A model generated the notes under the pieces. The model did not search any database. It saw only the letters and a program-made list of their open reading frames with translations, and was not told the DNA's origin. From positions 743 through 64,742 of the IMG/VR virus record IMGVR_UViG_3300025655_003289: a stretch of DNA of 64,000 bases. One strand, written 5' to 3'. This document shows, one piece after another, positions 1 through 64,000 of the stretch; within the stretch, counting starts at the first letter, position 1; each line of letters opens with the position of its first letter. The stretch is from a virus. Lineage: Duplodnaviria > Caudoviricetes. The position numbers and the translations under genes are program-made.

Positions 1-289
1 CATGTAACATGCGGTAGTCAAAGTCTGCATTGTGGGCAACGAACTGCCTGTTTCTGAATAACCGCTTTAACTTCGGTGCGATATCTTTGAAGACGGGCGC
101 ATCCTTTACCATCTCGTTTGAGATACCTGTTGCCATCTGTATGAACTTAGGACTGTGGCATTCAGGATTGACTAGTGTAGAAAATACTTTGGTGATTTTT
201 TCCCCGTCTACATTATAGAGAGCTATCTCTGTGATACGGTTTTTGATTGGGCTCAGACCTGTGGTCTCTACATCGATTACTGTGTACAT
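1..289 (-). CDS. DEDDh 3'-5' exonuclease, DnaQ/Pol III epsilon-like (partial, runs off the window)
   Basis: Absent from the ORF track. Hand translation from ATG at 289: MYTVIDVETTGLSP...ITEIA...STLVNPE...TGISNEMVKDAP...FVAHNADFDYRML, giving ExoI (DxETTG) and ExoII (HNAxFD) motifs. Confidence 0.9.
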   Translation of the reverse strand, partial: MYTVIDVETTGLSPIKNRITEIALYNVDGEKITKVFSTLVNPECHSPKFIQMATGISNEMVKDAPVFKDIAPKLKRLFRNRQFVAHNADFDYRMLH

Positions 290-311
290 AACTTACTATT
301 TAATTTCAATC

Positions 312-344
312 TAATTATCAAACTTTACTCGTAGTGGATTTGCT
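312..344 (-). promoter_or_regulatory. 33-bp phage early-promoter-like repeat, copy 1
   Basis: Plus strand TAATTATCAA-acttta-CTCGTAGTGGATTTGCT, upstream of the exonuclease gene. Confidence 0.75.
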
Positions 345-490
345 TAGTCCATGACTACATTAGGCCAGGTGTATATCAACTGCATTATTGCAAGGCATAT
401 TGACATGAAGGCGAAGTATCCTAAGATTACTATTGCAACTTTGAGACCTAACTCTAACCACGCTTGGCGTGAACTTTTAAACTTAATCAT
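344..490 (-). CDS. Small membrane protein (48 aa)
   Basis: Hand translation MIKFKSSRQAWLELGLKVAIVILGYFAFMSICLAIMQLIYTWPNVVMD, with one hydrophobic segment. It fills the space between repeat copies 1 and 2. Confidence 0.7.
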   Translation of the reverse strand: MIKFKSSRQAWLELGLKVAIVILGYFAFMSICLAIMQLIYTWPNVVMD

Positions 491-515
491 ATTATTTACT
501 TTACTTGTTACAACC

Positions 516-548
516 TAATTATCAATTTGCTCTCGTAGTGGATTTGCT
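516..548 (-). promoter_or_regulatory. 33-bp early-promoter-like repeat, copy 2
   Basis: TAATTATCAA-tttgct-CTCGTAGTGGATTTGCT. Confidence 0.75.
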
Positions 549-1018
549 TACTCGTTGAGTATCGCTTCGAGTTTGTTTATTACTTCGGTTAGGTTTCCGT
601 TTCGACACCTGACTCCGATACCTCCTGCGGCTTCCCACTTGTTGAGGTTTTCTTTGAAGTCATCTATTAAGATGCTTCTGCTGTCGGCGTAATCTTCCTT
701 GCTGTGAGAGAAGATAATCCTTGGGTTACCCTTGAGAAACTTTGCTTTCCAAAGTATCTTGCCGACTCTACTTGTAGCCTGTGGACTTGGTGTGGTCAGT
801 AGGGTTACATTCTTTTTATGTAGGTAGTCCCACAACATCGGAGCGTTTCTCTCAAACGGCATCTCAGACCAAAACTTCACGCTGTCGCATTCTTTCCAAA
901 AGGCATCCTGACCGAACGCTTTTATATATTCTTCAGGTTCTATGCCTGCTACTTCTTTGAACTTGTAGGCGAAGTTGGCTAGAACGCCATCCATATCGCA
1001 GTAAATCTTATATCTCAT
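548..1018 (-). CDS. HAD-superfamily 5'(3')-deoxyribonucleotidase-like hydrolase
   Basis: IYCDMDGVLANF (motif I), LLTT, K, and ILIDD...N...W...GG (motif IV). Confidence 0.85.
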   Translation of the reverse strand: MRYKIYCDMDGVLANFAYKFKEVAGIEPEEYIKAFGQDAFWKECDSVKFWSEMPFERNAPMLWDYLHKKNVTLLTTPSPQATSRVGKILWKAKFLKGNPRIIFSHSKEDYADSRSILIDDFKENLNKWEAAGGIGVRCRNGNLTEVINKLEAILNE

Positions 1019-1037
1019 ATTCTAACTTATTACACTT

Positions 1038-1070
1038 TAATTATCAATCCGCTCTCGTAGTGGATTTGCT
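1038..1070 (-). promoter_or_regulatory. 33-bp early-promoter-like repeat, copy 3
   Basis: TAATTATCAA-tccgct-CTCGTAGTGGATTTGCT. Confidence 0.75.
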
Positions 1071-1229
1071 TTAGTCAAACCATGCCTCTTGCACCTCCGC
1101 GAAGCTATCGCTGTTGTCTTCGTCTATCTCTCTCATGTGCGCTTCGGCTTCAGCTCTATCTCTGTATACACCTACCACTGTTTCCAATCCTTCCCAAGCT
1201 GTCCCCATAACTACTACGTAAACTTCCAT
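1071..1229 (-). CDS. Small acidic hypothetical protein (52 aa)
   Basis: Hand translation MEVYVVVMGTAWEGLETVVGVYRDRAEAEAHMREIDEDNSDSFAEVQEAWFD, between repeat copies 3 and 4. Confidence 0.75.
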   Translation of the reverse strand: MEVYVVVMGTAWEGLETVVGVYRDRAEAEAHMREIDEDNSDSFAEVQEAWFD

Positions 1230-1253
1230 AACTCTAACTTTTAACTTACACTT

Positions 1254-1286
1254 TAATTATCAACTCTCGCTCGTAGTGGATTTGCT
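1254..1286 (-). promoter_or_regulatory. 33-bp early-promoter-like repeat, copy 4
   Basis: TAATTATCAA-ctctcg-CTCGTAGTGGATTTGCT. Confidence 0.75.
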
Positions 1287-1339
1287 TTGGCTTTCTTTGC
1301 TCTCAGTGGCTTGCCTTGCCTCCCTTGCTACTTACACTA

Positions 1340-1372
1340 TAATTATCAAAATGGGCTCGTAGTGAATTTGCT
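1340..1372 (-). promoter_or_regulatory. 33-bp early-promoter-like repeat, copy 5
   Basis: TAATTATCAA-aatggg-CTCGTAGTGAATTTGCT. Confidence 0.75.
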
Positions 1373-1530
1373 CGCGCGGGATCATTAGTTAACCAGTATA
1401 AAAAGCTGAAAAACAGCGGCTTACGGGCAAAAACCTAAAAAAATCTACAAAAATATAAAAAAAACGCACCCCCCTGGGTAAAAATAAAACGTTTTTCCTA
1501 ACTGGCTGAGTATCAGTATTTTATGTGGCA

Positions 1531-1635
1531 ACCCCATACCTCTATATATCTAATAAAAGTATTTACACCCCCATACCTCCACATATCTCACAACAATATT
1601 TACCCCATACCTCTATGTATCTAACAACAATTTTT
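1531..1635. repeat. Three imperfect ~35-bp tandem repeats (core CCCCATACCTC)
   Basis: CCCCATACCTC at 1532, 1569 and 1603, each followed by YAYRTATCT and an A-rich tail. Confidence 0.85.
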
Positions 1636-1651
1636 CCCACACAAAAAAACA

Positions 1652-1694
1652 TGACAATAGGGCTATATAATATAAATATATGTAGCTATTGGCA
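1652..1694. promoter_or_regulatory. 43-bp dyad element, copy A
   Basis: TGACAATAG-N25(AT-rich)-CTATTGGCA. Confidence 0.7.
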
Positions 1695-1767
1695 GTATTT
1701 TATACATGTTGTTTTATGGTTATTTGCTTGATATTTATATTGCATGTGGTTGTGTAATAATATCATT

Positions 1768-2010
1768 ATGAGGAAACAGAAGTTAAGTCCTAAGGCGTCT
1801 AGGGATAAGGCGATTAGGGACAAGGAAATAGCTATGACCCCAAGGAGGCGTAAGATGAAGGCTGAGAATCAGAGGAAGAGGAGAGCTGCTAAGGCTAATG
1901 GGCAGAATATAGACGGTAAGGATTATGATCATAATAGCAAGAGGTTTGTATCTGTTAAAACTAATAGGAGTGGTCATGGCAAGGGAACTAAGAAGTATAA
2001 TACAAAGTAG
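1768..2010 (+). CDS. Small very basic protein, possible degenerate HNH-like motif
   Basis: Likely start at MRKQKLS (1768). K/R-rich, with GKDYDH...FVSVKTNRS. Confidence 0.65.
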   Translation: MRKQKLSPKASRDKAIRDKEIAMTPRRRKMKAENQRKRRAAKANGQNIDGKDYDHNSKRFVSVKTNRSGHGKGTKKYNTK

Positions 2011-4350
2011 ATGGCTAGGATAAACACGTATAATTTAGATCAGATAATACGTCCAGATGATTTAGTTATTGGTTCCTCTTATGAAGGGGAGGGGATTAAC
2101 GGGGCTATATACCTGACTCGTAATTATAGGTTATCCAAGCTAGCAGAGTTTTTCATTGGGTATGATTTCAATGCAGGGTTATCATTAACTACTTTAGAAG
2201 GGATAGTTGATCAGGCTGTTTTAGATATATCAAGTCTTGAAACAGACCTTACCGCTTTAACATCCAGGGTATCTGTAAATGAGTCTGACATTTCACAGAA
2301 TACAATTGATATAGCTGGGAATGCTTCAGATATAATAGCTTTAACATCGACAGTTCAAACCAATACAAATAACATCGGGGTAAATACATCTAGTATTGCT
2401 ACGATAAACACTAATATAGCTAATAGAGCAAATTGGGATACGGCTTATAACGAAGCTGTAACGGGGATAGCTGTTACCTCTAATGAGACTGGGAGTGTTA
2501 AGACAATAACTTTAACAAGGAGGAACGCTAGTGCTTTATCTGAGGATTTCACAGATATATTTGAGACTGGCTCTGGAGGTATAACTGACACAAACAATTA
2601 TGTAGATTCAGCATCGTTCAATGCTTCAACTGGGGTGTTAACTTTAGGGAGGCTTGATTTAGCAGATTTAACCGTATCGACATTTGATTCAAGGTATTAT
2701 ACGGAAGCTGAGGTGGATACCCTGCTTAATGGTAAGTCTGATACTGGACACACTCATACCACATCTGACATCACAAATTTAGAGTCATACACTGGTTTCG
2801 ATTCAAGGTATATAAACGCTACTGGAGATACGATGACTGGCCCATTATCATTTGGGGATAACGTTCAATTGAGGCTTGGTGGAACAAATGATTTTAGGCT
2901 TTATCACAACGGAACAGATAATATAATCCATTCAGATAACGGGGATTGGGTTTTCTTTGACGGGATCACAAATGTAACTAGAATATCAAGAGCTGACGGG
3001 AATATAAGTATTGGAGGTAATGCGGTATGGCATGCTGGAAATGATGGTCCTGGGACTGGATTAGATGCAGATACTGTTGACGGGAAGCAATTAGCCAATA
3101 TGATTGCTGAAAAAGATGCTTTGCCAGCAGATACATCAATGAAGAGCTCTACATTGCAAAGTGGAGTTTGCAGAATTAACACATTAACAACAGCAAGTGT
3201 CGGTGATGGATTGCAGGTTGTGGACGCTCCAGTTGGGGCAGCCGCATATGGCACTCTTGTTAATTACAAAAATAGTGCAGATACATTTTATAGGATATAT
3301 AAGAATTATCAAGGAGGAAGGATGTGGGTTTTCTCTGGGAACACATCTGGGAGTTCGCAAAGCGGTTGGTTTGAGGTATGGAACTCAGGTAATGACGGAA
3401 CGGGCACTGGACTTGACGCAGATACTGTAGATGGACTTGAAGCATCTCAATTTTTAAGGAGTGATGCAAACGATTCAACAACTGGAAGTATTACCATAAC
3501 AGCAGCTACTCCATTGACATTAAATCCTACTGGAGATGTAGGGATACAAGTAAACTCAGCTGGACCTGATGACTGGATAATACGTGGAGATTCTAATAAT
3601 GTTAACATTAGTGGTTTATTTATTAATGGATCTGAAAACGGAACACTATTATTAAGGGATTCGGCAGGTACTATTGGAGCCTGGATAAAGGGAGCTGGAG
3701 AAAGCACTCTCAATCATCAATTAACTGTTAGTGATGAAATAAGTTGCGGTTCAGTTGTTTTTTCAGCAATATCAGCCGTGGCAAATGCGAATAATTTTGA
3801 GACATTTATGCCTCAGACTAGTAGCATAATGACTCTTAGTCATACAACTGGAGCCACAAATTATCCTTCTGTAAGCGGACAGACATTGTTAGTTCGGGGG
3901 AATAGTGCGGGAAGATCATTCGCTATAGACAGACCAAACAATGGAACATTTCTATCCATGGGCACTTGGAATAGTACATCTTGGACTTGGAGTCAAATTG
4001 TGGACACTGCAAATAGCGCTGACTTTGGAAGCAATACTTTAACAGCTCAAAACTTTATACTATCATCGGATGCAAGGCTAAAAAGCAATGTTGAAGATAT
4101 TGCGCCTAGAGCAGACGTTCAATGGAGACAGTTTGAGCTTGGTGGTGATTTAAGATATGGTGTTATAGCTCAGGAGGTAGAAGAGATTTATCCAGAGTTT
4201 GTACACACCGATGAAAAGGGGTATAAGAGTGTTTCTTACACGGACATTCTTGTAGCTGAAAATGCAAAGCTAAGGAGTAGGGTTGAAGAGCTTGAGAAAG
4301 ATGTCAATATAATAAAGGAAATGTTGAAAGATGGCTTTAAGTACAGGTAA
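2011..4350 (+). CDS. Tail fibre with C-terminal intramolecular chaperone (peptidase S74-like)
   Basis: Heptad coiled coil, two WxxGNDGxGTGLDADTVDG repeats, C-terminal SDARLKSNV...GVIAQEVEEIYPEFV. Confidence 0.85.
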   Translation: MARINTYNLDQIIRPDDLVIGSSYEGEGINGAIYLTRNYRLSKLAEFFIGYDFNAGLSLTTLEGIVDQAVLDISSLETDLTALTSRVSVNESDISQNTIDIAGNASDIIALTSTVQTNTNNIGVNTSSIATINTNIANRANWDTAYNEAVTGIAVTSNETGSVKTITLTRRNASALSEDFTDIFETGSGGITDTNNYVDSASFNASTGVLTLGRLDLADLTVSTFDSRYYTEAEVDTLLNGKSDTGHTHTTSDITNLESYTGFDSRYINATGDTMTGPLSFGDNVQLRLGGTNDFRLYHNGTDNIIHSDNGDWVFFDGITNVTRISRADGNISIGGNAVWHAGNDGPGTGLDADTVDGKQLANMIAEKDALPADTSMKSSTLQSGVCRINTLTTASVGDGLQVVDAPVGAAAYGTLVNYKNSADTFYRIYKNYQGGRMWVFSGNTSGSSQSGWFEVWNSGNDGTGTGLDADTVDGLEASQFLRSDANDSTTGSITITAATPLTLNPTGDVGIQVNSAGPDDWIIRGDSNNVNISGLFINGSENGTLLLRDSAGTIGAWIKGAGESTLNHQLTVSDEISCGSVVFSAISAVANANNFETFMPQTSSIMTLSHTTGATNYPSVSGQTLLVRGNSAGRSFAIDRPNNGTFLSMGTWNSTSWTWSQIVDTANSADFGSNTLTAQNFILSSDARLKSNVEDIAPRADVQWRQFELGGDLRYGVIAQEVEEIYPEFVHTDEKGYKSVSYTDILVAENAKLRSRVEELEKDVNIIKEMLKDGFKYR

Positions 4351-4801
4351 TATATCCTTACAAGATGTTGTAACTGAAATTGGGACTACGCCAGATGGAA
4401 ATGGCGAGTATACTTTGTTTAGATCTTTTGCTGAAGCTCACACATATGGATTCGATCCTACATATAGAGGCATAATGAATTCTTTGTATAATTTCAAAGG
4501 ATATGACCATAGTATAGCTGAATCTGTTGTTGTTTCCCCGGCAACATATGATGCCCCTAATCAAAATGCAGGTTCTTTTACATTAACGATAACATCAAAT
4601 ACATCCTGGACTGTGAATACTAACGAGCCTACCTGGATAAGTTTTGATCAGGCTTCAGGTTCTTTAAACGACACGATAACTGCATCTTATGCGGATAATC
4701 CAGGAACAACTGCGCCAGCTAGATCAGGCAGGGTTACTGTCACTGGCGAGGACGGTGCTTTAGATTCTTGTTTAATAAATCAACCTGGAGGAACGCAATA
4801 A
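4331..4801 (+). CDS. Tail-associated protein with BACON-like domain
   Basis: LTITSNTSWTV...WISFDQASGS...NPG...RSGRVTVT...INQ pattern. Confidence 0.7.
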   Translation: MALSTGNISLQDVVTEIGTTPDGNGEYTLFRSFAEAHTYGFDPTYRGIMNSLYNFKGYDHSIAESVVVSPATYDAPNQNAGSFTLTITSNTSWTVNTNEPTWISFDQASGSLNDTITASYADNPGTTAPARSGRVTVTGEDGALDSCLINQPGGTQ

Positions 4802-4852
4802 TTAATACATAGGTAAGATAAGTAATAACAATAACATACAAAAAATATAGAA

Positions 4853-5116
4853 ATGAGTATAGATTTAACTAGAGCAGCATTTGGATTCTACGGAATGAAC
4901 GAGATAAGCTCAACGGCTACCGTAGGGGCTTCACTTGCTTATCATTCGCTTCAAGCTCTTGAGGACGCAACTGTTTCATATACTTCAAACGGAGTATCGG
5001 CAAACAATCAGTCTACATTTACATCGATTGTAATTCCTCAAGGGGCTATTATATTCGGCGACTTCACGGGTGTGTCTGTTTCTGCTGGGAAACTTATTGG
5101 GTATTTAAAAGGATAA
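4853..5116 (+). CDS. Small structural protein (hypothetical)
   Basis: Beta-rich 87-aa ORF (IPQGAIIFGDFTGVSVSAGKLIGY) in the tail cluster. Confidence 0.6.
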   Translation: MSIDLTRAAFGFYGMNEISSTATVGASLAYHSLQALEDATVSYTSNGVSANNQSTFTSIVIPQGAIIFGDFTGVSVSAGKLIGYLKG

Positions 5117-5117
5117 T

Positions 5118-6998
5118 ATGTTAGGGATCGGTCTTGGACTCAGCAATATAACCGGGGGGATAGGAAATATCATCTCCAGGATTCTATCTGCTTTAAAGGG
5201 TAGGGCCGAATACTTTGAAAATAAAGAGGGAACGGTTGATATTATAAAGCCTTTAAAAGAAAGAGAGCTTTTAGATAAGGCAAGTATCGTCCTTACCCCA
5301 ACTGCGTATTCTGACGGGTTTATACACACCGCAGTACCACAGTACAAGGTGCTCCCAACGGAATTAGTTACTAATTCAGATTTCAATAGTACAAGTAATT
5401 GGACGGCAAGCACAGAGGTATCGTCATTTACAGTTTCGGATGGTATAGCGACTATTCAAGGAACTGCTAATTCTTTTAATAACCGAATTAGTCAATCAAA
5501 CATACCTATTGAAGTCGGAAAGAAATACGAAATTAAAATAAGAATTAAATCTAATGATGGTGGAAGTTGGCTTTTAAGAACTTTTGATTCTGTTAACTTA
5601 TACCTTAATATTGCTTTAAGTAACAATACTGAATTTAATACATATACATATTATTATACTGCTAAGACAACGATTTTCACTATAAATTTAGCAAGTTACT
5701 ACACGTCTGGTACTGCTGATATGTCTGTTGATTTTATTTCAATAAAAGAAATACAAGAAGCAGATTTTGATTTTGTTCGAGCAACAACCGCTACACGAGT
5801 AAATGAATTAGGTTTAATAGAAGAAGTAGCAGCAGGTATTCCAAGGATAGATTATAGCTCAGGTGTTGGTCAATGGTTATTTGAGCCTGCAAGGACTAAT
5901 TTGCTTAATTATACGGAAGATTTCTCAAATGGCGTTTGGGGGGGTATTGCCAGTTTTGGCTCTTTAGCCAGCGTAACAACAAATCAATCTATTTCTCCTG
6001 ATGGTCTTCTTACTGCTGATTTAATAACCGGAACTGGTACTGTTGGCTCACAAAGCAGAAGGATGAGGGCTTCATCTGTTGTTAGTCCTATTGTGCCTAA
6101 TGCTTATTATACGTTTTCAGTATTTATTAAAAAATCAGCTACATCAATAATAACATATCATTTAGATGCTGCTGGTGCTCTCGCAGACCAACAAGCCAAA
6201 TGGGGCGTAAATAATATTTATCCAAGTCTTTCATACAATTTCGATACAGATGAGCTTACAAATAATACATTAGATGCGGTTGTTTCTAGACAAAAACTAA
6301 GTAATGGTTGGGTTAGAGTTTGTATTTCTCTAAAGGCGTTAGCTAATGGAAACAATCAAGTAATCCCGGGATGGATTGGAAAATCTGGAGATACCCATTA
6401 TGTATGGGGAGCAAGTTTTGAAGTGGCTTCTTATCCAACATCTTATATACCTAATACGGGAGCAACTGCTACTAAGACACGAAATGCAGATGTAGCAAAC
6501 AATAGCGGTAATGCAGACTTATTTAACGATAGTGAAGGCGTGCTTTACGCTGAAATAGCTGCTTTAGCGAATGATGGGACTTATAGAGAAATTACTATTT
6601 CAGACGGTACAAATTCAAATTGGATAGAATTTAGATTTCAAAACGCAAACGTAATTACTGGACAAATAAGAAAAGCATCGGTTGATTATGTTACATTAAA
6701 TTATACTACTACTAATTTATTGAATTTGCATAAAATTGCCTTTAAATATAAGGTAGATGATGTTGCTTTGTGGGTTAATGGAATTGAGGTAAGCGCAGAT
6801 GTTATTGTGCCATCTACTCAATTACCAACTGGATTAAATAAATTAAATTTTGATAGAGGTGATGGAGGTAATATATTCTACGGCAATACAAAAGAGTTAA
6901 TGTATTTCCCAGAAGCGTTAACTGATGAAGAACTTGAAACATTATCATCTTGGTCTACTTTTGAATTAATGGCAGCAGATCTAGAATACACAATATAA
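5118..6998 (+). CDS. Tail fibre / receptor-binding protein paralogue 1
   Basis: FDFVRATTATRVNELGLIE...PRIDY...LFEPARTNL, a CBM-like beta module and a LamG/ConA-like C-terminus. Confidence 0.75.
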   Translation: MLGIGLGLSNITGGIGNIISRILSALKGRAEYFENKEGTVDIIKPLKERELLDKASIVLTPTAYSDGFIHTAVPQYKVLPTELVTNSDFNSTSNWTASTEVSSFTVSDGIATIQGTANSFNNRISQSNIPIEVGKKYEIKIRIKSNDGGSWLLRTFDSVNLYLNIALSNNTEFNTYTYYYTAKTTIFTINLASYYTSGTADMSVDFISIKEIQEADFDFVRATTATRVNELGLIEEVAAGIPRIDYSSGVGQWLFEPARTNLLNYTEDFSNGVWGGIASFGSLASVTTNQSISPDGLLTADLITGTGTVGSQSRRMRASSVVSPIVPNAYYTFSVFIKKSATSIITYHLDAAGALADQQAKWGVNNIYPSLSYNFDTDELTNNTLDAVVSRQKLSNGWVRVCISLKALANGNNQVIPGWIGKSGDTHYVWGASFEVASYPTSYIPNTGATATKTRNADVANNSGNADLFNDSEGVLYAEIAALANDGTYREITISDGTNSNWIEFRFQNANVITGQIRKASVDYVTLNYTTTNLLNLHKIAFKYKVDDVALWVNGIEVSADVIVPSTQLPTGLNKLNFDRGDGGNIFYGNTKELMYFPEALTDEELETLSSWSTFELMAADLEYTI

Positions 6999-7000
6999 TT

Positions 7001-8248
7001 ATGGCAAACGAAACATTTAAACTAGGGGCAACAAAATGGGCTTACAAAGAAGGGAGTTTGCTTGCGTATAATGATGTAAACAATAACTTTAAGCCTTTAC
7101 CTTTTACTTTTACCCGTGCATCTACTGCGACACGAGTAAACGAAAATGGTTTAATAGAAGTAGTTAAAAGTGGTATACCAAGGATTGATTATACAGATAA
7201 TCCAAGCGGTCATTTGTTGCTTGAGCCTGCAAGGACTAATTTAGTTACTTATAGTGAGGATTTTTCGAATGCTGCTTGGACTAAATCAGCAAGTATATCT
7301 TTAACGCCTTTACAATCATCACCTGATGGTGATACAAACGCTTATAAAATAACTGCGACATCGCCAAGTAATACTCATTCTATAAATTTTAATTATAATA
7401 TTTCGTCAACTGGCGATTATACTGCTTCTTTATTTTTAAAATATTCAGATGCTCAATGGATTCAAATTTATTATGGGTCAACTGCATTTTTAGGTGGACA
7501 CGCTAATTTTGATGTTCAAAACGGAGCAATAGGAACTGTGGCATCTGGAGTTATCGCAAAAATAGAGCCTTATTCAAATGGTTGGTATAAGTGTTCAATA
7601 ACAAAAGAAGCGACATCTACTGGAAGCACATCAACTTGCGCATCAATACCAGTTTCATCTGGAACTGCGAATAGATTTGGAAGTGAAGTTTCTGGTTCTT
7701 ATTATATGTATGGCGCACAACTTGAAGCAGGCTCATACGCTACATCCTACATACCAACAAACGGTACAACAGTAACAAGAGCAGCAGAAACTTGTACTGG
7801 CGCAGGTAATGCTCAAGTATTTAATGATAGTGAAGGAGTTTTGTTTGCGAATGTTGCTGCGTTGGCTAATGATGGGACAACAAAAGATATAAAATTGCTT
7901 TCAGTAGCGGCTAACTTTGTGGCTTTAAGATTTACAAGTTCTACAAATCAACTTCAAAATTATATTTTTGATGGAGCAATAGCATATTCGCAATTCACGA
8001 CAGCTGATGATTTAACTGCGTTTAACAAAATAGCCTTAAAATATAAAGCTTCAGATTTTGCCACATTTTTAAATGGGAATAAATCATCATCGAGTTCTTC
8101 TGGAGATGGCAATATTTCATCTTTAAGTTTAACATCTTTAAATTTTGATTCTGGAGCAGGGGGAAATTATTTCTACGGCAAAATAAAACAAATAGGCGTT
8201 TACGATACTGCGCTAACAGACGAAGAATTAGAAACATTAACTACATAA
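7001..8248 (+). CDS. Tail fibre / receptor-binding protein paralogue 2
   Basis: Same FTRASTATRVNENGLIE...PRIDY...LLEPARTNL...ALTDEELETLT architecture. Confidence 0.75.
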   Translation: MANETFKLGATKWAYKEGSLLAYNDVNNNFKPLPFTFTRASTATRVNENGLIEVVKSGIPRIDYTDNPSGHLLLEPARTNLVTYSEDFSNAAWTKSASISLTPLQSSPDGDTNAYKITATSPSNTHSINFNYNISSTGDYTASLFLKYSDAQWIQIYYGSTAFLGGHANFDVQNGAIGTVASGVIAKIEPYSNGWYKCSITKEATSTGSTSTCASIPVSSGTANRFGSEVSGSYYMYGAQLEAGSYATSYIPTNGTTVTRAAETCTGAGNAQVFNDSEGVLFANVAALANDGTTKDIKLLSVAANFVALRFTSSTNQLQNYIFDGAIAYSQFTTADDLTAFNKIALKYKASDFATFLNGNKSSSSSSGDGNISSLSLTSLNFDSGAGGNYFYGKIKQIGVYDTALTDEELETLTT

Positions 8249-8252
8249 TAAA

Positions 8253-8615
8253 ATGGCAAACGAAATATTTAAAAAATATGAATTTGATTCAGAATTAGAA
8301 GCTGAAGCAATAATCGCAGGGTTACCGCACGCAACAGACGAAGAAGGTAATACCTATCCAACGCATAAGCATTCAGTTGTTAGACTTGGTTATTTATGGA
8401 CTACCGAACCAACATTCGATGAAGAAGGCAACGTAGTAACCGAAGGTGTTCAATCGGATAAGTATTCTGTTGATGTTCTTTGGGATGGCGATTCTTTGTT
8501 AGTCGATGAAGAAATAGTTTATCCTAACGGATGGGTAGATGCTGAGATTCAATACGACCCGTCTTGGCAATCAAAAAACGGAGCCCACACATTCGCAGGA
8601 TGGTCTTTTAACTAA
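8253..8615 (+). CDS. Acidic partner/chaperone of the tail fibre (paralogue of 11001..11363)
   Basis: FKKYEF...HKHSVVRLG...DEEGN...YSVDVLWDG shared with 11001..11363. Confidence 0.6.
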   Translation: MANEIFKKYEFDSELEAEAIIAGLPHATDEEGNTYPTHKHSVVRLGYLWTTEPTFDEEGNVVTEGVQSDKYSVDVLWDGDSLLVDEEIVYPNGWVDAEIQYDPSWQSKNGAHTFAGWSFN

Positions 8616-8630
8616 TAAAAAACATATATC

Positions 8631-8810
8631 ATGCCATTAATAAGGAAAAGAAGATCGAAATCATCAATTGGAGCTCTAGTAGCAACATCTGCAATATTTA
8701 AAGATGCAGGTAGCTTTATAACTCGAGTTGAAGCTGATGGTGGTTATGTAGAGGCGGCCGCTTGCTTAGGCCTTGCAATTCTTTCATTACCTCCTGCGGC
8801 AACCCCGTAA
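8631..8810 (+). CDS. Small tail-associated protein (59 aa)
   Basis: Hand translation MPLIRKRRSK...FITRVEADGGYVEAAACLGLAILSLPPAATP. Confidence 0.55.
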   Translation: MPLIRKRRSKSSIGALVATSAIFKDAGSFITRVEADGGYVEAAACLGLAILSLPPAATP

Positions 8811-8871
8811 TTTTACATGATCATTATTCACAACAAGATTTTCGATCCATTAATGAAGTAAATAGTTTAAG

Positions 8872-10998
8872 ATGAGTTTATACGATAGTGCCAGCCTGGC
8901 AATGATACCTTCTGGAATAAAGGACGGAAAGTTATATTCCGCAAAACCCATTAATGGAGCAGGTGATTTTACATTTACACGAGGAGCGAATCTTGCTGCC
9001 ACACGAGTAGATGAGAATGGACTTATAGAGAAAGGTAGAGAGAATCTATTGTTGCACAGTAATCAGTTTGATACTACTTGGACAAATGTTTCTTCATCTG
9101 AAACTGGAGGACAAGCAGGTTATGATGGTTCGACTGATGCTTGGAAACTTGATATTAGTTCCACTCCTGCATTCATTGCTCAAAGTATATCACTTTCTAA
9201 TTTGCAAACATTAAGCTTTTATGCTAAAGCAGGTACACTTAATTTTTGTCGCATTTATTCTGCTACTGGCCCAAATAGTTATGCTGATTTTGATTTAGTG
9301 AATGGAACTGTTGGAACTACTAATCTATGCATTGATACTAATATAGAAAGTATAGGAAATGGCTGGTATAGATGTTCAATCACATTTAGTGCAAATACAA
9401 GCGCTATTAGAATTTATCCAATTCAAGCCGACAATGATTTAACTGCAACAAGCGGTAACATCTACATCCAAGACGCACAATTAGAGGTAGGACTTGTAGC
9501 AACAGACTATATACCTTCCTCTAAGAATCTATTGTTGCAGAGTAATAAGTTTAATACTACTTGGGCTCCGTCATCAGTAACAGCAACAGGTGGACAAACA
9601 GGTTATGATAGCACAAGTGACGCTTGGTTATTAAGTAAAAGCGCATCTGATGGCTATATTTATCAAGATATATCTTATAGTGGGGTTCAATCATTAAGTG
9701 TTTATGCTAAATCAAATACTCTTGATGGTTTACAAATTTATGTAAATGCTCCTAGTGTAAGTTATCAAAACTTCAATTTGCAAGATGGAATATTAGCTTC
9801 TAATTCAAATGTAATTTCTTCTAATATTCAAAATATTGGGAATGGTTGGTATCGTTGCTCAATGGTATTTAATAGTTCAATAACAAGAGTTCGTTTGTAT
9901 CCAGCAACTAAAACTGGAGATAAAAGCGGCACAAGCGGTTCAATCTACATCCAAGATGCACAACTTGAATTAGGTAGCACAGCTACTACATACGATGAAA
10001 CTACTACTGGAACATCAAAGGCAGGTATATTAGAAAACCTTCCTAGACTTGATTATACTGATTCTTCTTGCCCTAGTTTGTTGCTAGAGCCTACAAGAAC
10101 AAATATAATAACGCATAGTGAGTATTTCGCAGATTCAAGTTGGAGTAAAAGCATTAATCCATCAATCTTTTCAACTTCTGAAGTCTCTCCAGATGGAAGT
10201 ACTGGAAATGTTTATAGATTTTCCGCATCGAATGCTAATGTTTTTGTATCACCAACGACAGGGGTTCAATATACTATTTCTTTTTACGTCAAAAGCAATG
10301 GAGCGGGAAAAGATAAATTTAAATTAAGATTAGGAAGTAATGAAAGTTCAGATATTACTGCTACTAATGAATGGGTTAGACATAGTTATACTGCAACGGC
10401 TGACAGTGCCGTAGCTGGAATAAAAACTGCCTTCTCTCCAGATAATGAAGTTGATATTCTAATTTACGGAGCGCAACTAGAAGCAGGCTCTTACCCTACA
10501 TCATACATCCCTACATACGGTACTAGTGTAACAAGAAGTGTTGATTCTTGTTCTGTTTTGAATGTTGCTTCCTTAATAGGGCAAAGTGAAGGTACAATTT
10601 TATTTGATGCTAAATTTCAAGATGCAGATAGAGTAAATTTTTCATTAAGCGATTCAACAGCAAACAATCACATAACCATAGATACTTCTAGTTCATATTC
10701 TGTTTTCGCACGGATTGTAGCAGGTGGAGTTACACAGGCTGAAATAAGCACTATAACTTCTTATTTTTCAAATGGAGATACATTAAAATGCGCAGTAGCT
10801 TACGCGGCAAATGATTTTGCTTTTTACATCAACGGAACGCAAATAGGCGTAGATGCATCGGGAACTATTCCTTTGTGTGATGATATTAAATTTGCAAGAT
10901 ACAATGGTTCAATTAACGCATATCAAAATGTAAATAAAGTTCTCTTATTTAAAAGCAGATTATCCAATACAGAATTAATAGCACTCACAACTATATAA
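8872..10998 (+). CDS. Tail fibre / receptor-binding protein paralogue 3 with internal module duplication
   Basis: NLLLxSNxFxTTW...TGGQxGYDxxxDAW...IYIQDAQLE occurs twice, then PRLDY...LLLEPTRTN and a LamG-like C-terminus. Confidence 0.75.
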   Translation: MSLYDSASLAMIPSGIKDGKLYSAKPINGAGDFTFTRGANLAATRVDENGLIEKGRENLLLHSNQFDTTWTNVSSSETGGQAGYDGSTDAWKLDISSTPAFIAQSISLSNLQTLSFYAKAGTLNFCRIYSATGPNSYADFDLVNGTVGTTNLCIDTNIESIGNGWYRCSITFSANTSAIRIYPIQADNDLTATSGNIYIQDAQLEVGLVATDYIPSSKNLLLQSNKFNTTWAPSSVTATGGQTGYDSTSDAWLLSKSASDGYIYQDISYSGVQSLSVYAKSNTLDGLQIYVNAPSVSYQNFNLQDGILASNSNVISSNIQNIGNGWYRCSMVFNSSITRVRLYPATKTGDKSGTSGSIYIQDAQLELGSTATTYDETTTGTSKAGILENLPRLDYTDSSCPSLLLEPTRTNIITHSEYFADSSWSKSINPSIFSTSEVSPDGSTGNVYRFSASNANVFVSPTTGVQYTISFYVKSNGAGKDKFKLRLGSNESSDITATNEWVRHSYTATADSAVAGIKTAFSPDNEVDILIYGAQLEAGSYPTSYIPTYGTSVTRSVDSCSVLNVASLIGQSEGTILFDAKFQDADRVNFSLSDSTANNHITIDTSSSYSVFARIVAGGVTQAEISTITSYFSNGDTLKCAVAYAANDFAFYINGTQIGVDASGTIPLCDDIKFARYNGSINAYQNVNKVLLFKSRLSNTELIALTTI

Positions 10999-11000
10999 CT

Positions 11001-11363
11001 ATGTTTAGAAAATATCAATTTGCAAGCGAATCCGAAGCCGATGCTAAAATTGTAGCATTAGGTGTAGATGAAGAGGGGAATCCTTCACACAAGCACGGAA
11101 TAGTACGTTTAGGAAACCTTATCATTGAGCAAGCGACATACGATGAGGAAGGAAACGAAATAACACCTCCTGTTCTATCTGATACTTATCACATTGACGT
11201 ACTATGGGATGGAGAACCTGATGCTTCTTGGAATGCTAATATGGTATGGTGTAAACCTTTAGGTGTTCACGTTTTCGGTTCTTCAAGTGCCATCCGAGAA
11301 TGGACAGAGAAATGCAAAGAATTACACCCTGAATATTTCCCAGAACCTGAAGTGATTGAGTAA
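11001..11363 (+). CDS. Acidic partner/chaperone of the tail fibre
   Basis: Paralogue of 8253..8615. Confidence 0.6.
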   Translation: MFRKYQFASESEADAKIVALGVDEEGNPSHKHGIVRLGNLIIEQATYDEEGNEITPPVLSDTYHIDVLWDGEPDASWNANMVWCKPLGVHVFGSSSAIREWTEKCKELHPEYFPEPEVIE

Positions 11364-11389
11364 GAAAAATAACTTTAAAATTAAATTAA

Positions 11390-11617
11390 ATGGAAAACAA
11401 ATTGACAGATGAACAGTTTAGACTATTAAAATCTAAATTACAAGGATTAACCACAATTCAAGCTGAAATAGGGATGCTTGAAACCAGAAAACATGAATTG
11501 CTTCACGATGCGTCTAATGCAAAAGAGAGGCTAAAAGATTACCAGTCCGAATTACAGAAAGAATATGGAGACATATCAGTAAACATGGAGGACGGAACCT
11601 TTACAAAACCAGAGTAA
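11390..11617 (+). CDS. Coiled-coil hypothetical protein
   Basis: 75-aa helical ORF ending YGDISVNMEDGTF. Confidence 0.6.
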   Translation: MENKLTDEQFRLLKSKLQGLTTIQAEIGMLETRKHELLHDASNAKERLKDYQSELQKEYGDISVNMEDGTFTKPE

Positions 11618-11635
11618 CAATTAATTTTAACCATT

Positions 11636-11920
11636 ATGACCTATTTTTACCAAACCTTTACTCGGTCGCAAGGCGACATGGGTATAACCGAAGAAAACAA
11701 AGAGTTATGGGAAAAGATAACTCAAAAGAAAAATTGGAGAATTGTAAAACTTCCAAACGGATATTACCAATCCGAATACTTCCACGATGAAAAGTGGGTT
11801 GACGTAACCAGGAGAGCTACAATGGAATCATGTGAGAAGGCTATTGACGATTCAATAGAGTACTATAAAAAGAAACTAGAAACACCAAAAGGACCAGTAG
11901 TTGTAAAAACTTTTGAATAA
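11636..11920 (+). CDS. Hypothetical protein
   Basis: ORF in operon context. Confidence 0.6.
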   Translation: MTYFYQTFTRSQGDMGITEENKELWEKITQKKNWRIVKLPNGYYQSEYFHDEKWVDVTRRATMESCEKAIDDSIEYYKKKLETPKGPVVVKTFE

Positions 11921-11942
11921 CCACTATATCAAATTAAATTAA

Positions 11943-13517
11943 ATGGAGTACAATAATCCTAGTGAGATAGTTAAGGACTTGACTTTCGGGAAGGAAGCAA
12001 GTGATAAGATAATGTCTGGAGTAGAGAAGCTGGCCCAAGCGGTCAGCTCTACTCTCGGAGCTTCTGGAAAGTGTGTTATATATGAAGACGCTTTAGGAAA
12101 GCCAGTAATAACAAAAGATGGTGTTACGGTTGCTGAAAGTGTTGTTCTTATGGATCCTGTTGAGAACATGGGAGCTACACTTATAAAAGAAGCCGCAAGA
12201 AATACAGTTAAGCAAGCCGGAGATGGAACAACTACAGCTACAGTTCTAGCTCACGCTATACTGAAAAGTTTAAGGGAAAGTGATATTGACTTTAGGGAGC
12301 TTAAAAGCGGTGTTAATAGTGCTCTTGAAAAAGTATTAAAGTACATCGACTCTATAAAGAAAGATGTTACTGATGAAAATATAGAAGACGTAGCTTCCAT
12401 ATCAACGAATAACGATAGTGATTTAGGGTATACTATAGCTCAAGCATATAGGTTTGTTGGAAGGAATGGAGTTGTGTTGATGGAAGAGTCTGAGTCTGAA
12501 AAGACTTATATAGAATTTGAGAAGGGAGTTAATTTTGATTCAGGATTAAAGTCTCAGCACTTTGCTACAAACGAGGAGAATGATAAGTGTGAATTAGATA
12601 ACCCATATATACTAATATCAAAAACTCCAATTGAAAGCATAAGAAAGATTCAAGCAATACTTGAATTTGTTATTAAAGAAAAAAGAAGTTTACTAATCAT
12701 CGGAGAGGTAGCACAACAACCAATGTCTGCGTTATTGATGAATAAAGTAAAAGGAAACATAAAGGTAAACGTCGTCGATTTGCCAGGGTTTGGACCAACA
12801 AAGATGGATACGCTACAAGATTTAGCAATCTTAACCGGAGCAAAGCTTATAGACGAGTCTCTTGGAGATGATATGGAACTTATGGATCCAAGCGTTCTCG
12901 GAACATCAGCAAAGTCCGTAACCGATAATAAGAATACCGTTTTAAAGATTGATGACGATGTTTTCGGTCTAGATGATAGGATTAAATCTGTAGAGGATAA
13001 GATGTCCAAGGAAGAGAATCCTTTCATAAAAAAGAAACTAGAACAAAGGCTTGCAATGCTTACTGGGTCTTTATCCGTTATAAAGGTAGGGGCTCAAAGC
13101 AAAGTAGAGTTAAAGGAAAAGAAAGATAGGGTTGAGGATGCAATATATGCTGTAAAGGCGGCTCTTCAAGAAGGGATTGTTCCTGGTGGAGGTGTAGCAT
13201 TGGTTGACGCATCATTAAAAGTCAAAACATCGTCTGAGGCTGAAAATGTTTTAATTAAGGCTATAACTAAACCATTCTTCAAGATACTAGAAAACTCAGG
13301 GTTTGATGGAGTCCAAGAAACTATAGAGAATAAGAGAGCGGGAAAAGGAATTGATGTAACTACTGGTAAAACAGTAGATATGGTTAAGGTTGGAATCATA
13401 GACCCAGCTCTAGTAACTAAAACAGCCTTAAAGAATGCTGTCAGTGTCGCTCTTACTATTATGTCTGCGGATTGTGTTATATCTAATAAAAGGATAGGTG
13501 ATGAAAGCGATAAATGA
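11943..13517 (+). CDS. groEL: Chaperonin GroEL (phage-encoded)
   Basis: ITKDGVTVA, AGDGTTTATVLA, KKDRVEDA, GIVPGGG, GIIDP motifs. No C-terminal GGM tail. Confidence 0.95.
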   Translation: MEYNNPSEIVKDLTFGKEASDKIMSGVEKLAQAVSSTLGASGKCVIYEDALGKPVITKDGVTVAESVVLMDPVENMGATLIKEAARNTVKQAGDGTTTATVLAHAILKSLRESDIDFRELKSGVNSALEKVLKYIDSIKKDVTDENIEDVASISTNNDSDLGYTIAQAYRFVGRNGVVLMEESESEKTYIEFEKGVNFDSGLKSQHFATNEENDKCELDNPYILISKTPIESIRKIQAILEFVIKEKRSLLIIGEVAQQPMSALLMNKVKGNIKVNVVDLPGFGPTKMDTLQDLAILTGAKLIDESLGDDMELMDPSVLGTSAKSVTDNKNTVLKIDDDVFGLDDRIKSVEDKMSKEENPFIKKKLEQRLAMLTGSLSVIKVGAQSKVELKEKKDRVEDAIYAVKAALQEGIVPGGGVALVDASLKVKTSSEAENVLIKAITKPFFKILENSGFDGVQETIENKRAGKGIDVTTGKTVDMVKVGIIDPALVTKTALKNAVSVALTIMSADCVISNKRIGDESDK

Positions 13518-13761
13518 TTATGTGATTGTTAATCCAATCAAGGAAGAGCCTAAGTCTGTAGGTGGATTTATTATAACAGAAAACACAACAAAAGACATAC
13601 GATATTTAAAGGGGTCTATTATAAGTTGTGGCAATTTCACAGAAGGTATAAGTGAGTCAAATATAATTTATTACGATAAACATGCTGGACATAGCGTCAT
13701 TGTTGACGGAGCTCAGTATCTTGTTATACGTCAAAGAGATATAGTTTTAGTAGAAAATTAA
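13498..13761 (+). CDS. groES: Co-chaperonin GroES
   Basis: KAINDYVIV...GGFII...G...YYDKHAG...DG..YLVIRQRDI, adjacent to groEL. Confidence 0.85.
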   Translation: MMKAINDYVIVNPIKEEPKSVGGFIITENTTKDIRYLKGSIISCGNFTEGISESNIIYYDKHAGHSVIVDGAQYLVIRQRDIVLVEN

Positions 13762-13779
13762 CAAATTAATATTTAGAAA

Positions 13780-14133
13780 ATGGTAACAAACGTAGAAAGA
13801 TACTTAATGTTCAGAGTATCAGCAACTTCAGGAAAAACTTTTCCTTTAAGTAGATTAGAGCAAATTGAGATAGGCTCTGCTACTACAATTTTATTGCAAT
13901 TCTCAAGAGGATATAATGGGGCTATTTCTGGTTCAAATCTTGTTCAAGACTTTGAGACAGTAACCCTAACTGTCCCAAGTGGAACTGATCATTTCTCAGT
14001 TATACAAGAAATTCTTGAGTCTGTTGATGATGCTCTTGTAAATTCAACACGTTATAATCCATATTCAGTTGTGGCTGATAAGGTTAGTGGAGTTTATCTT
14101 GTTCCATCAATAACAGATGTAGCATTCTCATAA
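13780..14133 (+). CDS. Hypothetical protein
   Basis: ORF in operon context. Confidence 0.55.
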   Translation: MVTNVERYLMFRVSATSGKTFPLSRLEQIEIGSATTILLQFSRGYNGAISGSNLVQDFETVTLTVPSGTDHFSVIQEILESVDDALVNSTRYNPYSVVADKVSGVYLVPSITDVAFS

Positions 14134-14136
14134 TGA

Positions 14137-14577
14137 ATGAATATTAGTGTTCAAGACCTTAGAGACATAAAGTTCTTAAAGTATTATCGTTTAGTCCGAA
14201 AATGGGCCGCTAAAACAAACGGCATAACTGAAAGCGATCTTGAGATGTTGATATATCTAGATGCTTTAGAGCGATTTACTATAAATGACTTTAAGGAAGG
14301 AACATATATATATACATGGGATAAGCATCGCTGGTCTAGATTAAAGAAAGACGGATGGGTTGTTGTATGGAGACAGGCGGATAGAAAGGCTGGGAAATAC
14401 AATATATATGCCGTATCTTTAAAGACTAAGATGTTAATAACCAGGATATATAAAATATTACTTGGCCAAGAGGATTTGCCAACATCAAGAGTTAATGCAT
14501 TCTATAAAAACAAGACATATACCGACAAAGTAATGAATAAAGCTATGGACGATATGTTAAAAGATAAAGACAGATAA
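14137..14577 (+). CDS. Winged-helix-like hypothetical protein
   Basis: GITESDLEMLIYL...RLKKDGWV...IYAVSLK resembles MarR-type wHTH spacing. Confidence 0.5.
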   Translation: MNISVQDLRDIKFLKYYRLVRKWAAKTNGITESDLEMLIYLDALERFTINDFKEGTYIYTWDKHRWSRLKKDGWVVVWRQADRKAGKYNIYAVSLKTKMLITRIYKILLGQEDLPTSRVNAFYKNKTYTDKVMNKAMDDMLKDKDR

Positions 14578-14674
14578 TTATGATGTATAAGAAAAGTAAA
14601 GAGAAAAGTAAAGCAGGCTCAAAGAAATGCCCTAAGTGTGGTAAAATGATGACTAAAAACCACAAGTGTAAGTA

Positions 14675-14974
14675 ATGGCTGGCAAAGTAGATAAATCAAA
14701 GATGGCTTGCAATAAGCCAAGAGCAAGTACTCGTCCTGGAAAGAAGAAAATGGTTAAGGCTTGTAGCGGTGGCACTGAAAAGATTATTCATTTCGGAGCC
14801 AAGGGCTACGGCCATAATTATTCTGATGCCGCCAGGAAAAGCTTTAAAGCAAGGCATAACTGTGCTGAAGCTAAAGATAAACTAACGGCTAGATACTGGG
14901 CTTGTAAAAACCTATGGGCTGGAAAAGGAGGCTCTACGCAGTCAAGTCCTAAAACTAGAAAAGGTAAATACTAA
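14675..14974 (+). CDS. Small basic phage protein
   Basis: KIIHFG...RKSFKARHNC...ARYWAC motif, K-rich. Confidence 0.65.
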   Translation: MAGKVDKSKMACNKPRASTRPGKKKMVKACSGGTEKIIHFGAKGYGHNYSDAARKSFKARHNCAEAKDKLTARYWACKNLWAGKGGSTQSSPKTRKGKY

Positions 14975-15432
14975 TGCCAAAGAAAAGATTTAAAGATACT
15001 AAGGTTGGCGAATTTCTCACTAAAAATGGCTCTTACATTGTAAGGGCTATTGGTGATTCAATTCCAGATAAAGGATTGTTAGGATTAGCTAAAAATCTAA
15101 TTATCGATGATAAAAACATGCATGAATCAGATAGAAACATTGCATTGAATTTATTATCTCTTGATGAAAAAGAGATGGATGATATCACTGGAAGGTGGGA
15201 GGCTGATGCTTCTTCAGACAATAAGTTAGCAAAAATAGCAAGGCCTATTATTGTATTGTATCTTACATTAATAGTAACTGTATATATAATACTAGACTCA
15301 GCCGGAATATTTGTAATGGATAGTAACTGGATAGACCTTATGGAAACTCTTTTGGTTACTGTGTATGTTGCTTATTTTGGATCTAGAGGCATTGAAAAGT
15401 ACACTAAAATAAAATCAAAAGGTGAAAAATGA
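14974..15432 (+). CDS. Holin-like membrane protein
   Basis: RWEAD..SD...ARP, two hydrophobic helices, YFGSRGIEK. Confidence 0.65.
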   Translation: MPKKRFKDTKVGEFLTKNGSYIVRAIGDSIPDKGLLGLAKNLIIDDKNMHESDRNIALNLLSLDEKEMDDITGRWEADASSDNKLAKIARPIIVLYLTLIVTVYIILDSAGIFVMDSNWIDLMETLLVTVYVAYFGSRGIEKYTKIKSKGEK

Positions 15433-15647
15433 ATTTAATAAGAAAAATATCAATAGGCAGAGATTATAAAGACTCAGCCATGCATTATGCGGTGGGCCAG
15501 GAGGTGTACGGAGGGCATAAAATATGTGACATCATAGAAGAAGACGATAAGTACAGGGTGTTTATTAAAAAAGGAAATGATGTATTGCCATGGAAAGATT
15601 TCAATAAGAACATGGCTATTAGTGTTGAGTTTAATTTAGAATATTAA
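15429..15647 (+). CDS. Hypothetical protein
   Basis: Translationally coupled ORF. Confidence 0.6.
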   Translation: MNLIRKISIGRDYKDSAMHYAVGQEVYGGHKICDIIEEDDKYRVFIKKGNDVLPWKDFNKNMAISVEFNLEY

Positions 15648-16252
15648 TGAGAAGCTTATATAGTTTTATAATAAAACCAAAAGACCAAAGATATAATAAT
15701 AAAAAGAAAGTAGGGGATTCGGAGTTGATATTGAACACTGAAATGCAAAACCACCAATACGTAAGTAGAAATGGTATTGTAGTTCAAACCCCGATAAATG
15801 GAAAGACTGGAATATCGATAGGTGATGAGGTAATACTACATCACAATGTATTCAGGAGGTTCTACGATGTTAGGGGTGAGGAAAAGAACTCATATAGCTT
15901 CTTTAATGAAGATGAATATTTTGTAGACCCTGAACAAATATATATGTATAAAAAGAACGGGGTATGGAAGCCGGTTGATGGCTACTGTTTTGTTAAACCC
16001 TTAATAAATAAAGACGAGTTAAACACATCGTCAAGACAAGACTTAACAGGTGTTGTAAAATATGTGGATAACACATTGAAAAAGAATGGTATTAAATTAA
16101 ATGACTTAGTTGGTTTTACTAAAGATAGTGAATACGAGTTTGTTATAGACGGCGATTTGCTATACAGAGTTCCAACAAGTTCTATATGTATTAAGTATGA
16201 ATATCAAGGAGACGAAGTCGAGTATAATACAAGCTGGCTACAAGGCAGTTGA
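15647..16252 (+). CDS. Tandem GroES-like domain protein
   Basis: Two GroES-like halves: SLYSFIIKP...GIVV...ISIGDEVILH, and KPVDGYCFVKP...GVVKY...GIKLNDLVGF...IDGDLLYRV. Confidence 0.6.
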   Translation: MRSLYSFIIKPKDQRYNNKKKVGDSELILNTEMQNHQYVSRNGIVVQTPINGKTGISIGDEVILHHNVFRRFYDVRGEEKNSYSFFNEDEYFVDPEQIYMYKKNGVWKPVDGYCFVKPLINKDELNTSSRQDLTGVVKYVDNTLKKNGIKLNDLVGFTKDSEYEFVIDGDLLYRVPTSSICIKYEYQGDEVEYNTSWLQGS

Positions 16253-16475
16253 AGAACTAATAAAGGTTGCAGAGGAGAAGATTATAACTAATACTGATGA
16301 CGATGTTAGTGCAGATAGATTAAAGAATGCTGCTGCAACAAAGAAACTAGCTATCTTCGATGCTTTCGAGATACTAAATCGCATTGAGGAGGAAAAAGAT
16401 CGGCTAGAGAACAAACCTAAAGAAATAGACGAGAGCAAGGTGTTTAAAGGCTTTGCAGAAAGGAGGTCTAAATGA
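16197..16475 (+). CDS. Putative terminase small subunit
   Basis: Helical 92-aa ORF overlapping the start of terL. Assigned by position. Confidence 0.5.
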   Translation: MNIKETKSSIIQAGYKAVEELIKVAEEKIITNTDDDVSADRLKNAAATKKLAIFDAFEILNRIEEEKDRLENKPKEIDESKVFKGFAERRSK

Positions 16476-18688
16476 CGGAGTATAAACAAACGTTATTCAG
16501 CATCGTCGAACCAATACGAACAAACACACTTGTTAGACTAAATAAAAGCAAGTCTTGGGAGTATGGCTACAACAAGGAGCACGATATAGTTGTTATAAGT
16601 AGGACTGGTCAGATAGGCGAAATATACGAAATACAAAATCTCAAAATAGCTCTTCCTCCAGAGCCCAAAGGATTAAAAAAGGGTGAGGATAGATGGATTG
16701 CTTCTGAGTATCCAAAAGAGCTTAGTCAAATAAAAAGTATATTTGAATGGGATACATACCCGAAAGAGTTTAAAGAAAAGTGGTATGCATATATTGATAC
16801 AGAGTTTACCAGGCGCGAAGAAGGTTATTGGTTTTATAATAAAGGCAAAGCTACTTATATTACTGGGACTCATTATATGTATCTTCAGTGGACTAAAATT
16901 GACGTAGGAAGACCAGATTTTAGAGAAGCGAATAGATTGTTTTTTATCTTCTGGGAAGCTTGCAAAGCCGATAGCAGAAGCTACGGGATGTGTTATTTGA
17001 AGAATAGACGTTCTGGATTCTCATTTATGTCATCAGCTGAAACAGTCAATTTAGCAACCATAAAGTCTGACGCTAGATTTGGTATACTATCTAAATCTGG
17101 AGCTGACGCAAAGAAAATGTTTACAGACAAGGTTGTTCCTATATCTATAAACTATCCATTCTTCTTTAAGCCGATACAAGATGGTATGGATAGACCTAAA
17201 ACAGAATTAGCGTATCGAGTGCCGGCATCGAAACTGACAAAGAAGAACATAACGAATGTCAATGATGTTAAGATGATGGAAGGGCTAGATACAACCATAG
17301 ACTGGAAGAATACGGGAGACAACTCTTATGATGGTGAAAAGCTAAGTTTATTGGTCCACGATGAAGCTGGTAAGTGGCTAAAGCCTGACAACATATTGAA
17401 TAACTGGAGGGTAACCAAAACAACGTTAAGACTTGGTAGTAGGGTTACTGGAAAGTGTATGATGGGATCAACATCTAATGCACTTGATAAAGGAGGTGAG
17501 AACTTTAAGAAACTATATTATGACTCCGACGTTACAAAAAGAAATAAGAATGGACAAACTCGCAGTGGATTATATAGTTTGTTCATCCCTATGGAATGGA
17601 ACTACGAAGGATACATTGATTCTTATGGACACCCTGTTTTCCTTACGCCAGAAGAACCTACTTATGGACCACTTGGGGATAACATCGAAATAGGAGTTAT
17701 AGAGCATTGGGAGAATGAAGCAGAAGGATTAAGAGATGATCAAGACGCGTTAAACGAATTTTATAGGCAATTCCCTAGAAGTGAGCAACATGCGTTTAGA
17801 GATGAAACAAAAAGTAGTATATTTAACTTAGCTAAGATATACGAACAAATAGATTACAACGAAGGAATAGGTTACTCCAATGTTATAACAAAGGGTAATT
17901 TCCAATGGGAGAATGGAGTAAAAGATACAAGAGTTATGTTTGTTCCTGATAGCGGAGGAAGGTTTAAGGTGTCATGGATACCAAGTATAAACCTTCAAAA
18001 CCGTGTAATAGAAAAAAATGGAATGAAATATCCAGGTAACGAACACATTGGCGCTTTTGGATGCGATAGTTACGATATATCTGGAACTGTAGACAAGAGA
18101 AGTTCTAAAGGAGCTTTACATGGACTTACTAAATTCAATATGGATGAGGCTCCAAGCAACACTTTCTTTTTAGAATATGTAGCAAGGCCTCAAACAGCAG
18201 AAATATTTTTTGAAGATGTATTAATGGCACTTATCTTTTATGGTATGCCAATACTTGCCGAAAATAACAAACCAAGACTTTTGTATTATATTAAACGTAG
18301 AGGATACAGGGGGTTCTCAATGAATAGACCCGACAAGACCTTTACCAAATTATCTCCAGCTGAAAAAGAGATAGGGGGAATACCTAACTCTGGAGAAGAT
18401 ATAAAGCAAGCTCATGCTGCGGCAATCGAAAGTTATATAGATAAATATGTTGGACACATCGGAGACGGTAATTATGGAACAATGTATTTTGACAGAACAC
18501 TTCAAGATTGGTCTGGTTTCGACATCAACAATAGAACTAAATTTGATGCAGCCATCAGTTCTGGGTTAGCAATTATGGCTTGTAATAGGAATCTATACAA
18601 ACCAACAGAGGATAAGAAAGTTAAGAAACTTGACTTTGGCTTCAAGAAATATAATAACTCAGGAGCTGTTTCAAAAATACTAGAATAA
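16472..18688 (+). CDS. terL: Terminase large subunit
   Basis: Walker A-like KNRRSGFS, Walker B LLVHDEAGK, motif C GST, nuclease GCDSYD...FDAAISSG. Confidence 0.9.
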   Translation: MTEYKQTLFSIVEPIRTNTLVRLNKSKSWEYGYNKEHDIVVISRTGQIGEIYEIQNLKIALPPEPKGLKKGEDRWIASEYPKELSQIKSIFEWDTYPKEFKEKWYAYIDTEFTRREEGYWFYNKGKATYITGTHYMYLQWTKIDVGRPDFREANRLFFIFWEACKADSRSYGMCYLKNRRSGFSFMSSAETVNLATIKSDARFGILSKSGADAKKMFTDKVVPISINYPFFFKPIQDGMDRPKTELAYRVPASKLTKKNITNVNDVKMMEGLDTTIDWKNTGDNSYDGEKLSLLVHDEAGKWLKPDNILNNWRVTKTTLRLGSRVTGKCMMGSTSNALDKGGENFKKLYYDSDVTKRNKNGQTRSGLYSLFIPMEWNYEGYIDSYGHPVFLTPEEPTYGPLGDNIEIGVIEHWENEAEGLRDDQDALNEFYRQFPRSEQHAFRDETKSSIFNLAKIYEQIDYNEGIGYSNVITKGNFQWENGVKDTRVMFVPDSGGRFKVSWIPSINLQNRVIEKNGMKYPGNEHIGAFGCDSYDISGTVDKRSSKGALHGLTKFNMDEAPSNTFFLEYVARPQTAEIFFEDVLMALIFYGMPILAENNKPRLLYYIKRRGYRGFSMNRPDKTFTKLSPAEKEIGGIPNSGEDIKQAHAAAIESYIDKYVGHIGDGNYGTMYFDRTLQDWSGFDINNRTKFDAAISSGLAIMACNRNLYKPTEDKKVKKLDFGFKKYNNSGAVSKILE

Positions 18689-21106
18689 ATGCAAAAAACG
18701 TTACCAAAGGGTGTATTTCCTTCTCAAGCAGTAAGCGACGCGGAGAAATCGAGTGAACAGTATGGGCTTGAGGTGGCTAAGGCTATCGAGGGAGAATGGT
18801 TCAAGAAAGAAGGCGGTGCAATCAGGTACTATGCTAATAGAGATAACTTTCATAGGTTAAGGCTATATGCCAGGGGAGAGCAATCAGTTCAAAAATATAA
18901 AGACGAATTATCTATAAATGGTGATTTATCTTATTTGAATTTAGACTGGAAGCCAGTTCCGATCATCCCTAAGTTTGTAGATATTGTTGTTAATGGGATA
19001 AATGACAGACCTTATGAAATAAAGGCTTACTCACAAGACCCAGCATCGATAAAAGAAAAAACAGAGTATCTTGATAAATTGATTTCAGACATGCAAAACA
19101 GACAGTTATTAGAAGCTGTTGAGCAGGAGTTTGGAATCAATATGTTTAAGACTGACCCTTATAAGCTTCCAGAAACAAATGAAGAGTTGCAATTACACAT
19201 GCAACTTGATTATAAGCAGTCAATAGAGATTGCTCAAGAGGAAGCTATATCAAATGTATTTGACCATAACAAGTACGATTTACTACAGAGTAGATTGGCT
19301 TATGACATGGTTACTTTAGGAATAGCAGCACATCGTAATTCCTTTAACACAGCTGAAGGAATAAAATTAGAGTATGTTGATCCTGCGGATTTAGTTTACT
19401 CTTATACTGAATCTCCTCATTTCGATGATTTATATTATGTAGGAGAGGTTAGAAGAACTACTATTACAGAATTAAAAAAGCAATTCCCAGATCTTACTAC
19501 TCAGGATATTGAAGAGATAGAAGGCCTTAATTCTAACGCAGCTAACTTTAATAGATTCTATTCGTATTACGAGACAGAGGACACTAATAATGTACATGTT
19601 CTTTATTTTGAATACAAGACTTTTAAGAACCAGGTTTACAAGTTAAAAGAAACTGCTACTGGAGCTGATAAAATAATACAAAAGGACGATACGTTTAATC
19701 CTCCTAAAGATAAGAGAGCTAGATTTGAAAAAGTTCAACGCTCTATAGAGGTTATTTATTCTGGAGTTAAAGTCGTTGGCCTTAATAAAGTTCTAAAATG
19801 GGAGATGGCTGAGAATATGGTTCGTCCTAAATCAGACACCACTAAAGTCCAGATGTCTTACAATATTGTCGCCCCAAGAATGTACAAGGGTCGCATAGAG
19901 TCTCTTGTCAGTAGAATGACCACATTCGCTGATATGATTCAATTGACTCACTTAAAAATACAGCAGGTGTTATCTAGAATGGTTCCAGATGGAGTGTATC
20001 TAGACGCTGATGGTATTGCTGAGATAGATTTAGGCAATGGAACGTATTATAGCCCTCAAGAGGCTTTAAATATGTATTTCCAGACTGGTTCTGTTATCGG
20101 TAGGTCAATGACCAGTGACGGTGAGTTTAATCACTCTAGAGTTCCAATTCAAGAATTACAAACATCGTCAGGGGGAAATAAAATACAAAGCCTTATAGCG
20201 TCCTACAATTACTACCTAAATATGATTAGGGACGTAACTGGATTGAACGAAGCTAGAGACGGATCTACTCCTGACAAAGATGCATTGGTTGGACTGCAAA
20301 AGCTTGCTGCTGCAAATTCAAACACAGCCACAAGACATGTAGTGCAAGCTATATTATATTTAGCTTTAAAAGCCGCTGAATCATCTTGCTTGAGAATGTC
20401 CGATGTGTTAGAATATGGAAACACAACCGCATCCTTTATCTCTGGAATAGGGAAACTAAATGTTGGAACCATAAAGGACATACAGAACTTACATCTTCAT
20501 GATTTTGGAATATTCTTGGAATTAGCTCCAGATGAGGATGAGAAGCAAATGCTTGAAAACAACATACAAATAGCTTTACAGAGAGACCAGATATACCTTG
20601 AGGATGCTATTGATGTTAGGGAAATAAAGAACTTGAAGCTTGCAAATCAGTTATTAAAGCTTAGGAGAAAGAAAAAGCAAGAGGAAGATAGAGTTAGGCA
20701 ATTGGAGAATATGCAAGCTCAAACACAATCCAATATTCAATCCTCGCAAGCTGCCGCAGAAGCTGATATGCAGAAGAAACAGGCTTTATCTCAGATGGAG
20801 GCTCAACTGGAACAAGTAAAGGCTCAATTAGAGATGCAGAAGCTTGAAAGAGAGGCTCAATTGAAGAAAGAGCTAATGATGCATGAGTTTGAGCTTAACA
20901 TGAGGCTTAAACAAGCTGAGATGCAGGTAATTAATGAAAGAGATAGCTATAAGGAAGATCGCAAAGATAAGCGTACTAAAATACAAGCTACTCAACAGTC
21001 AGAACTTATAGACCAAAGAAAAACCAATAAGCCTCCAAAAGATTTTGAATCAGCTGGGTTTGATACAATGGGAGGTTTTGGATTAGAACAATTTGAACCC
21101 AGATAA
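18689..21106 (+). CDS. Portal protein
   Basis: 805 aa directly after terL, with PIIPKFVDIVVNG, TGLNEARDGS and a Q-rich coiled-coil C-terminus. Confidence 0.85.
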   Translation: MQKTLPKGVFPSQAVSDAEKSSEQYGLEVAKAIEGEWFKKEGGAIRYYANRDNFHRLRLYARGEQSVQKYKDELSINGDLSYLNLDWKPVPIIPKFVDIVVNGINDRPYEIKAYSQDPASIKEKTEYLDKLISDMQNRQLLEAVEQEFGINMFKTDPYKLPETNEELQLHMQLDYKQSIEIAQEEAISNVFDHNKYDLLQSRLAYDMVTLGIAAHRNSFNTAEGIKLEYVDPADLVYSYTESPHFDDLYYVGEVRRTTITELKKQFPDLTTQDIEEIEGLNSNAANFNRFYSYYETEDTNNVHVLYFEYKTFKNQVYKLKETATGADKIIQKDDTFNPPKDKRARFEKVQRSIEVIYSGVKVVGLNKVLKWEMAENMVRPKSDTTKVQMSYNIVAPRMYKGRIESLVSRMTTFADMIQLTHLKIQQVLSRMVPDGVYLDADGIAEIDLGNGTYYSPQEALNMYFQTGSVIGRSMTSDGEFNHSRVPIQELQTSSGGNKIQSLIASYNYYLNMIRDVTGLNEARDGSTPDKDALVGLQKLAAANSNTATRHVVQAILYLALKAAESSCLRMSDVLEYGNTTASFISGIGKLNVGTIKDIQNLHLHDFGIFLELAPDEDEKQMLENNIQIALQRDQIYLEDAIDVREIKNLKLANQLLKLRRKKKQEEDRVRQLENMQAQTQSNIQSSQAAAEADMQKKQALSQMEAQLEQVKAQLEMQKLEREAQLKKELMMHEFELNMRLKQAEMQVINERDSYKEDRKDKRTKIQATQQSELIDQRKTNKPPKDFESAGFDTMGGFGLEQFEPR

Positions 21107-21120
21107 AATTATATCATATT

Positions 21121-22308
21121 ATGTCAGAAGTACAAGAACAATTACAGAAAGAACAAGAAGGCTCCATTAAAGAGAAAGAAACTAAGGTTTTAGAAAAGGC
21201 TGGAGTAAAGTTCGAAGATAACACTTATAAAATAGATTTAAGAGATGCCGTTCAAGAGCAAAGCGCAGATGAAGTACCTGTTCGCAACGAATCCGAAGTT
21301 AGCGAAAAAGTGGAAGAACAAGTACGGAGTACCCAAGAACCTTCCAAAGAAGAAGGGCAAGTCTTAGAGCTAATAACAGAAGACAATGCACAAGAACAAC
21401 AAAAAGAAACCTTGCGGGTGCAAGAAGGCGATGAGAAACAAGCCCCTAGCCAGCAGGTTAATGAAGAAAAACAAAAAGTAGACCTCCCTGACAACATCCA
21501 AAAGGTTGTTGATTTCATGAATGAGACTGGAGGAACTCTTGAAGATTATGTACGTCTCAATGCTGATTATTCTAAAGTCGATGAAAAGACATTATTAAAA
21601 GAGTATTATAAGCAAACAAAACCGCATCTAGACGGAGAAGAGATTGATTTCTTGCTAGAAGATAAGTTCTCTTACGATGAAGATTTAGATGATAATACAG
21701 ATATTAAAAGAAAGAAATTAGCTTACAAAGAAGAGATTACTCAGGCTAGAAAATTCCTCAACAATCTGAAGGATAAATATTACGATGAGGTTAAGTTGAC
21801 TTCTCGTTTGAATCCTGAACAAGCAGAAGCTATTGAATTTTACAATCAATATAAACAACAGCAGAATGAACTAACTGCTGTGCAGCAGAAACAGTCAGAA
21901 CAGTTTACTAAATTAACTGAACAAGTTTTCAACGAAGATTTCAAAGGTTTTGATTTCAAGGTAGGAGAGAATAAGTACAGATTTAAAGTAAATGATGTTC
22001 AACAAACTAAGAAAGTTCAAAGTGATATTATAGAGTCGTTTAGGATGTTCCTAGGCGAAGATAACTCACTAAAAGACGCTCAAGGTTACCACAAGGCTTT
22101 ATTTGCTGCTAGAAACGCTGACACGATAGCCAGTCATTTCTACGAACAAGGGAAGGCTGATGCAATTAGACAGCTAGAAGCTGAATCTAAAAACATCAAT
22201 ATGGATCCAAGGAGAACATCTCAAGGGATTATAGAAACCTCAGGAGTAAAAGTAAGGGCCGTATCAGGGGAAGACAGTTCAAAATTAAGAATAAAAATAG
22301 GAAAATAA
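21121..22308 (+). CDS. Capsid scaffolding protein (putative)
   Basis: Acidic helical protein between portal and MCP. Confidence 0.7.
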   Translation: MSEVQEQLQKEQEGSIKEKETKVLEKAGVKFEDNTYKIDLRDAVQEQSADEVPVRNESEVSEKVEEQVRSTQEPSKEEGQVLELITEDNAQEQQKETLRVQEGDEKQAPSQQVNEEKQKVDLPDNIQKVVDFMNETGGTLEDYVRLNADYSKVDEKTLLKEYYKQTKPHLDGEEIDFLLEDKFSYDEDLDDNTDIKRKKLAYKEEITQARKFLNNLKDKYYDEVKLTSRLNPEQAEAIEFYNQYKQQQNELTAVQQKQSEQFTKLTEQVFNEDFKGFDFKVGENKYRFKVNDVQQTKKVQSDIIESFRMFLGEDNSLKDAQGYHKALFAARNADTIASHFYEQGKADAIRQLEAESKNINMDPRRTSQGIIETSGVKVRAVSGEDSSKLRIKIGK

Positions 22309-22321
22309 AAAATAAGAAAAA

Positions 22322-23755
22322 ATGGCAATTACCGCAGGTGGAAACCTAATATTAGCAAATGCTTCGCCAGTAAAACAGACTCTGGCGAGCAATTACATTG
22401 ATTTTACCGCATCCGGAACCGCTGGATGGGCACAACAATACTTACCAGACCTTTATGAGGCTGAAGTAGAGCGTTATGGAGATCGGACTTTATCTGGCTT
22501 TTTAAGAGCCACTAGCTCCGAAATGCCTATGTCTTCTGACCAAGTTATTTGGACGGAGCAAGGTCGTCTTCATATTTCATACACTAACGCATCAAATAGC
22601 ACTGTCGTGGCTACTGCTGCTTCAAACACAATCACCCTTCCTGCTAATCATGCTGTTCGCGTTGGGCAAACAATTATAATTAAAGGAAAAGCAACAGGCC
22701 GTACAGGGATTACTAAAGCTTATGTTAGCAATGTATCTGGAGCGACAGTGACTGCGCTTCCTTATGACGCAGCTAGTTTAGATGTGCCTTATAATTCTGG
22801 AGACGCTATTGATTTATTTGTTTTTGGTTCTGAGTTTGGAAAAGGAACCCTTGGAATGAGTGAAGCTGTTACGCCTCAGCATATCTCATTAACCAATAAA
22901 CCAATCATCCTTAAAGACAAGTATGAAATCTCTGGTTCTGACGCATCTCAAATTGGATGGGTTGAAGTGACTGGAGAGTCTGGTCAAACTGGATACTTAT
23001 GGTACATCAAGGCTGAAGGTGATACTCGCTCTCGTTTTGAGGACTACATGGAAATGTCTATGGTTGAAGCTGAAAAATCTCTTTTAGACGCAGACCCAGG
23101 CACAGGAGGAAACCAAAATGCAGCAGCTTATGCAGCTGGTGTATTTGGTACAGAAGGATTCTTTTCCGCTATAGAAAGCCGTGGACACGTAACTGATGAA
23201 GTTACTGGCTCAAATGCGTCTAATGATTTAGCTTCTTTCGATGCTATCTTAAAACTATTAGACAAAGAGGGGGCAATCGAGGAAAACATGCTTTTCTTGA
23301 ATCGGGATGTGTCTCTTGGCATCGACGACATGCTTGCCGCTCAAAACTCTTATGGTGGTGGTGGTACTTCTTTTGGAGTGTTTAATAACTCTGAGGATAT
23401 GGCATTGAATCTTGGATTCTCTGGATTCCGTAGAGGTTCTTACGATTTCTATAAGACTGATTGGAAGTATCTTAACGATGCTACAACTCGTGGTCTTGTA
23501 GGTGGTGTTCGTGGAGCTCTTGTTCCTGCTGGTACTTCAACTGTTTATGACCAAATTCTTGGTAAAAACTTGAAGCGTCCATTCCTTCACGTTCGTTATC
23601 GTGCTTCTGAAGCTGATGACCGTAGAATGAAGACTTGGATCACTGGTTCAGTAGGTGGAGCTTCTACATCTGATTTAGATGCAATGCAAGTACACTATCT
23701 ATCTGAAAGATGTTTGATTGTACAAGGCGCTAACAACTTTATGTTATTCGCATAA
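22322..23755 (+). CDS. Major capsid protein
   Basis: 477 aa with WTEQGRLH and LNLGFSGFRRGSYDFYK, followed by a terminator, in the canonical position. Confidence 0.85.
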   Translation: MAITAGGNLILANASPVKQTLASNYIDFTASGTAGWAQQYLPDLYEAEVERYGDRTLSGFLRATSSEMPMSSDQVIWTEQGRLHISYTNASNSTVVATAASNTITLPANHAVRVGQTIIIKGKATGRTGITKAYVSNVSGATVTALPYDAASLDVPYNSGDAIDLFVFGSEFGKGTLGMSEAVTPQHISLTNKPIILKDKYEISGSDASQIGWVEVTGESGQTGYLWYIKAEGDTRSRFEDYMEMSMVEAEKSLLDADPGTGGNQNAAAYAAGVFGTEGFFSAIESRGHVTDEVTGSNASNDLASFDAILKLLDKEGAIEENMLFLNRDVSLGIDDMLAAQNSYGGGGTSFGVFNNSEDMALNLGFSGFRRGSYDFYKTDWKYLNDATTRGLVGGVRGALVPAGTSTVYDQILGKNLKRPFLHVRYRASEADDRRMKTWITGSVGGASTSDLDAMQVHYLSERCLIVQGANNFMLFA

Positions 23756-23765
23756 ACATTAATTT

Positions 23766-23810
23766 AGGTTGGTTGGGGGTCGCTTAATGCGGCCTCCATC
23801 TTACCTTTTT
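23766..23810 (+). terminator. Rho-independent terminator after MCP
   Basis: GGGGGTCGC-ttaat-GCGGCCTCC hairpin with extended stem and T-run. Confidence 0.7.
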
Positions 23811-23832
23811 ATTTATTTAATATTATTATATC

Positions 23833-24570
23833 ATGGCTACAAATAAAGAAAATTGGATTCCAAAAGATAGAGTATATGTTTTAAAAGGAAATAAAACACC
23901 GCTAACATATATGATTAGATCTAGAGACATATATTACTATGACGAAGAGTTGGGGTACGAAAGAGAGTTAAAACATACTGCCAATCAAAAAACTCCTTTT
24001 GTTGACGAATTTAAAGGCGAATCTAGGCTAGACCACATTATTTTTAGGGATGGAGTCTTAAATGTTCCAAAAGAAAAACAAGCATTACAGAAATTATTAT
24101 CTCTGTATCATCCAGATTTAAATCAAAAATATTACGAATTTGATCCACAAGCAGAAGCTATAGATGAAGTTTCTATTATAGAATTGGAAATTGAAGCCCT
24201 CAATACTGCTAAAAACATGGATATAACAGCTGCGGAAGCTATTGTTCGTGTTAATGTTGGGTCTGAGGTAAGTAAAATGACATCTCAAGAAGTTAAGCGA
24301 GATTTGCTTATATTTGCTAAAAACGATCCACAAGGATTCCTTGAATTAGCTAACGATGAAAACGTAGCTGTACGAAACATCGGATTAAAAGCAGTAGAAC
24401 AAGGAATTATAAAATTATCAGATGACCAGAGAACATTTAAGTGGTCGTCTAATGGAAGGAATCTGATGACGGTTCCTTTTGATGAAAATCCTTATTCCGC
24501 ATTAGCCGCATGGTTTAAAACGGATGAAGGTGTTGAGGTTTACTCAGCGATAGAGAAAAAATTGAAATAA
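23833..24570 (+). CDS. Conserved virion-module protein (hypothetical)
   Basis: 245-aa ORF following MCP. Confidence 0.6.
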   Translation: MATNKENWIPKDRVYVLKGNKTPLTYMIRSRDIYYYDEELGYERELKHTANQKTPFVDEFKGESRLDHIIFRDGVLNVPKEKQALQKLLSLYHPDLNQKYYEFDPQAEAIDEVSIIELEIEALNTAKNMDITAAEAIVRVNVGSEVSKMTSQEVKRDLLIFAKNDPQGFLELANDENVAVRNIGLKAVEQGIIKLSDDQRTFKWSSNGRNLMTVPFDENPYSALAAWFKTDEGVEVYSAIEKKLK

Positions 24571-24573
24571 CCG

Positions 24574-24599
24574 ATGGGGCTTCGGCCCCATTTTATTTA
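24574..24599 (+). terminator. Rho-independent terminator
   Basis: ATGGGGC-TTCG-GCCCCAT followed by TTTATTT. Confidence 0.8.
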
Positions 24600-24605
24600 T
24601 AAAGC

Positions 24606-25304
24606 ATGGCTATTAATGTAAATAAGGTTTATAGGGTTGTATTAGCAATCTTAAATAAAGAACAAAGGGGTTATTTAACCCCAGACCAATTTAATCGCAT
24701 TGCTAGGCAGGCTCAACTAGATTTATTCGATAAGGCATTTTACGACTACAATAGAGCCTTACGTAAGCAAGCTAATGGGGACTTCAGGGAGTTTGCTGAT
24801 ATTGCTTCAAAGATAAAAGAGAAGATTGACATATTCTACACATCGTCAACAGTAAGTCATACGGCAGGAACTGCGACAGCTCCAGCTAATATTTATATGC
24901 TTACTGGAGTTTATTCTACAGATAGGCTAAAAGAGTTTGAGGAAGTCAAGAAAGAAGAGATTCCATATCTAACAAGCTCTAAATTAAATCAACCAACGTC
25001 TACATATCCAGTATATTATAGTGAAGGGACATCTATAAAGATATTACCTACTACTTATGCTGGAAGTATTTTGGTTGATTATGTTACAATGCCTTCAGAT
25101 CCTATATGGGGATATACTGGTGGCGGAGCTAGCGCTTATGTATATAGCTCTGGGGCATCGACAGATTTTGAAATACATGAATCTGACGAGGTTGATTTGG
25201 TTACAAAAATATTAGCCTATTCAGGTGTAATAATAAAAGATCCTACTGTAATTCAAGTTGCAGCTCAGAAAGAAGGTAATGATTTTAACCAAGATAACAT
25301 ATAA
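24606..25304 (+). CDS. Tail ring / tubular protein A-like
   Basis: LNKEQRGYLTPDQFN...AQ N-terminus, in the expected position. Confidence 0.65.
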   Translation: MAINVNKVYRVVLAILNKEQRGYLTPDQFNRIARQAQLDLFDKAFYDYNRALRKQANGDFREFADIASKIKEKIDIFYTSSTVSHTAGTATAPANIYMLTGVYSTDRLKEFEEVKKEEIPYLTSSKLNQPTSTYPVYYSEGTSIKILPTTYAGSILVDYVTMPSDPIWGYTGGGASAYVYSSGASTDFEIHESDEVDLVTKILAYSGVIIKDPTVIQVAAQKEGNDFNQDNI

Positions 25305-26203
25305 TGGGGTTAATAACAGATAATCAAGAAACATATTACACTGGCTCAGATTTCGGAGGTTACAGATATATCCCACTAGAGGATGTTGTAAATAACTTCA
25401 TGTTCTCTTATGTTGGTGAAGGAAAGATAATTGGTAGGGCAAGTAGAAGAGACGTTGTGTTTCATGTTAAGAGAGCTATGCAAGAGTTTGCTTATGATGT
25501 AACAAAGGTTGAGAAGATACAGGAATTTGATGTTCCTGTAACGCTGTCTATACCAATGCCTCAAGACTATGTTAATTATGTTTCAATATCTTACGTTGAT
25601 AATGCTGGGGTTGAGCATCCAATACCAAGGGCTAGGATAACATCCGCTCCGTCAGAGGCTATTGTTCAGGATAGTGATGGAAACTATACTTACGATGGAA
25701 GTGGTAATTTAGTTACTGCAACTCCAGAAACTATAACAAGATTCAATGCATCTCAAGTAAACGCATTGGCAAGCTCTCAAACTAATGATGATTATTTCTA
25801 TAACACAAACTTCTCCGATGAGACCATGATTGGAACTGGAGGACGCTATGGAATTGATCCAGAATTAGCTAACAGGAATGGACTATTTATTATAGACGAG
25901 CTTAACGGAAAGATAAACTTCAGTAGTAACCTAGTTAATACAACTGTTACTATAAAGTATATATCTGATAGTCTTGGTGATGATAGTGAAATGAGGGTTC
26001 ATAAGTTTGCAGAAGAAGCCATTTACAAGCACGTAGCTTACGCTATTTTGTCTTCAATGTCTAACATACCAGAGTATGTTGTAAATCGCTTTAAAAGGGA
26101 GCGTAGAGGTGCTATGAGGCAGGCTAAGTTAAGACTATATGACTTAAAGATGGCTGAGATGACAAACTTAATGAGGAATAAGTCTAAGCAAATTAAACAT
26201 TAA
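25304..26203 (+). CDS. Tail ring / structural protein
   Basis: PQDYVNYV motif, in the expected position. Confidence 0.6.
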   Translation: MGLITDNQETYYTGSDFGGYRYIPLEDVVNNFMFSYVGEGKIIGRASRRDVVFHVKRAMQEFAYDVTKVEKIQEFDVPVTLSIPMPQDYVNYVSISYVDNAGVEHPIPRARITSAPSEAIVQDSDGNYTYDGSGNLVTATPETITRFNASQVNALASSQTNDDYFYNTNFSDETMIGTGGRYGIDPELANRNGLFIIDELNGKINFSSNLVNTTVTIKYISDSLGDDSEMRVHKFAEEAIYKHVAYAILSSMSNIPEYVVNRFKRERRGAMRQAKLRLYDLKMAEMTNLMRNKSKQIKH

Positions 26204-26207
26204 TTAA

Positions 26208-29093
26208 ATGCCAGAGATTAAGAATACTTTCCTTGCTGGTAAGATGAATAAGGATAGGGATTTGAGATTAGTTCCTGAAGGGGAATATCTTGAAGCCCTT
26301 AATATTCAAATAACCAAGTCTGAAGCAAACGATGTTGGAGTTATACAGAACATAGTTGGTAATCAATTGGCTCACACGTCATTAGGGTTAGCCTCTGGTT
26401 ATGAAGTTATAGGGTCTTTCTTTGACGAAAGAAATAATAGAATTTTTTGGTTTGTAACAAACGACACAAATAATTATATATACCTATGGAATGTTGGAGG
26501 AGCTAATGCTACCGCTATAGTATCTGGAATATTCCTTAACTTTAATAAAAATAATAAAATAACAGGCGTTAATCTTCTTGAGGATTTATTATTTTGGACT
26601 GATAATAGAAATCAACCTAGGAGGATAAATGTAGTTACAGCTATAGGAAACAATAGTTATTATAATTCTGAAGCTAAAATTAGCGTGGCTAGAATAGCCC
26701 CTTGGAAAGCTCCGACAATTATAAATACATATCACGATACTTCTATTCAGTCTAGGTTGATGGAGGAAGAGTTTGTAAGATTTGCTTATAGATATAAATT
26801 TTCAAACAACGAATATTCTATTATATCTCCATTTTCTCAAATTGTTTTTGAATTAGGAAATGAATCAACATCAACAAATGTAATAAGTCAATCAGATGAA
26901 AATAGAATATTTCAATCTTCTGAAAACTTTAAATTTATAAATAGAATAAATAAAGTAGATCTTGGAATACACGTTTTTTCTCAAAACCCAATCTCAGATT
27001 ACGAAATAGTATCAGTAGAAATATTATACAAAGAATCCGATTCAACAGCTGTTAGAGTTGTTGACACTGTAAAACTTACAGATGGATTGTCTTCTGATAC
27101 GTATACATATACGTACAGATCTACACCTCCAAAATCAACGCTCCCTGAAGATCAAATAACTAGAGCTTTTGACAATGTGCCTATTAAGGCATTAGCTCAG
27201 GAGGTAGCTGGTAATAGAGTTATTTATGGCAACTTTACTCAAAATTATGAAGTTCCAACTTTATTTTATTCAGTTTATTCATCTATAAAAAATGATTCAA
27301 AATATCCTCATCATTCTGTTAAACAAAGAAGAGATTATGAGGTTGGGATTGTTTTAGCTGATAAATACGGAAGAACATCTCCTGTTATATTATCTAATTC
27401 ATCTAGGGTAACTTCAGTCGCAAAGAATGAAAATTTTGATTCATTATCATGGCCTGGAGATAGCTTAAAGATAATATTCACAGCTAATGCTGTTGGAGGT
27501 GATTTATATAATCCTAATAGCGCAACAGATGATTTAGGATGGTATTCTTATCGCGTTGTTGTTAAACAAGTGGAACAGGAATACTATAACGTATATAATC
27601 CAGGAATAACAAGAGGGTATTTAACAATATATAATGATAATATAAATAAAGTACCTAGAAACACAAGTGACTCAATAGACTCTGACGATTTATATCCAAC
27701 AGATGTTAGATTATATCCTAAGCTTATAAATTATTCAAGCGGAAGTATTGCTCAGGCTATATTACAAAAAAATTCAAATGAAGGTTTGTATAATATAGAA
27801 TCAATAGGGACTGCAGATGCATTTGACTTGTATGATGCTGATACAGTTGATAAATCGCTTGGTTTTTATGAACAAAGAAAATTTCACTTACTTGGAAAGC
27901 TAGAAGAAGGTATAATTGGTAATAATCAAAATACTCCATTCAATGGCGTATTATCTGTTTTTGAAACAGAACCATTTAGATCTACTTTAGATATATACTA
28001 TGAAACATCAACAAGTGGGTTGATTCATGAGTTAAATGCCTCTCAAAATATAAACATATCAAACGTACTTGTTGAGCCAGAGGGTTATGGTTCTGGTGTA
28101 GAAGGAGCTTTAACTGTAAAAGAATCTACACCAATAGGAAGCTACATTGCTAGATTAAGAGGAATAGATCAAAGTTCAGGATTAGATGTTGATGGAACTA
28201 CTTTTGCATTAACAAGTTCTACAGGTCAATTCGCTATAGAAAAAGACCCTTTAGATGGCTATTACAAGATAAAAACATTGGTTTCATTCGTTGCTGGACT
28301 AAGCGGACCATACAATCTTAACATAACCCCTTCGTTTGGAGGCTCTAGTTTTCAACAAGACACAAGTACCGTCACTATAACCCATTCAACTCCGACGATA
28401 ACTCAAATGGGGTCCATTTCGATAGCTAAAGATTTTTACTCCGTTAGCACTGCCCCACACACAGTATTTACATTGAGTGTAACAAATGGATCTTCTACAA
28501 CTGGAATAAATAGATATTTCGGAATAAGTTCTTCAGATATAACATATCAAGAGTATCACGATGGAGTTCTTCAGACATCTGCATTTATTTTTGGATATAC
28601 ATATTCTAATGGTCAAGTATTTTTAAATGCTGTATCAGGAACTACAACACATTCCGGAAAATACATAACCGTAAAATTAACATTAACAAATGGAGGTTTA
28701 ACAACAACTTCTGAAGGGATAATATATATAAGTAACACTACTGGTGGAGGAAGTGGATTAACCGCAATAAATATGAAATACGACCTAAATGCGTCAGAGT
28801 ACCTATATGCAAATACCCCGTCCGGGGGAGACTCCACTAGAGCAGCTTGTCCTAATTTATCCCTATTCCCTTATCAGGGTGACCTTTACGTTGACGCAGG
28901 AGTAGCAATAACAAGCGGACCACAATTATATGGAACTTCAGACGGAAAAAAGCTCGCCTCAAGCGGCTGGTATATAGAATCTAATGGTAATACAGCTGGC
29001 AAATGGCTTAAAGTTCAATCCGGAACAGATGCTGATGGAAAAATAACTTATATAGGATATTGGGATATTTTACCAACTACTTGTACTACATAA
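26208..29093 (+). CDS. Tail muzzle/stabilisation (tubular B-like) protein, N-terminal part with cadherin-like insert
   Basis: GKMNKDRDLRL.P.GEY..ALN, LFWTDNRNQPRRIN, GIVLADKYGR and later VKESTPIGSYIARL. Confidence 0.7.
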   Translation: MPEIKNTFLAGKMNKDRDLRLVPEGEYLEALNIQITKSEANDVGVIQNIVGNQLAHTSLGLASGYEVIGSFFDERNNRIFWFVTNDTNNYIYLWNVGGANATAIVSGIFLNFNKNNKITGVNLLEDLLFWTDNRNQPRRINVVTAIGNNSYYNSEAKISVARIAPWKAPTIINTYHDTSIQSRLMEEEFVRFAYRYKFSNNEYSIISPFSQIVFELGNESTSTNVISQSDENRIFQSSENFKFINRINKVDLGIHVFSQNPISDYEIVSVEILYKESDSTAVRVVDTVKLTDGLSSDTYTYTYRSTPPKSTLPEDQITRAFDNVPIKALAQEVAGNRVIYGNFTQNYEVPTLFYSVYSSIKNDSKYPHHSVKQRRDYEVGIVLADKYGRTSPVILSNSSRVTSVAKNENFDSLSWPGDSLKIIFTANAVGGDLYNPNSATDDLGWYSYRVVVKQVEQEYYNVYNPGITRGYLTIYNDNINKVPRNTSDSIDSDDLYPTDVRLYPKLINYSSGSIAQAILQKNSNEGLYNIESIGTADAFDLYDADTVDKSLGFYEQRKFHLLGKLEEGIIGNNQNTPFNGVLSVFETEPFRSTLDIYYETSTSGLIHELNASQNINISNVLVEPEGYGSGVEGALTVKESTPIGSYIARLRGIDQSSGLDVDGTTFALTSSTGQFAIEKDPLDGYYKIKTLVSFVAGLSGPYNLNITPSFGGSSFQQDTSTVTITHSTPTITQMGSISIAKDFYSVSTAPHTVFTLSVTNGSSTTGINRYFGISSSDITYQEYHDGVLQTSAFIFGYTYSNGQVFLNAVSGTTTHSGKYITVKLTLTNGGLTTTSEGIIYISNTTGGGSGLTAINMKYDLNASEYLYANTPSGGDSTRAACPNLSLFPYQGDLYVDAGVAITSGPQLYGTSDGKKLASSGWYIESNGNTAGKWLKVQSGTDADGKITYIGYWDILPTTCTT

Positions 29094-29094
29094 T

Positions 29095-30315
29095 ATGGCA
29101 AAGATAATTCAAGTACAATACTACAATACAATCATAGTCAAGCCAGACGGAACGAATGGTAATTGGCATATAGAAGAGTCTAGGATTAAAGGGGCTTATA
29201 ACGCTAAATCTATGGATTATGGCGTTAGGGCTCATATTGTAGATGAAAATTACGATGTTCAAAATAGGACGAATAGCCTTATATACTCAGGTATATACAA
29301 CAACAGAACTGGAGTAAACAATACAAATCAATTCCCAATAGACAAGCCTATAACGCTGTCTGTAGATATACAGCAAGGATCCATACAAAAATTATTCGCT
29401 GAAGATCAGATACTTAATATATTCCAAGAGGAGAAAGTTAGATATGTTCCAATTGATAAGGATATAATATATACAGCCGAAGGAGTTCCAATATCAACAT
29501 CAACAAACGTATTTTTAGGCGATATAGTATCTTATGGAACTAACTATGGAATTGGAAAGAATCCAGAGAGCTTTAGTTATTATGCTGGAAGAAAATATTT
29601 CGTAGACAAACCAAAAGGGGCTGTATTGAGGTTATCTAGAGATGGCATAACTGAAATATCAAACTACGGGATGCGTAGCTTCTTTAGAGACAACCTATCT
29701 GGTTCAAGTGAAATACATACTGCATGGGACGTACACAACAAAGAATTGGTTTTAACATGCATAAAGCCATCTGACAGCTTCACCATTTCATTTGATGAGT
29801 CTGTTAATGGATGGGTTTCATTCTACAGCTATATACCACAAGGATTCTCTGGAAGTTTAGATGGTAATTTCTATACATTCAAAAACAACAATATATACGA
29901 GCATTATTCAAATCCAGAAAGCTACAATAATTTCTACGGAACCTCTTATAGTTCTGTAGTTGATTTTGTATTTAACAGCCAGCCTTCAGTAAATAAAAAC
30001 TTTTATACTATAAATTATGAAGGAACAGATTCGTGGAATATAACTAATATAATAACGGATTCAGATTCAGCTGAGAATATACCGGCTTATAATATAAGTA
30101 ACCAAGACTTAATAATATCTGGATTCCAAAAAATACATAATAAATACTATTCCAACATAATGAACTCTACAACGTCTAATCCAAATGAGGTTGTATTTGG
30201 AGCTGAGATGTCTGGAATAAAAGGATTCTTTGCATCAATGAAGATACAAACATCGTCCACATCCTACAAAGAATTATTTTCAGTATCAACAAATTACAAT
30301 ATAAATACTTACTAA
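29095..30315 (+). CDS. Tail muzzle/stabilisation protein, C-terminal part
   Basis: GSIQKL, YGIGKNPESF, GAVLRLSRDGITEIS, GWVSFYSY. Confidence 0.7.
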   Translation: MAKIIQVQYYNTIIVKPDGTNGNWHIEESRIKGAYNAKSMDYGVRAHIVDENYDVQNRTNSLIYSGIYNNRTGVNNTNQFPIDKPITLSVDIQQGSIQKLFAEDQILNIFQEEKVRYVPIDKDIIYTAEGVPISTSTNVFLGDIVSYGTNYGIGKNPESFSYYAGRKYFVDKPKGAVLRLSRDGITEISNYGMRSFFRDNLSGSSEIHTAWDVHNKELVLTCIKPSDSFTISFDESVNGWVSFYSYIPQGFSGSLDGNFYTFKNNNIYEHYSNPESYNNFYGTSYSSVVDFVFNSQPSVNKNFYTINYEGTDSWNITNIITDSDSAENIPAYNISNQDLIISGFQKIHNKYYSNIMNSTTSNPNEVVFGAEMSGIKGFFASMKIQTSSTSYKELFSVSTNYNINTY

Positions 30316-30316
30316 T

Positions 30317-31255
30317 ATGAACGAGGCAATAATAGAGTTTCTGTTTGGCTCTGGAGAGTATCAAAAAGCCATAGCTCCATTAGTAGTCGCTGGTATAGCC
30401 CAGGGAGTTTCTAGCCTTATAGGTGCTTTTAGTGCTGGGAAGCAAAAGAGAGAAGCTAGAAGAGCCGCTAGGCAATATGAGGCTGACTTAAAAAGACTTG
30501 AGGCTAATAGGCAAGAGATAATAGATCCATACGCTGGAGTAACTGATTTAAGCTCCATGATAAGGAATCCGTATGCAAATCTTCAAGTGGCAACTCAAGC
30601 AGCTCAAATGCAAGCCGAACAAACAGATATTGGGTTAGCATCGACATTAGATGTTCTAAGAGCTACTGGAACTGGGGCGGGAGGAGCTACAGCTCTTGCG
30701 AGGGAAGCTGCCGCTAGCAAGCAAGGAATATCTGCAAGCATAGAGGCTCAAGAGGTTAAAAATGCTCAATTAAGGGCTCAAGGAGAGCAAGCAATGCAAC
30801 AAGCTAGGATGTCTGAGGCTATACGACAACAGCAAGCCGATGTTTCTGGCCAAATGTTTGTTTACGGACAAAGAGAGCAAAGGGAATTGGCTCAATTAGA
30901 GAGAACCGCATCCCTGGGAGAGCAATATAGAGCTCAGGAGGCTCAAGCAAGAACTCAACAGAACCAAGCGTTAGGACAATTAATAGGAACAGCAGCCAGT
31001 TTTGGAGCTCAGGCTCTAGGAGGCGCGTTTAAGGGTTCTGCTGTATCGCAAACATCTGGAGGATCTTTAGGTTATTCTCCTTCATATCAAAATGCGCTTT
31101 CAAATCCATCAGCAACACTTGGAAATTTCTCAAGCATTACAGATATGCAAATTCCTTATTCTACTCAATTTGGAATAAATAATTTCACAAGTAAATATTC
31201 CAACCCATTAAGCGCATTCGGAGCTTCATCTCAGTTTTTAAATACAGTTGATTAG
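30317..31255 (+). CDS. Ejection / internal virion protein
   Basis: A/Q/G-rich helical protein after the tail genes. Confidence 0.6.
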   Translation: MNEAIIEFLFGSGEYQKAIAPLVVAGIAQGVSSLIGAFSAGKQKREARRAARQYEADLKRLEANRQEIIDPYAGVTDLSSMIRNPYANLQVATQAAQMQAEQTDIGLASTLDVLRATGTGAGGATALAREAAASKQGISASIEAQEVKNAQLRAQGEQAMQQARMSEAIRQQQADVSGQMFVYGQREQRELAQLERTASLGEQYRAQEAQARTQQNQALGQLIGTAASFGAQALGGAFKGSAVSQTSGGSLGYSPSYQNALSNPSATLGNFSSITDMQIPYSTQFGINNFTSKYSNPLSAFGASSQFLNTVD

Positions 31256-31257
31256 AC

Positions 31258-32643
31258 ATGAGTTATACGAATCCACAAATATTTACATCGGACCCAACCG
31301 CATTCTCTAAAGGGTTTGAGGCTTCATTTCAAAAGTTTCAAGACGCATTCGAAGCCGAAAGAAAAGAGAAAGAGAGAATAGCTAAAGAGAAAGATGAGGC
31401 TCTAGCGCAAGCATACAATGCATCAGATATAAGTGATGTAGTAGGCCTAGATACAAGGATAATGGATGGTATCCAAAAATCTATGGACGCTATTATAGAT
31501 AGAGGAGATTTTGCCAACGCAAGCGCTTCAGAACAAGCTAAAATGTTGAGAAAGGTCTCTTCTATAAAAAATACCGTGTCTAGACTTGGTGATTTGGCGT
31601 CTATAGACCCAAATGATTGGGATTCCAGGAACTCCGATAAACTAACAGAGCTAAAAAACGCAATGCTTAAAGGAGATAAAAGCATTCGTATAGAAGGAAC
31701 TGGTTTGGACTTGAAAATAGTTGGTGACTTTGGAGAGGTGTCTTTAGACGAGTTGTCATCGGCAAAATTCATGAAGAAAAGTGATTATTCTCCTGATTAT
31801 GACGCTATAAATTCTCAATTTAGGAAAAATGCAGACGAATATCTTAAGCTAGCTGTTCAAACTGGAACATCTTTGGAGGATGTAAAATCAGCGTTAAAAA
31901 TGCAATTCACTGGATTACTGCAAAATGAAAGTGACCCAGAGTTGTTAAGCTATCTTTTTAGCAACAATCTATCAAACGACACAAAGCTATTGGCAAAAGG
32001 GAGGTATTATGGAGATCCTGAGGTAACTAAAAATATGTCTTCAAAAGAAGCTTCTGAATTTTACAACAGGCAATTTACGTTAATGGCAGACGAATTAGCG
32101 GACAAAGCAATTAAGTCTGTATTTGACTACTCTCCATTTGCGAAATACTATCAAGATCAAATCAATATTAAAGAGCAAGAATTAGCGCTAGAGCAATACA
32201 AGGCCACTACTCAAAGAATGTCAGCCTCAAAAGAAAATCAAAAAAGCGTTACCGAGAGAAACTGGCAAATAACCAGGGACTCTTCAGAAAAAGCATTGTC
32301 AATGACAGATCAAGTTCAATGGTTCAGAGACTTGTCTTCTATGGCTTTAGATAAAAAAACAAGTCCATCATCAGATACTGAATTATTTAGGCTGCTGCAA
32401 GTAGCAAATTATAGTATAGAGTCGCCTATAAAAGATGAAGAGACTGGAAATATAATAGGATATACTATAACTCCAAAAGCAGGAGCTTTAGGAAAGAAAG
32501 AATCCCTCATACTTGGAAGGGGTGAATCTTCATTAAGAGCAACATTAAAAAATCTATTCCAGTCAAACATAAACAGCGCTATATCCTTTTCAAGAGATGT
32601 TAATACTCCTTCAACTGGAACTGGAGAACTAGATGGTTTATAA
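31258..32643 (+). CDS. Ejection / internal virion protein
   Basis: Helical, in the expected position. Confidence 0.55.
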   Translation: MSYTNPQIFTSDPTAFSKGFEASFQKFQDAFEAERKEKERIAKEKDEALAQAYNASDISDVVGLDTRIMDGIQKSMDAIIDRGDFANASASEQAKMLRKVSSIKNTVSRLGDLASIDPNDWDSRNSDKLTELKNAMLKGDKSIRIEGTGLDLKIVGDFGEVSLDELSSAKFMKKSDYSPDYDAINSQFRKNADEYLKLAVQTGTSLEDVKSALKMQFTGLLQNESDPELLSYLFSNNLSNDTKLLAKGRYYGDPEVTKNMSSKEASEFYNRQFTLMADELADKAIKSVFDYSPFAKYYQDQINIKEQELALEQYKATTQRMSASKENQKSVTERNWQITRDSSEKALSMTDQVQWFRDLSSMALDKKTSPSSDTELFRLLQVANYSIESPIKDEETGNIIGYTITPKAGALGKKESLILGRGESSLRATLKNLFQSNINSAISFSRDVNTPSTGTGELDGL

Positions 32644-32665
32644 ACAAAACTATATTTAACTGATA

Positions 32666-35600
32666 ATGGAAAAATTATATCAAGCTCTCTACTCTAGTGG
32701 AAAGTATACAAAATCATTTGATGAATTTAAGACTCAGTTCGGAACTGAAGAAGGAGCCAAAAAATTATATTCAGCACTAAACTCAAAAGGCTCATATACA
32801 AAATCATTTGATGATTTTAAAACTCAATTTGGATTTGAATTTAAAGGAGCATTAGTTGATCAAGAACCTACAGCTGCAGAATCAAAAACTGAACAACCTT
32901 CTTTTGAAGATCAGTATGCTGCAATGTCAGAGGAAATGATGAAACAATATACGCCTCAACAAGCAAAGACAGAGCCACAGGATGCGGGTGCGACTGTGGA
33001 AGAGGGTGTAGCACCCGGTACGGAATTATCATCGGGAGATGGTTCTTCGGATTCTCAAGAGGAATACGTTGATTCCGACACAGCTATAGCTGATTTTTAT
33101 ATAAAAGACGGGAAGAAAATACCATTAACAGCTGAAGAGTATAAAGATATTAGTTTTATTAGCAAGGACTTTGATTACACTCTTGGTGATTCCTATATAA
33201 TAAAAGGTCCTGGTCTAGGTGAAAATGGAGTTTCGTATAATAAGAAGGAGATTATTGAGGCGGCTAATCAGTACAATATGTCTCCATCAGCTTATTTACA
33301 AAGCTTTATTAATAACCCGAAGTATGGCGTCAGTGTAAAACAAGGTGGTCAGACGGGTGGATTAGAAGTTCCAGAGACTGTCATAAGTGCAAAAGCTCCA
33401 GAGATTACTAGATCCGAGACATACACAGAGTATGTGGACACCCCGAAAGGAACAATCCCAGTAGAAAGAACGAAGACTGTATCTGTAAATGATGAGGTTG
33501 AAAAATACAAGAACGATGTATTAGACCCAATTGATAATGAAATAAGAAGGAAGCAGGACGAGATAAACTCACTGCTCACTGATGCTTATGAATCTCAAAA
33601 CGAGTCTGAATCTAAAAAAATACAAGGAAAGATAGATGAGCTATATGTCGAAAAAGAATCTCTAAATCAAAAGAGAGAAAAAGAGATTGGATATTTCATG
33701 AGGAATTATAGCGAGGTTGAGCAAAAAGTTGTAAGCAATCTCCTTATGTCTGATACTCAATCCAACATCGACAAAGCTCTTGGATTAAAATCTAAGTTAG
33801 ACTTAAAAAGAAAGGCGTTAAGCGACTTTAGAGATGACAATAATATAGAGTTGCTCGTTGGACAACTTAAAGGTTTTGACAGTCAACTTCTTGATATAGA
33901 GAAAAAAATAAAGTCAGCAACAAGCGAGTCTGAAGCTAGAGTTTTGCTTGGTGAGTTTATGGATATATACAAGTCCCCAGCTTACGAAAATCTATATAAC
34001 AAGCTTAGCACAATAGGCAGGGTAAGGGATGAGTTGATAAAAGACAACACGGAGTTAATGTCTATGACTGACGATGTTAATCTTGAAGAAAACATCAAAA
34101 AAGCTGCTGCTACAGATTATAAAAAGTCATCAATGGCACTTAGAGATGTTGATAGGTTTCTAGGAAAAACTATGATTGGCTTGTCTGTTATAACGCCTTT
34201 TGTTAGTACAGAAGAAAAGGATAAATTAGAAGCTGAAATAACAGCTGCATTCGACGAGAGATGGAAGAATGTGGCTCAACCATTAAACCTAGATGATTTT
34301 AAGTCTGGGAAGGTGTCTTTTGGAGATTATATTGGAGAGGTTCTCGCTTCTAACGCCGCATCTACTGTAGGTAGTGTCATGATGTACGCTTTACCAGGCG
34401 GTCAGGTTATAGCCCCAACTATATTCGGGTTATCACAGGCTGGTCAAAAGAAATCAGACTTAAAGTACTACAACAGAATGATAGATGCTCAAATGGAGCA
34501 ACTAAAAAAGTCTCTAGAAAATCCAGACAACAAAGATAATCAAGATGAAATAATATCTGAAATAGATAAGCTAGAGCAGTTGAAATACACGGATAACGAC
34601 ATATTCTATTCTGCTGTAATGAGTGGCGTTATTGAGGGTGGGATAACTAGACTTGCTGGAGCTTTAGGTACTGGGCAGTTAAAAATCCCTGGAGCAGGTA
34701 GGCTATTCGAGGGAACTAAAATAGGGAAGGCGTTTTATGACCCCAGTAAATTAAAGCTTCTTAAAAAGGGTGGTGGAATGACTCTTGGAGAGCTTTCTGA
34801 AGAATACCCAATTGCATATCTAGACAAGACTCTTGTGGATAATTTGTGGCTGGGTCAAGGAAGGAGTGCTAGTAAAATATGGCAAGATATATCAGACATA
34901 ACCACATGGGATATGACTGCCAATATATTGATAAACTCAGGAGGAAGCGGTCTTGCTTTTGGTTCTATATCAGCAATGTCTCCATTGGTTAATAACGCCA
35001 GAGAGAACGCAAGGAGAAGAGAGCAGTTTGGTAAGTTAATGAACTATAAGAATATCTTAAATGATAGAAGCTTAGATTATGGTCAAAGGATGGAGGCGGA
35101 TAAGGAGTACAAAAAACTACTTGCCGAGATTTCCATAAACGAACAAAATGCATGGGCTAGAATGCTTTCTTTAAGTAGTGAGGAGTTTCAAGAAGTTTAT
35201 GATTTGACTTACAAAAAAGCTCAAGTAAAAAACAAAGTAGCTGAGTTAACAAGAAAGCAGATAACGCAAGGGGACAAGGTTCAAAATAAAAATGTACAGT
35301 CAATATTAACTGACTTAGATAATGAGTATAGGGGATATGATGATAGGATAAGTGAATTAATTGACCAAAAAGATGGGGATCTAAAGGCAAAGGATTTCCT
35401 CTATATGGCTAATTATCAAGCTGCTTTAGGTGTTTCAAAGGCAAAGTCCGGCAGAAATTTCTTCAAAATGGGGGACGCATACATGGATCTTGTTAATGCA
35501 GCAAATGATGTTCAGTTAAAAATTGAGAGAGGTGAGCAAGTCGATCAAAATGAAATAAATAATATTGCTGAGCAACTCGCATCTAGATTAGAGAATGACA

Positions 35601-38600
35601 ATATGTTTATGAATGTCCCTGAAAAATCCAGGATAAATTTCATAGAGAGCATAAGAAAAAGTCCACGAACAGCGTTTGAGGTGTTAACTGCGAATGCTAA
35701 TGCTAACCACGGAATTACATTTGTCAATGATTCAAAGATAAAGAGCGTCATAAAAGACGAAAAACTTAGTGAATTTGACAAAACAATGGCTGCAATCGCT
35801 CCAAAGCACGAGGTTGGACACCATTATATGACGGTGAAGAACATAGAAAATATGGACGAGTCGATCATAGATAGAGCTTACGAGGATTTAAAAAATAAGA
35901 TAAATCGCAAGATATATAAAAATAGAAATCGTGCATTAAGCAATGAGGTTGAAGAAAGAATAAAGACGTATGAAGCGATAGCAGGAGGAAATAAAAAGTT
36001 GAAGTTTGAGGAGCTGATGAATTTATACTCTGACTTAAACTCTATAGGCTTCATCAATGACTCCGATATAGATTCTTCTTTTAGATTTAAAGATTTATTT
36101 AGGATTGGACAGAAAGATTTATTTGGCGAGTTAGATTCTGCTGCTGAATCTTCAGACATAAACTCTTCAATAATGAACCACTTGAGGTCATTTGAAGGTT
36201 TCTGGAAGAGTAAAAATAATCTTAGCGGTGGTTTGTCCAGAGGTAATGGAAGTCTGCTTAGTGTAGGGGAAAAGAGAGCTATGTACGATAAGATGTTTCG
36301 TAGTGGCGAAATAGACATGGACCAATATACAGATGCAATAATGAAGATTGCTGATGAGCAAGAAAAGAGTCCTAGTTCATGGAAGTCTGTGTTTAATGAA
36401 GCTCAAGAAACAATGGACCTCAACAATAAGACGGAGATACTTAACAGGCCAAAAGTAAGGAAAGCTTTAAAACAGCTCATCGAATATAACGCTAAAGACG
36501 TTATTGGCGCTGCTAAAATATCTGAATATGAAAAAGAGTCTTTTATCGATGATGTTATAGATGGTTGGGGAGGAAAAACAGGACTTGCTCACAGATTAAA
36601 AACATACGATCCTTCTCTTAAAAAATTAAACGGATACTTAACTGACAAGGTTAGGCAAGAAGCTCTAAACTTAGCTAATAGCACAAAGTACAAGAAAGAG
36701 CAGTACGACGTTAGAACTGATGACTACGAAGCTGGATATGACATCGCTTATCAAGATAACTTTGACGAGGCATTTGACCATCGTATTTTTGACGAAGGAG
36801 ATGTTTTAATAGATCCTATATCTATATTTAAGGATAAGGCTTTTGAATCAAAGGCGTCGGCAGAGGTAAGATCTAAATTTAATACTAGCGAGAAAGCCAA
36901 AATGTTTTTTGGAGACACTAGTAATTTAGTAACGGAATCTTTATCTGAGAAATTTCAAATACGAGAAGAGAGATTCTTAAAAGAAACTGGACAATTAAAT
37001 GCTGATGAATTAAACTCTTCAGCAAAAATAATATTCGACGCTGCTGAGGATATATATAATATATTACCTGATGCAAACTACGTTCTAGATCCAGCTTCGG
37101 CGGAAGGTAGAGGTATTAGCGTAAACATGAAGAGATTACTTCTTGATAACTTCTATGAGGTTGATTTAACAAGGCCAGAAGTCAATCCTAATACCGGTCG
37201 ACTTAAAAGGGAATTTGAAGAGGGTGTAGCTAAGACTGGTAAAAAAGTTACTGGAGCTAGCTCAGGAGTCGTTAAGTTCAAGAAACAGTTCAATAAAGGA
37301 GAGTTTTTGTCGATGCTTGGTATTAATGAAGATGGCACAAATAACTCATTTAGAGGTAAAAGTGATGAAGCTAATTTAAGACTTGCTGTTTTAAGGCAGA
37401 TTGGTAAATTAATAACCAATACCGAAGGGAGAAAAATAATGGAAGAGATGGGTGTTCCAACTCAAATGATAGTTGATTTCGGGGCCGGAAGGAGTAGTAG
37501 CATGCTTTCTGCTGGGAAAGCATTTACAAGGTCTAAGTTTAAATTTGTAGATTCAGAATTAAACATAACAGAAGAAAATATTAGAGAGACAATAGAGTCT
37601 TTAGATAGCGACGAGGATTTGTATAGATATGGAAACTATATGATGTCTCAGATGATGAATGACGAGAAGTTGTCTGATATGTTCTTCAAGATGGTTTTAA
37701 AGCTATATGAGTTAAAAGCTACAAGGTCTAAAGCGCAAACATTATTGACGATGCACCCTGGCATCAAAGGAATTTTCAATAAGAAGGGTGTTGATGCTAA
37801 ATCGGTACTTATAGGGTTAGCTGAGATATATAATAATAAAAAGGATTCTAGAATATTATCCGAGTACTCTCAGAAAGCTTACAATGTAATATCAAACTTA
37901 ATAAACGATACTGGCCTTAGTATAGACATAGCTAAATACATATTCCACTTCGATGCGGAAAATAAATCTAGTGTTGGCTCTGGAAAATTTGACGTTTCAG
38001 AGAAAACCAGTAAATACGCCGAAAAAACAAAGGAGGAGTTTAATAAGTTTAGGGAGGAAGGTATTGACAACAAGCTTTTCTTCTCGAATAAATTGAGTTC
38101 TGAGATCAATAAATATTTAAGGGAAACAGTTGGTCAAGATAACGAAACAAGGCTAAAGCATGTCGAAGGTCTTATAGAAAAAGCAAAAAAATACAATAGC
38201 TTAAAGCTTAACATAAGAAACACTGTTATCTCTGGATTGCACGACATGTTGTCTGATCCAAATCTAACTCCAGAACAATACACTGAAGCTGTTGCATACG
38301 CAACTTATGCATTAATCAACACTGGGTCTGGAACTAAAAACTTAGTGGAGATAAGCAAAGATCACAGTATGATAAGTGAGAATACTTTGATTAGAGGTGA
38401 CAAGTCTACTCTTTCGGTTATAGAAAAGAAAAAACAAAATCCAAAAGTAAAGCATCAACCTTATGTTCAAATAGAGCACGCTGTAACTACATCAAGTTAT
38501 GACGTTCAAGCAGCTATGTCCGCCATCACTGGTAAAATACCTTCGAACAACTATAGATATAGAGGAGGTGTTGTCGATGCCTCATACTCGAGAAATGTAG

Positions 38601-40885
38601 ATTCAAGAGGTATTAGACTAATAATGAATGGGGTAAACAAAATAGATGTTGACTACAGGACTCACTTAACAGGAAGAAGGTATAATGAGCTTAGGACTTT
38701 AGCGGAAAAAGACGGAGCTAGGATATTTAGCACATCTAAAGCATTCACTGAGCAAAACGGACTTGGAAGTAATCCTGAATCTAAAACAGACAGAGACAAT
38801 CTTGAGTATGTTACTGCAAATATAATTAAGAAAGCGACGGGTATAAATGTAGACGAGCAGATATCAGAGTCTACGGCTAGGCTTAATTCTGACAGAAGGA
38901 AGAAAGAGTTTAGATTTATGGCTCCTTCAGCTGATGATTTTACTGGTTTTTGGTATTCACTACTTGGTAAAGGTAAAGAGGGTGATGCTCAGAAAGCTTT
39001 CTTCAACAAGTATTTAACAGATCCGTTGAATCGCGCTTATGTGGCTATGACTCACGCTAGACAAAAGATAACAAGGGACTTTAAGGACTTGAACAAAGAA
39101 TATGAAGATGTAAAGGTTTCTATGTCTAAGGGGTCTGGCTATTTAAAATACACAAATGACCAGGCGCTTAGAGCATACTTATATTTGAAGTCTGGAAACT
39201 CAACATCGACATTAGGAATAAGTGAAGCTGACGCTAAGGCATTAGGTGATATTGTGATGTCTAACCCAAGAATGATGGAGTACGCAACTTATCTGCAGGA
39301 ATTGACAGGGACTACTGAATCATGGGTTAATCCAAAATCTAATTGGACGTTTGGCTCCATATTTGAAGACGTTGAGAGAATTATTGATGACGTAAAGAGA
39401 GCTGAGTATCTTGCTGAGTGGAAACAGAACGCAGATGCTATTTTCTCTCCGAACAACTTAAATAAGATAGAATCTCATTACGGGACAGACTTCAGGAATG
39501 CACTAGAAGATATGCTATACAGAATAGAAAAGGGGAAAGCTATACCTGAGAAGACAACTAAAGAGATGTCTGAGTTTCAGAAGTGGCTTACTGGTTCCGT
39601 TGCTGTTACGATGTTCTTTAATGCTAAATCAGCAGTACTTCAGTTAATGTCTATGACAAACTACATCAACTGGTCTGACAATAACCCTATACAAGCTGCT
39701 AAAGCATTCGCTAATATACCTCAGTTTGCTAAAGATGTAGTAAGAATATTCAATTCAGACTATCTCAAAGAAAGAAGGGGAGGGTTGAAAACGGAAGTTG
39801 AGGCCGCTGTATTAGCTAACGAACTCAGAAAGGGTGGGGTTGAAGGTTATAGAGGTTTTGTAAATAAATTGTTGCAGAAGGGATTCACTTTCACACAAAT
39901 AGGCGATAGTTTGGCTATATCTTTTGGTGGTGCTAGCTTTTATAGAAACAGGAAGAAGTCTTATATGAAAAAAGGAATGAATGAACAACAGGCTCATGAT
40001 CAAGCTTGGTTGGATTTCATTGAGGCTACTGAGCAATCTCAACAATCAGCCAGACCAGATAAATTATCAATGCAACAAACAACTAATGTTGGTCGTGTTT
40101 TCTTAGCTTTCCAAAACACGCCTATGCAATACTATAGGCTTACCACTAGAGCTGCTCAAGATTTAGCCGCTGGAAGGGGTGATAAAAGAGAGCATATAAG
40201 TAAGATAGCTTATTATTCATTTGTTCAGTCTGCAATTTTTTCTGGATTACAACAGTCGCTATTTGCATTTATGGGAGACGCTCCAGAGGATGAAGATGAC
40301 AAGGAAAAATACGACGCAGAAAAAGAGAAGAGAGTAATAAGAACTATAAATAGTGTTTTAGACACCATGTTAAGAGGGAGCGGTTTAAGAGGAGCTTATG
40401 TTGCCACAGTTAAAAATGCAATGTTAGAATTTGTTGCTCAAGAGAAAAAAGGCTATAAAGCTGATCACGCTAGGACACTTATAGAAGCATTGAACCTATC
40501 AGCTCCAATAGGCATTAAAGCTAGGACATTGTATCAGGGCGCTTACATGAACTACAAATACAACAAAGATATTGTAGAGGATATGGGCTTTGATATTGAT
40601 AACCCAGCATATGATATCGTAGGAAGTTTACTATCGGCTGGCGTTAATATTCCCATGGATAAAGTAATAAACGATATAAGACAATTGAAAGAAGCAGCTG
40701 ATTCTGACAATGACGCATGGCAAAGAGTTGCATTACTTTTAGGATGGAGCACTTGGAATCTTGGAATGGAAAATGAAAAGATTGAAAAATTAAAAGAGCA
40801 AAAGACGAAAGAGAAAAAAGAGGAAGCCAAAAAGAAGCGCCAAAGTAGATCTGGATGGGGTAAAAAATCAAAAAGTGGCTGGTAA
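32666..40885 (+). CDS. Giant multidomain ejection (polyvalent-type) protein with zincin HExxH and a sigma2-like segment
   Basis: 2739 aa. N-terminal KLYxAL...YTKSFDxFKTQFG repeated twice, HEVGH at aa 1048, GLAHRLKTYDP...LNGYL near aa 1305-1325. Confidence 0.7.
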   Translation: MEKLYQALYSSGKYTKSFDEFKTQFGTEEGAKKLYSALNSKGSYTKSFDDFKTQFGFEFKGALVDQEPTAAESKTEQPSFEDQYAAMSEEMMKQYTPQQAKTEPQDAGATVEEGVAPGTELSSGDGSSDSQEEYVDSDTAIADFYIKDGKKIPLTAEEYKDISFISKDFDYTLGDSYIIKGPGLGENGVSYNKKEIIEAANQYNMSPSAYLQSFINNPKYGVSVKQGGQTGGLEVPETVISAKAPEITRSETYTEYVDTPKGTIPVERTKTVSVNDEVEKYKNDVLDPIDNEIRRKQDEINSLLTDAYESQNESESKKIQGKIDELYVEKESLNQKREKEIGYFMRNYSEVEQKVVSNLLMSDTQSNIDKALGLKSKLDLKRKALSDFRDDNNIELLVGQLKGFDSQLLDIEKKIKSATSESEARVLLGEFMDIYKSPAYENLYNKLSTIGRVRDELIKDNTELMSMTDDVNLEENIKKAAATDYKKSSMALRDVDRFLGKTMIGLSVITPFVSTEEKDKLEAEITAAFDERWKNVAQPLNLDDFKSGKVSFGDYIGEVLASNAASTVGSVMMYALPGGQVIAPTIFGLSQAGQKKSDLKYYNRMIDAQMEQLKKSLENPDNKDNQDEIISEIDKLEQLKYTDNDIFYSAVMSGVIEGGITRLAGALGTGQLKIPGAGRLFEGTKIGKAFYDPSKLKLLKKGGGMTLGELSEEYPIAYLDKTLVDNLWLGQGRSASKIWQDISDITTWDMTANILINSGGSGLAFGSISAMSPLVNNARENARRREQFGKLMNYKNILNDRSLDYGQRMEADKEYKKLLAEISINEQNAWARMLSLSSEEFQEVYDLTYKKAQVKNKVAELTRKQITQGDKVQNKNVQSILTDLDNEYRGYDDRISELIDQKDGDLKAKDFLYMANYQAALGVSKAKSGRNFFKMGDAYMDLVNAANDVQLKIERGEQVDQNEINNIAEQLASRLENDNMFMNVPEKSRINFIESIRKSPRTAFEVLTANANANHGITFVNDSKIKSVIKDEKLSEFDKTMAAIAPKHEVGHHYMTVKNIENMDESIIDRAYEDLKNKINRKIYKNRNRALSNEVEERIKTYEAIAGGNKKLKFEELMNLYSDLNSIGFINDSDIDSSFRFKDLFRIGQKDLFGELDSAAESSDINSSIMNHLRSFEGFWKSKNNLSGGLSRGNGSLLSVGEKRAMYDKMFRSGEIDMDQYTDAIMKIADEQEKSPSSWKSVFNEAQETMDLNNKTEILNRPKVRKALKQLIEYNAKDVIGAAKISEYEKESFIDDVIDGWGGKTGLAHRLKTYDPSLKKLNGYLTDKVRQEALNLANSTKYKKEQYDVRTDDYEAGYDIAYQDNFDEAFDHRIFDEGDVLIDPISIFKDKAFESKASAEVRSKFNTSEKAKMFFGDTSNLVTESLSEKFQIREERFLKETGQLNADELNSSAKIIFDAAEDIYNILPDANYVLDPASAEGRGISVNMKRLLLDNFYEVDLTRPEVNPNTGRLKREFEEGVAKTGKKVTGASSGVVKFKKQFNKGEFLSMLGINEDGTNNSFRGKSDEANLRLAVLRQIGKLITNTEGRKIMEEMGVPTQMIVDFGAGRSSSMLSAGKAFTRSKFKFVDSELNITEENIRETIESLDSDEDLYRYGNYMMSQMMNDEKLSDMFFKMVLKLYELKATRSKAQTLLTMHPGIKGIFNKKGVDAKSVLIGLAEIYNNKKDSRILSEYSQKAYNVISNLINDTGLSIDIAKYIFHFDAENKSSVGSGKFDVSEKTSKYAEKTKEEFNKFREEGIDNKLFFSNKLSSEINKYLRETVGQDNETRLKHVEGLIEKAKKYNSLKLNIRNTVISGLHDMLSDPNLTPEQYTEAVAYATYALINTGSGTKNLVEISKDHSMISENTLIRGDKSTLSVIEKKKQNPKVKHQPYVQIEHAVTTSSYDVQAAMSAITGKIPSNNYRYRGGVVDASYSRNVDSRGIRLIMNGVNKIDVDYRTHLTGRRYNELRTLAEKDGARIFSTSKAFTEQNGLGSNPESKTDRDNLEYVTANIIKKATGINVDEQISESTARLNSDRRKKEFRFMAPSADDFTGFWYSLLGKGKEGDAQKAFFNKYLTDPLNRAYVAMTHARQKITRDFKDLNKEYEDVKVSMSKGSGYLKYTNDQALRAYLYLKSGNSTSTLGISEADAKALGDIVMSNPRMMEYATYLQELTGTTESWVNPKSNWTFGSIFEDVERIIDDVKRAEYLAEWKQNADAIFSPNNLNKIESHYGTDFRNALEDMLYRIEKGKAIPEKTTKEMSEFQKWLTGSVAVTMFFNAKSAVLQLMSMTNYINWSDNNPIQAAKAFANIPQFAKDVVRIFNSDYLKERRGGLKTEVEAAVLANELRKGGVEGYRGFVNKLLQKGFTFTQIGDSLAISFGGASFYRNRKKSYMKKGMNEQQAHDQAWLDFIEATEQSQQSARPDKLSMQQTTNVGRVFLAFQNTPMQYYRLTTRAAQDLAAGRGDKREHISKIAYYSFVQSAIFSGLQQSLFAFMGDAPEDEDDKEKYDAEKEKRVIRTINSVLDTMLRGSGLRGAYVATVKNAMLEFVAQEKKGYKADHARTLIEALNLSAPIGIKARTLYQGAYMNYKYNKDIVEDMGFDIDNPAYDIVGSLLSAGVNIPMDKVINDIRQLKEAADSDNDAWQRVALLLGWSTWNLGMENEKIEKLKEQKTKEKKEEAKKKRQSRSGWGKKSKSGW

Positions 40886-40895
40886 ATAAATAAAT

Positions 40896-41033
40896 ATGGC
40901 TAAGAAAGATGCTTGCTACAGCAAAGTAAAAAGAAGATATAAAGTATTTCCATCGGCTTATGCTTCAGGTGCAATAGCTAAATGCCGTAAGGTTGGAGCT
41001 AGTAACTGGGGTAATAAATCTAAAAAGAAATAA
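40896..41033 (+). CDS. Small basic protein (45 aa)
   Basis: Hand translation MAKKDACYSKVKRRYKVFPSAYASGAIAKCRKVGASNWGNKSKKK. Confidence 0.7.
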   Translation: MAKKDACYSKVKRRYKVFPSAYASGAIAKCRKVGASNWGNKSKKK

Positions 41034-41308
41034 TGGCTGTACGCAAGACTGAAAAAGGATTAGATCTTAAACGCTGGTTCAAAGAAGAATGGACAGATGT
41101 TAGAACTGGTAAGGCTTGTGGTAGGTCTGAAGGAGAAAAAAGAGGAACTCCGTATTGCAGACCTAAAAAGAGAGTGTCTAAAGATACGCCTAAGACAGTA
41201 GGTGAAATGTCTGCATCGGAAAAGAGATCAAGAATAAATCAAAAAAAGAGATTAGGGCAACCTGCCGGAAAACCGAGGCGGGTAAAATCATTAAAAAGAA
41301 AGAAATGA
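41033..41308 (+). CDS. Small basic protein
   Basis: LKRWFKEEW...CGR...PYCRP...TPKT, coupled to the previous ORF. Confidence 0.7.
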   Translation: MAVRKTEKGLDLKRWFKEEWTDVRTGKACGRSEGEKRGTPYCRPKKRVSKDTPKTVGEMSASEKRSRINQKKRLGQPAGKPRRVKSLKRKK

Positions 41309-41481
41309 CAAATATACAAGATATAAAAATACTTGCTCTAAATGCGGCTACTTTTCTTTTATCTTTTTCAAATATCGAGACAGTATTGAAGATAATGCTA
41401 TTACTTATATCAATAGGGTATACCGCTACGAAGTGGTATGAATTATATCGTAATAAAAAAAAATCTGAGGATGAGGTTTAG
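41305..41481 (+). CDS. Putative holin (58 aa)
   Basis: Hand translation MTNIQDIKILALNAATFLLSFSNIETVLKIMLLLISIGYTATKWYELYRNKKKSEDEV. Two hydrophobic segments and a charged tail, overlapping the endolysin start. Confidence 0.65.
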   Translation: MTNIQDIKILALNAATFLLSFSNIETVLKIMLLLISIGYTATKWYELYRNKKKSEDEV

Positions 41482-41839
41482 GTATTTTAAATACAGTGAA
41501 TTTGATTCCCCTGATGAACCTGGAAGCGGGGAGAAATATATGTCGAATAAACTAATCATGATGCTTGATTTAGTCAGGAAAGATTATGGAAGACCAATTA
41601 GAATTAACTCAGGATACAGGACTGAGGCTCATAATGCAAAGGTTGGAGGTGTAGCAGATTCTCCACATTTGTCAGGAGTGGCTGTAGACATAAAAGTAAA
41701 TAACAGCCGGGAGAGATATGAATTATTGGCATCATTATTAAAACATAATTTCCATCGCATCGGCATAGGAAATACGTTCATACATGTTGATATTGATGAA
41801 ACTAAAGACCCAGATGTTATCTGGTTATATAATGAATAA
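41471..41839 (+). CDS. Endolysin, peptidase M15 family
   Basis: INSGYR..HN..VGG..SPH..G.AVDI...FIHVD. Likely start at MRFRYF. Confidence 0.85.
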   Translation: MRFRYFKYSEFDSPDEPGSGEKYMSNKLIMMLDLVRKDYGRPIRINSGYRTEAHNAKVGGVADSPHLSGVAVDIKVNNSRERYELLASLLKHNFHRIGIGNTFIHVDIDETKDPDVIWLYNE

Positions 41840-41875
41840 AAAAAGGGAGCCCGTCAAGGCCCCCTTTCTTCATTT
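41838..41875. terminator. Bidirectional terminator at the convergence of the two arms
   Basis: A-run, GGGAGCC-cgtcaa-GGCCCCC imperfect hairpin, TTTCTT. Confidence 0.65.
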
Positions 41876-41884
41876 TAATACCTA

Positions 41885-44431
41885 CTAGAACGTATATTTC
41901 AAAGATGCGTTCCAAGTGCGACCGAATCCAAACCATACTGAATTGCGAACATCAACACCTTTCCAGGTCATCGCATTGCCATCAGCGTGAATATTTGTTT
42001 CAGATTCAGAGATGTATACTGTGTTAAACAAGTTGTTAATATTAACACGAGCTGTAACTTTGTTTCCAAATAGAGTATATCTAGATGTAAATCCTAAATC
42101 AGCTAAACCATATGAAGGAAGCTTAACAGCTCCAGCGTTATCAGGTTTAGTAAATACAGCATCAGTAGGAGCATAATCAGCGTAAAGATTACCAGCTGTA
42201 CGATAACTAGCATCTACAGTAACCTTTCCAATTCCTATGTCGCCTAAGTAATAATCCGCACCAAAGTAAGTAGTGAACTGAGCCGCATCACCTACTTTAG
42301 CGTCTTTCAAATAAAGAACTCCTTCACCAATCTCTTGTTGATTTGCATCAAACAAAGTGGCTTTAAAGTCCTTGGTGTATCTCCAATCTCCAACAGAAAT
42401 ACTACCTTGTAGTTTTAGTTTAGATACTGGGCGATACGTACCTTCAATTTCAATTCCCTTGTGATTCTCACTTACATCTTTAAATTGGGCAGTTCCTTGG
42501 TCTCCTTGGGCATTAAACAATGAACGACTAACAAATCTGTTACCCCAAGACGTAGCATAAGCATTTACATTAACACTTAGCTTGTCAGTCTTGTATCCAT
42601 ATCCAACTTCAAAAGAACGAATCTTCTCATTGCGCAAATCAGGGTTAACCTCATTTGCATAATTAGGGAATACAGCGTCAAACTGAGGCTGACGATTAAT
42701 TAATCCAGTGTTGAAAAATACATTTGATTTATCATTAATATTGTAATTAGCACCAGTTTTTAAATAACCACCACCTTGATTTGCTTTGTCAGAAACTGGA
42801 TTTCCAGGTTGGTCAAAGTAATCCTCACGTTTGAAAGATTGATTTGATTTACCAAACTGCAACACAGCGTTTACTCTATTGTCTTCACTAGTATGTTCAA
42901 CCATACCGTTAACACCTTGCCATCCAACAATTCCTATGTTATAATAATCAATCATAGGACCTTTAAGCCCTGTATTTTTAAACGGGGAAGCCTCAACAGT
43001 AGCTTCAACAATCTGACCAGCGGAGTTTTTGTTTCCAGTCGAGTAATAGCCATCAAGACCAAGAAGGTCGTTAAGAACACGATAGTGGTAACCTTTATAA
43101 GAACGTAAATCAATCCCGATAGAAGCACGAAATCCATCTCCTAAATCTTTTTCTAAATTAGAAATAGCACCAACCCAGTCATGAGAGTTCATTGAAGCCC
43201 TACGAACAAGTACGGCACGATTAACACCATCATCCCTATAACCATTTGAACCAATCAACATACCTCCAAACTTAGATATAGATCCACTGTAGGGATTTGT
43301 TGTAGATTGATTAACCTCAACTGCTTTGTCAAAATTAATAAATCCATTTCTGTCACGAGTACCACGGCCATTCGCTAAATACTGCTCGGTCAAATCCTTG
43401 TTGAAAGGATAATAATCAATCTCTGCATTTCTAAAGTTACCACCACGAGGGCCAGTACCTCCTCCGCGTCCAGCAGAGCCGTACAGAGACGTGTTAAGAC
43501 TTGTGGTGGAGTTGATGTCCCAATCCCAGTTTAACGTAGCTAGTGGCTTATTATAAAAATTCCTACGCATATTGTACTCCTCGCCATTCAGGAAACCAGC
43601 ATCGGTGTTCCATCTTTGGTCAATCTTTCCTGGAGTTCCAAAATTAATGTAATCACGTATTGAAACCCAAGAGCTACGTTGGTGATGCCATTGTCCTGCA
43701 CCCAAGATAGATAGATTCAAGGAGTGATTAGAGTCCTTAGGAGCATACCCTAACGCAAAGAAATACGTTAAGCCTTCTCCCGATGTTCCGTAAACATAAC
43801 CGTCTCCAGCCCATTTACTCAACAACACTGAGGATGCCCATCCAGAGTCGCTCAGACCTGTGTTGTACACTGCGGATGTTTTTGTGTATCCATCATTTCC
43901 AAACGTTTGAGAGAACGAACCTCCCTCTGACAAATCAGCTGTTTTAGTTAAGATGGATACCGTACCACCTACAGATGGAACAGCTAATCTAGATGCTCCA
44001 AGGCCACGTTGAATCTGAATACCAGAAGCAACATCGGTAAGTCCCTGCCAGTTAGACCAATACACCCATCCATTCTCCATATCATTGACTGGTTGTCCGT
44101 TGATAAGAAATGATGTGTTGCGTTGGTCGAAACCGCGTAATGTGATTCGGGAATCTCCATAACCACCACCTTGCTTTGTGGCGTAAACACTTGGAGTACT
44201 TTTCATAATTTCAGGAAACTCTTGATTCCCTACTTTTAATGAAATCTCATTCGAAGAGATTGTCGACACCGCAACGGGGGTTGCCCGTTCTTTTGCGATG
44301 TCAATAATCCTAGAGGATACTGTAACCTCATTTAGTTTCTCTACCAAGATAATCGTTGAGTCTTGGTCTTTTTCTTGAGCGGTTATTGAAGCCGTCCAGA
44401 TTAATGATAAAATAAACAAAAGTTTCTTCAT
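41885..44431 (-). CDS. TonB-dependent outer-membrane receptor (intact)
   Basis: Signal peptide MKKLLFILSLIWTASITAQ, TonB-box-like LNEVTVS, plug ITLRGF...INGQPVND...IQIQRG...GGTVSI, barrel end NINNLFN...FGRTWNASLKYTF. Confidence 0.92.
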   Translation of the reverse strand: MKKLLFILSLIWTASITAQEKDQDSTIILVEKLNEVTVSSRIIDIAKERATPVAVSTISSNEISLKVGNQEFPEIMKSTPSVYATKQGGGYGDSRITLRGFDQRNTSFLINGQPVNDMENGWVYWSNWQGLTDVASGIQIQRGLGASRLAVPSVGGTVSILTKTADLSEGGSFSQTFGNDGYTKTSAVYNTGLSDSGWASSVLLSKWAGDGYVYGTSGEGLTYFFALGYAPKDSNHSLNLSILGAGQWHHQRSSWVSIRDYINFGTPGKIDQRWNTDAGFLNGEEYNMRRNFYNKPLATLNWDWDINSTTSLNTSLYGSAGRGGGTGPRGGNFRNAEIDYYPFNKDLTEQYLANGRGTRDRNGFINFDKAVEVNQSTTNPYSGSISKFGGMLIGSNGYRDDGVNRAVLVRRASMNSHDWVGAISNLEKDLGDGFRASIGIDLRSYKGYHYRVLNDLLGLDGYYSTGNKNSAGQIVEATVEASPFKNTGLKGPMIDYYNIGIVGWQGVNGMVEHTSEDNRVNAVLQFGKSNQSFKREDYFDQPGNPVSDKANQGGGYLKTGANYNINDKSNVFFNTGLINRQPQFDAVFPNYANEVNPDLRNEKIRSFEVGYGYKTDKLSVNVNAYATSWGNRFVSRSLFNAQGDQGTAQFKDVSENHKGIEIEGTYRPVSKLKLQGSISVGDWRYTKDFKATLFDANQQEIGEGVLYLKDAKVGDAAQFTTYFGADYYLGDIGIGKVTVDASYRTAGNLYADYAPTDAVFTKPDNAGAVKLPSYGLADLGFTSRYTLFGNKVTARVNINNLFNTVYISESETNIHADGNAMTWKGVDVRNSVWFGFGRTWNASLKYTF

Positions 44432-44468
44432 AAGAATATATAATGGTTAATAATTAAATAAAACAATA

Positions 44469-46253
44469 CTACCCGTCACAAGACAAGCAATCTGGATTCA
44501 TTGCCTTCATTGCAATATCACCCCTTAAAACTGATTCTGTACGCATATAATATAACGTCTTAACGCCTTTCTTCCAAGCGTCTAAATGAACTTGGTTAAT
44601 CCATTTAGGAGTTGCTTCTGAAGGGAACGCAAGATTTAGAGATACGGATTGGTCGATGTACTGTTGGCGTATTCCAGCTTGATTAACTAACTCAAGTTGA
44701 TTAATCTCTTTGAATGTCTTAAATACGTCTTTAACAGCTTCGAATCCTTCAAGCTTAATCTTTTCAAGTGTACTCTCTTGGATATCAGCAATAGACTGCA
44801 ATCCACGAGGAGTAAAAACATAATCATCTAGCTCTTTTATTCCTTGAACAGAACCCTTGTCTTCTAATATTTTATCCCATATGGCTTTCGTATTTAAACC
44901 AATATCATCTAAAACCTTTTCAAGCTCTGGGTTCTTTCGAATAAACGTTCCCTTAGCAGATTGTTCCGTAAATAGATTAGCGGCCCAAGGCTCAATACCC
45001 GGAGAAACATTACCCGAAAGCTTTGAGTTTGATACTGTAGGAGCGATTGCTCGTAAGTGAGTATTTCTAAATCCTGTATCTCTACACCATAGCGGCTCTC
45101 CATAAATCTTCGCAAGGTCTCTTGAGGCTCGTTCCGATTCAATCTTAATCTGGCTGAAAATCTTTCTTGTTTCGAACTGCGCTCGAAGACCCTCAAAAGG
45201 TATTCCCCTTTGTTGTAGATAAGTATGCCATCCCAAAACTCCAAGCCCCAAAGCTCTCCCTTTTTCCGCGCTGCGGACACTATTCTCAAAACCTTTAAGC
45301 CCTTTCGCCCTCTGAATAAATTCTTCAAGTACACCATCCAAAAACCAAATAGAGTGGTATACCAAGTCAGTGTCTTTCCATTCATTATATTTAGCTAAAT
45401 TTACTGAACTAAGGCAACACACAAAACTATGGGTTTCATCCGTATGTAGTGTTATCTCGGAACAGATGTTAGTCATGTGTACTTTTAATCCGTTTGTTCT
45501 ATATGCTTCTGGATTCGCTTTGTTAGTGTTTCCTTTAAAAAGGATATATGGTTCTCCAGTTGCTTTACGCTTTTGGAGAAGCTTACCCCATTTCCTTCTC
45601 GCATCGATATCTCCTCCTTCAAGTCTTCGCATAAACTTATCTCCGATAACAACACATTGGTGAAGGTTGAGAGATTGTCTATTGACATCCCCTTTTGGCT
45701 CTCTGATTTCAAGAAAGCTTTCAAAGTCGTCGTGGTCAATGTTGAGATTAACTGACGCAGCCCCTCGTCTGACAGACCCTTGTGAGGTTGCAAGTATTGT
45801 TGAATCATATATCTTACAAAATGGAACAACACCATCTGATGTTCCGTTATTAGTTATTTTAGCTCCCGCAGGACGTATCATATTAATACCTACGCCAACA
45901 CCGCCTCCGTGTTTGGCAAGTATCATCATCTCCAGATTCTTAGATCCAATCTCTTGGATACTATCTCCGACATCTATTCCGAAACAAGATATAGGAAGAC
46001 CTCTGTCTGTTCCTGTGTTAGATAATACTGGAGAGGCTAGATTTAACCAGCCTTTCCAGATATAATCAAAGAAGATAGAAGCCATCTCAGGCTTATATAA
46101 TCTCTTAGCTACAGTAGTGGCAACTCTCTCATACGCATCCTTAGGAGTCTCCCACGGCAGAAGATACCCACCAATTATTGTTTTCTTGTACACTTCAGTG
46201 TCTCCCCATTCAGGATAGTCAATCCCAACCTTCCAGTTCTCGTTCCAAGTCAT
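44469..46253 (-). CDS. nrdA: Ribonucleotide reductase class I alpha subunit (short, no ATP cone)
   Basis: PISCF, TNICSEI, CCLSSVNL, AIAPT, KTLYY, C-terminal CLSC. Confidence 0.93.
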   Translation of the reverse strand: MTWNENWKVGIDYPEWGDTEVYKKTIIGGYLLPWETPKDAYERVATTVAKRLYKPEMASIFFDYIWKGWLNLASPVLSNTGTDRGLPISCFGIDVGDSIQEIGSKNLEMMILAKHGGGVGVGINMIRPAGAKITNNGTSDGVVPFCKIYDSTILATSQGSVRRGAASVNLNIDHDDFESFLEIREPKGDVNRQSLNLHQCVVIGDKFMRRLEGGDIDARRKWGKLLQKRKATGEPYILFKGNTNKANPEAYRTNGLKVHMTNICSEITLHTDETHSFVCCLSSVNLAKYNEWKDTDLVYHSIWFLDGVLEEFIQRAKGLKGFENSVRSAEKGRALGLGVLGWHTYLQQRGIPFEGLRAQFETRKIFSQIKIESERASRDLAKIYGEPLWCRDTGFRNTHLRAIAPTVSNSKLSGNVSPGIEPWAANLFTEQSAKGTFIRKNPELEKVLDDIGLNTKAIWDKILEDKGSVQGIKELDDYVFTPRGLQSIADIQESTLEKIKLEGFEAVKDVFKTFKEINQLELVNQAGIRQQYIDQSVSLNLAFPSEATPKWINQVHLDAWKKGVKTLYYMRTESVLRGDIAMKAMNPDCLSCDG

Positions 46254-46404
46254 ATTTTTTTGTTATATTAGGTTCTACTATTTCGTATCTATGTCCATCC
46301 TTGTACCACTGTGTACTCTTATCGTCGAGTCTCCTCCATTTCCAGTTAGGCACTTTTTTACAAAGCACCCATAATAATTCCTCGTTATTTTCCATATAAT
46401 TCAA
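46219..46404 (-). CDS. Hypothetical protein
   Basis: 61-aa ORF between thyX and nrdA. Confidence 0.45.
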   Translation of the reverse strand: MNYMENNEELLWVLCKKVPNWKWRRLDDKSTQWYKDGHRYEIVEPNITKKYDLERELEGWD

Positions 46405-47029
46405 ATGCTCTTAACGTATATCGAAACGGATTTCCTTCAATATTCTTAACAAGGGATAACATCTCTTGCGCAATTTCTCTAATCTCTTTTTGAGCGTGTT
46501 CACTATTTCTAAGTTTTAAAAAGTTTGCAAAGCTTCTCATATTAAACATAACATCGGACTGAATCTGAGAGTTGTAAGCTTTGAAAAACCTAGCAGACTC
46601 TTTAGCCCTTTTCCTGCCCAATGGACCAGATAACTCATTCAGACATTCGTGATACAACTTATTACTAAGCTGACTAAATGTGTCAAGCCTCTCTATCCAA
46701 TCATCTGGCCAGTCTTCCGGAATATAAGATTTATCTTCCTTCAATTCCTTATATCTAGCTGATTCGGCATTTAGAGAAGATATGCGGTGCTTTAATAGAT
46801 GTATATGACTGGCAATATCACAATCAACAAGAAAGTGCACTGTACCTTTCTCAAATGGCGTCTCGTGACCATGAGACCACAACATATCTATCAATGCAGG
46901 GATACGCTCCCTTTTTTCATCTGTCAAATCTCTTGATGTCGATGTCCAAGCACTACAAGCTATAACCTCGTCACTGCCATAATAACCTAATAATTCAACT
47001 TTATTTTCTCCTACCATAGTTCTTCCCAA
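46385..47029 (-). CDS. thyX: FAD-dependent thymidylate synthase
   Basis: GHETPFE, KHRISSLNAESARY, LRNSEHAQKEIR. Confidence 0.9.
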   Translation of the reverse strand: MGRTMVGENKVELLGYYGSDEVIACSAWTSTSRDLTDEKRERIPALIDMLWSHGHETPFEKGTVHFLVDCDIASHIHLLKHRISSLNAESARYKELKEDKSYIPEDWPDDWIERLDTFSQLSNKLYHECLNELSGPLGRKRAKESARFFKAYNSQIQSDVMFNMRSFANFLKLRNSEHAQKEIREIAQEMLSLVKNIEGNPFRYTLRAFELYGK

Positions 47030-47979
47030 TCCTCTTTTTCGTTAGCTTTAGAATAATCTGTTGGTCTTATTGCAAAGAAATCTGTATGCGTAACACCTCC
47101 AGTTAAGTGGTAGAACCAATCCAACTCGCTAGCGCTATCGCTGTCAAATTTAAAATAATTAGCATGGTCATTATATCCCAGTTCGACAATTTTTTCATTA
47201 ATTCTTTTACGTATAAAATTCTTTAAGTCTTTAGCTTTGAGATTTTCAATATCCCCCTGCTCAAACATCTTGTCAATGTATTTCTCTTCAAGAGTAAGCA
47301 TTACTGCCGCAGCCTCCAAAACATCACTACGAACATCGTCCTTCAGTCCTGGTATCTCATCGCATATATGCCTAAACAACTGACAACCCATCTTACTGTG
47401 TAACGATTCATCACGTACACTCCATTTCATTTGTTGCCCAATCCCTTTGAGCATATTTCGCAATTGGAAGCTGTACAATACAGCAAATGCGCTGTAAAGA
47501 GAAACGCCTTCTGCGAACGCAGAAAATATTGCCAAAGATCTAGCAATACCTTTTGGATCTTTACCATCATAACTGACTAAATTATCAAACCTTGCAGCAG
47601 TTGTTGGCTCGTGCAAGAAAGCCTCAAAATCTTCAAGACCTAGTGTTTCGTTTAAATAAGAATAAGCTACTGCGTGTATTGTTTCCTGAGAACCAAACAT
47701 CATAGCCATTTGTTGTATCTCGTGCTTAGGGAACCATCCGACTACCTTTTGAGTCCAATAATCAGATACTGCGCATTCAGTCTGCGCAAAACCAAGTAGT
47801 ATATTTCCGACTAAGTTCTTTTCAGATTCAGTAAGTTTCTCATTCCAATCTTTTACATCTCCAGACATAGGAATCTCTGTGTGTAGCCAAAATGCTTGAG
47901 CCTGTGGAAGCCAACCTTCAGTATAATATACTGGGTATTCAAATGGTTTGTAAGGTATTCTTTCGTCAAATAATCCCAT
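47011..47979 (-). CDS. nrdB: Ribonucleotide reductase class I beta subunit
   Basis: ETIHAVAY, AEGVSLYSAF, RDESLH, TDFF...TDY. Confidence 0.93.
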   Translation of the reverse strand: MGLFDERIPYKPFEYPVYYTEGWLPQAQAFWLHTEIPMSGDVKDWNEKLTESEKNLVGNILLGFAQTECAVSDYWTQKVVGWFPKHEIQQMAMMFGSQETIHAVAYSYLNETLGLEDFEAFLHEPTTAARFDNLVSYDGKDPKGIARSLAIFSAFAEGVSLYSAFAVLYSFQLRNMLKGIGQQMKWSVRDESLHSKMGCQLFRHICDEIPGLKDDVRSDVLEAAAVMLTLEEKYIDKMFEQGDIENLKAKDLKNFIRKRINEKIVELGYNDHANYFKFDSDSASELDWFYHLTGGVTHTDFFAIRPTDYSKANEKEDWEELW

Positions 47980-47991
47980 AAAATTTTAGAT

Positions 47992-48025
47992 AAAAATACC
48001 CGCCCAACCGAAGCAGAGCGGGTAT
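47992..48025 (-). terminator. Rho-independent terminator
   Basis: ATACCCGC...GCGGGTAT hairpin with a minus-strand T-run. Confidence 0.65.
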
Positions 48026-48043
48026 AAATTAATAAATACTATC

Positions 48044-48310
48044 TTATTTTAAGCCTACTTTAGCTTTAAGGCGACCATATACAGCAATGGCTTGTCCTAC
48101 GAAGAACATAACTCCAGCTACAATATTATCAGCGCTATTAGCCAATTCATCAGCTCCAGTCATAGCTGTATCAACAGCGCCCTGAACATCTACTTTACCG
48201 CTAGTCAAAGCAAATACAACCCCAGAAATAGAGGATATTGCAAGGCCGATAATTGTTTTAGACTTATACCAAGCCTTAAAGTTTTGAACGATTTCTGTTC
48301 CTTTTCCCAT
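48044..48310 (-). CDS. Small two-TM membrane protein (holin-like)
   Basis: KAWYKSKTIIG, two hydrophobic helices, YGRLKA. Confidence 0.6.
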   Translation of the reverse strand: MGKGTEIVQNFKAWYKSKTIIGLAISSISGVVFALTSGKVDVQGAVDTAMTGADELANSADNIVAGVMFFVGQAIAVYGRLKAKVGLK

Positions 48311-48334
48311 AATATAAATTGTTAAAATTAATAA

Positions 48335-48661
48335 TTACTCTACGTTATTTGAGGGGGTGACCTCAGCCGTCAAAGAATCAACAGCGTTGATTAAATCTTC
48401 CATTGTTACTTTTGCAGGCTCAATAACTGGCTCTACTGGTTTCGGAGCCACCAAAACCAATACTTCATTCTTTAACTGCTCTAAGTAATCCGCTGATTTA
48501 GAAGCAGTTACGAAGCTAGTGATGTTGTCCATTAGACAATCATAATCATTAATAGATAAACAAGCCATCGCCTTATCGTAAAGAGCGACGGAGTTTTTTC
48601 TTACTCGAGAAATCTCGGCATCCATTAGACCCGTGAATAAGTCAATCTTTTTTTGTTCCAT
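48335..48661 (-). CDS. Hypothetical protein
   Basis: ORF in operon context. Confidence 0.5.
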   Translation of the reverse strand: MEQKKIDLFTGLMDAEISRVRKNSVALYDKAMACLSINDYDCLMDNITSFVTASKSADYLEQLKNEVLVLVAPKPVEPVIEPAKVTMEDLINAVDSLTAEVTPSNNVE

Positions 48662-48675
48662 TTTTTTGTGTATGT

Positions 48676-48825
48676 TTAGTTTTCTATTGCAATTGCAAAA
48701 TCAACAAACGGCAAATAAAATACATAAGTTGTTACATTCTCAGTATAATATGTGCGAGCCCCAATCAATATCCCGGGATACAATCCAAATGATAACTCCC
48801 AAGCCTTTTCATCTTTTTCTTCCAT
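48676..48825 (-). CDS. Small hypothetical protein (49 aa)
   Basis: Hand translation MEEKDEKAWELSFGLYPGILIGARTY...YLPFVDFAIAIEN. Confidence 0.55.
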   Translation of the reverse strand: MEEKDEKAWELSFGLYPGILIGARTYYTENVTTYVFYLPFVDFAIAIEN

Positions 48826-48828
48826 GTA

Positions 48829-48987
48829 TTAATAAACCTTAACATTATAATAGTCCTGAATCTCCACTAACTCTCTGTATTTTAGAAATCCTTTTTGCTT
48901 AAGAGACCACTTGACAAACTTATCAATCTGTCTCTTGCTGTATTGATTTCTAGATACATGCTTTTCATTCTTGCTTAGGTGTCTCAT
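48829..48987 (-). CDS. Small basic protein (52 aa)
   Basis: Hand translation MRHLSKNEK...IDKFVKWSLKQKGFLKY..., ATGA-coupled. Confidence 0.55.
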   Translation of the reverse strand: MRHLSKNEKHVSRNQYSKRQIDKFVKWSLKQKGFLKYRELVEIQDYYNVKVY

Positions 48988-49130
48988 CTTCCTTGTCCTC
49001 TGTATTTCTTTTTGTAATTCTTAGAGCTCTTTAGATTTGACGTTTTTGTCTTAGCGTGAACCCCAGGCCTAGAGACCTTGACCTTGACCTTCTTATTAAT
49101 ATCGCTTGATTGCTTCTTAATTTTAGCCAT
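48984..49130 (-). CDS. Small very basic protein (48 aa)
   Basis: Hand translation MAKIKK...RPGVHAKTKTSNLKSSKNYKKKYRGQGR. Confidence 0.65.
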   Translation of the reverse strand: MAKIKKQSSDINKKVKVKVSRPGVHAKTKTSNLKSSKNYKKKYRGQGR

Positions 49131-49588
49131 TAATTCTTAAATTTATTATTATTTTCCAATATCAAAGATATAACTTTGTCGCACTCGATTTTAGTCTGAG
49201 GTTTGTACAATGTTATGCCGCTCATGTTGTCTTCGACGTATTTCTTAAACAACTTCCATCTCATTGGAAACGACTCATTGCTTCTGCCTTTACACTCAAT
49301 AATAAAACCTTGTCCGACAAAGTCAGGTGTATACTTTATAGGCAATATCTTTTTATTCCCTCTGTTTATAAACTCTCCTTTCCCATTAGACTGCCTTTCG
49401 TAAACTTCAGTCGTGAAATCAAATCCATCAATCAAAGTGAAAACATCCCCTTCATATATTGCTTTTATCCCAGCTTTTTTAAGAGCCATATACATATATC
49501 TTTCAAGACCAGAAGCAAAATTAATACCATCGTACTTTATTTTATTCGCCTGTACTGGACCCTTCTTTTTTGATTTTCTCATCTGCAT
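49130..49588 (-). CDS. PD-(D/E)xK endonuclease (T7 endonuclease I / resolvase-like)
   Basis: YDGINFASGLE...YTPDF...IIECKG. Confidence 0.8.
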   Translation of the reverse strand: MQMRKSKKKGPVQANKIKYDGINFASGLERYMYMALKKAGIKAIYEGDVFTLIDGFDFTTEVYERQSNGKGEFINRGNKKILPIKYTPDFVGQGFIIECKGRSNESFPMRWKLFKKYVEDNMSGITLYKPQTKIECDKVISLILENNNKFKN

Positions 49589-49799
49589 TTATTTGCTTTA
49601 AAACATTCCTTGTCTTTTCGATATACAGCAAGGCATCCATTAACTCTTCTTGAATATGATTCATCCAGTAATCTACTGATCCATCATTTTCTTCTAATGT
49701 AGTCCCATACTTTTTATATCCGACGTTAGATCTATCCGCAAACTTCCTAGCTACAGACTCGACAATCGGGTCAACAAACACAATACTAACTCTCTTCAT
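49542..49799 (-). CDS. All-alpha NTP pyrophosphohydrolase-like protein
   Basis: GYKKYGTTL...HIQEELMDALLY. Likely start at MKRVSIV. Confidence 0.6.
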   Translation of the reverse strand: MKRVSIVFVDPIVESVARKFADRSNVGYKKYGTTLEENDGSVDYWMNHIQEELMDALLYIEKTRNVLKQINADEKIKKEGSSTGE

Positions 49800-50061
49800 T
49801 CTTATTTTTATTATAATAATACCTATAATACTCAAAGACCTTAGCCGTGACCTCTCCTTTTCCGTAGGTCTCTGGAGATTTATGTAGCTTTCTTCCAAGC
49901 TTTATAAACACATGCCACGGCCCTTCGACTTTAACCTCCTCATAAACAACTATGCCATTATTTATGCACCATGTGTAGGCTGTGTAGTCTTCTCTGGTCT
50001 TTTCGTACTCTCCATAATCAAGCAATCCGTTTGGATTTAATTTAAACTTTCTCATCACCAA
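49786..50061 (-). CDS. Hypothetical protein
   Basis: ORF in operon context. Confidence 0.55.
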   Translation of the reverse strand: MVMRKFKLNPNGLLDYGEYEKTREDYTAYTWCINNGIVVYEEVKVEGPWHVFIKLGRKLHKSPETYGKGEVTAKVFEYYRYYYNKNKNEES

Positions 50062-51764
50062 GGCAAAGGATGTTCATCTGGAGTTTCTATCGGAATGAAA
50101 CTACCAGATTTTGATTCCCATTTAAAGTGAGCCTCCGCACCATTCTCTCCGAGATTTTGAAACTTAACCTTCAATACTTTAGCTTTAACAGTTTTACGAT
50201 TGTAATCTCTATGAACCAATATACCATGATAACTAGCATCATACCATTCGCCACCACCCTTAATGTTATACATAGTAGGCTCTTCAATATTTCCATCTTT
50301 GTCCTTATACATCTTTGTAGGGTGAGCCACAATTATAACAAGAACATCGTATTTCTTGCAGAAGATATCAATCTTCTCAAGATACTCAAGAGTGTACTTA
50401 TTCACATCATCAGTTGAAGAACTAAGATTGCGAACCTTATTAAATGGGTCAAGAACAAGACATTTTATACCCTTGCGCTTAACAAGTTCGGCGCCCTTAC
50501 GCAATGCATCGTCAAGAGTATACCTATCCATCTCGATAAAAAAGAAATTGTCATTGATATGGTCAGTGACTTTATTCCACTGCTCACTACCAATATCTTC
50601 TTTAGACGGCATAACTTGCCAAAGCTTACGCATCAACTTATGGGCATGCAAGAATGTAGGTTTATTCTCAGGTGATGCATAAGCAATCTTCCATCCGTAA
50701 TTAAGGTTATACCCAACAGTCATCTGGTCTACAAAGTCAGATTTACCAGAAGAGGGTATGCCTGTTACAGTAATAAACTGACTTGTGTATGTTGAAAATA
50801 TAGCGTCAAAGTTTGGAAGACCTACTTGGTAGCCAGGTTTAAAACCATTGAGTACAAAGTCTTCAACGTCCTTCTCAATTTCTTTAAACGTAACGACATT
50901 TTCGAGCGGGATTGCTTTGGCGGAATATACACGCTTCGCCAATTCTTCTGATCCATACTTTTGTAGGTATTCATTTGCATCTTTACAATCTTTATAATCA
51001 AGGGTATAACACAGTTCAGCACCAAGTCTTCTTATCAATTCTTGCTGCAATGCTTTTCCGGCTTCATCTGAATCAACAGCGATGATTACTTTTTCCTTAT
51101 CTGAAAAATAATCTATACAGTTATCAAGATATTGAAGGTTGTTGTTGTTGAGCGTAGCTCCATTCGGTACAGATATAACGTTCTTAATTCCGGCTTCGTG
51201 GAAAGATAATACATCCATTTCGCCCTCAACAATAATAACAGAATCATAGCCATTACTAGCATCGATATTGTAAAATACCTTTTCCGCTCCTTTATATAGT
51301 TTGAAATTCTTTTTACCATCTCTATACTTTATATTTACTAACTCACCTCCGATATAATAATTGAACTGAACTGTGTTTTCCTTCTTATTGGTCTGAGGCA
51401 TGTACTCCATACCTTCAGTGACCTTCAAATCAATTATAGTTTGTTTAGATATACCCCTCTGTTCAAACCATTTCTGTAATTTATCACTGACGCTTATTGA
51501 ATCAGCTATAGGCTCTGGCCTGATATAATCTTTATCTACCTCACCTTTGCGTTTAAATGTATGCATTTGAAATGTTTGATTACAGTTGTGACAAGTACCA
51601 ATACCTCTCTTCCAGTCATAAGAAGCGCATTTAAGACTCTGATGACCCTTTTTACGATTGTTACTACACAGAGGACATATACCTTGAGTTTTGCCAACGT
51701 CTAACTTATACTGGTTAAAGTCTTCAATCTCAAAACCATTTATCTCGTGCGTCTCAACTTGCAT
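50055..51764 (-). CDS. Primase-helicase (T7 gp4/Twinkle-like)
   Basis: Zn finger CPLC...CHNC, TOPRIM EGEMD/DSD/KDANE, SF4 helicase GIPSSGKS, LVLDP, VAHP. Confidence 0.92.
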   Translation of the reverse strand: MQVETHEINGFEIEDFNQYKLDVGKTQGICPLCSNNRKKGHQSLKCASYDWKRGIGTCHNCNQTFQMHTFKRKGEVDKDYIRPEPIADSISVSDKLQKWFEQRGISKQTIIDLKVTEGMEYMPQTNKKENTVQFNYYIGGELVNIKYRDGKKNFKLYKGAEKVFYNIDASNGYDSVIIVEGEMDVLSFHEAGIKNVISVPNGATLNNNNLQYLDNCIDYFSDKEKVIIAVDSDEAGKALQQELIRRLGAELCYTLDYKDCKDANEYLQKYGSEELAKRVYSAKAIPLENVVTFKEIEKDVEDFVLNGFKPGYQVGLPNFDAIFSTYTSQFITVTGIPSSGKSDFVDQMTVGYNLNYGWKIAYASPENKPTFLHAHKLMRKLWQVMPSKEDIGSEQWNKVTDHINDNFFFIEMDRYTLDDALRKGAELVKRKGIKCLVLDPFNKVRNLSSSTDDVNKYTLEYLEKIDIFCKKYDVLVIIVAHPTKMYKDKDGNIEEPTMYNIKGGGEWYDASYHGILVHRDYNRKTVKAKVLKVKFQNLGENGAEAHFKWESKSGSFIPIETPDEHPLPW

Positions 51765-51849
51765 TGGTTAAGTTTAAATTATTAATCCTCTATACAGGTA
51801 ACGTCACCATTACCATTGGTCCTTACATATACGTAGTCCTCCTCTAGCA

Positions 51850-52164
51850 TTAGAAAGGTAGATCGTCGTCTTCTTGTACGGATTGATTTTTTGCTTTAGG
51901 AGCAGGTGCTCCATCTCTAGGTGGTACTTGAGGAACAACACCGTCGGTCCATATAAGTTTACAGTTTCCTAGATAAACTTTAGGAGCCTTAGCCTCACGC
52001 TCTTCTTTTGTTTGAGAAAGGACTATACTAGCATTGTTTCCAAATTTGTCTGGTTCATTGTTAACAGAGATAGTAAGCCCAGCATACTTACCATTCTTTC
52101 CTTTGATAATTTTGTCTTGAGGTATATCTGTCAACTTGATACTACCTGATAAAATAAAAGCCAT
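51850..52164 (-). CDS. SSB-like protein
   Basis: Small beta-rich protein with acidic tail DDDLPF. Confidence 0.65.
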   Translation of the reverse strand: MAFILSGSIKLTDIPQDKIIKGKNGKYAGLTISVNNEPDKFGNNASIVLSQTKEEREAKAPKVYLGNCKLIWTDGVVPQVPPRDGAPAPKAKNQSVQEDDDLPF

Positions 52165-52279
52165 ATAATAAAATTTTAGGGTTTAATAAATAAAATAAAT
52201 AAATAACAAATATAAAAAACAAATAACGATGTTGCCATTATAAGCACAAATGCGTCATTAGAGTTGTCTTCTTCCATAA

Positions 52280-52621
52280 CTATTTCTCATAAGGAACTGC
52301 GTGTCCTTCTCGTAACATTAATTCACTTAGGTTCTCACCATCTACATATATTTCTCCAAGGCTTCTTCCAAAACTATCAAGTTCAGAAGAATGAACAACC
52401 ATATATGCATCTCTATTATCATCCATGTATATCCTCAAAAAATCTTTAGCTTCTAAGCCTCTTTCTTTCTCCTCTAAATCTTTAGTTCTCGTCTCTGGAG
52501 AGTTTATACCAAGCAACCTTATAGTTATATTGTGGAATATACTAAAGCCAAGATCTACTGTTGCTTCTATTGTGTCTCCATCTACAACTCGACGAACTTT
52601 TGTAATTTCGTATGTGTACAT
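52280..52621 (-). CDS. Thermonuclease (SNase-like)
   Basis: RVVDGDT, IRLLGINSPE, DSFGRSL. Confidence 0.88.
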   Translation of the reverse strand: MYTYEITKVRRVVDGDTIEATVDLGFSIFHNITIRLLGINSPETRTKDLEEKERGLEAKDFLRIYMDDNRDAYMVVHSSELDSFGRSLGEIYVDGENLSELMLREGHAVPYEK

Positions 52622-52622
52622 A

Positions 52623-52763
52623 TCACTTCAAAGATAGGCAAATTTCCCAATTCATCCAACCAAATATAAGCTCTATATTCCCATTTAATATTTTAGAGTA
52701 GGTCGTCTTTATAAATGGCAGAAAATAAAATTGACAAGATATTGTGTTAAACTCTATTCTCAT
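52623..52763 (-). CDS. Small hypothetical protein (46 aa)
   Basis: Hand translation MRIEFNTISCQFYFLPFIKTTYSKILNGNIELIFGWMNWEICLSLK, ATGA-coupled. Confidence 0.55.
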   Translation of the reverse strand: MRIEFNTISCQFYFLPFIKTTYSKILNGNIELIFGWMNWEICLSLK

Positions 52764-53509
52764 ACTATTTTTGTTTCTATATATTCCTTAGGGTTAAATC
52801 CTTCAGTCTTGTAATACAAGTCATACATTCCGTTAGCGCGGAAAACCTTATCGCTTCCGTTCTCTAATGTCTCATCAGATACCTCAAATATATTTATTAC
52901 ATGCGTATTTTTGTCGATTACAATAAATATGAGTTCATATCCAAACATTCTTGAATAAAGATAGGCTTGACTGTCGTAATTATAGTCGCGAACAGACCAC
53001 TTAAAACGTTCGATGTCGCTAGATGTCTTGATGTCTATAACTAATTTCTCATCGTGATTTAGAACATCGGCCTTTCCCTTCCAAAGGTTCCCATTAAAAT
53101 CCAAAATACCAGGAACTTCATGCTCAACTTTAGAGTGCGCTCCAGTTCCAAGTATTAAGTCAGATATAATTTTATTGGACAACAAAACATTAGACAACTC
53201 ATGAGCCTTGTCTGCCTCGTGCTCTAACAAGCATATCTCACCGTGGGATGCCACTTCTTCCTTGTACGCTTTATAATTCCTGTTTGGGTAATCAAGAATC
53301 TTGAATGATGTCAATTTGTCAGGCTGTAATATTAGCGTGTGTAAATAGCTGCCAAACAGCAAGTTAACATTCTTCTCAGTCTCCTTGTGTAGGTTTAAGG
53401 GGTTACTAAGAAGAGTTTTGATGTCAGAATTGCTGAGAAACTTTTTCCCAAAATCTCCATAATAATTATTGTCATCTCTAAGCTTCTCTATAATTTCTGA
53501 TCTATCCAT
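52760..53509 (-). CDS. PD-(D/E)xK exonuclease (RecE-like)
   Basis: LSNSDIK, GSYLH, KGKAD...IDIKT, YDSQAYLY. Confidence 0.8.
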   Translation of the reverse strand: MDRSEIIEKLRDDNNYYGDFGKKFLSNSDIKTLLSNPLNLHKETEKNVNLLFGSYLHTLILQPDKLTSFKILDYPNRNYKAYKEEVASHGEICLLEHEADKAHELSNVLLSNKIISDLILGTGAHSKVEHEVPGILDFNGNLWKGKADVLNHDEKLVIDIKTSSDIERFKWSVRDYNYDSQAYLYSRMFGYELIFIVIDKNTHVINIFEVSDETLENGSDKVFRANGMYDLYYKTEGFNPKEYIETKIV

Positions 53510-53929
53510 TTACACTGTCTTTTTAAGTTGATATTTACTTGCATCTACAAAATCCTCTGATTCGTCTTGACCAAACACGCCAAGAGCATAAAAACCAGTA
53601 AGCTTTAAAACAATACGCGACATCGCACGTTTCTCGGCCATAGCCAATACATAAGATTGACGGCAGTTCTTAGGCGATGCCTCTCCAAATGTAGTTAGTT
53701 TGCGGTTGTTCCATTCGGCGGTAGCCTTAACAGCAGCAGATTCGCCAGGTGTATACTCAACAACATCGTACTCGATATCTATATCTGACTCGGCTTGAAT
53801 CTTGTCGATACCAGATCTAGTAATAATTGTCCATCCCTGTGGGCTCTTAAACGCATCTTCCTTGTGAAGTCCGTACTTTACGAACAATTCACGAAGCATC
53901 TCTGATTTTGTTAATGTAGTGCTACTCAT
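53510..53929 (-). CDS. Putative single-strand annealing/recombination protein
   Basis: Adjacent to the exonuclease, with FGEA...AMAEKRA.SR...DESEDF pattern. Confidence 0.5.
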   Translation of the reverse strand: MSSTTLTKSEMLRELFVKYGLHKEDAFKSPQGWTIITRSGIDKIQAESDIDIEYDVVEYTPGESAAVKATAEWNNRKLTTFGEASPKNCRQSYVLAMAEKRAMSRIVLKLTGFYALGVFGQDESEDFVDASKYQLKKTV

Positions 53930-54239
53930 TGTCTTTTATAAATATACCGTTTTTAGTTTCTCCAGTTCTTGATTTTATTTCTTCATACGCAACACCAAGA
54001 CAAACCTCAGGGTGAAGCCCTAGCTGTGCAGAAAGTATTATAAGAGTTACAAAACTATCCCCAATGCCATCAAGTATCTTTGGATAATTATTCTTTAAAA
54101 TAGCCGCAGATAACTCCCCAACTTCCTCGTACACCTTTATAAGTTGTCGGTCTACGTTTTGTTTGTCAATCAACTTCCTATCCTCGGCCCAGTTAACAAT
54201 CAATCTAATTAACTCATCAAATGTTCTTTCTTGTTCCAT
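53922..54239 (-). CDS. MazG-like nucleotide pyrophosphohydrolase
   Basis: KVYEEVGEL...DGIGD. Confidence 0.82.
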   Translation of the reverse strand: MEQERTFDELIRLIVNWAEDRKLIDKQNVDRQLIKVYEEVGELSAAILKNNYPKILDGIGDSFVTLIILSAQLGLHPEVCLGVAYEEIKSRTGETKNGIFIKDNE

Positions 54240-54244
54240 ATAAT

Positions 54245-55006
54245 TTAATTTAAAAAATCCAACACCTCATTTGGTTCAACAGCATCGATAAGTTTATCTA
54301 TCGCATCCCTCTTTATTTGAGATACACGGACAAAATCAGCTGTTCCTTTAATCTCCAATAGCTCTGCTATTTTTTTAGCTGGTAACTTATCGCAATCAAG
54401 CCCATAACTAAATCTAAGTACATTGTATTCCCTATCCGTCAAATGTTTTCTCATAAGGGACAATACGTACTTATTAAGTAAAACTATATTGTACGGCTCA
54501 TTCTTATCTTCTACCTCAAAAGTAGAATCTCCGTCGTCATCAATCTTGTCGTCAATACTAAGGAACACGGAATTAAAGAACATCTCAACAAGTGCGTGGT
54601 CTTTACCATTATCCTTTCGTATTTCTGTAAGCTTATACTCTGGTATTCTTATGTCTCCACGATAAGAGTCTATCGCCCTGCGAATACCACCTCTAATTCG
54701 TTTAGATATAAACCCTTTAATCTGCTTCTCGATGTCATCTTCTAGGTTCATCTTGCCGAAGTCGAGTCTGTGTATAGCAAAAGTTAAACTAGCATTTGCT
54801 TCTTGTATTAAATCTTCATAGTTAATAATTCCAGACGTCGTGTCTGATGTAGAAAAACTTCTAGCAATCTCCTCTGCGTATGGCATAAACTTAATGATGA
54901 GTTGTTCTTTTGTATACTCATCAAAAAACTTACCCTCCATATTGGCTAGGGACGTGTTCAAATCTTGCTTATACCTTGCGTAATTTGCTTTGTTGTAATA
55001 CTTCAT
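54245..55006 (-). CDS. Sigma70-family RNA polymerase sigma factor
   Basis: Region 2 YEDLIQEA...RIRGGIRRAID...IRIP, region 4 LTDREYNVLRFSYGL...IAELL...RVSQIKRDAIDKL. Confidence 0.88.
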   Translation of the reverse strand: MKYYNKANYARYKQDLNTSLANMEGKFFDEYTKEQLIIKFMPYAEEIARSFSTSDTTSGIINYEDLIQEANASLTFAIHRLDFGKMNLEDDIEKQIKGFISKRIRGGIRRAIDSYRGDIRIPEYKLTEIRKDNGKDHALVEMFFNSVFLSIDDKIDDDGDSTFEVEDKNEPYNIVLLNKYVLSLMRKHLTDREYNVLRFSYGLDCDKLPAKKIAELLEIKGTADFVRVSQIKRDAIDKLIDAVEPNEVLDFLN

Positions 55007-55619
55007 TTAATATTCTTTTTTCATTCTTCAAATCTTCATCCATTATTCTGTATATTGTTCTAACAGAAACACCCAGAGATTCTGATATAGCTTTAACTGT
55101 TATCTTCTTTTTCTGGTCGTGAAGATACAACATTGCATCGTAAATATCAACATTATTAGCACATTTATTTCTGCCAATAATACTGCCTACGATTCTTAAT
55201 TTTTCGACTGAGGTAAGGCCAGTCCCGTCCTTAAAAATAATCTTCCTAAACTTTGTGTTAGGAGGAACACGAAATTCGATATCTAATACCTCTGCAAGAA
55301 TATTGTGCAAAAGGCTACTATCGATGCTAAAAGTGATAAATCCATTGTTCTGATCTACGATATATTCTGCCAAAGAGTAGAATGCTTGCGGGTCGATGTC
55401 CTGGTTAAGATATCTTAAAACAATCAGGTGCCATTTAAGACTCCTGAATGAGTTAATCTTAACCTTGGTATTGAATAAAGAATAATATTCACTGGTGCCA
55501 TTCTCATAATACCAACCCCAATCGTAAACCTCTGTAGGAACATCGCTAACAGGCAATCTTTTGTAGATGATACGGTTATCGTGAATAAAATCCATATTTC
55601 TTTGTGACATTAGCCCCAT
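54969..55619 (-). CDS. DNA-binding protein with C-terminal HTH (true start possibly 55610)
   Basis: KKITVKAISESLGVSVRTIYRIM. Confidence 0.75.
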   Translation of the reverse strand: MGLMSQRNMDFIHDNRIIYKRLPVSDVPTEVYDWGWYYENGTSEYYSLFNTKVKINSFRSLKWHLIVLRYLNQDIDPQAFYSLAEYIVDQNNGFITFSIDSSLLHNILAEVLDIEFRVPPNTKFRKIIFKDGTGLTSVEKLRIVGSIIGRNKCANNVDIYDAMLYLHDQKKKITVKAISESLGVSVRTIYRIMDEDLKNEKRILNEVLQQSKLRKV

Positions 55620-55647
55620 ATAATATAATTATTATACCCTATTGTCA
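55605..55647. promoter_or_regulatory. 43-bp dyad element, copy B (overlaps the HTH gene start)
   Basis: TGACATTAG-N25-CTATTGTCA. Confidence 0.7.
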
Positions 55648-55663
55648 GTGTTATTAAATAGTT

Positions 55664-55912
55664 TTATTCTTCTGGTTCTTTAAGTATTCCGGCTTGTTTA
55701 AGTTCGTCTTTGATTTTATCAAGACGCATCTTAACTTCATAAGCCTTGGCATACTCTTCGCTCTGCTCAAGAATTGAAAGCATTGTTTCTAGCTTAGCCA
55801 TCTCTCCGATTTTCTCGGTAGACCGCTCGGCTTCCTCTTCTAATTGCATTTGCTTCTCCCAGAGTTTATCAGCTACAAGGTTTGCAAGTTCTTCAATCTG
55901 TTCTTTTGTCAT
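55664..55912 (-). CDS. Hypothetical coiled-coil protein with UVR-like motif
   Basis: EEYAKAYEVKMRL. Confidence 0.5.
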   Translation of the reverse strand: MTKEQIEELANLVADKLWEKQMQLEEEAERSTEKIGEMAKLETMLSILEQSEEYAKAYEVKMRLDKIKDELKQAGILKEPEE

Positions 55913-55926
55913 ATAATAAAATTAAG

Positions 55927-56391
55927 TTATTTATACCAAACAGGTACGTTACGCTTCTTCCAGTTAACAATATCTTTTTTCTCGAGTATATAATACTTAC
56001 GATACGCATCGACAGCATTGTCCGACTTGCAATAGTCAGGCATTGCTTGTGCGAACGAGGTTAGGCCAACGTCAGGAATGTTAGGAGTTGGAAGGGACTC
56101 TATAACATCATAAGACTTATGATTCTTGACGTGGCCATACCTATATTTATATTCCTCGTTCAGACAAAAAGACAACTTTTTTAGCCACATCCAATTGGAT
56201 AATGACTTCCTTGCCCATATAGTACAAGGATGATTGCGGTGAGTTATCTTATACCCTAACTCACACTCGTTAGCAATGCGAACGTTAGTACTTAGAATTT
56301 GTGCGTACTCTAATATCATCTTTACTACATGCTTATCGCAATGGTATTCTGCACACTTTTGGTGGTCGTTATCGAGTACAAATATATTCAT
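55927..56391 (-). CDS. Pyrimidine-dimer DNA glycosylase-like protein
   Basis: MNIFVLD...HCDKHVVKMILEYAQILS...NHPCTIW...AYRKYY. Confidence 0.8.
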   Translation of the reverse strand: MNIFVLDNDHQKCAEYHCDKHVVKMILEYAQILSTNVRIANECELGYKITHRNHPCTIWARKSLSNWMWLKKLSFCLNEEYKYRYGHVKNHKSYDVIESLPTPNIPDVGLTSFAQAMPDYCKSDNAVDAYRKYYILEKKDIVNWKKRNVPVWYK

Positions 56392-56394
56392 ATA

Positions 56395-56961
56395 CTATTT
56401 AGTTAACATTGTTGGCATTACAATTCCAAATTGATGACCTGACTCTATTCCGTAACCAAACTCAGGTATTGATACAGCAATAGCTGCACTCTCAGATATA
56501 AAATCTAACTTAAATATAGTTGTATCTAGAGCTTGATGTAGGTTGTACATCAATTTAGGATTGACGCCTATTCTTGGAATAGATGCAAACCTTTCGCTAG
56601 ATGGAACAACAGCTTGCCAATTAGGGTATGGGCCTATATCTTTAACGTCAATAGGTTTGACGTGAGCTGGACTCTTGCGAGGGAAATGTGCAACAATAAA
56701 ATCACCATCATACTCAATGTAATTAGCTGTAATTAGCTTACGCCAGTCGTTAGCATTTACATACATACCTTCGTCTGGGATGTTAGTCATTGACTTCTCG
56801 TCAGAGAACACATCGGATGTAGGTACAACAGCCATGATATGTGCGTCAGTAGCAATACAGAATTGCTTAGTTACAAACACATTAGTCATCGCAGGTCGCA
56901 ACTCATCTTTGCCGCACGCCATGTGCAGTTTGAAATTCATTTTGTCGTCTTTTTGTCTCAT
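56395..56961 (-). CDS. Truncated DNA Pol III beta-clamp-like protein
   Basis: KDELRPAMTNV...IATDAHIM...YPNWQAVVP...IGVNPKLM...GIVMP match motifs of DnaN domains II-III. Confidence 0.65.
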   Translation of the reverse strand: MRQKDDKMNFKLHMACGKDELRPAMTNVFVTKQFCIATDAHIMAVVPTSDVFSDEKSMTNIPDEGMYVNANDWRKLITANYIEYDGDFIVAHFPRKSPAHVKPIDVKDIGPYPNWQAVVPSSERFASIPRIGVNPKLMYNLHQALDTTIFKLDFISESAAIAVSIPEFGYGIESGHQFGIVMPTMLTK

Positions 56962-56986
56962 AGTTATATGGGTAAATTAAATTTAG

Positions 56987-57580
56987 TTATACTTCTACTT
57001 TTTTAAACTTTTCAACTAGATAGTCTATGTCCTCTTCTCTCATGTACGATATATCGTCAATAAGCTCTGCTTCATCCTTGTACCATCCGTCGCTTATGTG
57101 TTGAACAATCTCATCAACTGCGTAATCTCTATCCACTTCTAGATATTGAAACTCGTTATATTTATAATCGTCTTCTCTAGTAGGATTACCATCCACGTAT
57201 GTGTATATACCGGCAAAATCCATGCCAGGCTCACTAAACTCAATGCGAACTTCGCAATCAAATAATTTAGATATGAGTTCAGCTAGTCCTAATGGAGGAG
57301 ACCACGCTGAATCTCCAAATACATCTATAGTTCCATCAAATGAACCAAGGTGTGATTGAGTTGCCTCAACTTCAAAGTCCCACCATCTTGTTCCATACTT
57401 GTAAACAACGTCATGCTTGTTGTCATTAGAGTAATCTTGTGGGTGATCGTGGATTAGTGTATCGCACCAGTCAGTAAAGTAATCATAATTTTTGTACTTT
57501 CCAAAGAACTCAACTAAAGCATCAAAGTCTTTTTGGTTCTCGGTATCAATGGTCATGTGGTTGTAACAGTAGTTTGGCAT
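56987..57580 (-). CDS. Ferredoxin-like fold protein (DUF1281-like)
   Basis: MPNYCYN...YGTRW...SAWSPP...EPGMDFAG. Confidence 0.65.
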   Translation of the reverse strand: MPNYCYNHMTIDTENQKDFDALVEFFGKYKNYDYFTDWCDTLIHDHPQDYSNDNKHDVVYKYGTRWWDFEVEATQSHLGSFDGTIDVFGDSAWSPPLGLAELISKLFDCEVRIEFSEPGMDFAGIYTYVDGNPTREDDYKYNEFQYLEVDRDYAVDEIVQHISDGWYKDEAELIDDISYMREEDIDYLVEKFKKVEV

Positions 57581-57582
57581 AT

Positions 57583-57867
57583 CTAAAATCTTTGTATAAT
57601 TATTCCTTCTTCAAATTCTATAACGTATGTGTTGTCATACAAATCATCCATCGATTTAATGGAGTTGTATTCTGATTTAATCTCTTCAAGATTCTTGTAT
57701 TCAGTAAAGTCGCAACGAATAGCGATAGGGTCATACTCCATCTCGTATCCAGAATCTTCCTCCATTTGCTCTAGATACTCGAACAAAGCTATCCTGCCAT
57801 GATAAGAGAAGTTGTCTTTTAAAGACTCGTCATCTAAAAAATCATATAATGTAACTGTTTTCTTCAT
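57583..57867 (-). CDS. Acidic hypothetical phage protein
   Basis: FSY.G..ALFEYLE...DPIAIRCDFTEY. Confidence 0.6.
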   Translation of the reverse strand: MKKTVTLYDFLDDESLKDNFSYHGRIALFEYLEQMEEDSGYEMEYDPIAIRCDFTEYKNLEEIKSEYNSIKSMDDLYDNTYVIEFEEGIIIQRF

Positions 57868-58235
57868 GCTAATGTATCTGTTATATATTTTTTATCTACC
57901 GCCCATACATAAAAGTTCTCCCAAAAATCATCAGGATAAGTACCAGTATCCATGTCAAGCCACATAGCTAAATGGTCGTCAATACATATCTTATCTCCAT
58001 CCATTAGTATGTCTCTTATGGAGTCTATTAAAGTATATTGACTATTGAATATGTCAGTCATTATCTGAACATCCTTACCAGCTTCTTTAAGAACATAAAG
58101 AATATACCCATCAGCCGATTCAGATTGATAAGCCACATAGTCGATATCTTTTCCCCTATAAGAAAATACATCGGCTATATAACACTCAAATCCAAATGCA
58201 CGTTTCAATTCATCAAAATATTTGTTTCCTTCCAT
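57864..58235 (-). CDS. Hypothetical protein
   Basis: Coupled ORF. Confidence 0.55.
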   Translation of the reverse strand: MEGNKYFDELKRAFGFECYIADVFSYRGKDIDYVAYQSESADGYILYVLKEAGKDVQIMTDIFNSQYTLIDSIRDILMDGDKICIDDHLAMWLDMDTGTYPDDFWENFYVWAVDKKYITDTLA

Positions 58236-58338
58236 CTTTGTGTTTATCTTTTCTATAATATTTTTTCTTATTTCTAAAAGGAGGCGGAACTCTTGTCGCC
58301 ATCCTTCTTTCTTCTAGTGTAACTGTAATCGTTTTCAT
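58213..58338 (-). CDS. Small basic peptide (41 aa) with ArfA-like tail
   Basis: Hand translation MKTITVTLEERRMATRVPPPFRNKKKYYRKDKHKDGRKQIF. Confidence 0.6.
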   Translation of the reverse strand: MKTITVTLEERRMATRVPPPFRNKKKYYRKDKHKDGRKQIF

Positions 58339-58345
58339 AACAATA

Positions 58346-58378
58346 TAATTATCAATTACTACTCGTATTGGATTTGCT
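58346..58378 (-). promoter_or_regulatory. 33-bp early-promoter-like repeat, copy 6
   Basis: TAATTATCAA-ttacta-CTCGTATTGGATTTGCT. Confidence 0.75.
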
Positions 58379-59095
58379 CGAGAAAAGATCTACATAGGTT
58401 ATATCAGACCCATCAATCTCTACATACTTGCCATCCCATAACACGTCCGTACAAACGTACATCCAATCAGTGTAATTAGCATACTTTACACTTTCTAGGC
58501 TTTGAGTATGTCCAAATACTTGAACAAAGTCAGACAACCAACTATCTTTATTAGCGTCTACCAAAGCATCAGGGCGAATCCATGTAGGACCTTGCAATGG
58601 GTGATTACCAACCCACGACCCATCACCAGGATGGAAAGCAAAAGCATATAGGTTTATGTTCAATCGACTATTAACATAGTCAATAGCATCATCAATATTC
58701 TCACTATCAAATCCGTAGTACTTCAGATACTTACTAGACAGTCCGGCGTGAGAGAAAATAAAATCCCCTTCGCGATGAATCATCTTAAACTTATCTAAGT
58801 TATCACGATAGATTGAGTGAAACAACTTATACTTGTTCCAACTAAAACCACTACACTCAAGATTATCATTGACGTAGTGCATGTCATGATTACCAAGCAA
58901 TAGGACTACCTTATCTGGATTGTCGTCTTTGAACTGGATAATGTCTAGTAAATTCTGACGTTGAAGCTGATTGATAGCGTGATAACTATCAACATAATCT
59001 CCGATGAAGATAATTTTGTCTAACTCATCTATGTCTTTAGTTATGTGCCGCCAAGTTTCTAATCCGTGGATATCTCCTATTACTGCTATTTTCAT
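58352..59095 (-). CDS. Calcineurin-like metallophosphoesterase
   Basis: GDIHG, GDYVD, GNHD, HAG, GHT. Confidence 0.88.
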   Translation of the reverse strand: MKIAVIGDIHGLETWRHITKDIDELDKIIFIGDYVDSYHAINQLQRQNLLDIIQFKDDNPDKVVLLLGNHDMHYVNDNLECSGFSWNKYKLFHSIYRDNLDKFKMIHREGDFIFSHAGLSSKYLKYYGFDSENIDDAIDYVNSRLNINLYAFAFHPGDGSWVGNHPLQGPTWIRPDALVDANKDSWLSDFVQVFGHTQSLESVKYANYTDWMYVCTDVLWDGKYVEIDGSDITYVDLFSSKSNTSSN

Positions 59096-59096
59096 G

Positions 59097-59321
59097 TCAG
59101 TTGTTGTCTTTTATTATAGTGTATTGATATGGTTTTAGTCCGGCAAAACTAGCCAGGAGTTCGAGGTCAGCTATCTCGTCCTCTTCTGTTTCATACAATG
59201 GACTCTCTACTATTATATCCTTGCCTGATATATCAGAAGAATAAAGAGTGTTATGGTCATTAAAGTTAAGCTCATAAGCATATTGAATGATGTCTACCTG
59301 GCTAATTAGTCTGTACCCCAT
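59097..59321 (-). CDS. Hypothetical protein
   Basis: ORF in operon context. Confidence 0.5.
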   Translation of the reverse strand: MGYRLISQVDIIQYAYELNFNDHNTLYSSDISGKDIIVESPLYETEEDEIADLELLASFAGLKPYQYTIIKDNN

Positions 59322-59332
59322 GTCTATTTGTT

Positions 59333-59464
59333 TTAATCGTTATAGTAAGCTATCTTACAGTTTATGTCGCAGAACCCATTACTAGTAAAATGTATTGGCT
59401 CTCCACAATATTTACAAGTCTTATCGTAATCTAGTTGGTCATCACCAACGGTTAAGTGATTCAT
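59333..59464 (-). CDS. Small zinc-finger protein (43 aa)
   Basis: Hand translation ...CKYCGEPI...GFCDINC... Confidence 0.6.
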   Translation of the reverse strand: MNHLTVGDDQLDYDKTCKYCGEPIHFTSNGFCDINCKIAYYND

Positions 59465-59801
59465 ATTGTTGAATTGTTTTAAGTAATTCGTCTATGTGAA
59501 TATCTGATGTTTGCGGAATCTGGAACGTACACTCATTTGTATCAATAGTTTTATAGAATGTATATGCAAAATACCTGCTATCGATAACTCCATTTAAAGT
59601 TACATACCAATGAAAGTTATCGTCTTCACTAAAGTATGGGTAAAACGAATCTGTTTTATCCAGCTTATGCTTTCTATATTCAAGCATCTTTGTTATGCGT
59701 TGAGATAACTCAAACACCCTCTCTAAGCTATCAAATCCGTATTCCGATGCTCTAGCAATACTCGCATCAAGTTCTAGTAATATTTCTTTTGCCGTTCTCA
59801 T
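59442..59801 (-). CDS. Hypothetical protein
   Basis: Coupled ORF. Confidence 0.5.
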   Translation of the reverse strand: MRTAKEILLELDASIARASEYGFDSLERVFELSQRITKMLEYRKHKLDKTDSFYPYFSEDDNFHWYVTLNGVIDSRYFAYTFYKTIDTNECTFQIPQTSDIHIDELLKTIQQYESLNRW

Positions 59802-60025
59802 TTATATAGGTCTATGTTATGTTCTCTTAATATATAATTAAATCTATCTCTAACTTCTTGATATGCTTTTATAGTGTCATGGCTCTTACTGTCGATATTG
59901 TATTTCAATTCAGCTCTAAGCCATTGCTCCATCTCCCACAAGCAAGAATGCATATCTCCAGATTTGACTGCATAGTCAAACTCTATATTATCCTCCGGTA
60001 AATTAAATTCTAATACTGCTTTCAT
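59798..60025 (-). CDS. Hypothetical phage protein
   Basis: MKAVLEFNLPED...LR..LKY, coupled ORF. Confidence 0.6.
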   Translation of the reverse strand: MKAVLEFNLPEDNIEFDYAVKSGDMHSCLWEMEQWLRAELKYNIDSKSHDTIKAYQEVRDRFNYILREHNIDLYK

Positions 60026-60315
60026 TTCTCCTTGTTTTTAGTTGGTTCCTCTAAGTCTTCTGATAATCTTTTGTGAAAAGATTCTTCGTTGTCATCGCCA
60101 GACAATAACCAGTCAATTCTATGTGCGTATATCTGTGCCAGTTTAAGGAACGTCAAAGCAATTTTAAATTCATCTATTGTTCCCTTACTAAACTTTTCCG
60201 ACTGGAACTGCTCGTTGCCACTGTATTCCTTTTCGTTGTTAATAATAGCCTGCTCAATAGAGTCTATAATTGATTGAATCCTGTACTGTGCGTAATCAAA
60301 GTGCCCTCCTGACAT
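60022..60315 (-). CDS. Hypothetical phage protein
   Basis: MSGGHFDY...IDWLLSGDD.EESF. Confidence 0.6.
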   Translation of the reverse strand: MSGGHFDYAQYRIQSIIDSIEQAIINNEKEYSGNEQFQSEKFSKGTIDEFKIALTFLKLAQIYAHRIDWLLSGDDNEESFHKRLSEDLEEPTKNKEK

Positions 60316-60551
60316 TATCTATATTTCCTTATTATATTAAACGTTCTCTTTAAATCTGAATCTAAATGTGGTTCGCTACCCAGTCTAACTGGATACCAAG
60401 CTACTGTGTATCCGTAATCTCCACTATAATCTTCTCGCTTTACTAAATTTCCATTTACTTTGTATAAGTAAATCCAAGGTATGTTAGCCACTAACTCAAG
60501 CTTTATACCTATCTTGTTTAATCTCTCTACAAATATATCAATCTCGTTCAT
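60315..60551 (-). CDS. Hypothetical protein (likely start MNEIDIF)
   Basis: RLNKIGI.LEL..N.PWIYL..VNG. The track's longer start overlaps another small ORF. Confidence 0.55.
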   Translation of the reverse strand: MNEIDIFVERLNKIGIKLELVANIPWIYLYKVNGNLVKREDYSGDYGYTVAWYPVRLGSEPHLDSDLKRTFNIIRKYR

Positions 60552-60683
60552 ATCTATCAATAAATTCTTTACACTCAGGAATAAAAGAAGATCTATACAA
60601 CTCTTTCCCTCCATCAAAAACAGCCCATGTATAATCCTTGTGTGGTAAATACAGCCACAGTTTAACAATCCTTAATCCCGTCA

Positions 60684-60839
60684 TTATCTATACTTATTTA
60701 GTTCATTATCAGTTCTTTCAATCTCCTTATTGACAGAGTATAATCTATTACCTCTGCAATAGCTACACGAGCCATGACATCTGCACGTCTTGTCAAATCT
60801 CTTACTCTTTGTGTAAGGTCTTTTATACGTCCTACTCAT
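60684..60839 (-). CDS. Small basic Cys/His protein (51 aa)
   Basis: Hand translation MSRTYKRPYTKSKRFDKTCRCHGSCSYCRGNRLY... Confidence 0.6.
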   Translation of the reverse strand: MSRTYKRPYTKSKRFDKTCRCHGSCSYCRGNRLYSVNKEIERTDNELNKYR

Positions 60840-60853
60840 AACAATTACTTTAG

Positions 60854-60925
60854 TACCCTCACCTAGAATCGAACTAGGAATCCAAGCTTAGAAGGCTAGT
60901 GTTATATCCGTTTAACTATAAGGGC
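60854..60925 (-). tRNA. tRNA-Arg(TCT)
   Basis: Cloverleaf GCCCTTA.../TGAGGGT, loop CT-TCT-AA, T-loop GTTCGATT. No encoded CCA. Confidence 0.85.
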
Positions 60926-60930
60926 ATTTG

Positions 60931-61002
60931 TAGCGGAGATGGGAATCGAACCCACTACCTCTGGGTTATGAGCCCAGTATGCAACCGATACACTTCTCCG
61001 CA
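60931..61002 (-). tRNA. tRNA-Met(CAT), initiator-like
   Basis: 1:72 mismatch, anticodon stem CTGGG/CCCAG with three G-C pairs, loop CT-CAT-AA. Confidence 0.85.
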
Positions 61003-61008
61003 ATATAG

Positions 61009-61081
61009 AGCCTCCCACAGGAATCGAACCCGCAACCTACTGAGTACAAATCAGTTGCTCTACCAATTGAGCTAGAGAGGC
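61009..61081 (-). tRNA. tRNA-Thr(TGT)
   Basis: GCCTCTC-TAGCTCAATTGGTAGAGC, loop TT-TGT-AC. Confidence 0.9.
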
Positions 61082-61086
61082 AATTC

Positions 61087-61204
61087 AAGATAGGCTTCGG
61101 GTCTTTCAGGGTTTCTGGTTAATGGTTTGTTTACGCTCGGATTACTACAAACCCTTTTTCATCCTTTTAACACCACCATTAACTACAGCTTCACTGCCTA
61201 TCTT
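61087..61204 (-). ncRNA. Candidate structured ncRNA (118 nt), family unknown
   Basis: Terminal stem AAGATAGGC/GCCTATCTT, inner stem GTTAATGGT/ACCATTAAC, crossing helix AGGGTTT/AAACCCT. Confidence 0.6.
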
Positions 61205-61207
61205 TTG

Positions 61208-61281
61208 TAACCCCGGTAGGATTCGAACCTACGACCCCCTCATTAAAAGTGAGGTGCTCTAACCAACTGAGCTACGAAGTT
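61208..61281 (-). tRNA. tRNA-Lys(TTT)
   Basis: CCTCA-CT-TTT-AA-TGAGG, GGTTCGAATCC. Confidence 0.9.
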
Positions 61282-61330
61282 AATTGCAGGCCTTGCACCT
61301 GCCCGGGGACATATATCCTCCCAAAGTAAG

Positions 61331-61404
61331 TCTAGATGGAAGGATTCGAACCTCCGACCCCACGCTTCCAAAGCGTATGCGCTACCTGACTGCGCTACAT
61401 CTAG
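61331..61404 (-). tRNA. tRNA-Pro(TGG)
   Basis: CTAGATG/CATCTAG acceptor, loop TT-TGG-AA. Confidence 0.88.
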
Positions 61405-61407
61405 ATA

Positions 61408-61481
61408 AAGATAAGATAGACGGCTACCCTTATGAGCTTACAGTTACGGCCATTCTAATTTTTTCTCCGTTATCTTATCTT
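61408..61481 (-). ncRNA. Candidate hairpin ncRNA (74 nt)
   Basis: AAGATAAGATAACGG pairs with CCGT-C-TATCTTATCTT (15 bp with one bulge). Confidence 0.45.
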
Positions 61482-61486
61482 AGATG

Positions 61487-61557
61487 ATACTCGACTAGGA
61501 CTTGAACCTAGAATACTTGAATCAAAATCAAGTGTGTTACCATTACACCATCGAGTA
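61487..61557 (-). tRNA. tRNA-Gln(TTG)
   Basis: TACTCGA/TCGAGTA acceptor, CTTGA-TT-TTG-AT-TCAAG. Confidence 0.88.
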
Positions 61558-61571
61558 GTGTGGTGGTATAA

Positions 61572-61946
61572 CTAAGATACCACCTCGACATCGGCTTCGA
61601 TAGCTTCAATCTCTGCAATCTCAACCTCTTCTGCCTCAGCTTTAGCAGCCGCTTCTGCGTCTATCTTACTAACAGCATCACTAACCGCATCAGCCATAGC
61701 AATATCGAATCCTGCTTTAGTTAAGAACACAGTACGTCCTTCTTTCTCAACCTTAGATACAACTAGGTTTTTCTTAGTTAAAGAACCTAACGCACCCGCT
61801 AAGCTACGCGACCTGTTTGTTGCAGACCAAGACCAGATAGGCACTCCTACCATGTCCTCTCCAGATACCGCCATGAATTCACTGTTGACGATGTTCTGTA
61901 ATACTTGTTTTTCTTTCTCTGTTACTTTAATAGTTGCTTCTTTCAT
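61572..61946 (-). CDS. Winged-helix-like protein with acidic A/E-rich tail
   Basis: VTEKEKQVL...GALGSLTKKNLV...VFLTKAG. Confidence 0.55.
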   Translation of the reverse strand: MKEATIKVTEKEKQVLQNIVNSEFMAVSGEDMVGVPIWSWSATNRSRSLAGALGSLTKKNLVVSKVEKEGRTVFLTKAGFDIAMADAVSDAVSKIDAEAAAKAEAEEVEIAEIEAIEADVEVVS

Positions 61947-62182
61947 TTTAAATTTAATTTACTTTTAGTTAATACTCTTGTTACTCCGTAGCTATTGATT
62001 GTACTTACATCATACCCTCTTCTCATTATCGCATCCATTACTTCATGTCGATAATTCCAAACGTCCTTATCCCATCCGTAACTAAAAGCATCACATGTGT
62101 CAAAGTGGGATGTGCCGTACTCATCTGCATACTTGCATTCAATATCTACTATTTGATTTAATTTTTCTTCAATCTTACTCAT
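61943..62182 (-). CDS. Hypothetical early protein
   Basis: First ORF after repeat copy 7. Confidence 0.6.
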   Translation of the reverse strand: MSKIEEKLNQIVDIECKYADEYGTSHFDTCDAFSYGWDKDVWNYRHEVMDAIMRRGYDVSTINSYGVTRVLTKSKLNLK

Positions 62183-62207
62183 GGTTGTCGCTGTATCAGT
62201 TACACAA

Positions 62208-62240
62208 TAATTATCAAATTCTGCTCGTATTCGATTTGCT
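62208..62240 (-). promoter_or_regulatory. 33-bp early-promoter-like repeat, copy 7 (upstream of the tRNA cluster)
   Basis: TAATTATCAA-attctg-CTCGTATTCGATTTGCT. Confidence 0.75.
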
Positions 62241-62482
62241 CAGTGATTTAAAGAATGCACATTCAAGATATGAATCAAATCCTCTAACCCTTGACGGTCA
62301 TAGACCCTTAACGTTTCTGAATTAAACATCTCCACAAACCATCCTATATCACCAACCTCACTCTGACAATGCGTGATTAAAGTAATATCCCCGATATCTA
62401 AGTTGTAGTAGTGATCTACATCGCCATAATCCTCTATATCAACCCTATTGAATCCTAAGTCAATTAAATCCTGCTCTCTCAT
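62240..62482 (-). CDS. Hypothetical early protein
   Basis: MREQDLIDLGF...; its TGA overlaps repeat copy 7. Confidence 0.6.
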   Translation of the reverse strand: MREQDLIDLGFNRVDIEDYGDVDHYYNLDIGDITLITHCQSEVGDIGWFVEMFNSETLRVYDRQGLEDLIHILNVHSLNH

Positions 62483-62718
62483 GATTTATCTTTTAACTCT
62501 TCCTCTAACAATTCAATATACCTCATCATTGCATTGATGTAGTGACCATCGTCAGCCTTTAACTCGAATATCCTCCATGAAAAATACTCGAACGCTTCAT
62601 TTACTGTTTCTAACAATACTCTATTATTATTCATTTATCTACGTTATCTTCGTTAAACATCCAACTTAATAATCCCGCTATAAAAAACATAACTATTATA
62701 AATATACCTCCACTCATG

Positions 62719-62967
62719 TCAATATTTTTTATCTAATGCCAAATTCAAATCACTACCCTTGATACAAGAAGACTCTATGAAGATATACCCCTTGTAACTA
62801 AACCAACTGTACGCCACCTTGTCTGAGTTATCATTGAACCTACGAGGAACCCTACCAACACGGAATCCATAGTACTTGTTACTACCCAAAATCATCGTAG
62901 GAACATTAGTGTATCTATCCACTCTTACCTTAGTCTTATTGTATCCATCTAATACTGTGTTGCTCAT
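62719..62967 (-). CDS. Hypothetical early protein
   Basis: First ORF after repeat copy 8. Confidence 0.6.
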   Translation of the reverse strand: MSNTVLDGYNKTKVRVDRYTNVPTMILGSNKYYGFRVGRVPRRFNDNSDKVAYSWFSYKGYIFIESSCIKGSDLNLALDKKY

Positions 62968-62993
62968 AATCTATTGGTTTATCGGTTACAACA

Positions 62994-63026
62994 TAATTAT
63001 CAAATACCACTCGTATTGGATTTGCT
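62994..63026 (-). promoter_or_regulatory. 33-bp early-promoter-like repeat, copy 8
   Basis: TAATTATCAA-atacca-CTCGTATTGGATTTGCT. Confidence 0.75.
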
Positions 63027-63218
63027 CGAGAAATATAAAGTAAAAATAAATGAGCAATCCAAACACTAATCTCGCTACGCTCAATTCGATACCGGAATTT
63101 GCCTGGAAATATAAAATAAACAAATAATAGCATCGTAAAGGGGATTGTTCATTTTTAGTTTTAAAAAAGAAGAGGGGTGTAAACTCATATATCCTACTAT
63201 TAGCATCGTAAAAAACAC

Positions 63219-63261
63219 TGCCATTAGGGCTATATATATATATTATATGCCCCTATTGGCA
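63219..63261. promoter_or_regulatory. 43-bp dyad element, copy C
   Basis: TGCCATTAG-N25-CTATTGGCA. Confidence 0.7.
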
Positions 63262-63470
63262 CACTTTTTGTGGTTAAGTATAGTGTGGCTGTATTTACTA
63301 TTCCACACTTTACTTTTCTATGCTTTTCTCGTCTATGCTATACACGTTTGACCGTCATTCGTAGTGTAGAAATCTGAATATGTGCAAAAAATGCACACAC
63401 CACAGTAGTGTAGTGTAGAAATCCCTATAAAACTAGACTATGCTATACACGCCTGGCTACGCTCAGGAGC

Positions 63471-63493
63471 AAAAAAAAGCCCCCGAAGGGGCT
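63471..63493 (-). terminator. Rho-independent terminator
   Basis: Minus strand AGCCCC-TTCG-GGGGCT followed by a T-run. Confidence 0.85.
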
Positions 63494-63496
63494 ATC

Positions 63497-63736
63497 CTAG
63501 TCTACAAGAACCTCATCTGCCTGTGCTCTGATAAACTTAGGCATATTGTAGGTCTGAGTGTAACATTTGTACTTGTGCCAGCTTGGCAGGCTCTCAAACC
63601 GCTCTTTGTTGAGGTTGTACACTTTGTCATGGTCATACTTCCACAACTTACCTGAATGGTCAGTGAATTCTACAATCACTCCTTTTCCAATTAGGGATTT
63701 CCTGATAACGAATCTTTTAGATATCTTAGTCTCCAT
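63497..63736 (-). CDS. Hypothetical early protein, monocistronic
   Basis: Lies between repeat copy 9 and the terminator. KRFVIRKSLIGK...YDHDKVY. Confidence 0.7.
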   Translation of the reverse strand: METKISKRFVIRKSLIGKGVIVEFTDHSGKLWKYDHDKVYNLNKERFESLPSWHKYKCYTQTYNMPKFIRAQADEVLVD

Positions 63737-63764
63737 GATTACTTTGGGTTTATTGGTTACAACC

Positions 63765-63797
63765 TAATTATCAAAATGCTCTCGTAGCAGATTTGCT
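63765..63797 (-). promoter_or_regulatory. 33-bp early-promoter-like repeat, copy 9
   Basis: TAATTATCAA-aatgct-CTCGTAGCAGATTTGCT. Confidence 0.75.
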
Positions 63798-64000
63798 CGG
63801 GAATAGTGTAGAAAAAGTTTTTGAAAATTTAACAAAAAAGATTTGGTTTCTATTCGGAAATATGCTATACACGCTCCGCTTCGCTCCGCTTATAATCACC
63901 AAGATCTAGTGTAGAATTGGAATTCTATACCAGGATAGTGTAGAATGGCTCTATGCTATACACATCTGGCTACGCTTTACATTTCTATGATATGCTATAC

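Follow-up and report, generated by a model that had tools for sequence, protein, structure and literature searches.

Transcription of phage genomes is known to start in two ways, by the host holoenzyme acting on host-like promoters or by an injected polymerase, as in N4, the crAss-like phages and phiKZ. The genome of an uncultivated Flavobacteriia podophage, a marine flavobacterial phage, raises the question of how transcription starts at phage promoters that are not of host type when no polymerase is encoded, and whether a sigma-like segment in a giant protein of the structural block has a part in it. The window, as the analysed stretch of 64,000 nucleotides is called here, lacks 742 bp of the complete source genome of 64,742 bp; its features are collected in Table 1.

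A first-pass annotation of the window had seen no RNA polymerase catalytic motif, and this is borne out for the whole genome, the part outside the window included: the scanned ORFs yielded no match to an RNAP family, DFDxD is missing from all six frames of the 64,742 bp, and the giant protein has no PDB match to the solved vRNAPs. A crAss-type RNAP hidden in the giant protein was accordingly rejected, there being neither DFDxD nor RNAP match, and a two-barrel or T7-like virion RNAP is absent from the genome.

Table 1. Coordinates in the window of the giant gene, its parts and the elements discussed with it
Feature	Coordinates	Strand	Basis or remarks
33-bp early promoter, five copies	312-344, 516-548, 1038-1070, 1254-1286, 1340-1372	-	
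Genes of crAss-type muzzle (tail) proteins, shortly before the giant gene	26208..30315	+	PF25731, E=1.8e-10; PF25729, E=6.7e-11
Giant ORF, 2739 aa	32666..40885	+	last large gene of the structural block
HExxH region, aa ~1000-1190	35663..36235	+	HEVGH at nt 35807-35821; Glu1116 at nt 36011-36013
Sigma70 region-2-like subdomain, aa 1253-1347 (~95 aa)	36422..36706	+	family profile; library matches in relatives
Acidic linker, predicted disordered	36707..36832	+	D+E 0.24 in the 45 aa after the subdomain vs 0.14 overall
C-terminal half of the module, aa ~1390-1625, confidently folded alpha/beta domain in the predicted model	36833..37540	+	80-87 of 141 giant proteins; block pLDDT mostly 85-98
C-terminal domain of the giant protein family, widely conserved	38603..40882	+	aligned in 126-141 of 141 relatives
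Free-standing sigma70-family factor, 253 aa, regions 2 and 4	54245..55006	-	Pfam r4, PDB, Pfam r2
33-bp early promoter, four copies	58346-58378, 62208-62240, 62994-63026, 63765-63797	-	

The giant protein and its HExxH region

The giant protein has relatives in 539 representative clusters (E<=0.001, among 1.84 billion representatives). Searched as a single sequence it matched nothing useful in Pfam, PHROGs, PDB or the deposited phages, and its family corresponds to no Pfam or PHROG family. The gene follows those of the portal, capsid and muzzle proteins, giant genes at the same position in Elemovirus carry "structural protein" labels, and the C-terminal domain matches weakly (E=6e-6) a "structural protein" of Tenacibaculum phage Gundel_1, the paper on which makes no mention of mass spectrometry. 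The position of the gene suggests packaging and probably injection, and the protein is a putative polyvalent-type protein, carried in the virion as cargo or for ejection. Polyvalent proteins are described in the main text of Iyer et al. (2017, PMC5512222) as very large multidomain proteins delivered together with the DNA and processed, it is proposed, by zincin-like HExxH domains; other modules within them are proposed to jump-start transcription. The giant protein resembles them in its size, its multidomain make-up and its HExxH motif.

Translation of the giant ORF confirms the HEVGH motif that had been noted from aa 1048 and the FEELM that follows, from aa 1114 (nt 36005). H1048, E1049, H1052 and E1116 do not vary among the 10 full-length relatives, and in 78 of 83 proteins an HExxH lies upstream of the sigma-like subdomain, at a distance of 141-287 aa (350-aa limit), compared with 0 of 83 in which it lies downstream. 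The region matches no peptidase or zincin in Pfam or PDB; a zincin-like metallopeptidase is possible in view of the invariant residues. As far as alignment and prediction go, the HExxH region, the sigma-2 domain, the acidic disordered linker and the folded domain form a conserved cassette.

The sigma70 region-2-like subdomain

The first-pass annotation had picked out by eye a sigma-like stretch at about aa 1255-1340, and this agrees with the limits now given to the whole subdomain, within which the segment EKESFIDD...NLAN occupies aa 1289-1338 (nt 36530-36679). Among 144 related giant proteins the subdomain recurs in 88, which are 2000-3300 aa long and have it at about 37% of their length. A further 51 homologues of the module are short (187-686 aa) and, coming mostly from contigs of 1-3 kb, are probably fragments.

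Evidence for a relationship to sigma factors comes from a profile of 33 diverse homologues (A1) and from library matches of its members. Against PDB sequences A1 yields 17 matches at E<=10, of which 12 are sigma factors, aligned at profile positions ~8-148, centred on ~28-119, and all on sigma region 2; the best are T4 gp55 (7d7c_F, E=0.036), 8b3z (0.04) and 8x6g_H (0.09). In NCBIfam three of the 33 members match TIGR02937 (best about 2.9e-7), and sigma models are 10 of the 23 families listed for A1 members. The PHROGs late sigma transcription factor family (PHROG 234) is matched by two of the 33, and two families named "RNA polymerase sigma factor" are matched as well. In four relatives Pfam Sigma70_r2 matches within the giant ORF: G015 scores 28.8 bits when searched in six frames (cut-off 24), and G042, G076 and G093 score 12.9, 18.5 and 15 bits; among the 91 records scanned, all r2 matches outside those giant ORFs, bar one, are free sigma factors of ~250 aa. 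In the 2404-aa protein of G015, Sigma70_r2 (hmmscan, 22.4 bits, E=1e-4, aa 855-921, profile positions 1-67 of 71) is the sole Pfam match at E<=0.1, and TIGR02937 (about 2.8e-7; aa 850-1009, 30.3 bits, cut-off 42.9) is the sole NCBIfam match at that threshold. Scores within the giant proteins lie below or near the curated cut-offs, save for the 28.8-bit six-frame match.

The conserved positions of the subdomain are hallmarks of sigma region 2: acidic-D, G, (F/Y)DP, L, Y-I-N and L..R. The window copy has lost most of these signature residues, its "GYLTD" stretch keeping one aromatic only, and has no direct match to sigma models in Pfam, NCBIfam, PHROGs or PDB. An HMM built from 75 members, each less than 30% identical to the window copy, nevertheless finds it at aa 1253-1347 with 53.1 bits, versus 7.8 bits for the best reversed decoy, so that it is through the family profile only that the window copy is tied to sigma models. 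The likeness to sigma70 region 2 that had been proposed by eye thus stands for the family, in four libraries, but not as a direct match of the window's own sequence.

Individually the E-values are marginal, 0.036 at best in PDB, and could reflect a chance similarity of helical segments in a domain unrelated to sigma factors. The narrower profiles fit such a reading: one of the window protein's 10 closest full-length relatives (A4) matches no sigma in Pfam, NCBIfam or PDB, and a 7-sequence profile (A2) reaches sigma in PDB only at 0.27, below a top match to SEC31 (0.014) that was judged spurious; nor was the sigma-like half significantly similar to the free sigma of this phage by hhalign (P=0.24 and 0.19). 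Chance is nonetheless very improbable, since four independent libraries point to sigma in the same register and TIGR02937 matches the G015 protein as described. At the family level the resemblance is more than chance, and on these profile comparisons the subdomain is probably a true, if very diverged, sigma70 region-2 domain, homologous to sigma factors.

A domain of this origin need not act on polymerase. One alternative is that it derives from the sigma-2 fold but has lost its contact with RNAP, acting instead as a helical element in the structure or packaging of a giant protein inside the virion, as the weak similarity, the loss of most signature residues from the window copy and its want of a direct library match might suggest. 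The conserved positions of the family are however just the sigma-2 hallmarks, and the subdomain recurs across the giant proteins in a fixed setting, behind the HExxH motif and before the acidic linker; this alternative is therefore clearly unlikely.

An AlphaFold model of the module (mean pLDDT 74.8, pTM 0.59) places six helices in residues 8-104, all-helical and with block pLDDT of 74-87, followed by residues 98-134 in the linker region with pLDDT below 50. The model bears on the sigma fold raised earlier to the extent of a predicted all-helical N-terminal subdomain.

The C-terminal half of the module may begin with a sigma region-4-like helix-turn-helix, as hinted by the TIGR02937 alignment in G015, which extends over positions 1-145 of 165. 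Pfam Sigma70_r4_2 has no match in the giant ORFs of 53 records, and hhalign finds no significant similarity between this half and the free sigma (P=0.21). All seven near-complete genomes without a detected full module still have the 33-bp promoter, and the C-terminal half would thus be dispensable for it.

The 33-bp promoter and the free-standing sigma factor

The early element had been described as distinct from the Bacteroidetes TTTG/TAnnTTTG promoter, and it proves to be a conserved sequence of the form CAAAy-N4-TACGA-N7-TkGATAAT. The genome holds 10 copies, nine in the window, where shuffles predict none, and one in the 742 bp beyond. Over 53 sites in 10 genomes CAAA, TACGA and GATAAT are conserved (80% or more of sites), and all but one of the 36 related near-complete genomes encoding the free sigma contain the element (35 of 36). 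Scans for host-type and E. coli-type promoters showed no enrichment (the strict host-type form TTTG-N17-22-TAnnTTTG has 4 matches vs 2.95 expected), and a k-mer scan of the late and middle intergenic gaps returned AT-rich words only. In 596 Gb of prokaryote genomes the motif occurs in 95 stretches vs ~70 expected, about chance level; where a prokaryote contig has two or three copies it is almost always a small one from a MAG, and in two of four genomes checked phage free-sigma genes lie on other contigs of the MAG. By its conservation and distribution, the 33-bp element is a conserved, phage-specific promoter.

The free-standing sigma is readily recognized (Pfam r4, E=6e-4; SigA region 4 in PDB, E=2e-4; Pfam r2, 15.2 bits), and 7769 of 8000 scored candidates match it at E<=0.001, some of them named sigma-70 family. 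Its gene had been placed downstream of a 33-bp copy, rightly so: the nearest copy, at 58346-58378, precedes it by 3.4 kb, in the relative G066 a copy stands immediately before the gene, and the gene lies inside transcription units driven by these promoters.

The free sigma is thus a candidate reader in its own right. The promoters might be read by this 253-aa factor, brought into play by a low level of transcription that is driven by the host or arises by read-through. The sigma-2 domain of the giant protein would in that case bind the host core for another job, such as displacing or blocking host sigma or holding RNAP at the ejection complex or the incoming DNA. Besides its -10-like part the promoter has a conserved -35-like one, which fits a sigma of two domains, as the free one is with its regions 2 and 4; region 4 went undetected in the giant ORFs of the 53 records. 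The distribution of the motif also follows the free sigma, since three relatives that lack the factor lack the motif. Those three, however, also lack the sigma-like domain, and presence and absence therefore favour neither sigma. It had been expected that co-occurrence would bear on the promoter's reader; promoter, free sigma and giant-protein subdomain do travel together, but for that same reason the comparison does not separate the two sigmas and is uninformative as a test of the reader. Moreover, a gene that sits inside units of the very promoters it would serve still needs a starter, and no convincing host-type promoter was found. Reading by the free sigma with a different task for the giant protein is, on this evidence, possible but rather doubtful.

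A proposed virion-delivered sigma and its known counterparts

The reading preferred here, though tentatively and as somewhat less than probable, is that a giant polyvalent virion protein bearing a sigma-2 cassette is injected and starts transcription at the phage promoters. The protein would enter the cell along with the DNA, and the HExxH region would perhaps release the cassette from it. The sigma-2 domain would then dock on the beta' clamp helices of the host core RNA polymerase, as every known sigma-2 domain does, and help to start transcription at the 33-bp promoters. These, not being of host type, would also drive the gene of the free-standing sigma, which would then take over or amplify.

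Giant injected proteins with polymerase activity are reportedly exemplified by the N4 vRNAP, gp66 of the crAss-like phage phi14:2 and the RNAP fused to the tape measure of P23-45. The present giant protein resembles these in being encoded among structural genes and, as proposed here, in entering with the DNA and starting early transcription from phage-specific promoters; with the crAss-like phages of Bacteroidetes it also shares the muzzle protein. In contrast to all three there is no polymerase here, and the cassette would borrow the core enzyme of the host. According to the main text of PMC5512222, a fused zincin-like HExxH domain always accompanies the proteins of the N4 type. A more specific proposal holds that a marine Flavobacteriia podophage clade replaced the virion RNAP of its crAss-like or N4-like counterparts by a virion-delivered sigma (sigma-2, possibly with sigma-4), perhaps freed by the HExxH region, that would capture the host core enzyme and fire the promoters without new protein synthesis; put in this form, the idea is on balance unlikely.

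The nearest sigma counterpart is T4 gp55, which heads the PDB matches of the A1 profile and belongs with the PHROG 234 matches. It consists of sigma region 2 only, recognizes a -10-like element and has gp33 and the sliding clamp as partners; neither of these partners appeared in the Pfam scans. Whereas gp55 is small, free and synthesized in the infected cell, the domain described here is embedded in a giant protein. Free phage sigmas of the gp36 type, in phiEco32 and 7-11, are described in PMC8948821 as retargeting the host core RNAP to phage promoters. They share a sigma70-family domain with this phage's own 253-aa factor and, probably, in a much diverged form, with the giant protein; those factors are produced once infection is under way, from promoters that the host reads, whereas the domain here would arrive ready-made with the virion. 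Its similarity to this phage's free sigma is not detectably greater than that to other sigmas.

No description of a sigma domain built into a virion protein or a polyvalent one was found in the literature searched, and the word "sigma" does not occur in the main text of PMC5512222. Bacteroidetes promoters are unusual. If true, carrying a sigma domain within a giant protein that is injected would add a separate, third route into phage transcription, and would explain the use of non-host promoters by Bacteroidetes phages that have no polymerase. The promoter consensus and the cassette boundaries make the idea testable in vitro.

The clade is large, with the free sigma on 502 IMG/VR contigs alongside the 539 giant-protein clusters. 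The phage collection searched contains no cultured representative of it, and none of 50,697 deposited phage records matches the module. A putative HAD-type DxDxT motif was noticed by eye in the relative G015.

The giant protein and its relatives

The gene for the 2739-residue giant protein is the last of the structural block, directly after the muzzle genes, and giant "structural protein" genes occupy the same position in Elemovirus and MW202828. Gene order, these same-position genes, a weak match of the C-terminus to the Gundel_1 structural protein, and the analogy to giant virion proteins of crAss-like and N4-like phages (PMC5512222) lead us to presume that it is a virion protein. Searched by itself, the giant protein has no match in PDB sequences, Pfam, PHROGs or the 50,697 phage records on deposit. 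An exhaustive HMMER run with aa 1000-2199 as query gathered, at E<=0.001, 539 representative clusters, in the main giant proteins 2000-3200 aa long. The C-terminal 750 aa are covered by 126-141 of 141 relatives, aa 840-1380 by 109-117 and aa 1440-1620 by 80-87. A module at aa ~1195-1640 is common to about 75 relatives (local jackhmmer), and its C-terminal half is optional. The giant protein is still present in six of seven near-complete genomes that gave no full-module match, and the sigma-like subdomain (aa 1253-1347) is detectable alone in three to five of these.

The motifs read by eye in the first-pass annotation are in place: HEVGH begins at aa 1048 and FEELM at aa 1114, and the segment quoted as sigma-like spans aa 1289-1338. 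H1048, E1049, H1052 and E1116 are invariant in 10/10 close relatives. Since the HExxH region matches no peptidase family or structure, the label "zincin" is kept as a motif-level call. Among the 83 giant proteins having the subdomain and enough flanking sequence, HExxH lies within 350 aa downstream in none, against a background of 0.114 per 350 aa, and within 350 aa upstream in 78 (median 173.5 aa, range 141-287). The diverged sigma-2 domain, with HExxH ahead of it, thus belongs to giant phage proteins that make up a very large and uncharacterised family. The 45 residues C-terminal to the subdomain are acidic (D+E 0.24 vs 0.14 overall).

Two side observations concern other parts of these proteins. 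The N-terminus carries a direct repeat of a ~27-aa unit, with related motifs in homologues, that may be a packaging or targeting signal. In the related viral record G015 (L075; giant ORF 1391..8605, - strand) the variable region seen in the window is replaced, at aa ~1690-1860, by what looks by eye like a HAD-type phosphatase motif (FDFDQT...), which is not among the Pfam matches at E<=0.1; such a replacement would suit a polyvalent protein whose modules can be swapped.

Resemblance to sigma region 2

A profile of the window segment aa 1245-1632 and 32 diverse homologues (identity 16-28%) gave 17 matches at E<=10 among all PDB sequences. Twelve are sigma factors, all aligned to region 2 in one common register, the best being T4 gp55 (0.036), sigma fragment 8b3z (0.04) and 8x6g_H (0.09), with RpoH, RpoS and SigK further down. 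When six frames of 91 related viral records were searched with Pfam Sigma70_r2, matches were confined to four giant ORFs (G015 28.8 bits, G042 12.9, G076 18.5, G093 15), a single stray ORF of 161 aa and the free-standing sigma genes of ~250 aa; three of the four giant-ORF matches fall within or abut the N-terminal part of the module, and the coordinates of the G042 match disagree with its module locus. By hmmscan, Sigma70_r2 is the sole Pfam match of the G015 giant protein at E<=0.1, with 22.4 bits (E=1e-4); it spans aa 855-921 and covers positions 1-67 of the 71 in the profile. Aa 850-1009 of this protein align to positions 1-145 of 165 of the NCBIfam sigma-70 model TIGR02937. That model matches 3/33 profile members (best 2.9e-7), sigma models make up 10 of the 23 NCBIfam families listed for the members, and the PHROGs "late sigma transcription factor" matches 2/33, with two sigma families besides. 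An HMM of 75 family members, each <30% identical to the window, scores 53.1 bits on window aa 1253-1347 vs 7.8 for the best of 145 reversed decoys, and the conserved columns are sigma-2 hallmarks: acidic-D, G, (F/Y)DP, L, Y-I-N and L..R.

The likeness first noticed by eye thus stands at the family level, while the window copy itself has no direct match: its own segment and a profile of its ten closest full-length relatives gave zero sigma matches in library searches, a seven-sequence profile ranked SEC31 ahead of sigma, and hhalign of the module with the phage's own free-standing sigma factor was not significant. On these sequence comparisons the subdomain is very probably homologous to sigma region 2. 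The AlphaFold2 model built with the 33-sequence alignment (mean pLDDT 74.8, pTM 0.59) predicts six helices at residues 8-104 (block pLDDT 74-87), disorder at 98-134 and a confident alpha/beta domain at 135-372, consistent with a flexible linker that follows a sigma-2 bundle. In the literature searched, no paper describes a sigma domain as part of a virion or polyvalent protein.

The early promoter element and its possible readers

The 33-bp element occurs in nine copies in the window vs 0 expected, with one more in the 742 bp of genome beyond it. Its sequence on the transcribed (-) strand is AGCAAATCCACTACGAG-N6-TTGATAATTA-N3-TGTAA, with an ATG 20-25 nt downstream; 53 sites in 10 genomes have CAAA, TACGA and GATAAT in common, and by their spacing GATAAT would be the -10 element and CAAAy lie near -35. 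As had been remarked, the element is not of the Bacteroidetes type: strict TTTG-N17-22-TAnnTTTG gave 4 matches vs 2.95 expected, none well placed. E. coli-type promoters show no enrichment (48 vs 42.7 +/- 6.2 in shuffles). A total of 95 stretches in 596 Gb of prokaryote genomes contain the motif, close to the roughly 70 estimated for chance; where a contig has two or three copies it is nearly always a small one from a MAG, and other contigs of the same MAG carry phage free-standing sigma genes in 2/4 genomes checked. We take the element to be phage-specific. In many relatives (L083, L082 and others) the first ATG lies 5-10 nt after GATAAT, a hint that their early mRNAs have little or no leader.

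In accord with the first reading, the ORFs scanned include no member of an RNA polymerase family, and DFDxD, the crAss-type catalytic motif, is missing from all six frames of the genome. The sigma-2 domain occurs, then, beside a conserved non-host promoter class in genomes without a polymerase. A serious rival to the giant-protein domain as promoter reader is the free-standing sigma factor, a 253-aa sigma70-family protein that has both region 2 and region 4 and is encoded on 502 IMG/VR contigs: a -35-like part is conserved in the promoter, and a region 4 has yet to be established for the giant protein. However, the free-standing gene itself lies, as had been claimed, within motif-driven units (last copy 3.4 kb upstream in the window, directly upstream in the related record G066), and no host-type promoter is evident; both points favour a pre-existing reader. 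The co-occurrence comparison proposed earlier showed that the module travels with the motif, but the free-standing sigma travels too and the reader is not singled out. Among 36 near-complete genomes with free-standing sigma, 35 have the motif and 29 the module; all six near-complete genomes found via the module encode free-standing sigma; three cultured or deposited relatives lacking it have neither module nor motif, save one 2-mismatch match in MW202828. Motif, free-standing sigma and module are one package, and genome comparison assigns the promoter to neither sigma. Injection of the sigma domain with the giant protein is the best single reading, put forward as a tentative proposal with somewhat less than even probability.

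Genome features and further candidate elements

The window covers 64,000 bases of an IMG/VR virus record that is 64,742 bases long and has a completeness rating of 100%. Structural genes occupy the + strand between about 1.7 kb and 41.8 kb, early and replication genes the - strand. Pfam recognises a P22-like portal, tail fibre parts, GroEL and a muzzle protein of crAss type that is split into two ORFs, and also ribonucleotide reductase, ThyX, a primase-helicase, a BACON domain and a TonB-dependent receptor. The portal shares 42-54% identity with those of Flavobacterium (Elemovirus), Maribacter, Cellulophaga and Tenacibaculum podophages, which makes a member of the Flavobacteriia the probable host.

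Features of the window
Feature	Position	Strand	Remarks
Giant protein	32666..40885	+	2739 aa
N-terminal direct repeat	32670-32839		KLYxALxSxGxYTKSFDxFKTQFG
Free-standing sigma	54245..55006	-	253 aa
Muzzle protein, first ORF	26208..29093		Pfam
Muzzle protein, second ORF	29095..30315		Pfam
GroEL-type chaperonin	11943-13517	+	Cpn60_TCP1, E=3e-55; also in Elemovirus and MW202828
TonB-dependent receptor	41885-44431	-	848 aa, plug and barrel domains
Six-tRNA cluster	60853-61557	-	early region; Arg-TCT, Met, Thr-TGT, Lys-TTT, Pro-TGG, Gln-TTG
Three tandem ~36-bp repeats	1529-1636		non-coding, with CCCCATACCTC
D3 element (~59 bp)	1643-1701
D3 element	55596-55654
D3 element	63210-63268
TTGACA-N16-TATAAT	62695-62722	-	perfect 12/12 match; intergenic gap upstream of ORF 62479..62634

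The receptor is an unusual auxiliary gene for a podophage. The tandem repeats separate the early from the late gene block and may mark an origin or a site of packaging. One D3 copy is at the early/late divergence point, one in the early region, and the third overlaps the start of an HTH gene directly upstream of the free-standing sigma gene. By eye D3 is partly palindromic (TGMCAATAGGG...AT-rich...CCCTATTGKCA); an inverted-repeat scan did not recover these arms and gave just two other pairs, at 1640-1741. Sigma70-like hexamers occur on both its strands (e.g. CTGACA-17-TATTAT at 55648-55620), and D3 may serve as an operator or represent a second class of promoter.

Follow-up and report, generated by a model that had tools for sequence, protein, structure and literature searches.

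A TonB-dependent transporter gene in a 65-kb phage of Bacteroidota: a candidate host-derived auxiliary gene for the import of nucleic-acid breakdown products

The locus described here raises the question why a phage of about 65 kb, which belongs to the phages of Bacteroidota and is not T4-like, should carry a complete gene for an outer-membrane transporter. The stretch of DNA that was analyzed (hereafter the window; 64,000 nucleotides) comes from an IMG/VR virus record of 64,742 bp that is rated 100% complete, and its open reading frame at 41885..44431 on the minus strand encodes an intact TonB-dependent transporter (TBDT) of 848 amino acids. The explanation that we put forward, namely a host-derived auxiliary gene for a working TonB-dependent importer whose cargo is nucleic-acid breakdown products, is offered tentatively and, taken as a whole, at slightly less than an even chance; the narrower claim that the protein is a functional importer is likely.

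Several lines of evidence assign the protein to the TBDTs. A putative signal peptide, MKKLLFILSLIWTASITAQ (residues 1-19; 44375..44431, minus strand, as for all parts of this gene), read from the translation and of the same type as the N-termini of the short-form orthologues, is followed by the segment LNEVTVSS (residues 33-40; 44312..44335), which aligns with the pattern L-x-E-V-V-V-x-S conserved across 129 phage and cell rows and which, from general knowledge of the TBDT family, we take to be the TonB box. Pfam detects the plug domain (PF07715, residues 48-156, 43964..44290; E 9e-12, 45.9 bits against a cut-off of 23.9) and the barrel (PF00593, TonB_dep_Rec_b-barrel, residues 302-801; E 4.5e-12, 47 bits against a cut-off of 27), the latter within a predicted beta-barrel that, by the strand pattern of the AlphaFold2 model, spans approximately residues 170-848 (41888..43924) and ends in KYTF, that is, with an aromatic residue. 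The model (mean pLDDT 85.6, pTM 0.83) comprises the plug and a full barrel, and its best Foldseek matches are FhuA (E 1e-40, TM 0.76), PqqU, FemA and YncD (TM 0.81), with E values from 1e-40 to 1e-34 and TM scores of 0.75-0.81 on the target. Pfam, the model and Foldseek together point to a barrel of the 22-strand TBDT type that encloses a plug, and the preliminary description of an intact frame with signal peptide, TonB box, plug, barrel and aromatic end is borne out. The short N-terminus noted there is real, with no CarboxypepD_reg extension detected by Pfam, but it is no peculiarity of the phage, given that short and long forms occur in both cells and phages and many orthologues carry CarboxypepD_reg. 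Assignment to the SusC/RagA type involved in polysaccharide utilization was considered and rejected because a SusD-like lid gene, a match to the SusC/RagA model and CarboxypepD_reg are all missing; NCBIfam yields only two weak matches below the cut-off, neither of them to that model. A PDB sequence search with the window TBDT returned no matches at E <= 0.001, and in the protein atlas it falls into a cluster of 71 members, 87% of them viral, that bears the name 'putative TonB-dependent receptor'.

The gene is embedded in a phage genome. Among the 51 window ORFs compared with PHROGs, those around the TBDT include terminase, portal, structural and tail proteins, holin, endolysin and primase-helicase. 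On one side, the TBDT gene converges with the gene for an M15 peptidase endolysin (41438..41839, plus strand; Pfam, PHROGs), and the 45-bp spacer between the two stop codons (41840..41884) folds into a bidirectional terminator-like hairpin (-25.8 kcal/mol, z = -4.48, no shuffle out of 200 as good) flanked by runs of A and T, as expected for the shared terminator proposed earlier. On the other side, across a spacer of 37 bp (44432..44468), lies the co-oriented nrdA gene for the large subunit of ribonucleotide reductase (44469..46253), followed by thyX for a flavin-dependent thymidylate synthase (46385..47029) and nrdB for the small subunit (47011..47979), all on the minus strand and all assigned by Pfam and PHROGs. 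The placement next to nrdA is thus as previously described; co-transcription across the spacer is predicted, and a pattern scan finds a weak, putative terminator-like stem at its edge (44491-44468). Scans of the window ORFs (51 by PHROGs; 9 and 54 by Pfam) turned up no SusD, TonB, ExbBD or integrase family, in line with the reported lack of a SusD partner and an integrase. The endolysin junction is bridged by contigs of runs X2 and X3 and the nrdA junction by contigs of runs X2, X3, X4 and X9, and the TBDT occupies the same slot in four related phage contigs, the syntenic relatives L014, L015, L019 and L103, which have the order nrdB-thyX-nrdA-(thioredoxin)-TBDT facing the endolysin. Hence the gene is not an assembly artefact: the embedding among phage genes away from any host junction stands, the suspicion of a chimeric assembly does not, and this is a cell-derived gene with phage genes on both sides in a real phage genome, as expected of an auxiliary metabolic gene.

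By sequence, the window TBDT belongs to one conserved orthologue group of Bacteroidota, here denoted TBDR1. The 67 genome loci collected are 44-79% identical to it over the matched stretch, and core-group copies that match over nearly the full length are 54-71% identical. Full-length identity to the nearest cellular copy found is 71% (78% over partial matches), so the transfer from host to phage was not recent; no closer cellular copy that would mark the donor lineage was found in the genomes searched. In the order with the cellular locus L130, 164 of the 201 sampled genomes have some match, full-length copies with 66-71% identity being present in only three and the next at 47%. NCBIfam, protein and PDB sequence searches produced no named or characterized member of TBDR1.

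Relatives of the window TBDT are widespread among phages: at least 501 IMG/VR stretches (501 of 502 that matched the search pattern) encode one. Among the 80 loci kept for neighborhood analysis out of these carriers, 72 have an open frame of at least 800 amino acids, the other eight are cut by a contig end, and none shows a frame broken away from contig ends. The TBDT is surrounded by phage genes in at least seven different layouts and in none of the 80 loci by the host layout; conversely, nrdA, nrdB and GroEL have no match in any of the 67 genome loci, and the neighboring gene clusters of viral and cellular copies are almost disjoint. The nearest proteins (P0003-P0006) are 87-74% identical to the window TBDT, and metagenome and IMG/VR scans with P0004 gave nothing above 75%. 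In the cultured-phage collection, megablast with window positions 38000-50000 found nothing and tblastn found full-length matches only at 33-34%, in two unannotated gut records. In one of these (L267), which looks bacterial, a TBDT that matches across 96% of the length at 33% identity is followed by Endonuclease_NS and Exo_endo_phos_3. The picture is that different phage lineages, among them that of an ordinary phage of 65 kb, have repeatedly captured one conserved host importer.

The trees interleave phage and cell copies, with at least 9-10 switches between the two. The phage clade for which the preliminary description proposed to look does not exist; phage copies are polyphyletic and form sister pairs with cellular ones, and transfer of this gene from host to phage clearly happens often. 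Within the syntenic group, the window allele is not sister to the allele of its relatives (AU test, p = 0.0075; LG+G4, 22 rows, the tested group having been named after the first tree was seen), and therefore the slot was refilled. Phage copies are under purifying selection, as measured in the relatives, the window allele itself having no close DNA relative. Nei-Gojobori dN/dS is 0.05-0.08 among L014, L015, L019 and L021, with dS up to approximately 2, and the median over 84 viral pairs with dS of 0.05-0.5 is 0.168. Given that three cellular pairs of like divergence have dN/dS of 0.05 compared to the viral median of 0.17, selection on the phage copies may be somewhat relaxed; nevertheless, the frames are not decaying and, as with other auxiliary genes, the TBDT is kept in related phages under purifying selection. 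The signal peptide and TonB box are retained in the aligned copies that reach the N-terminus. Comparison of 76 viral rows (the window included) with 42 cellular rows revealed no column with a different dominant residue and no phage-specific residue or indel; the two conservation profiles run in parallel, and columns 81-160, in the plug, are nearly invariant in both. Arg, His and Trp residues are among the invariant positions.

The clues to the cargo come mostly from the neighbors of other phage copies. A nuclease of the S1/P1, Endonuclease_NS or SNase-like type is located within two genes of the TBDT in 28 of the 83 phage loci. Within four genes there are an exported S1/P1 nuclease (PF02265, E 4e-60) in 23 loci, Endonuclease_NS with a lipoprotein-type N-terminus in 10, an AAA_28 P-loop kinase-like protein (PHROG 'thymidylate kinase') in 39, nrdA in 15 and additionally in the window, GMP reductase in 15 and purine phosphoribosyltransferase in seven. 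Altogether, 57 of the 83 phage loci, which are kin to one another so that the counts are not independent, have at least one of S1/P1, Endonuclease_NS, AAA_28, nrdA, GMP reductase or phosphoribosyltransferase, compared to none of the 63 cellular loci. Among enzymes that process substrates, only exported nucleases occur repeatedly next to phage copies; the SNase-like nucleases of the window (52280..52621, minus strand) and of four other phage loci, where homologues lie directly upstream of the TBDT, lack a signal peptide and thus were not counted as exported. A small membrane protein that accompanies other phage copies belongs to virus-only, unnamed atlas clusters. Among the cellular loci, an Exo_endo_phos_3 gene adjoins TBDR1 in 8 of 63, and in the two of these that were scanned (L089 and L107) the neighborhood continues with a second TBDT and then a DUF5689 protein. 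The window TBDT is only 23-31% identical to this DUF5689-linked paralogue and 62-75% identical to the carriers that have a nuclease, kinase or small membrane partner. Since PHROGs and Pfam find no exported nuclease, AAA_28 kinase or small membrane partner among the window ORFs, the argument on cargo for the window phage runs through orthology alone. Moreover, auxiliary genes of phages concentrate in replication and nucleotide modules anyway, so the adjacency to nucleotide genes may reflect timing of expression rather than a pathway.

With these qualifications, the favored explanation can be spelled out as follows. The TBDT gene would be transcribed as part of nrdB-thyX-nrdA-TBDT, the operon for nucleotide supply in the early and middle phase; host machinery would export the protein and place it in the outer membrane, where the host TonB-ExbBD would energize it. 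We infer that, during phage replication, import of whatever the chromosomal orthologue carries would be kept up or raised. The likeliest cargo would be breakdown products of outside nucleic acid, that is, nucleotides and short oligonucleotides, which would feed the neighboring ribonucleotide reductase and thymidylate synthase. Of the metal, vitamin and nucleotide cargoes suggested in advance for an auxiliary uptake gene feeding this module, the nucleotide type is the best supported, by the association with nucleases and the kinase in other phages, even though the window itself has no exported nuclease.

A working importer with another cargo is a serious if rather unlikely alternative. The transporter might instead bring in iron or some other metal needed by the di-iron NrdB, a vitamin, or a glycan (laminarin oligosaccharides, for instance), and would thus sustain a limiting uptake step of the host once host transcription has stopped. 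Phages do take over host functions of this kind, as the cyanophages that carry psbA and pstS illustrate. All the functional evidence (domains, TonB box, selection, model and conservation) applies to this alternative equally, and so does the recurrent adjacency to nrdA. Its cargo would seem to be suggested by the best structural matches, which are siderophore or small-molecule transporters (FhuA, FemA, PqqU, YncD and FoxA), but these are only 12-15% identical and reflect the common fold. One of the two weak NCBIfam matches, which pairs the C-terminal part with the haem/transferrin receptor family (E 1.2e-14), is far below the cut-off, and nothing of a Fur-type, riboswitch or siderophore context emerged around the gene (Rfam on six host loci, where a tRNA was the only match; Pfam of the neighbors). 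The cellular neighborhoods, where a substrate had been expected to show, provide several contexts that do not point one way: PGI-M23-DUF3108 precede TBDR1 in most Flavobacteriaceae (PGI in 29 host loci, for example L096, L100 and L110), RecA precedes it in Schleiferiaceae (for example L083), and a GH16 glycanase precedes it in L095 and L106, with a SusD-like gene nearby. The latter neighbors could suggest a glycan cargo, but no SusD partner adjoins the phage copies, no SusC-family NCBIfam model matches, and the enzymes that recur beside phage copies are nucleases.

A surface role without import appears improbable. TBDTs are classic phage receptors, and a copy made by the phage might exclude superinfecting phages, or replace or mask the adsorption protein of the host. 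Such roles have been proposed for outer-membrane barrels of huge phages in a preprint (10.64898/2026.10.24.761521), complexes of FhuA with T5 pb5 and with the FhuA-exclusion lipoprotein Llp are among the Foldseek matches, and repeated in-slot replacement of alleles along with phage-cell sister pairs would fit a gene that matches the current host. An extra receptor copy, however, leaves the host copy in place; phage copies show no convergent change and no loss of loops or of the TonB box; purifying selection extends over the whole length, plug included, much as in cells; and the neighbors are nucleotide-metabolism and nuclease genes rather than adsorption or envelope genes. Given the absence of phage-specific columns, the retained TonB box and the purifying selection, the earlier suggestion of a decoy or superinfection-exclusion factor gains nothing. 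That the gene does nothing for the phage, being either a neutral passenger recently taken from a host or the product of a chimeric assembly, is hardly credible and already largely refuted: host-to-phage transfer is frequent and no RNA run is listed as containing the stretch, but both junctions occur in contigs of several runs, four relatives have the slot occupied, dN/dS in the lineage is low at substantial dS, none of the 80 frames is broken away from contig ends, and the nearest cellular copy is already distant.

Returning to the import of nucleic-acid breakdown products, infected cells probably take up building blocks for phage DNA, given that hundreds of aquatic phages carry the TBDT, often beside exported nucleases. 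A broader scenario, which we consider a reasonable possibility short of probable, is that many phages infecting aquatic Bacteroidota, unrelated to one another and ranging in kind from 65-kb phages to T4-like and jumbo ones, encode components of a pathway for foraging on outside nucleic acid. In this pathway, DNA or RNA would be cleaved extracellularly or in the periplasm by the exported S1/P1 and Endonuclease_NS nucleases, and the products would cross the outer membrane through the captured TBDT. Their uptake and trapping would fall to the virus-only small membrane protein together with the P-loop kinase, and their conversion to ribonucleotide reductase, ThyX, GMP reductase and phosphoribosyltransferase; the recurrent capture of the gene and its replacement within the slot would mean that the allele has to fit the TonB system or envelope of the current host. 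Under this scenario, TBDR1 would be the first outer-membrane importer of nucleotides or oligonucleotides that works without a DUF5689 lid, and infected cells would be consumers of dissolved DNA. Whatever the cargo, repeated capture by phage lineages and retention under selection imply that the uptake step must limit phage production in nature. Natural waters contain a large reservoir of phosphorus and nitrogen in the form of dissolved DNA and RNA, and if the cargo is nucleic-acid debris, infected cells would recycle this pool, an uncharacterized and highly conserved outer-membrane protein of Bacteroidota would gain a function, and that function would be directly testable in cultivable Flavobacteria.

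Published work already mentions TBDTs of very large phages in passing: the marine megaphage Mar_Mega_1 carries a 'SusC' (PMC9723777), a transcribed TBDT is reported from Lak phages, and for huge phages there is a catalogue of 22-stranded barrels (bioRxiv 10.64898/2026.10.24.761521). A literature search by exact phrase for a TonB receptor encoded by a phage or virus retrieved no paper, and a broader literature search retrieved only such passing mentions, although supplementary tables may list more. Like the window phage, these phages encode a TonB-dependent barrel of the 22-strand type whose gene is viewed as auxiliary; those genomes, however, exceed 200 kb (540-735 kb in the matched Lak and megaphage records), and the tblastn matches to the megaphage and Lak records are remote, covering only the first 225-317 residues at 25-36% identity. 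The only TBDT in BFVD is 11% identical to that of the window. Carbohydrate uptake or receptor interference has been proposed for the TBDTs of very large phages, with no link to nucleic acid in the available parts of these two sources (PMC9723777; 10.64898/2026.10.24.761521).

A functional parallel is ddbABCDEF, the DNA-utilization locus of Bacteroides thetaiotaomicron, to which natural-transformation genes of Riemerella are related and in which the lid DdbD is of the DUF5689 family (PMC12478041). There, a TBDT of Bacteroidota works with exported nucleases on outside DNA; similarly, phage loci related to that of the window place Endonuclease_NS and S1/P1 around the TBDT, and in some hosts a DUF5689-linked TBDT and an Exo_endo_phos_3 gene adjoin the TBDR1 orthologue. 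Unlike in ddb, however, no DUF5689 lid gene lies beside the window TBDT or any phage copy, the cluster being confined to cellular loci, where it accompanies the second paralogue; a nuclease lies near the TBDT in some related phage loci, but an exported one is missing from the window; and the available part of the source (PMC12478041) mentions no S1/P1 nuclease, small membrane protein or kinase as a ddb component. Kinship with DdbC was gauged by proxies only, namely the identities to the DUF5689-linked TBDTs and to the nuclease-linked TBDT of L267 given above. A Ddb-type (DdbC plus DdbD) identity was rejected for the window TBDT, which has neither an adjacent DUF5689 lid nor exported nucleases.

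The window protein shares its signal peptide, TonB box, plug and barrel with the chromosomal members of TBDR1, and no alignment column separates the two groups, whereas the genomic setting is wholly different. Among phage genes, a counterpart is the cyanophage pstS, a host-derived auxiliary gene for nutrient uptake in marine phages that encodes a periplasmic binding protein. Both are host-derived uptake components that selection maintains in lytic phages, where they would ease a shortage of nutrients for the synthesis of phage DNA, but where PstS binds its substrate in the periplasm, the window phage would contribute an energy-coupled outer-membrane gate that needs the TonB system of the host.

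The TonB-dependent transporter (TBDT) gene at 41885..44431 on the minus strand is an intact open reading frame of 848 residues. Pfam places the Plug domain at residues 48-156 and the TonB-dependent barrel at residues 302-801, both above the cut-off, and the AlphaFold2 model (mean pLDDT 85.6, pTM 0.83; input alignment of 50 rows) is closest among PDB structures to FhuA, PqqU, FemA, YncD, FoxA and FecA, all classic TonB-dependent transporters (E 1e-40 to 1e-31, TM on target 0.7-0.8, identity 12-15%). A signal-peptide-like stretch, read from the sequence, is followed by the TonB-box-like motif LNEVTVSS (residues 33-40), no CarboxypepD_reg extension was found by Pfam or in the sequence, and the protein ends in KYTF. 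The preliminary description of a complete TBDT is thus borne out, as is its placement: nrdA, preceded by nrdB and thyX, lies 37 bp upstream on the same strand, and 45 bp separate the stop codons of the TBDT and the convergent M15 endolysin. The hairpin in this spacer (-25.8 kcal/mol, z = -4.48), which has runs of A and T on its two sides, agrees with the terminator proposed for both genes and could plausibly act in both directions.

The virus record, 64,742 bp long and rated 100% complete, is covered almost in full by the window, in which PHROGs and Pfam name the large terminase, portal, virion and tail proteins, holin and endolysin, along with primase-helicase, exonuclease, MazG, sigma factor, GroEL and Cpn10. 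Neither the SusD partner and integrase already reported as missing nor any TonB or ExbBD family was detected among the scanned ORFs with these resources. A protein with a BACON domain suggests that the host is a member of the Bacteroidota. The chaperonin ORFs, all on the plus strand, are GroEL (11943-13517; Cpn60 match, E 3e-55), Cpn10 directly after it (13498-13761) and a separate third ORF assigned by PHROGs to co-chaperonin GroES (15647-16252); many of the T4-like carrier loci likewise have GroEL or Cpn10 close to their TBDT. The structural module closes with a 2,739-aa ORF (32666-40885, plus strand) that has no Pfam or PHROG match; its relatives in the compared loci L014, L019 and L103 show a 42-69% match. 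Six tRNA genes (Arg-TCT, Met, Thr-TGT, Lys-TTT, Pro-TGG and Gln-TTG) are clustered at 60853-61557 on the minus strand, and a further nucleotide-pool gene, a 5'-3' deoxyribonucleotidase according to PHROGs, is located at the far genome end (548-1018, minus strand).

Among 8,000 candidates scored in a protein search, at least 7,884 are relatives of this TBDT, which come in two forms, a short one (~835-850 aa) and a long one that carries an N-terminal CarboxypepD_reg domain (~900 aa). Of 616 pattern-matched stretches in species-representative genomes, 601 code for a relative; the 67 loci retained (44-79% identity) belong to Flavobacteriales, Cytophagales, Chitinophagales-like bacteria, Balneolaceae and others, and for eight more cell loci the cellular identity was confirmed by Pfam. 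The cellular settings are housekeeping ones, with DUF3108, M23 peptidase and PGI genes preceding the orthologue in Flavobacteriaceae and RecA in Schleiferiaceae and Cryomorphaceae. A relative is encoded in 501 of 502 pattern-matched IMG/VR stretches, and in the 80 loci kept, the TBDT is flanked by phage genes, both for replication (clamp loader, RFC-like ATPase, PolB, gp32, UvsX-like protein, DnaB and 5'-3' exonuclease) and for other functions (nrdAB, thioredoxin, GroEL/Cpn10, GMP reductase, 7-deazaguanine genes and glycosyltransferases). The frame is open over at least 800 aa in 72 of these loci, and the remaining 8 reach the contig end. Viral and cellular neighbour gene clusters show almost no overlap, none of the 67 genome loci yielded nrdA, nrdB or GroEL matches, and the phages display at least seven distinct layouts around the TBDT. 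This is one host gene family that has been captured by many phages. In one set of carrier phages (L010, L012, L047, L062, L067-L069 and L081), the genes surrounding the TBDT form a 7-deazaguanine set (QueD-like, radical SAM, FolE and QueF-like), accompanied by phosphoribosyltransferase and PurN-like formyltransferase genes.

The phylogeny did not yield the phage clade that was to be looked for; phage and cell copies interleave instead. In the 139-row FastTree phylogeny, the viral label has to switch 11 times, with at least 10 switches forced by starred branches, compared with a mean of 46 after label shuffling (0 of 500 shuffles as low as observed), and the 47-row IQ-TREE (PMSF) tree forces at least nine, with the supported phage-cell sister pairs L016-L090, L074-L117, L075-L105 and L011-L114. 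Four loci (L014, L015, L019 and L103, the last a contig binned into a MAG, with a TBDT identical to that of L019) share the layout nrdB-thyX-nrdA-thioredoxin-TBDT opposing the endolysin; the thioredoxin gene at this slot is absent from the window, and the backbone proteins are 59-88% identical to those of the window. The window TBDT clusters with four proteins that may come from phages or from cells, P0003-P0006 (support 99-100), and L014, L015 and L021 are placed apart from it, beside the cell copies L106, L111, L087 and L095 (support 98); L019, near-identical to L014, was left out of the 47-row tree. Forcing the window set and the L014/L015/L021 set together was rejected by the AU test (22 rows, LG+G4, the tested group having been chosen once the first tree was known); p was 3.7e-6 when P0003, P0004 and P0006 were left out and 0.0075 when they were included. 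Given this placement and rejection, different alleles occupy the same slot in related phages. Within the L014/L015/L019/L021 set, dN/dS is 0.05-0.08; for pairs with dS of 0.05-0.5, the median is 0.168 in viruses (84 pairs) versus 0.047 in cells (3 pairs). Among the genomes searched, identity to cell copies reached at most 71% over the full length and 78% in partial matches.

No direct indicator identifies the cargo: the window TBDT has no NCBIfam match above the cut-off and no PDB relative by sequence, and no riboswitch was found at the orthologue in six host loci. The strongest clue to the cargo is the gene neighbours in other phages, from which we infer that it may consist of nucleic-acid breakdown products. 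Twenty-eight of the 83 phage loci encode a nuclease no more than two genes away from the TBDT, compared with 7 of 63 cell loci, the latter all Exo_endo_phos_3. Within four genes, the phage loci encode an exported S1/P1 nuclease (PF02265, E 4e-60; 23/83), Endonuclease_NS with a lipoprotein-type start (10/83), a P-loop AAA_28 protein that is a thymidylate kinase in PHROGs (39/83), nrdA and GMP reductase (15/83 each) and phosphoribosyltransferase (7/83); the S1/P1 nuclease and the kinase had first been labelled as a single AAA_28 gene cluster. Often between these two is a two-helix membrane protein of 75-81 aa (21/83; for example, L003 12442-12687 and L065 13378-13605), which forms unnamed, almost exclusively viral atlas clusters, the first with 329 members. 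None of these seven neighbours occurs within four genes in the 63 cell loci.

In eight of those cell loci, Exo_endo_phos_3 is within four genes of the orthologue, with a second, distant TBDT also nearby, and in the two that were scanned, both from marine Flavobacteriaceae (L089 13607-18890 and L107 12966-18348, adjoining the orthologue), a DUF5689 protein is encoded after this TBDT paralogue, the three genes forming a ddb-like locus. In L089 the DUF5689 protein carries a lamin-tail domain; in L107 it shows a weak match to DUF5017. The gene-cluster map alone indicates a similar layout in L093, L113, L127, L139, L143 and L146. The DdbD lid of the DNA-utilisation locus that experiments demonstrated in Bacteroides in 2025 (PMC12478041) is likewise a DUF5689 protein. 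A ddb-like set is also present in L267 (MT837128.1, 6651-14202), where a 33%-identical TBDT is followed by two unknown proteins, Endonuclease_NS and Exo_endo_phos_3; this gut record, filed as 'Bacteriophage sp.', looks bacterial (RadA-like protein, LuxR-type regulator).

Several points count against a nucleic-acid cargo. None of the exported nucleases is present in the window, where the sole nuclease-like gene is an SNase homologue without a signal peptide, ten genes from the TBDT; the phage loci counted are mutually non-independent; and nucleotide modules tend to accumulate auxiliary genes anyway. Furthermore, GH16 or PGI adjoins some host copies, so that a glycan cargo could be envisaged. 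A GH16 glycanase gene immediately precedes the orthologue in L106 (8871-9725) and L095 (region 7395-9774), the latter also with a SusD-like gene and another TBDT upstream, and L111 has the same upstream cluster; for that host clade, a connection with glycans is hinted at.

Whichever the cargo, the window TBDT likely functions as an importer. The alternative, a modified receptor decoy, is disfavoured because the rows that reach the N-terminus (129 aligned) still carry the signal peptide and an L-x-E-V-V-V-x-S box, no column differs in its dominant residue between viral rows and the 42 cellular core-group rows, and the gap and entropy profiles run parallel, with an almost invariant plug (81-160) in both, which favours unchanged transport.

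The TBDT is not an assembly artefact: contigs of other sequencing runs cross the endolysin junction (X2, 41005-41920; X3, 40500-41920) and the nrdA junction (X2, 43151-47434; X3, 43067-45368; X4, 42483-46071; X9, 44265-44609), the proposed check of the junctions giving no sign of a chimera. The layout repeated in L014, L015, L019 and L103 is a separate line of evidence for this. Over the 4.9-kb stretch spanning both junctions, 0.90-0.98 of the sampled words are present in eight runs from four studies, all labelled freshwater metagenome and one possibly from the source sample, and part of it recurs in later aquatic and marine runs. L103, L099 and L112, contigs with phage neighbours in Crocinitomicaceae and Arcticimaribacter MAG bins, are probably phage contigs; in L099 and L112, an S1/P1 nuclease gene lies 3' of the TBDT.

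The feature is therefore real and well supported, and of a kind that is known yet barely described. An exact-phrase search returned no paper on a phage-encoded TonB receptor, and in the portions of the literature consulted phage TBDTs appear as brief mentions: the Mar_Mega_1 'SusC' (PMC9723777), a transcribed Lak-phage TBDT and a barrel catalogue of huge phages (10.64898/2026.10.24.761521). Those proteins are remote in sequence from the window TBDT and belong to very large genomes. The window adds a mid-sized, non-T4-like carrier phage from fresh or brackish water in which the nrdB-thyX-nrdA operon has the TBDT gene fused to it, together with evidence of allele replacement in that slot.
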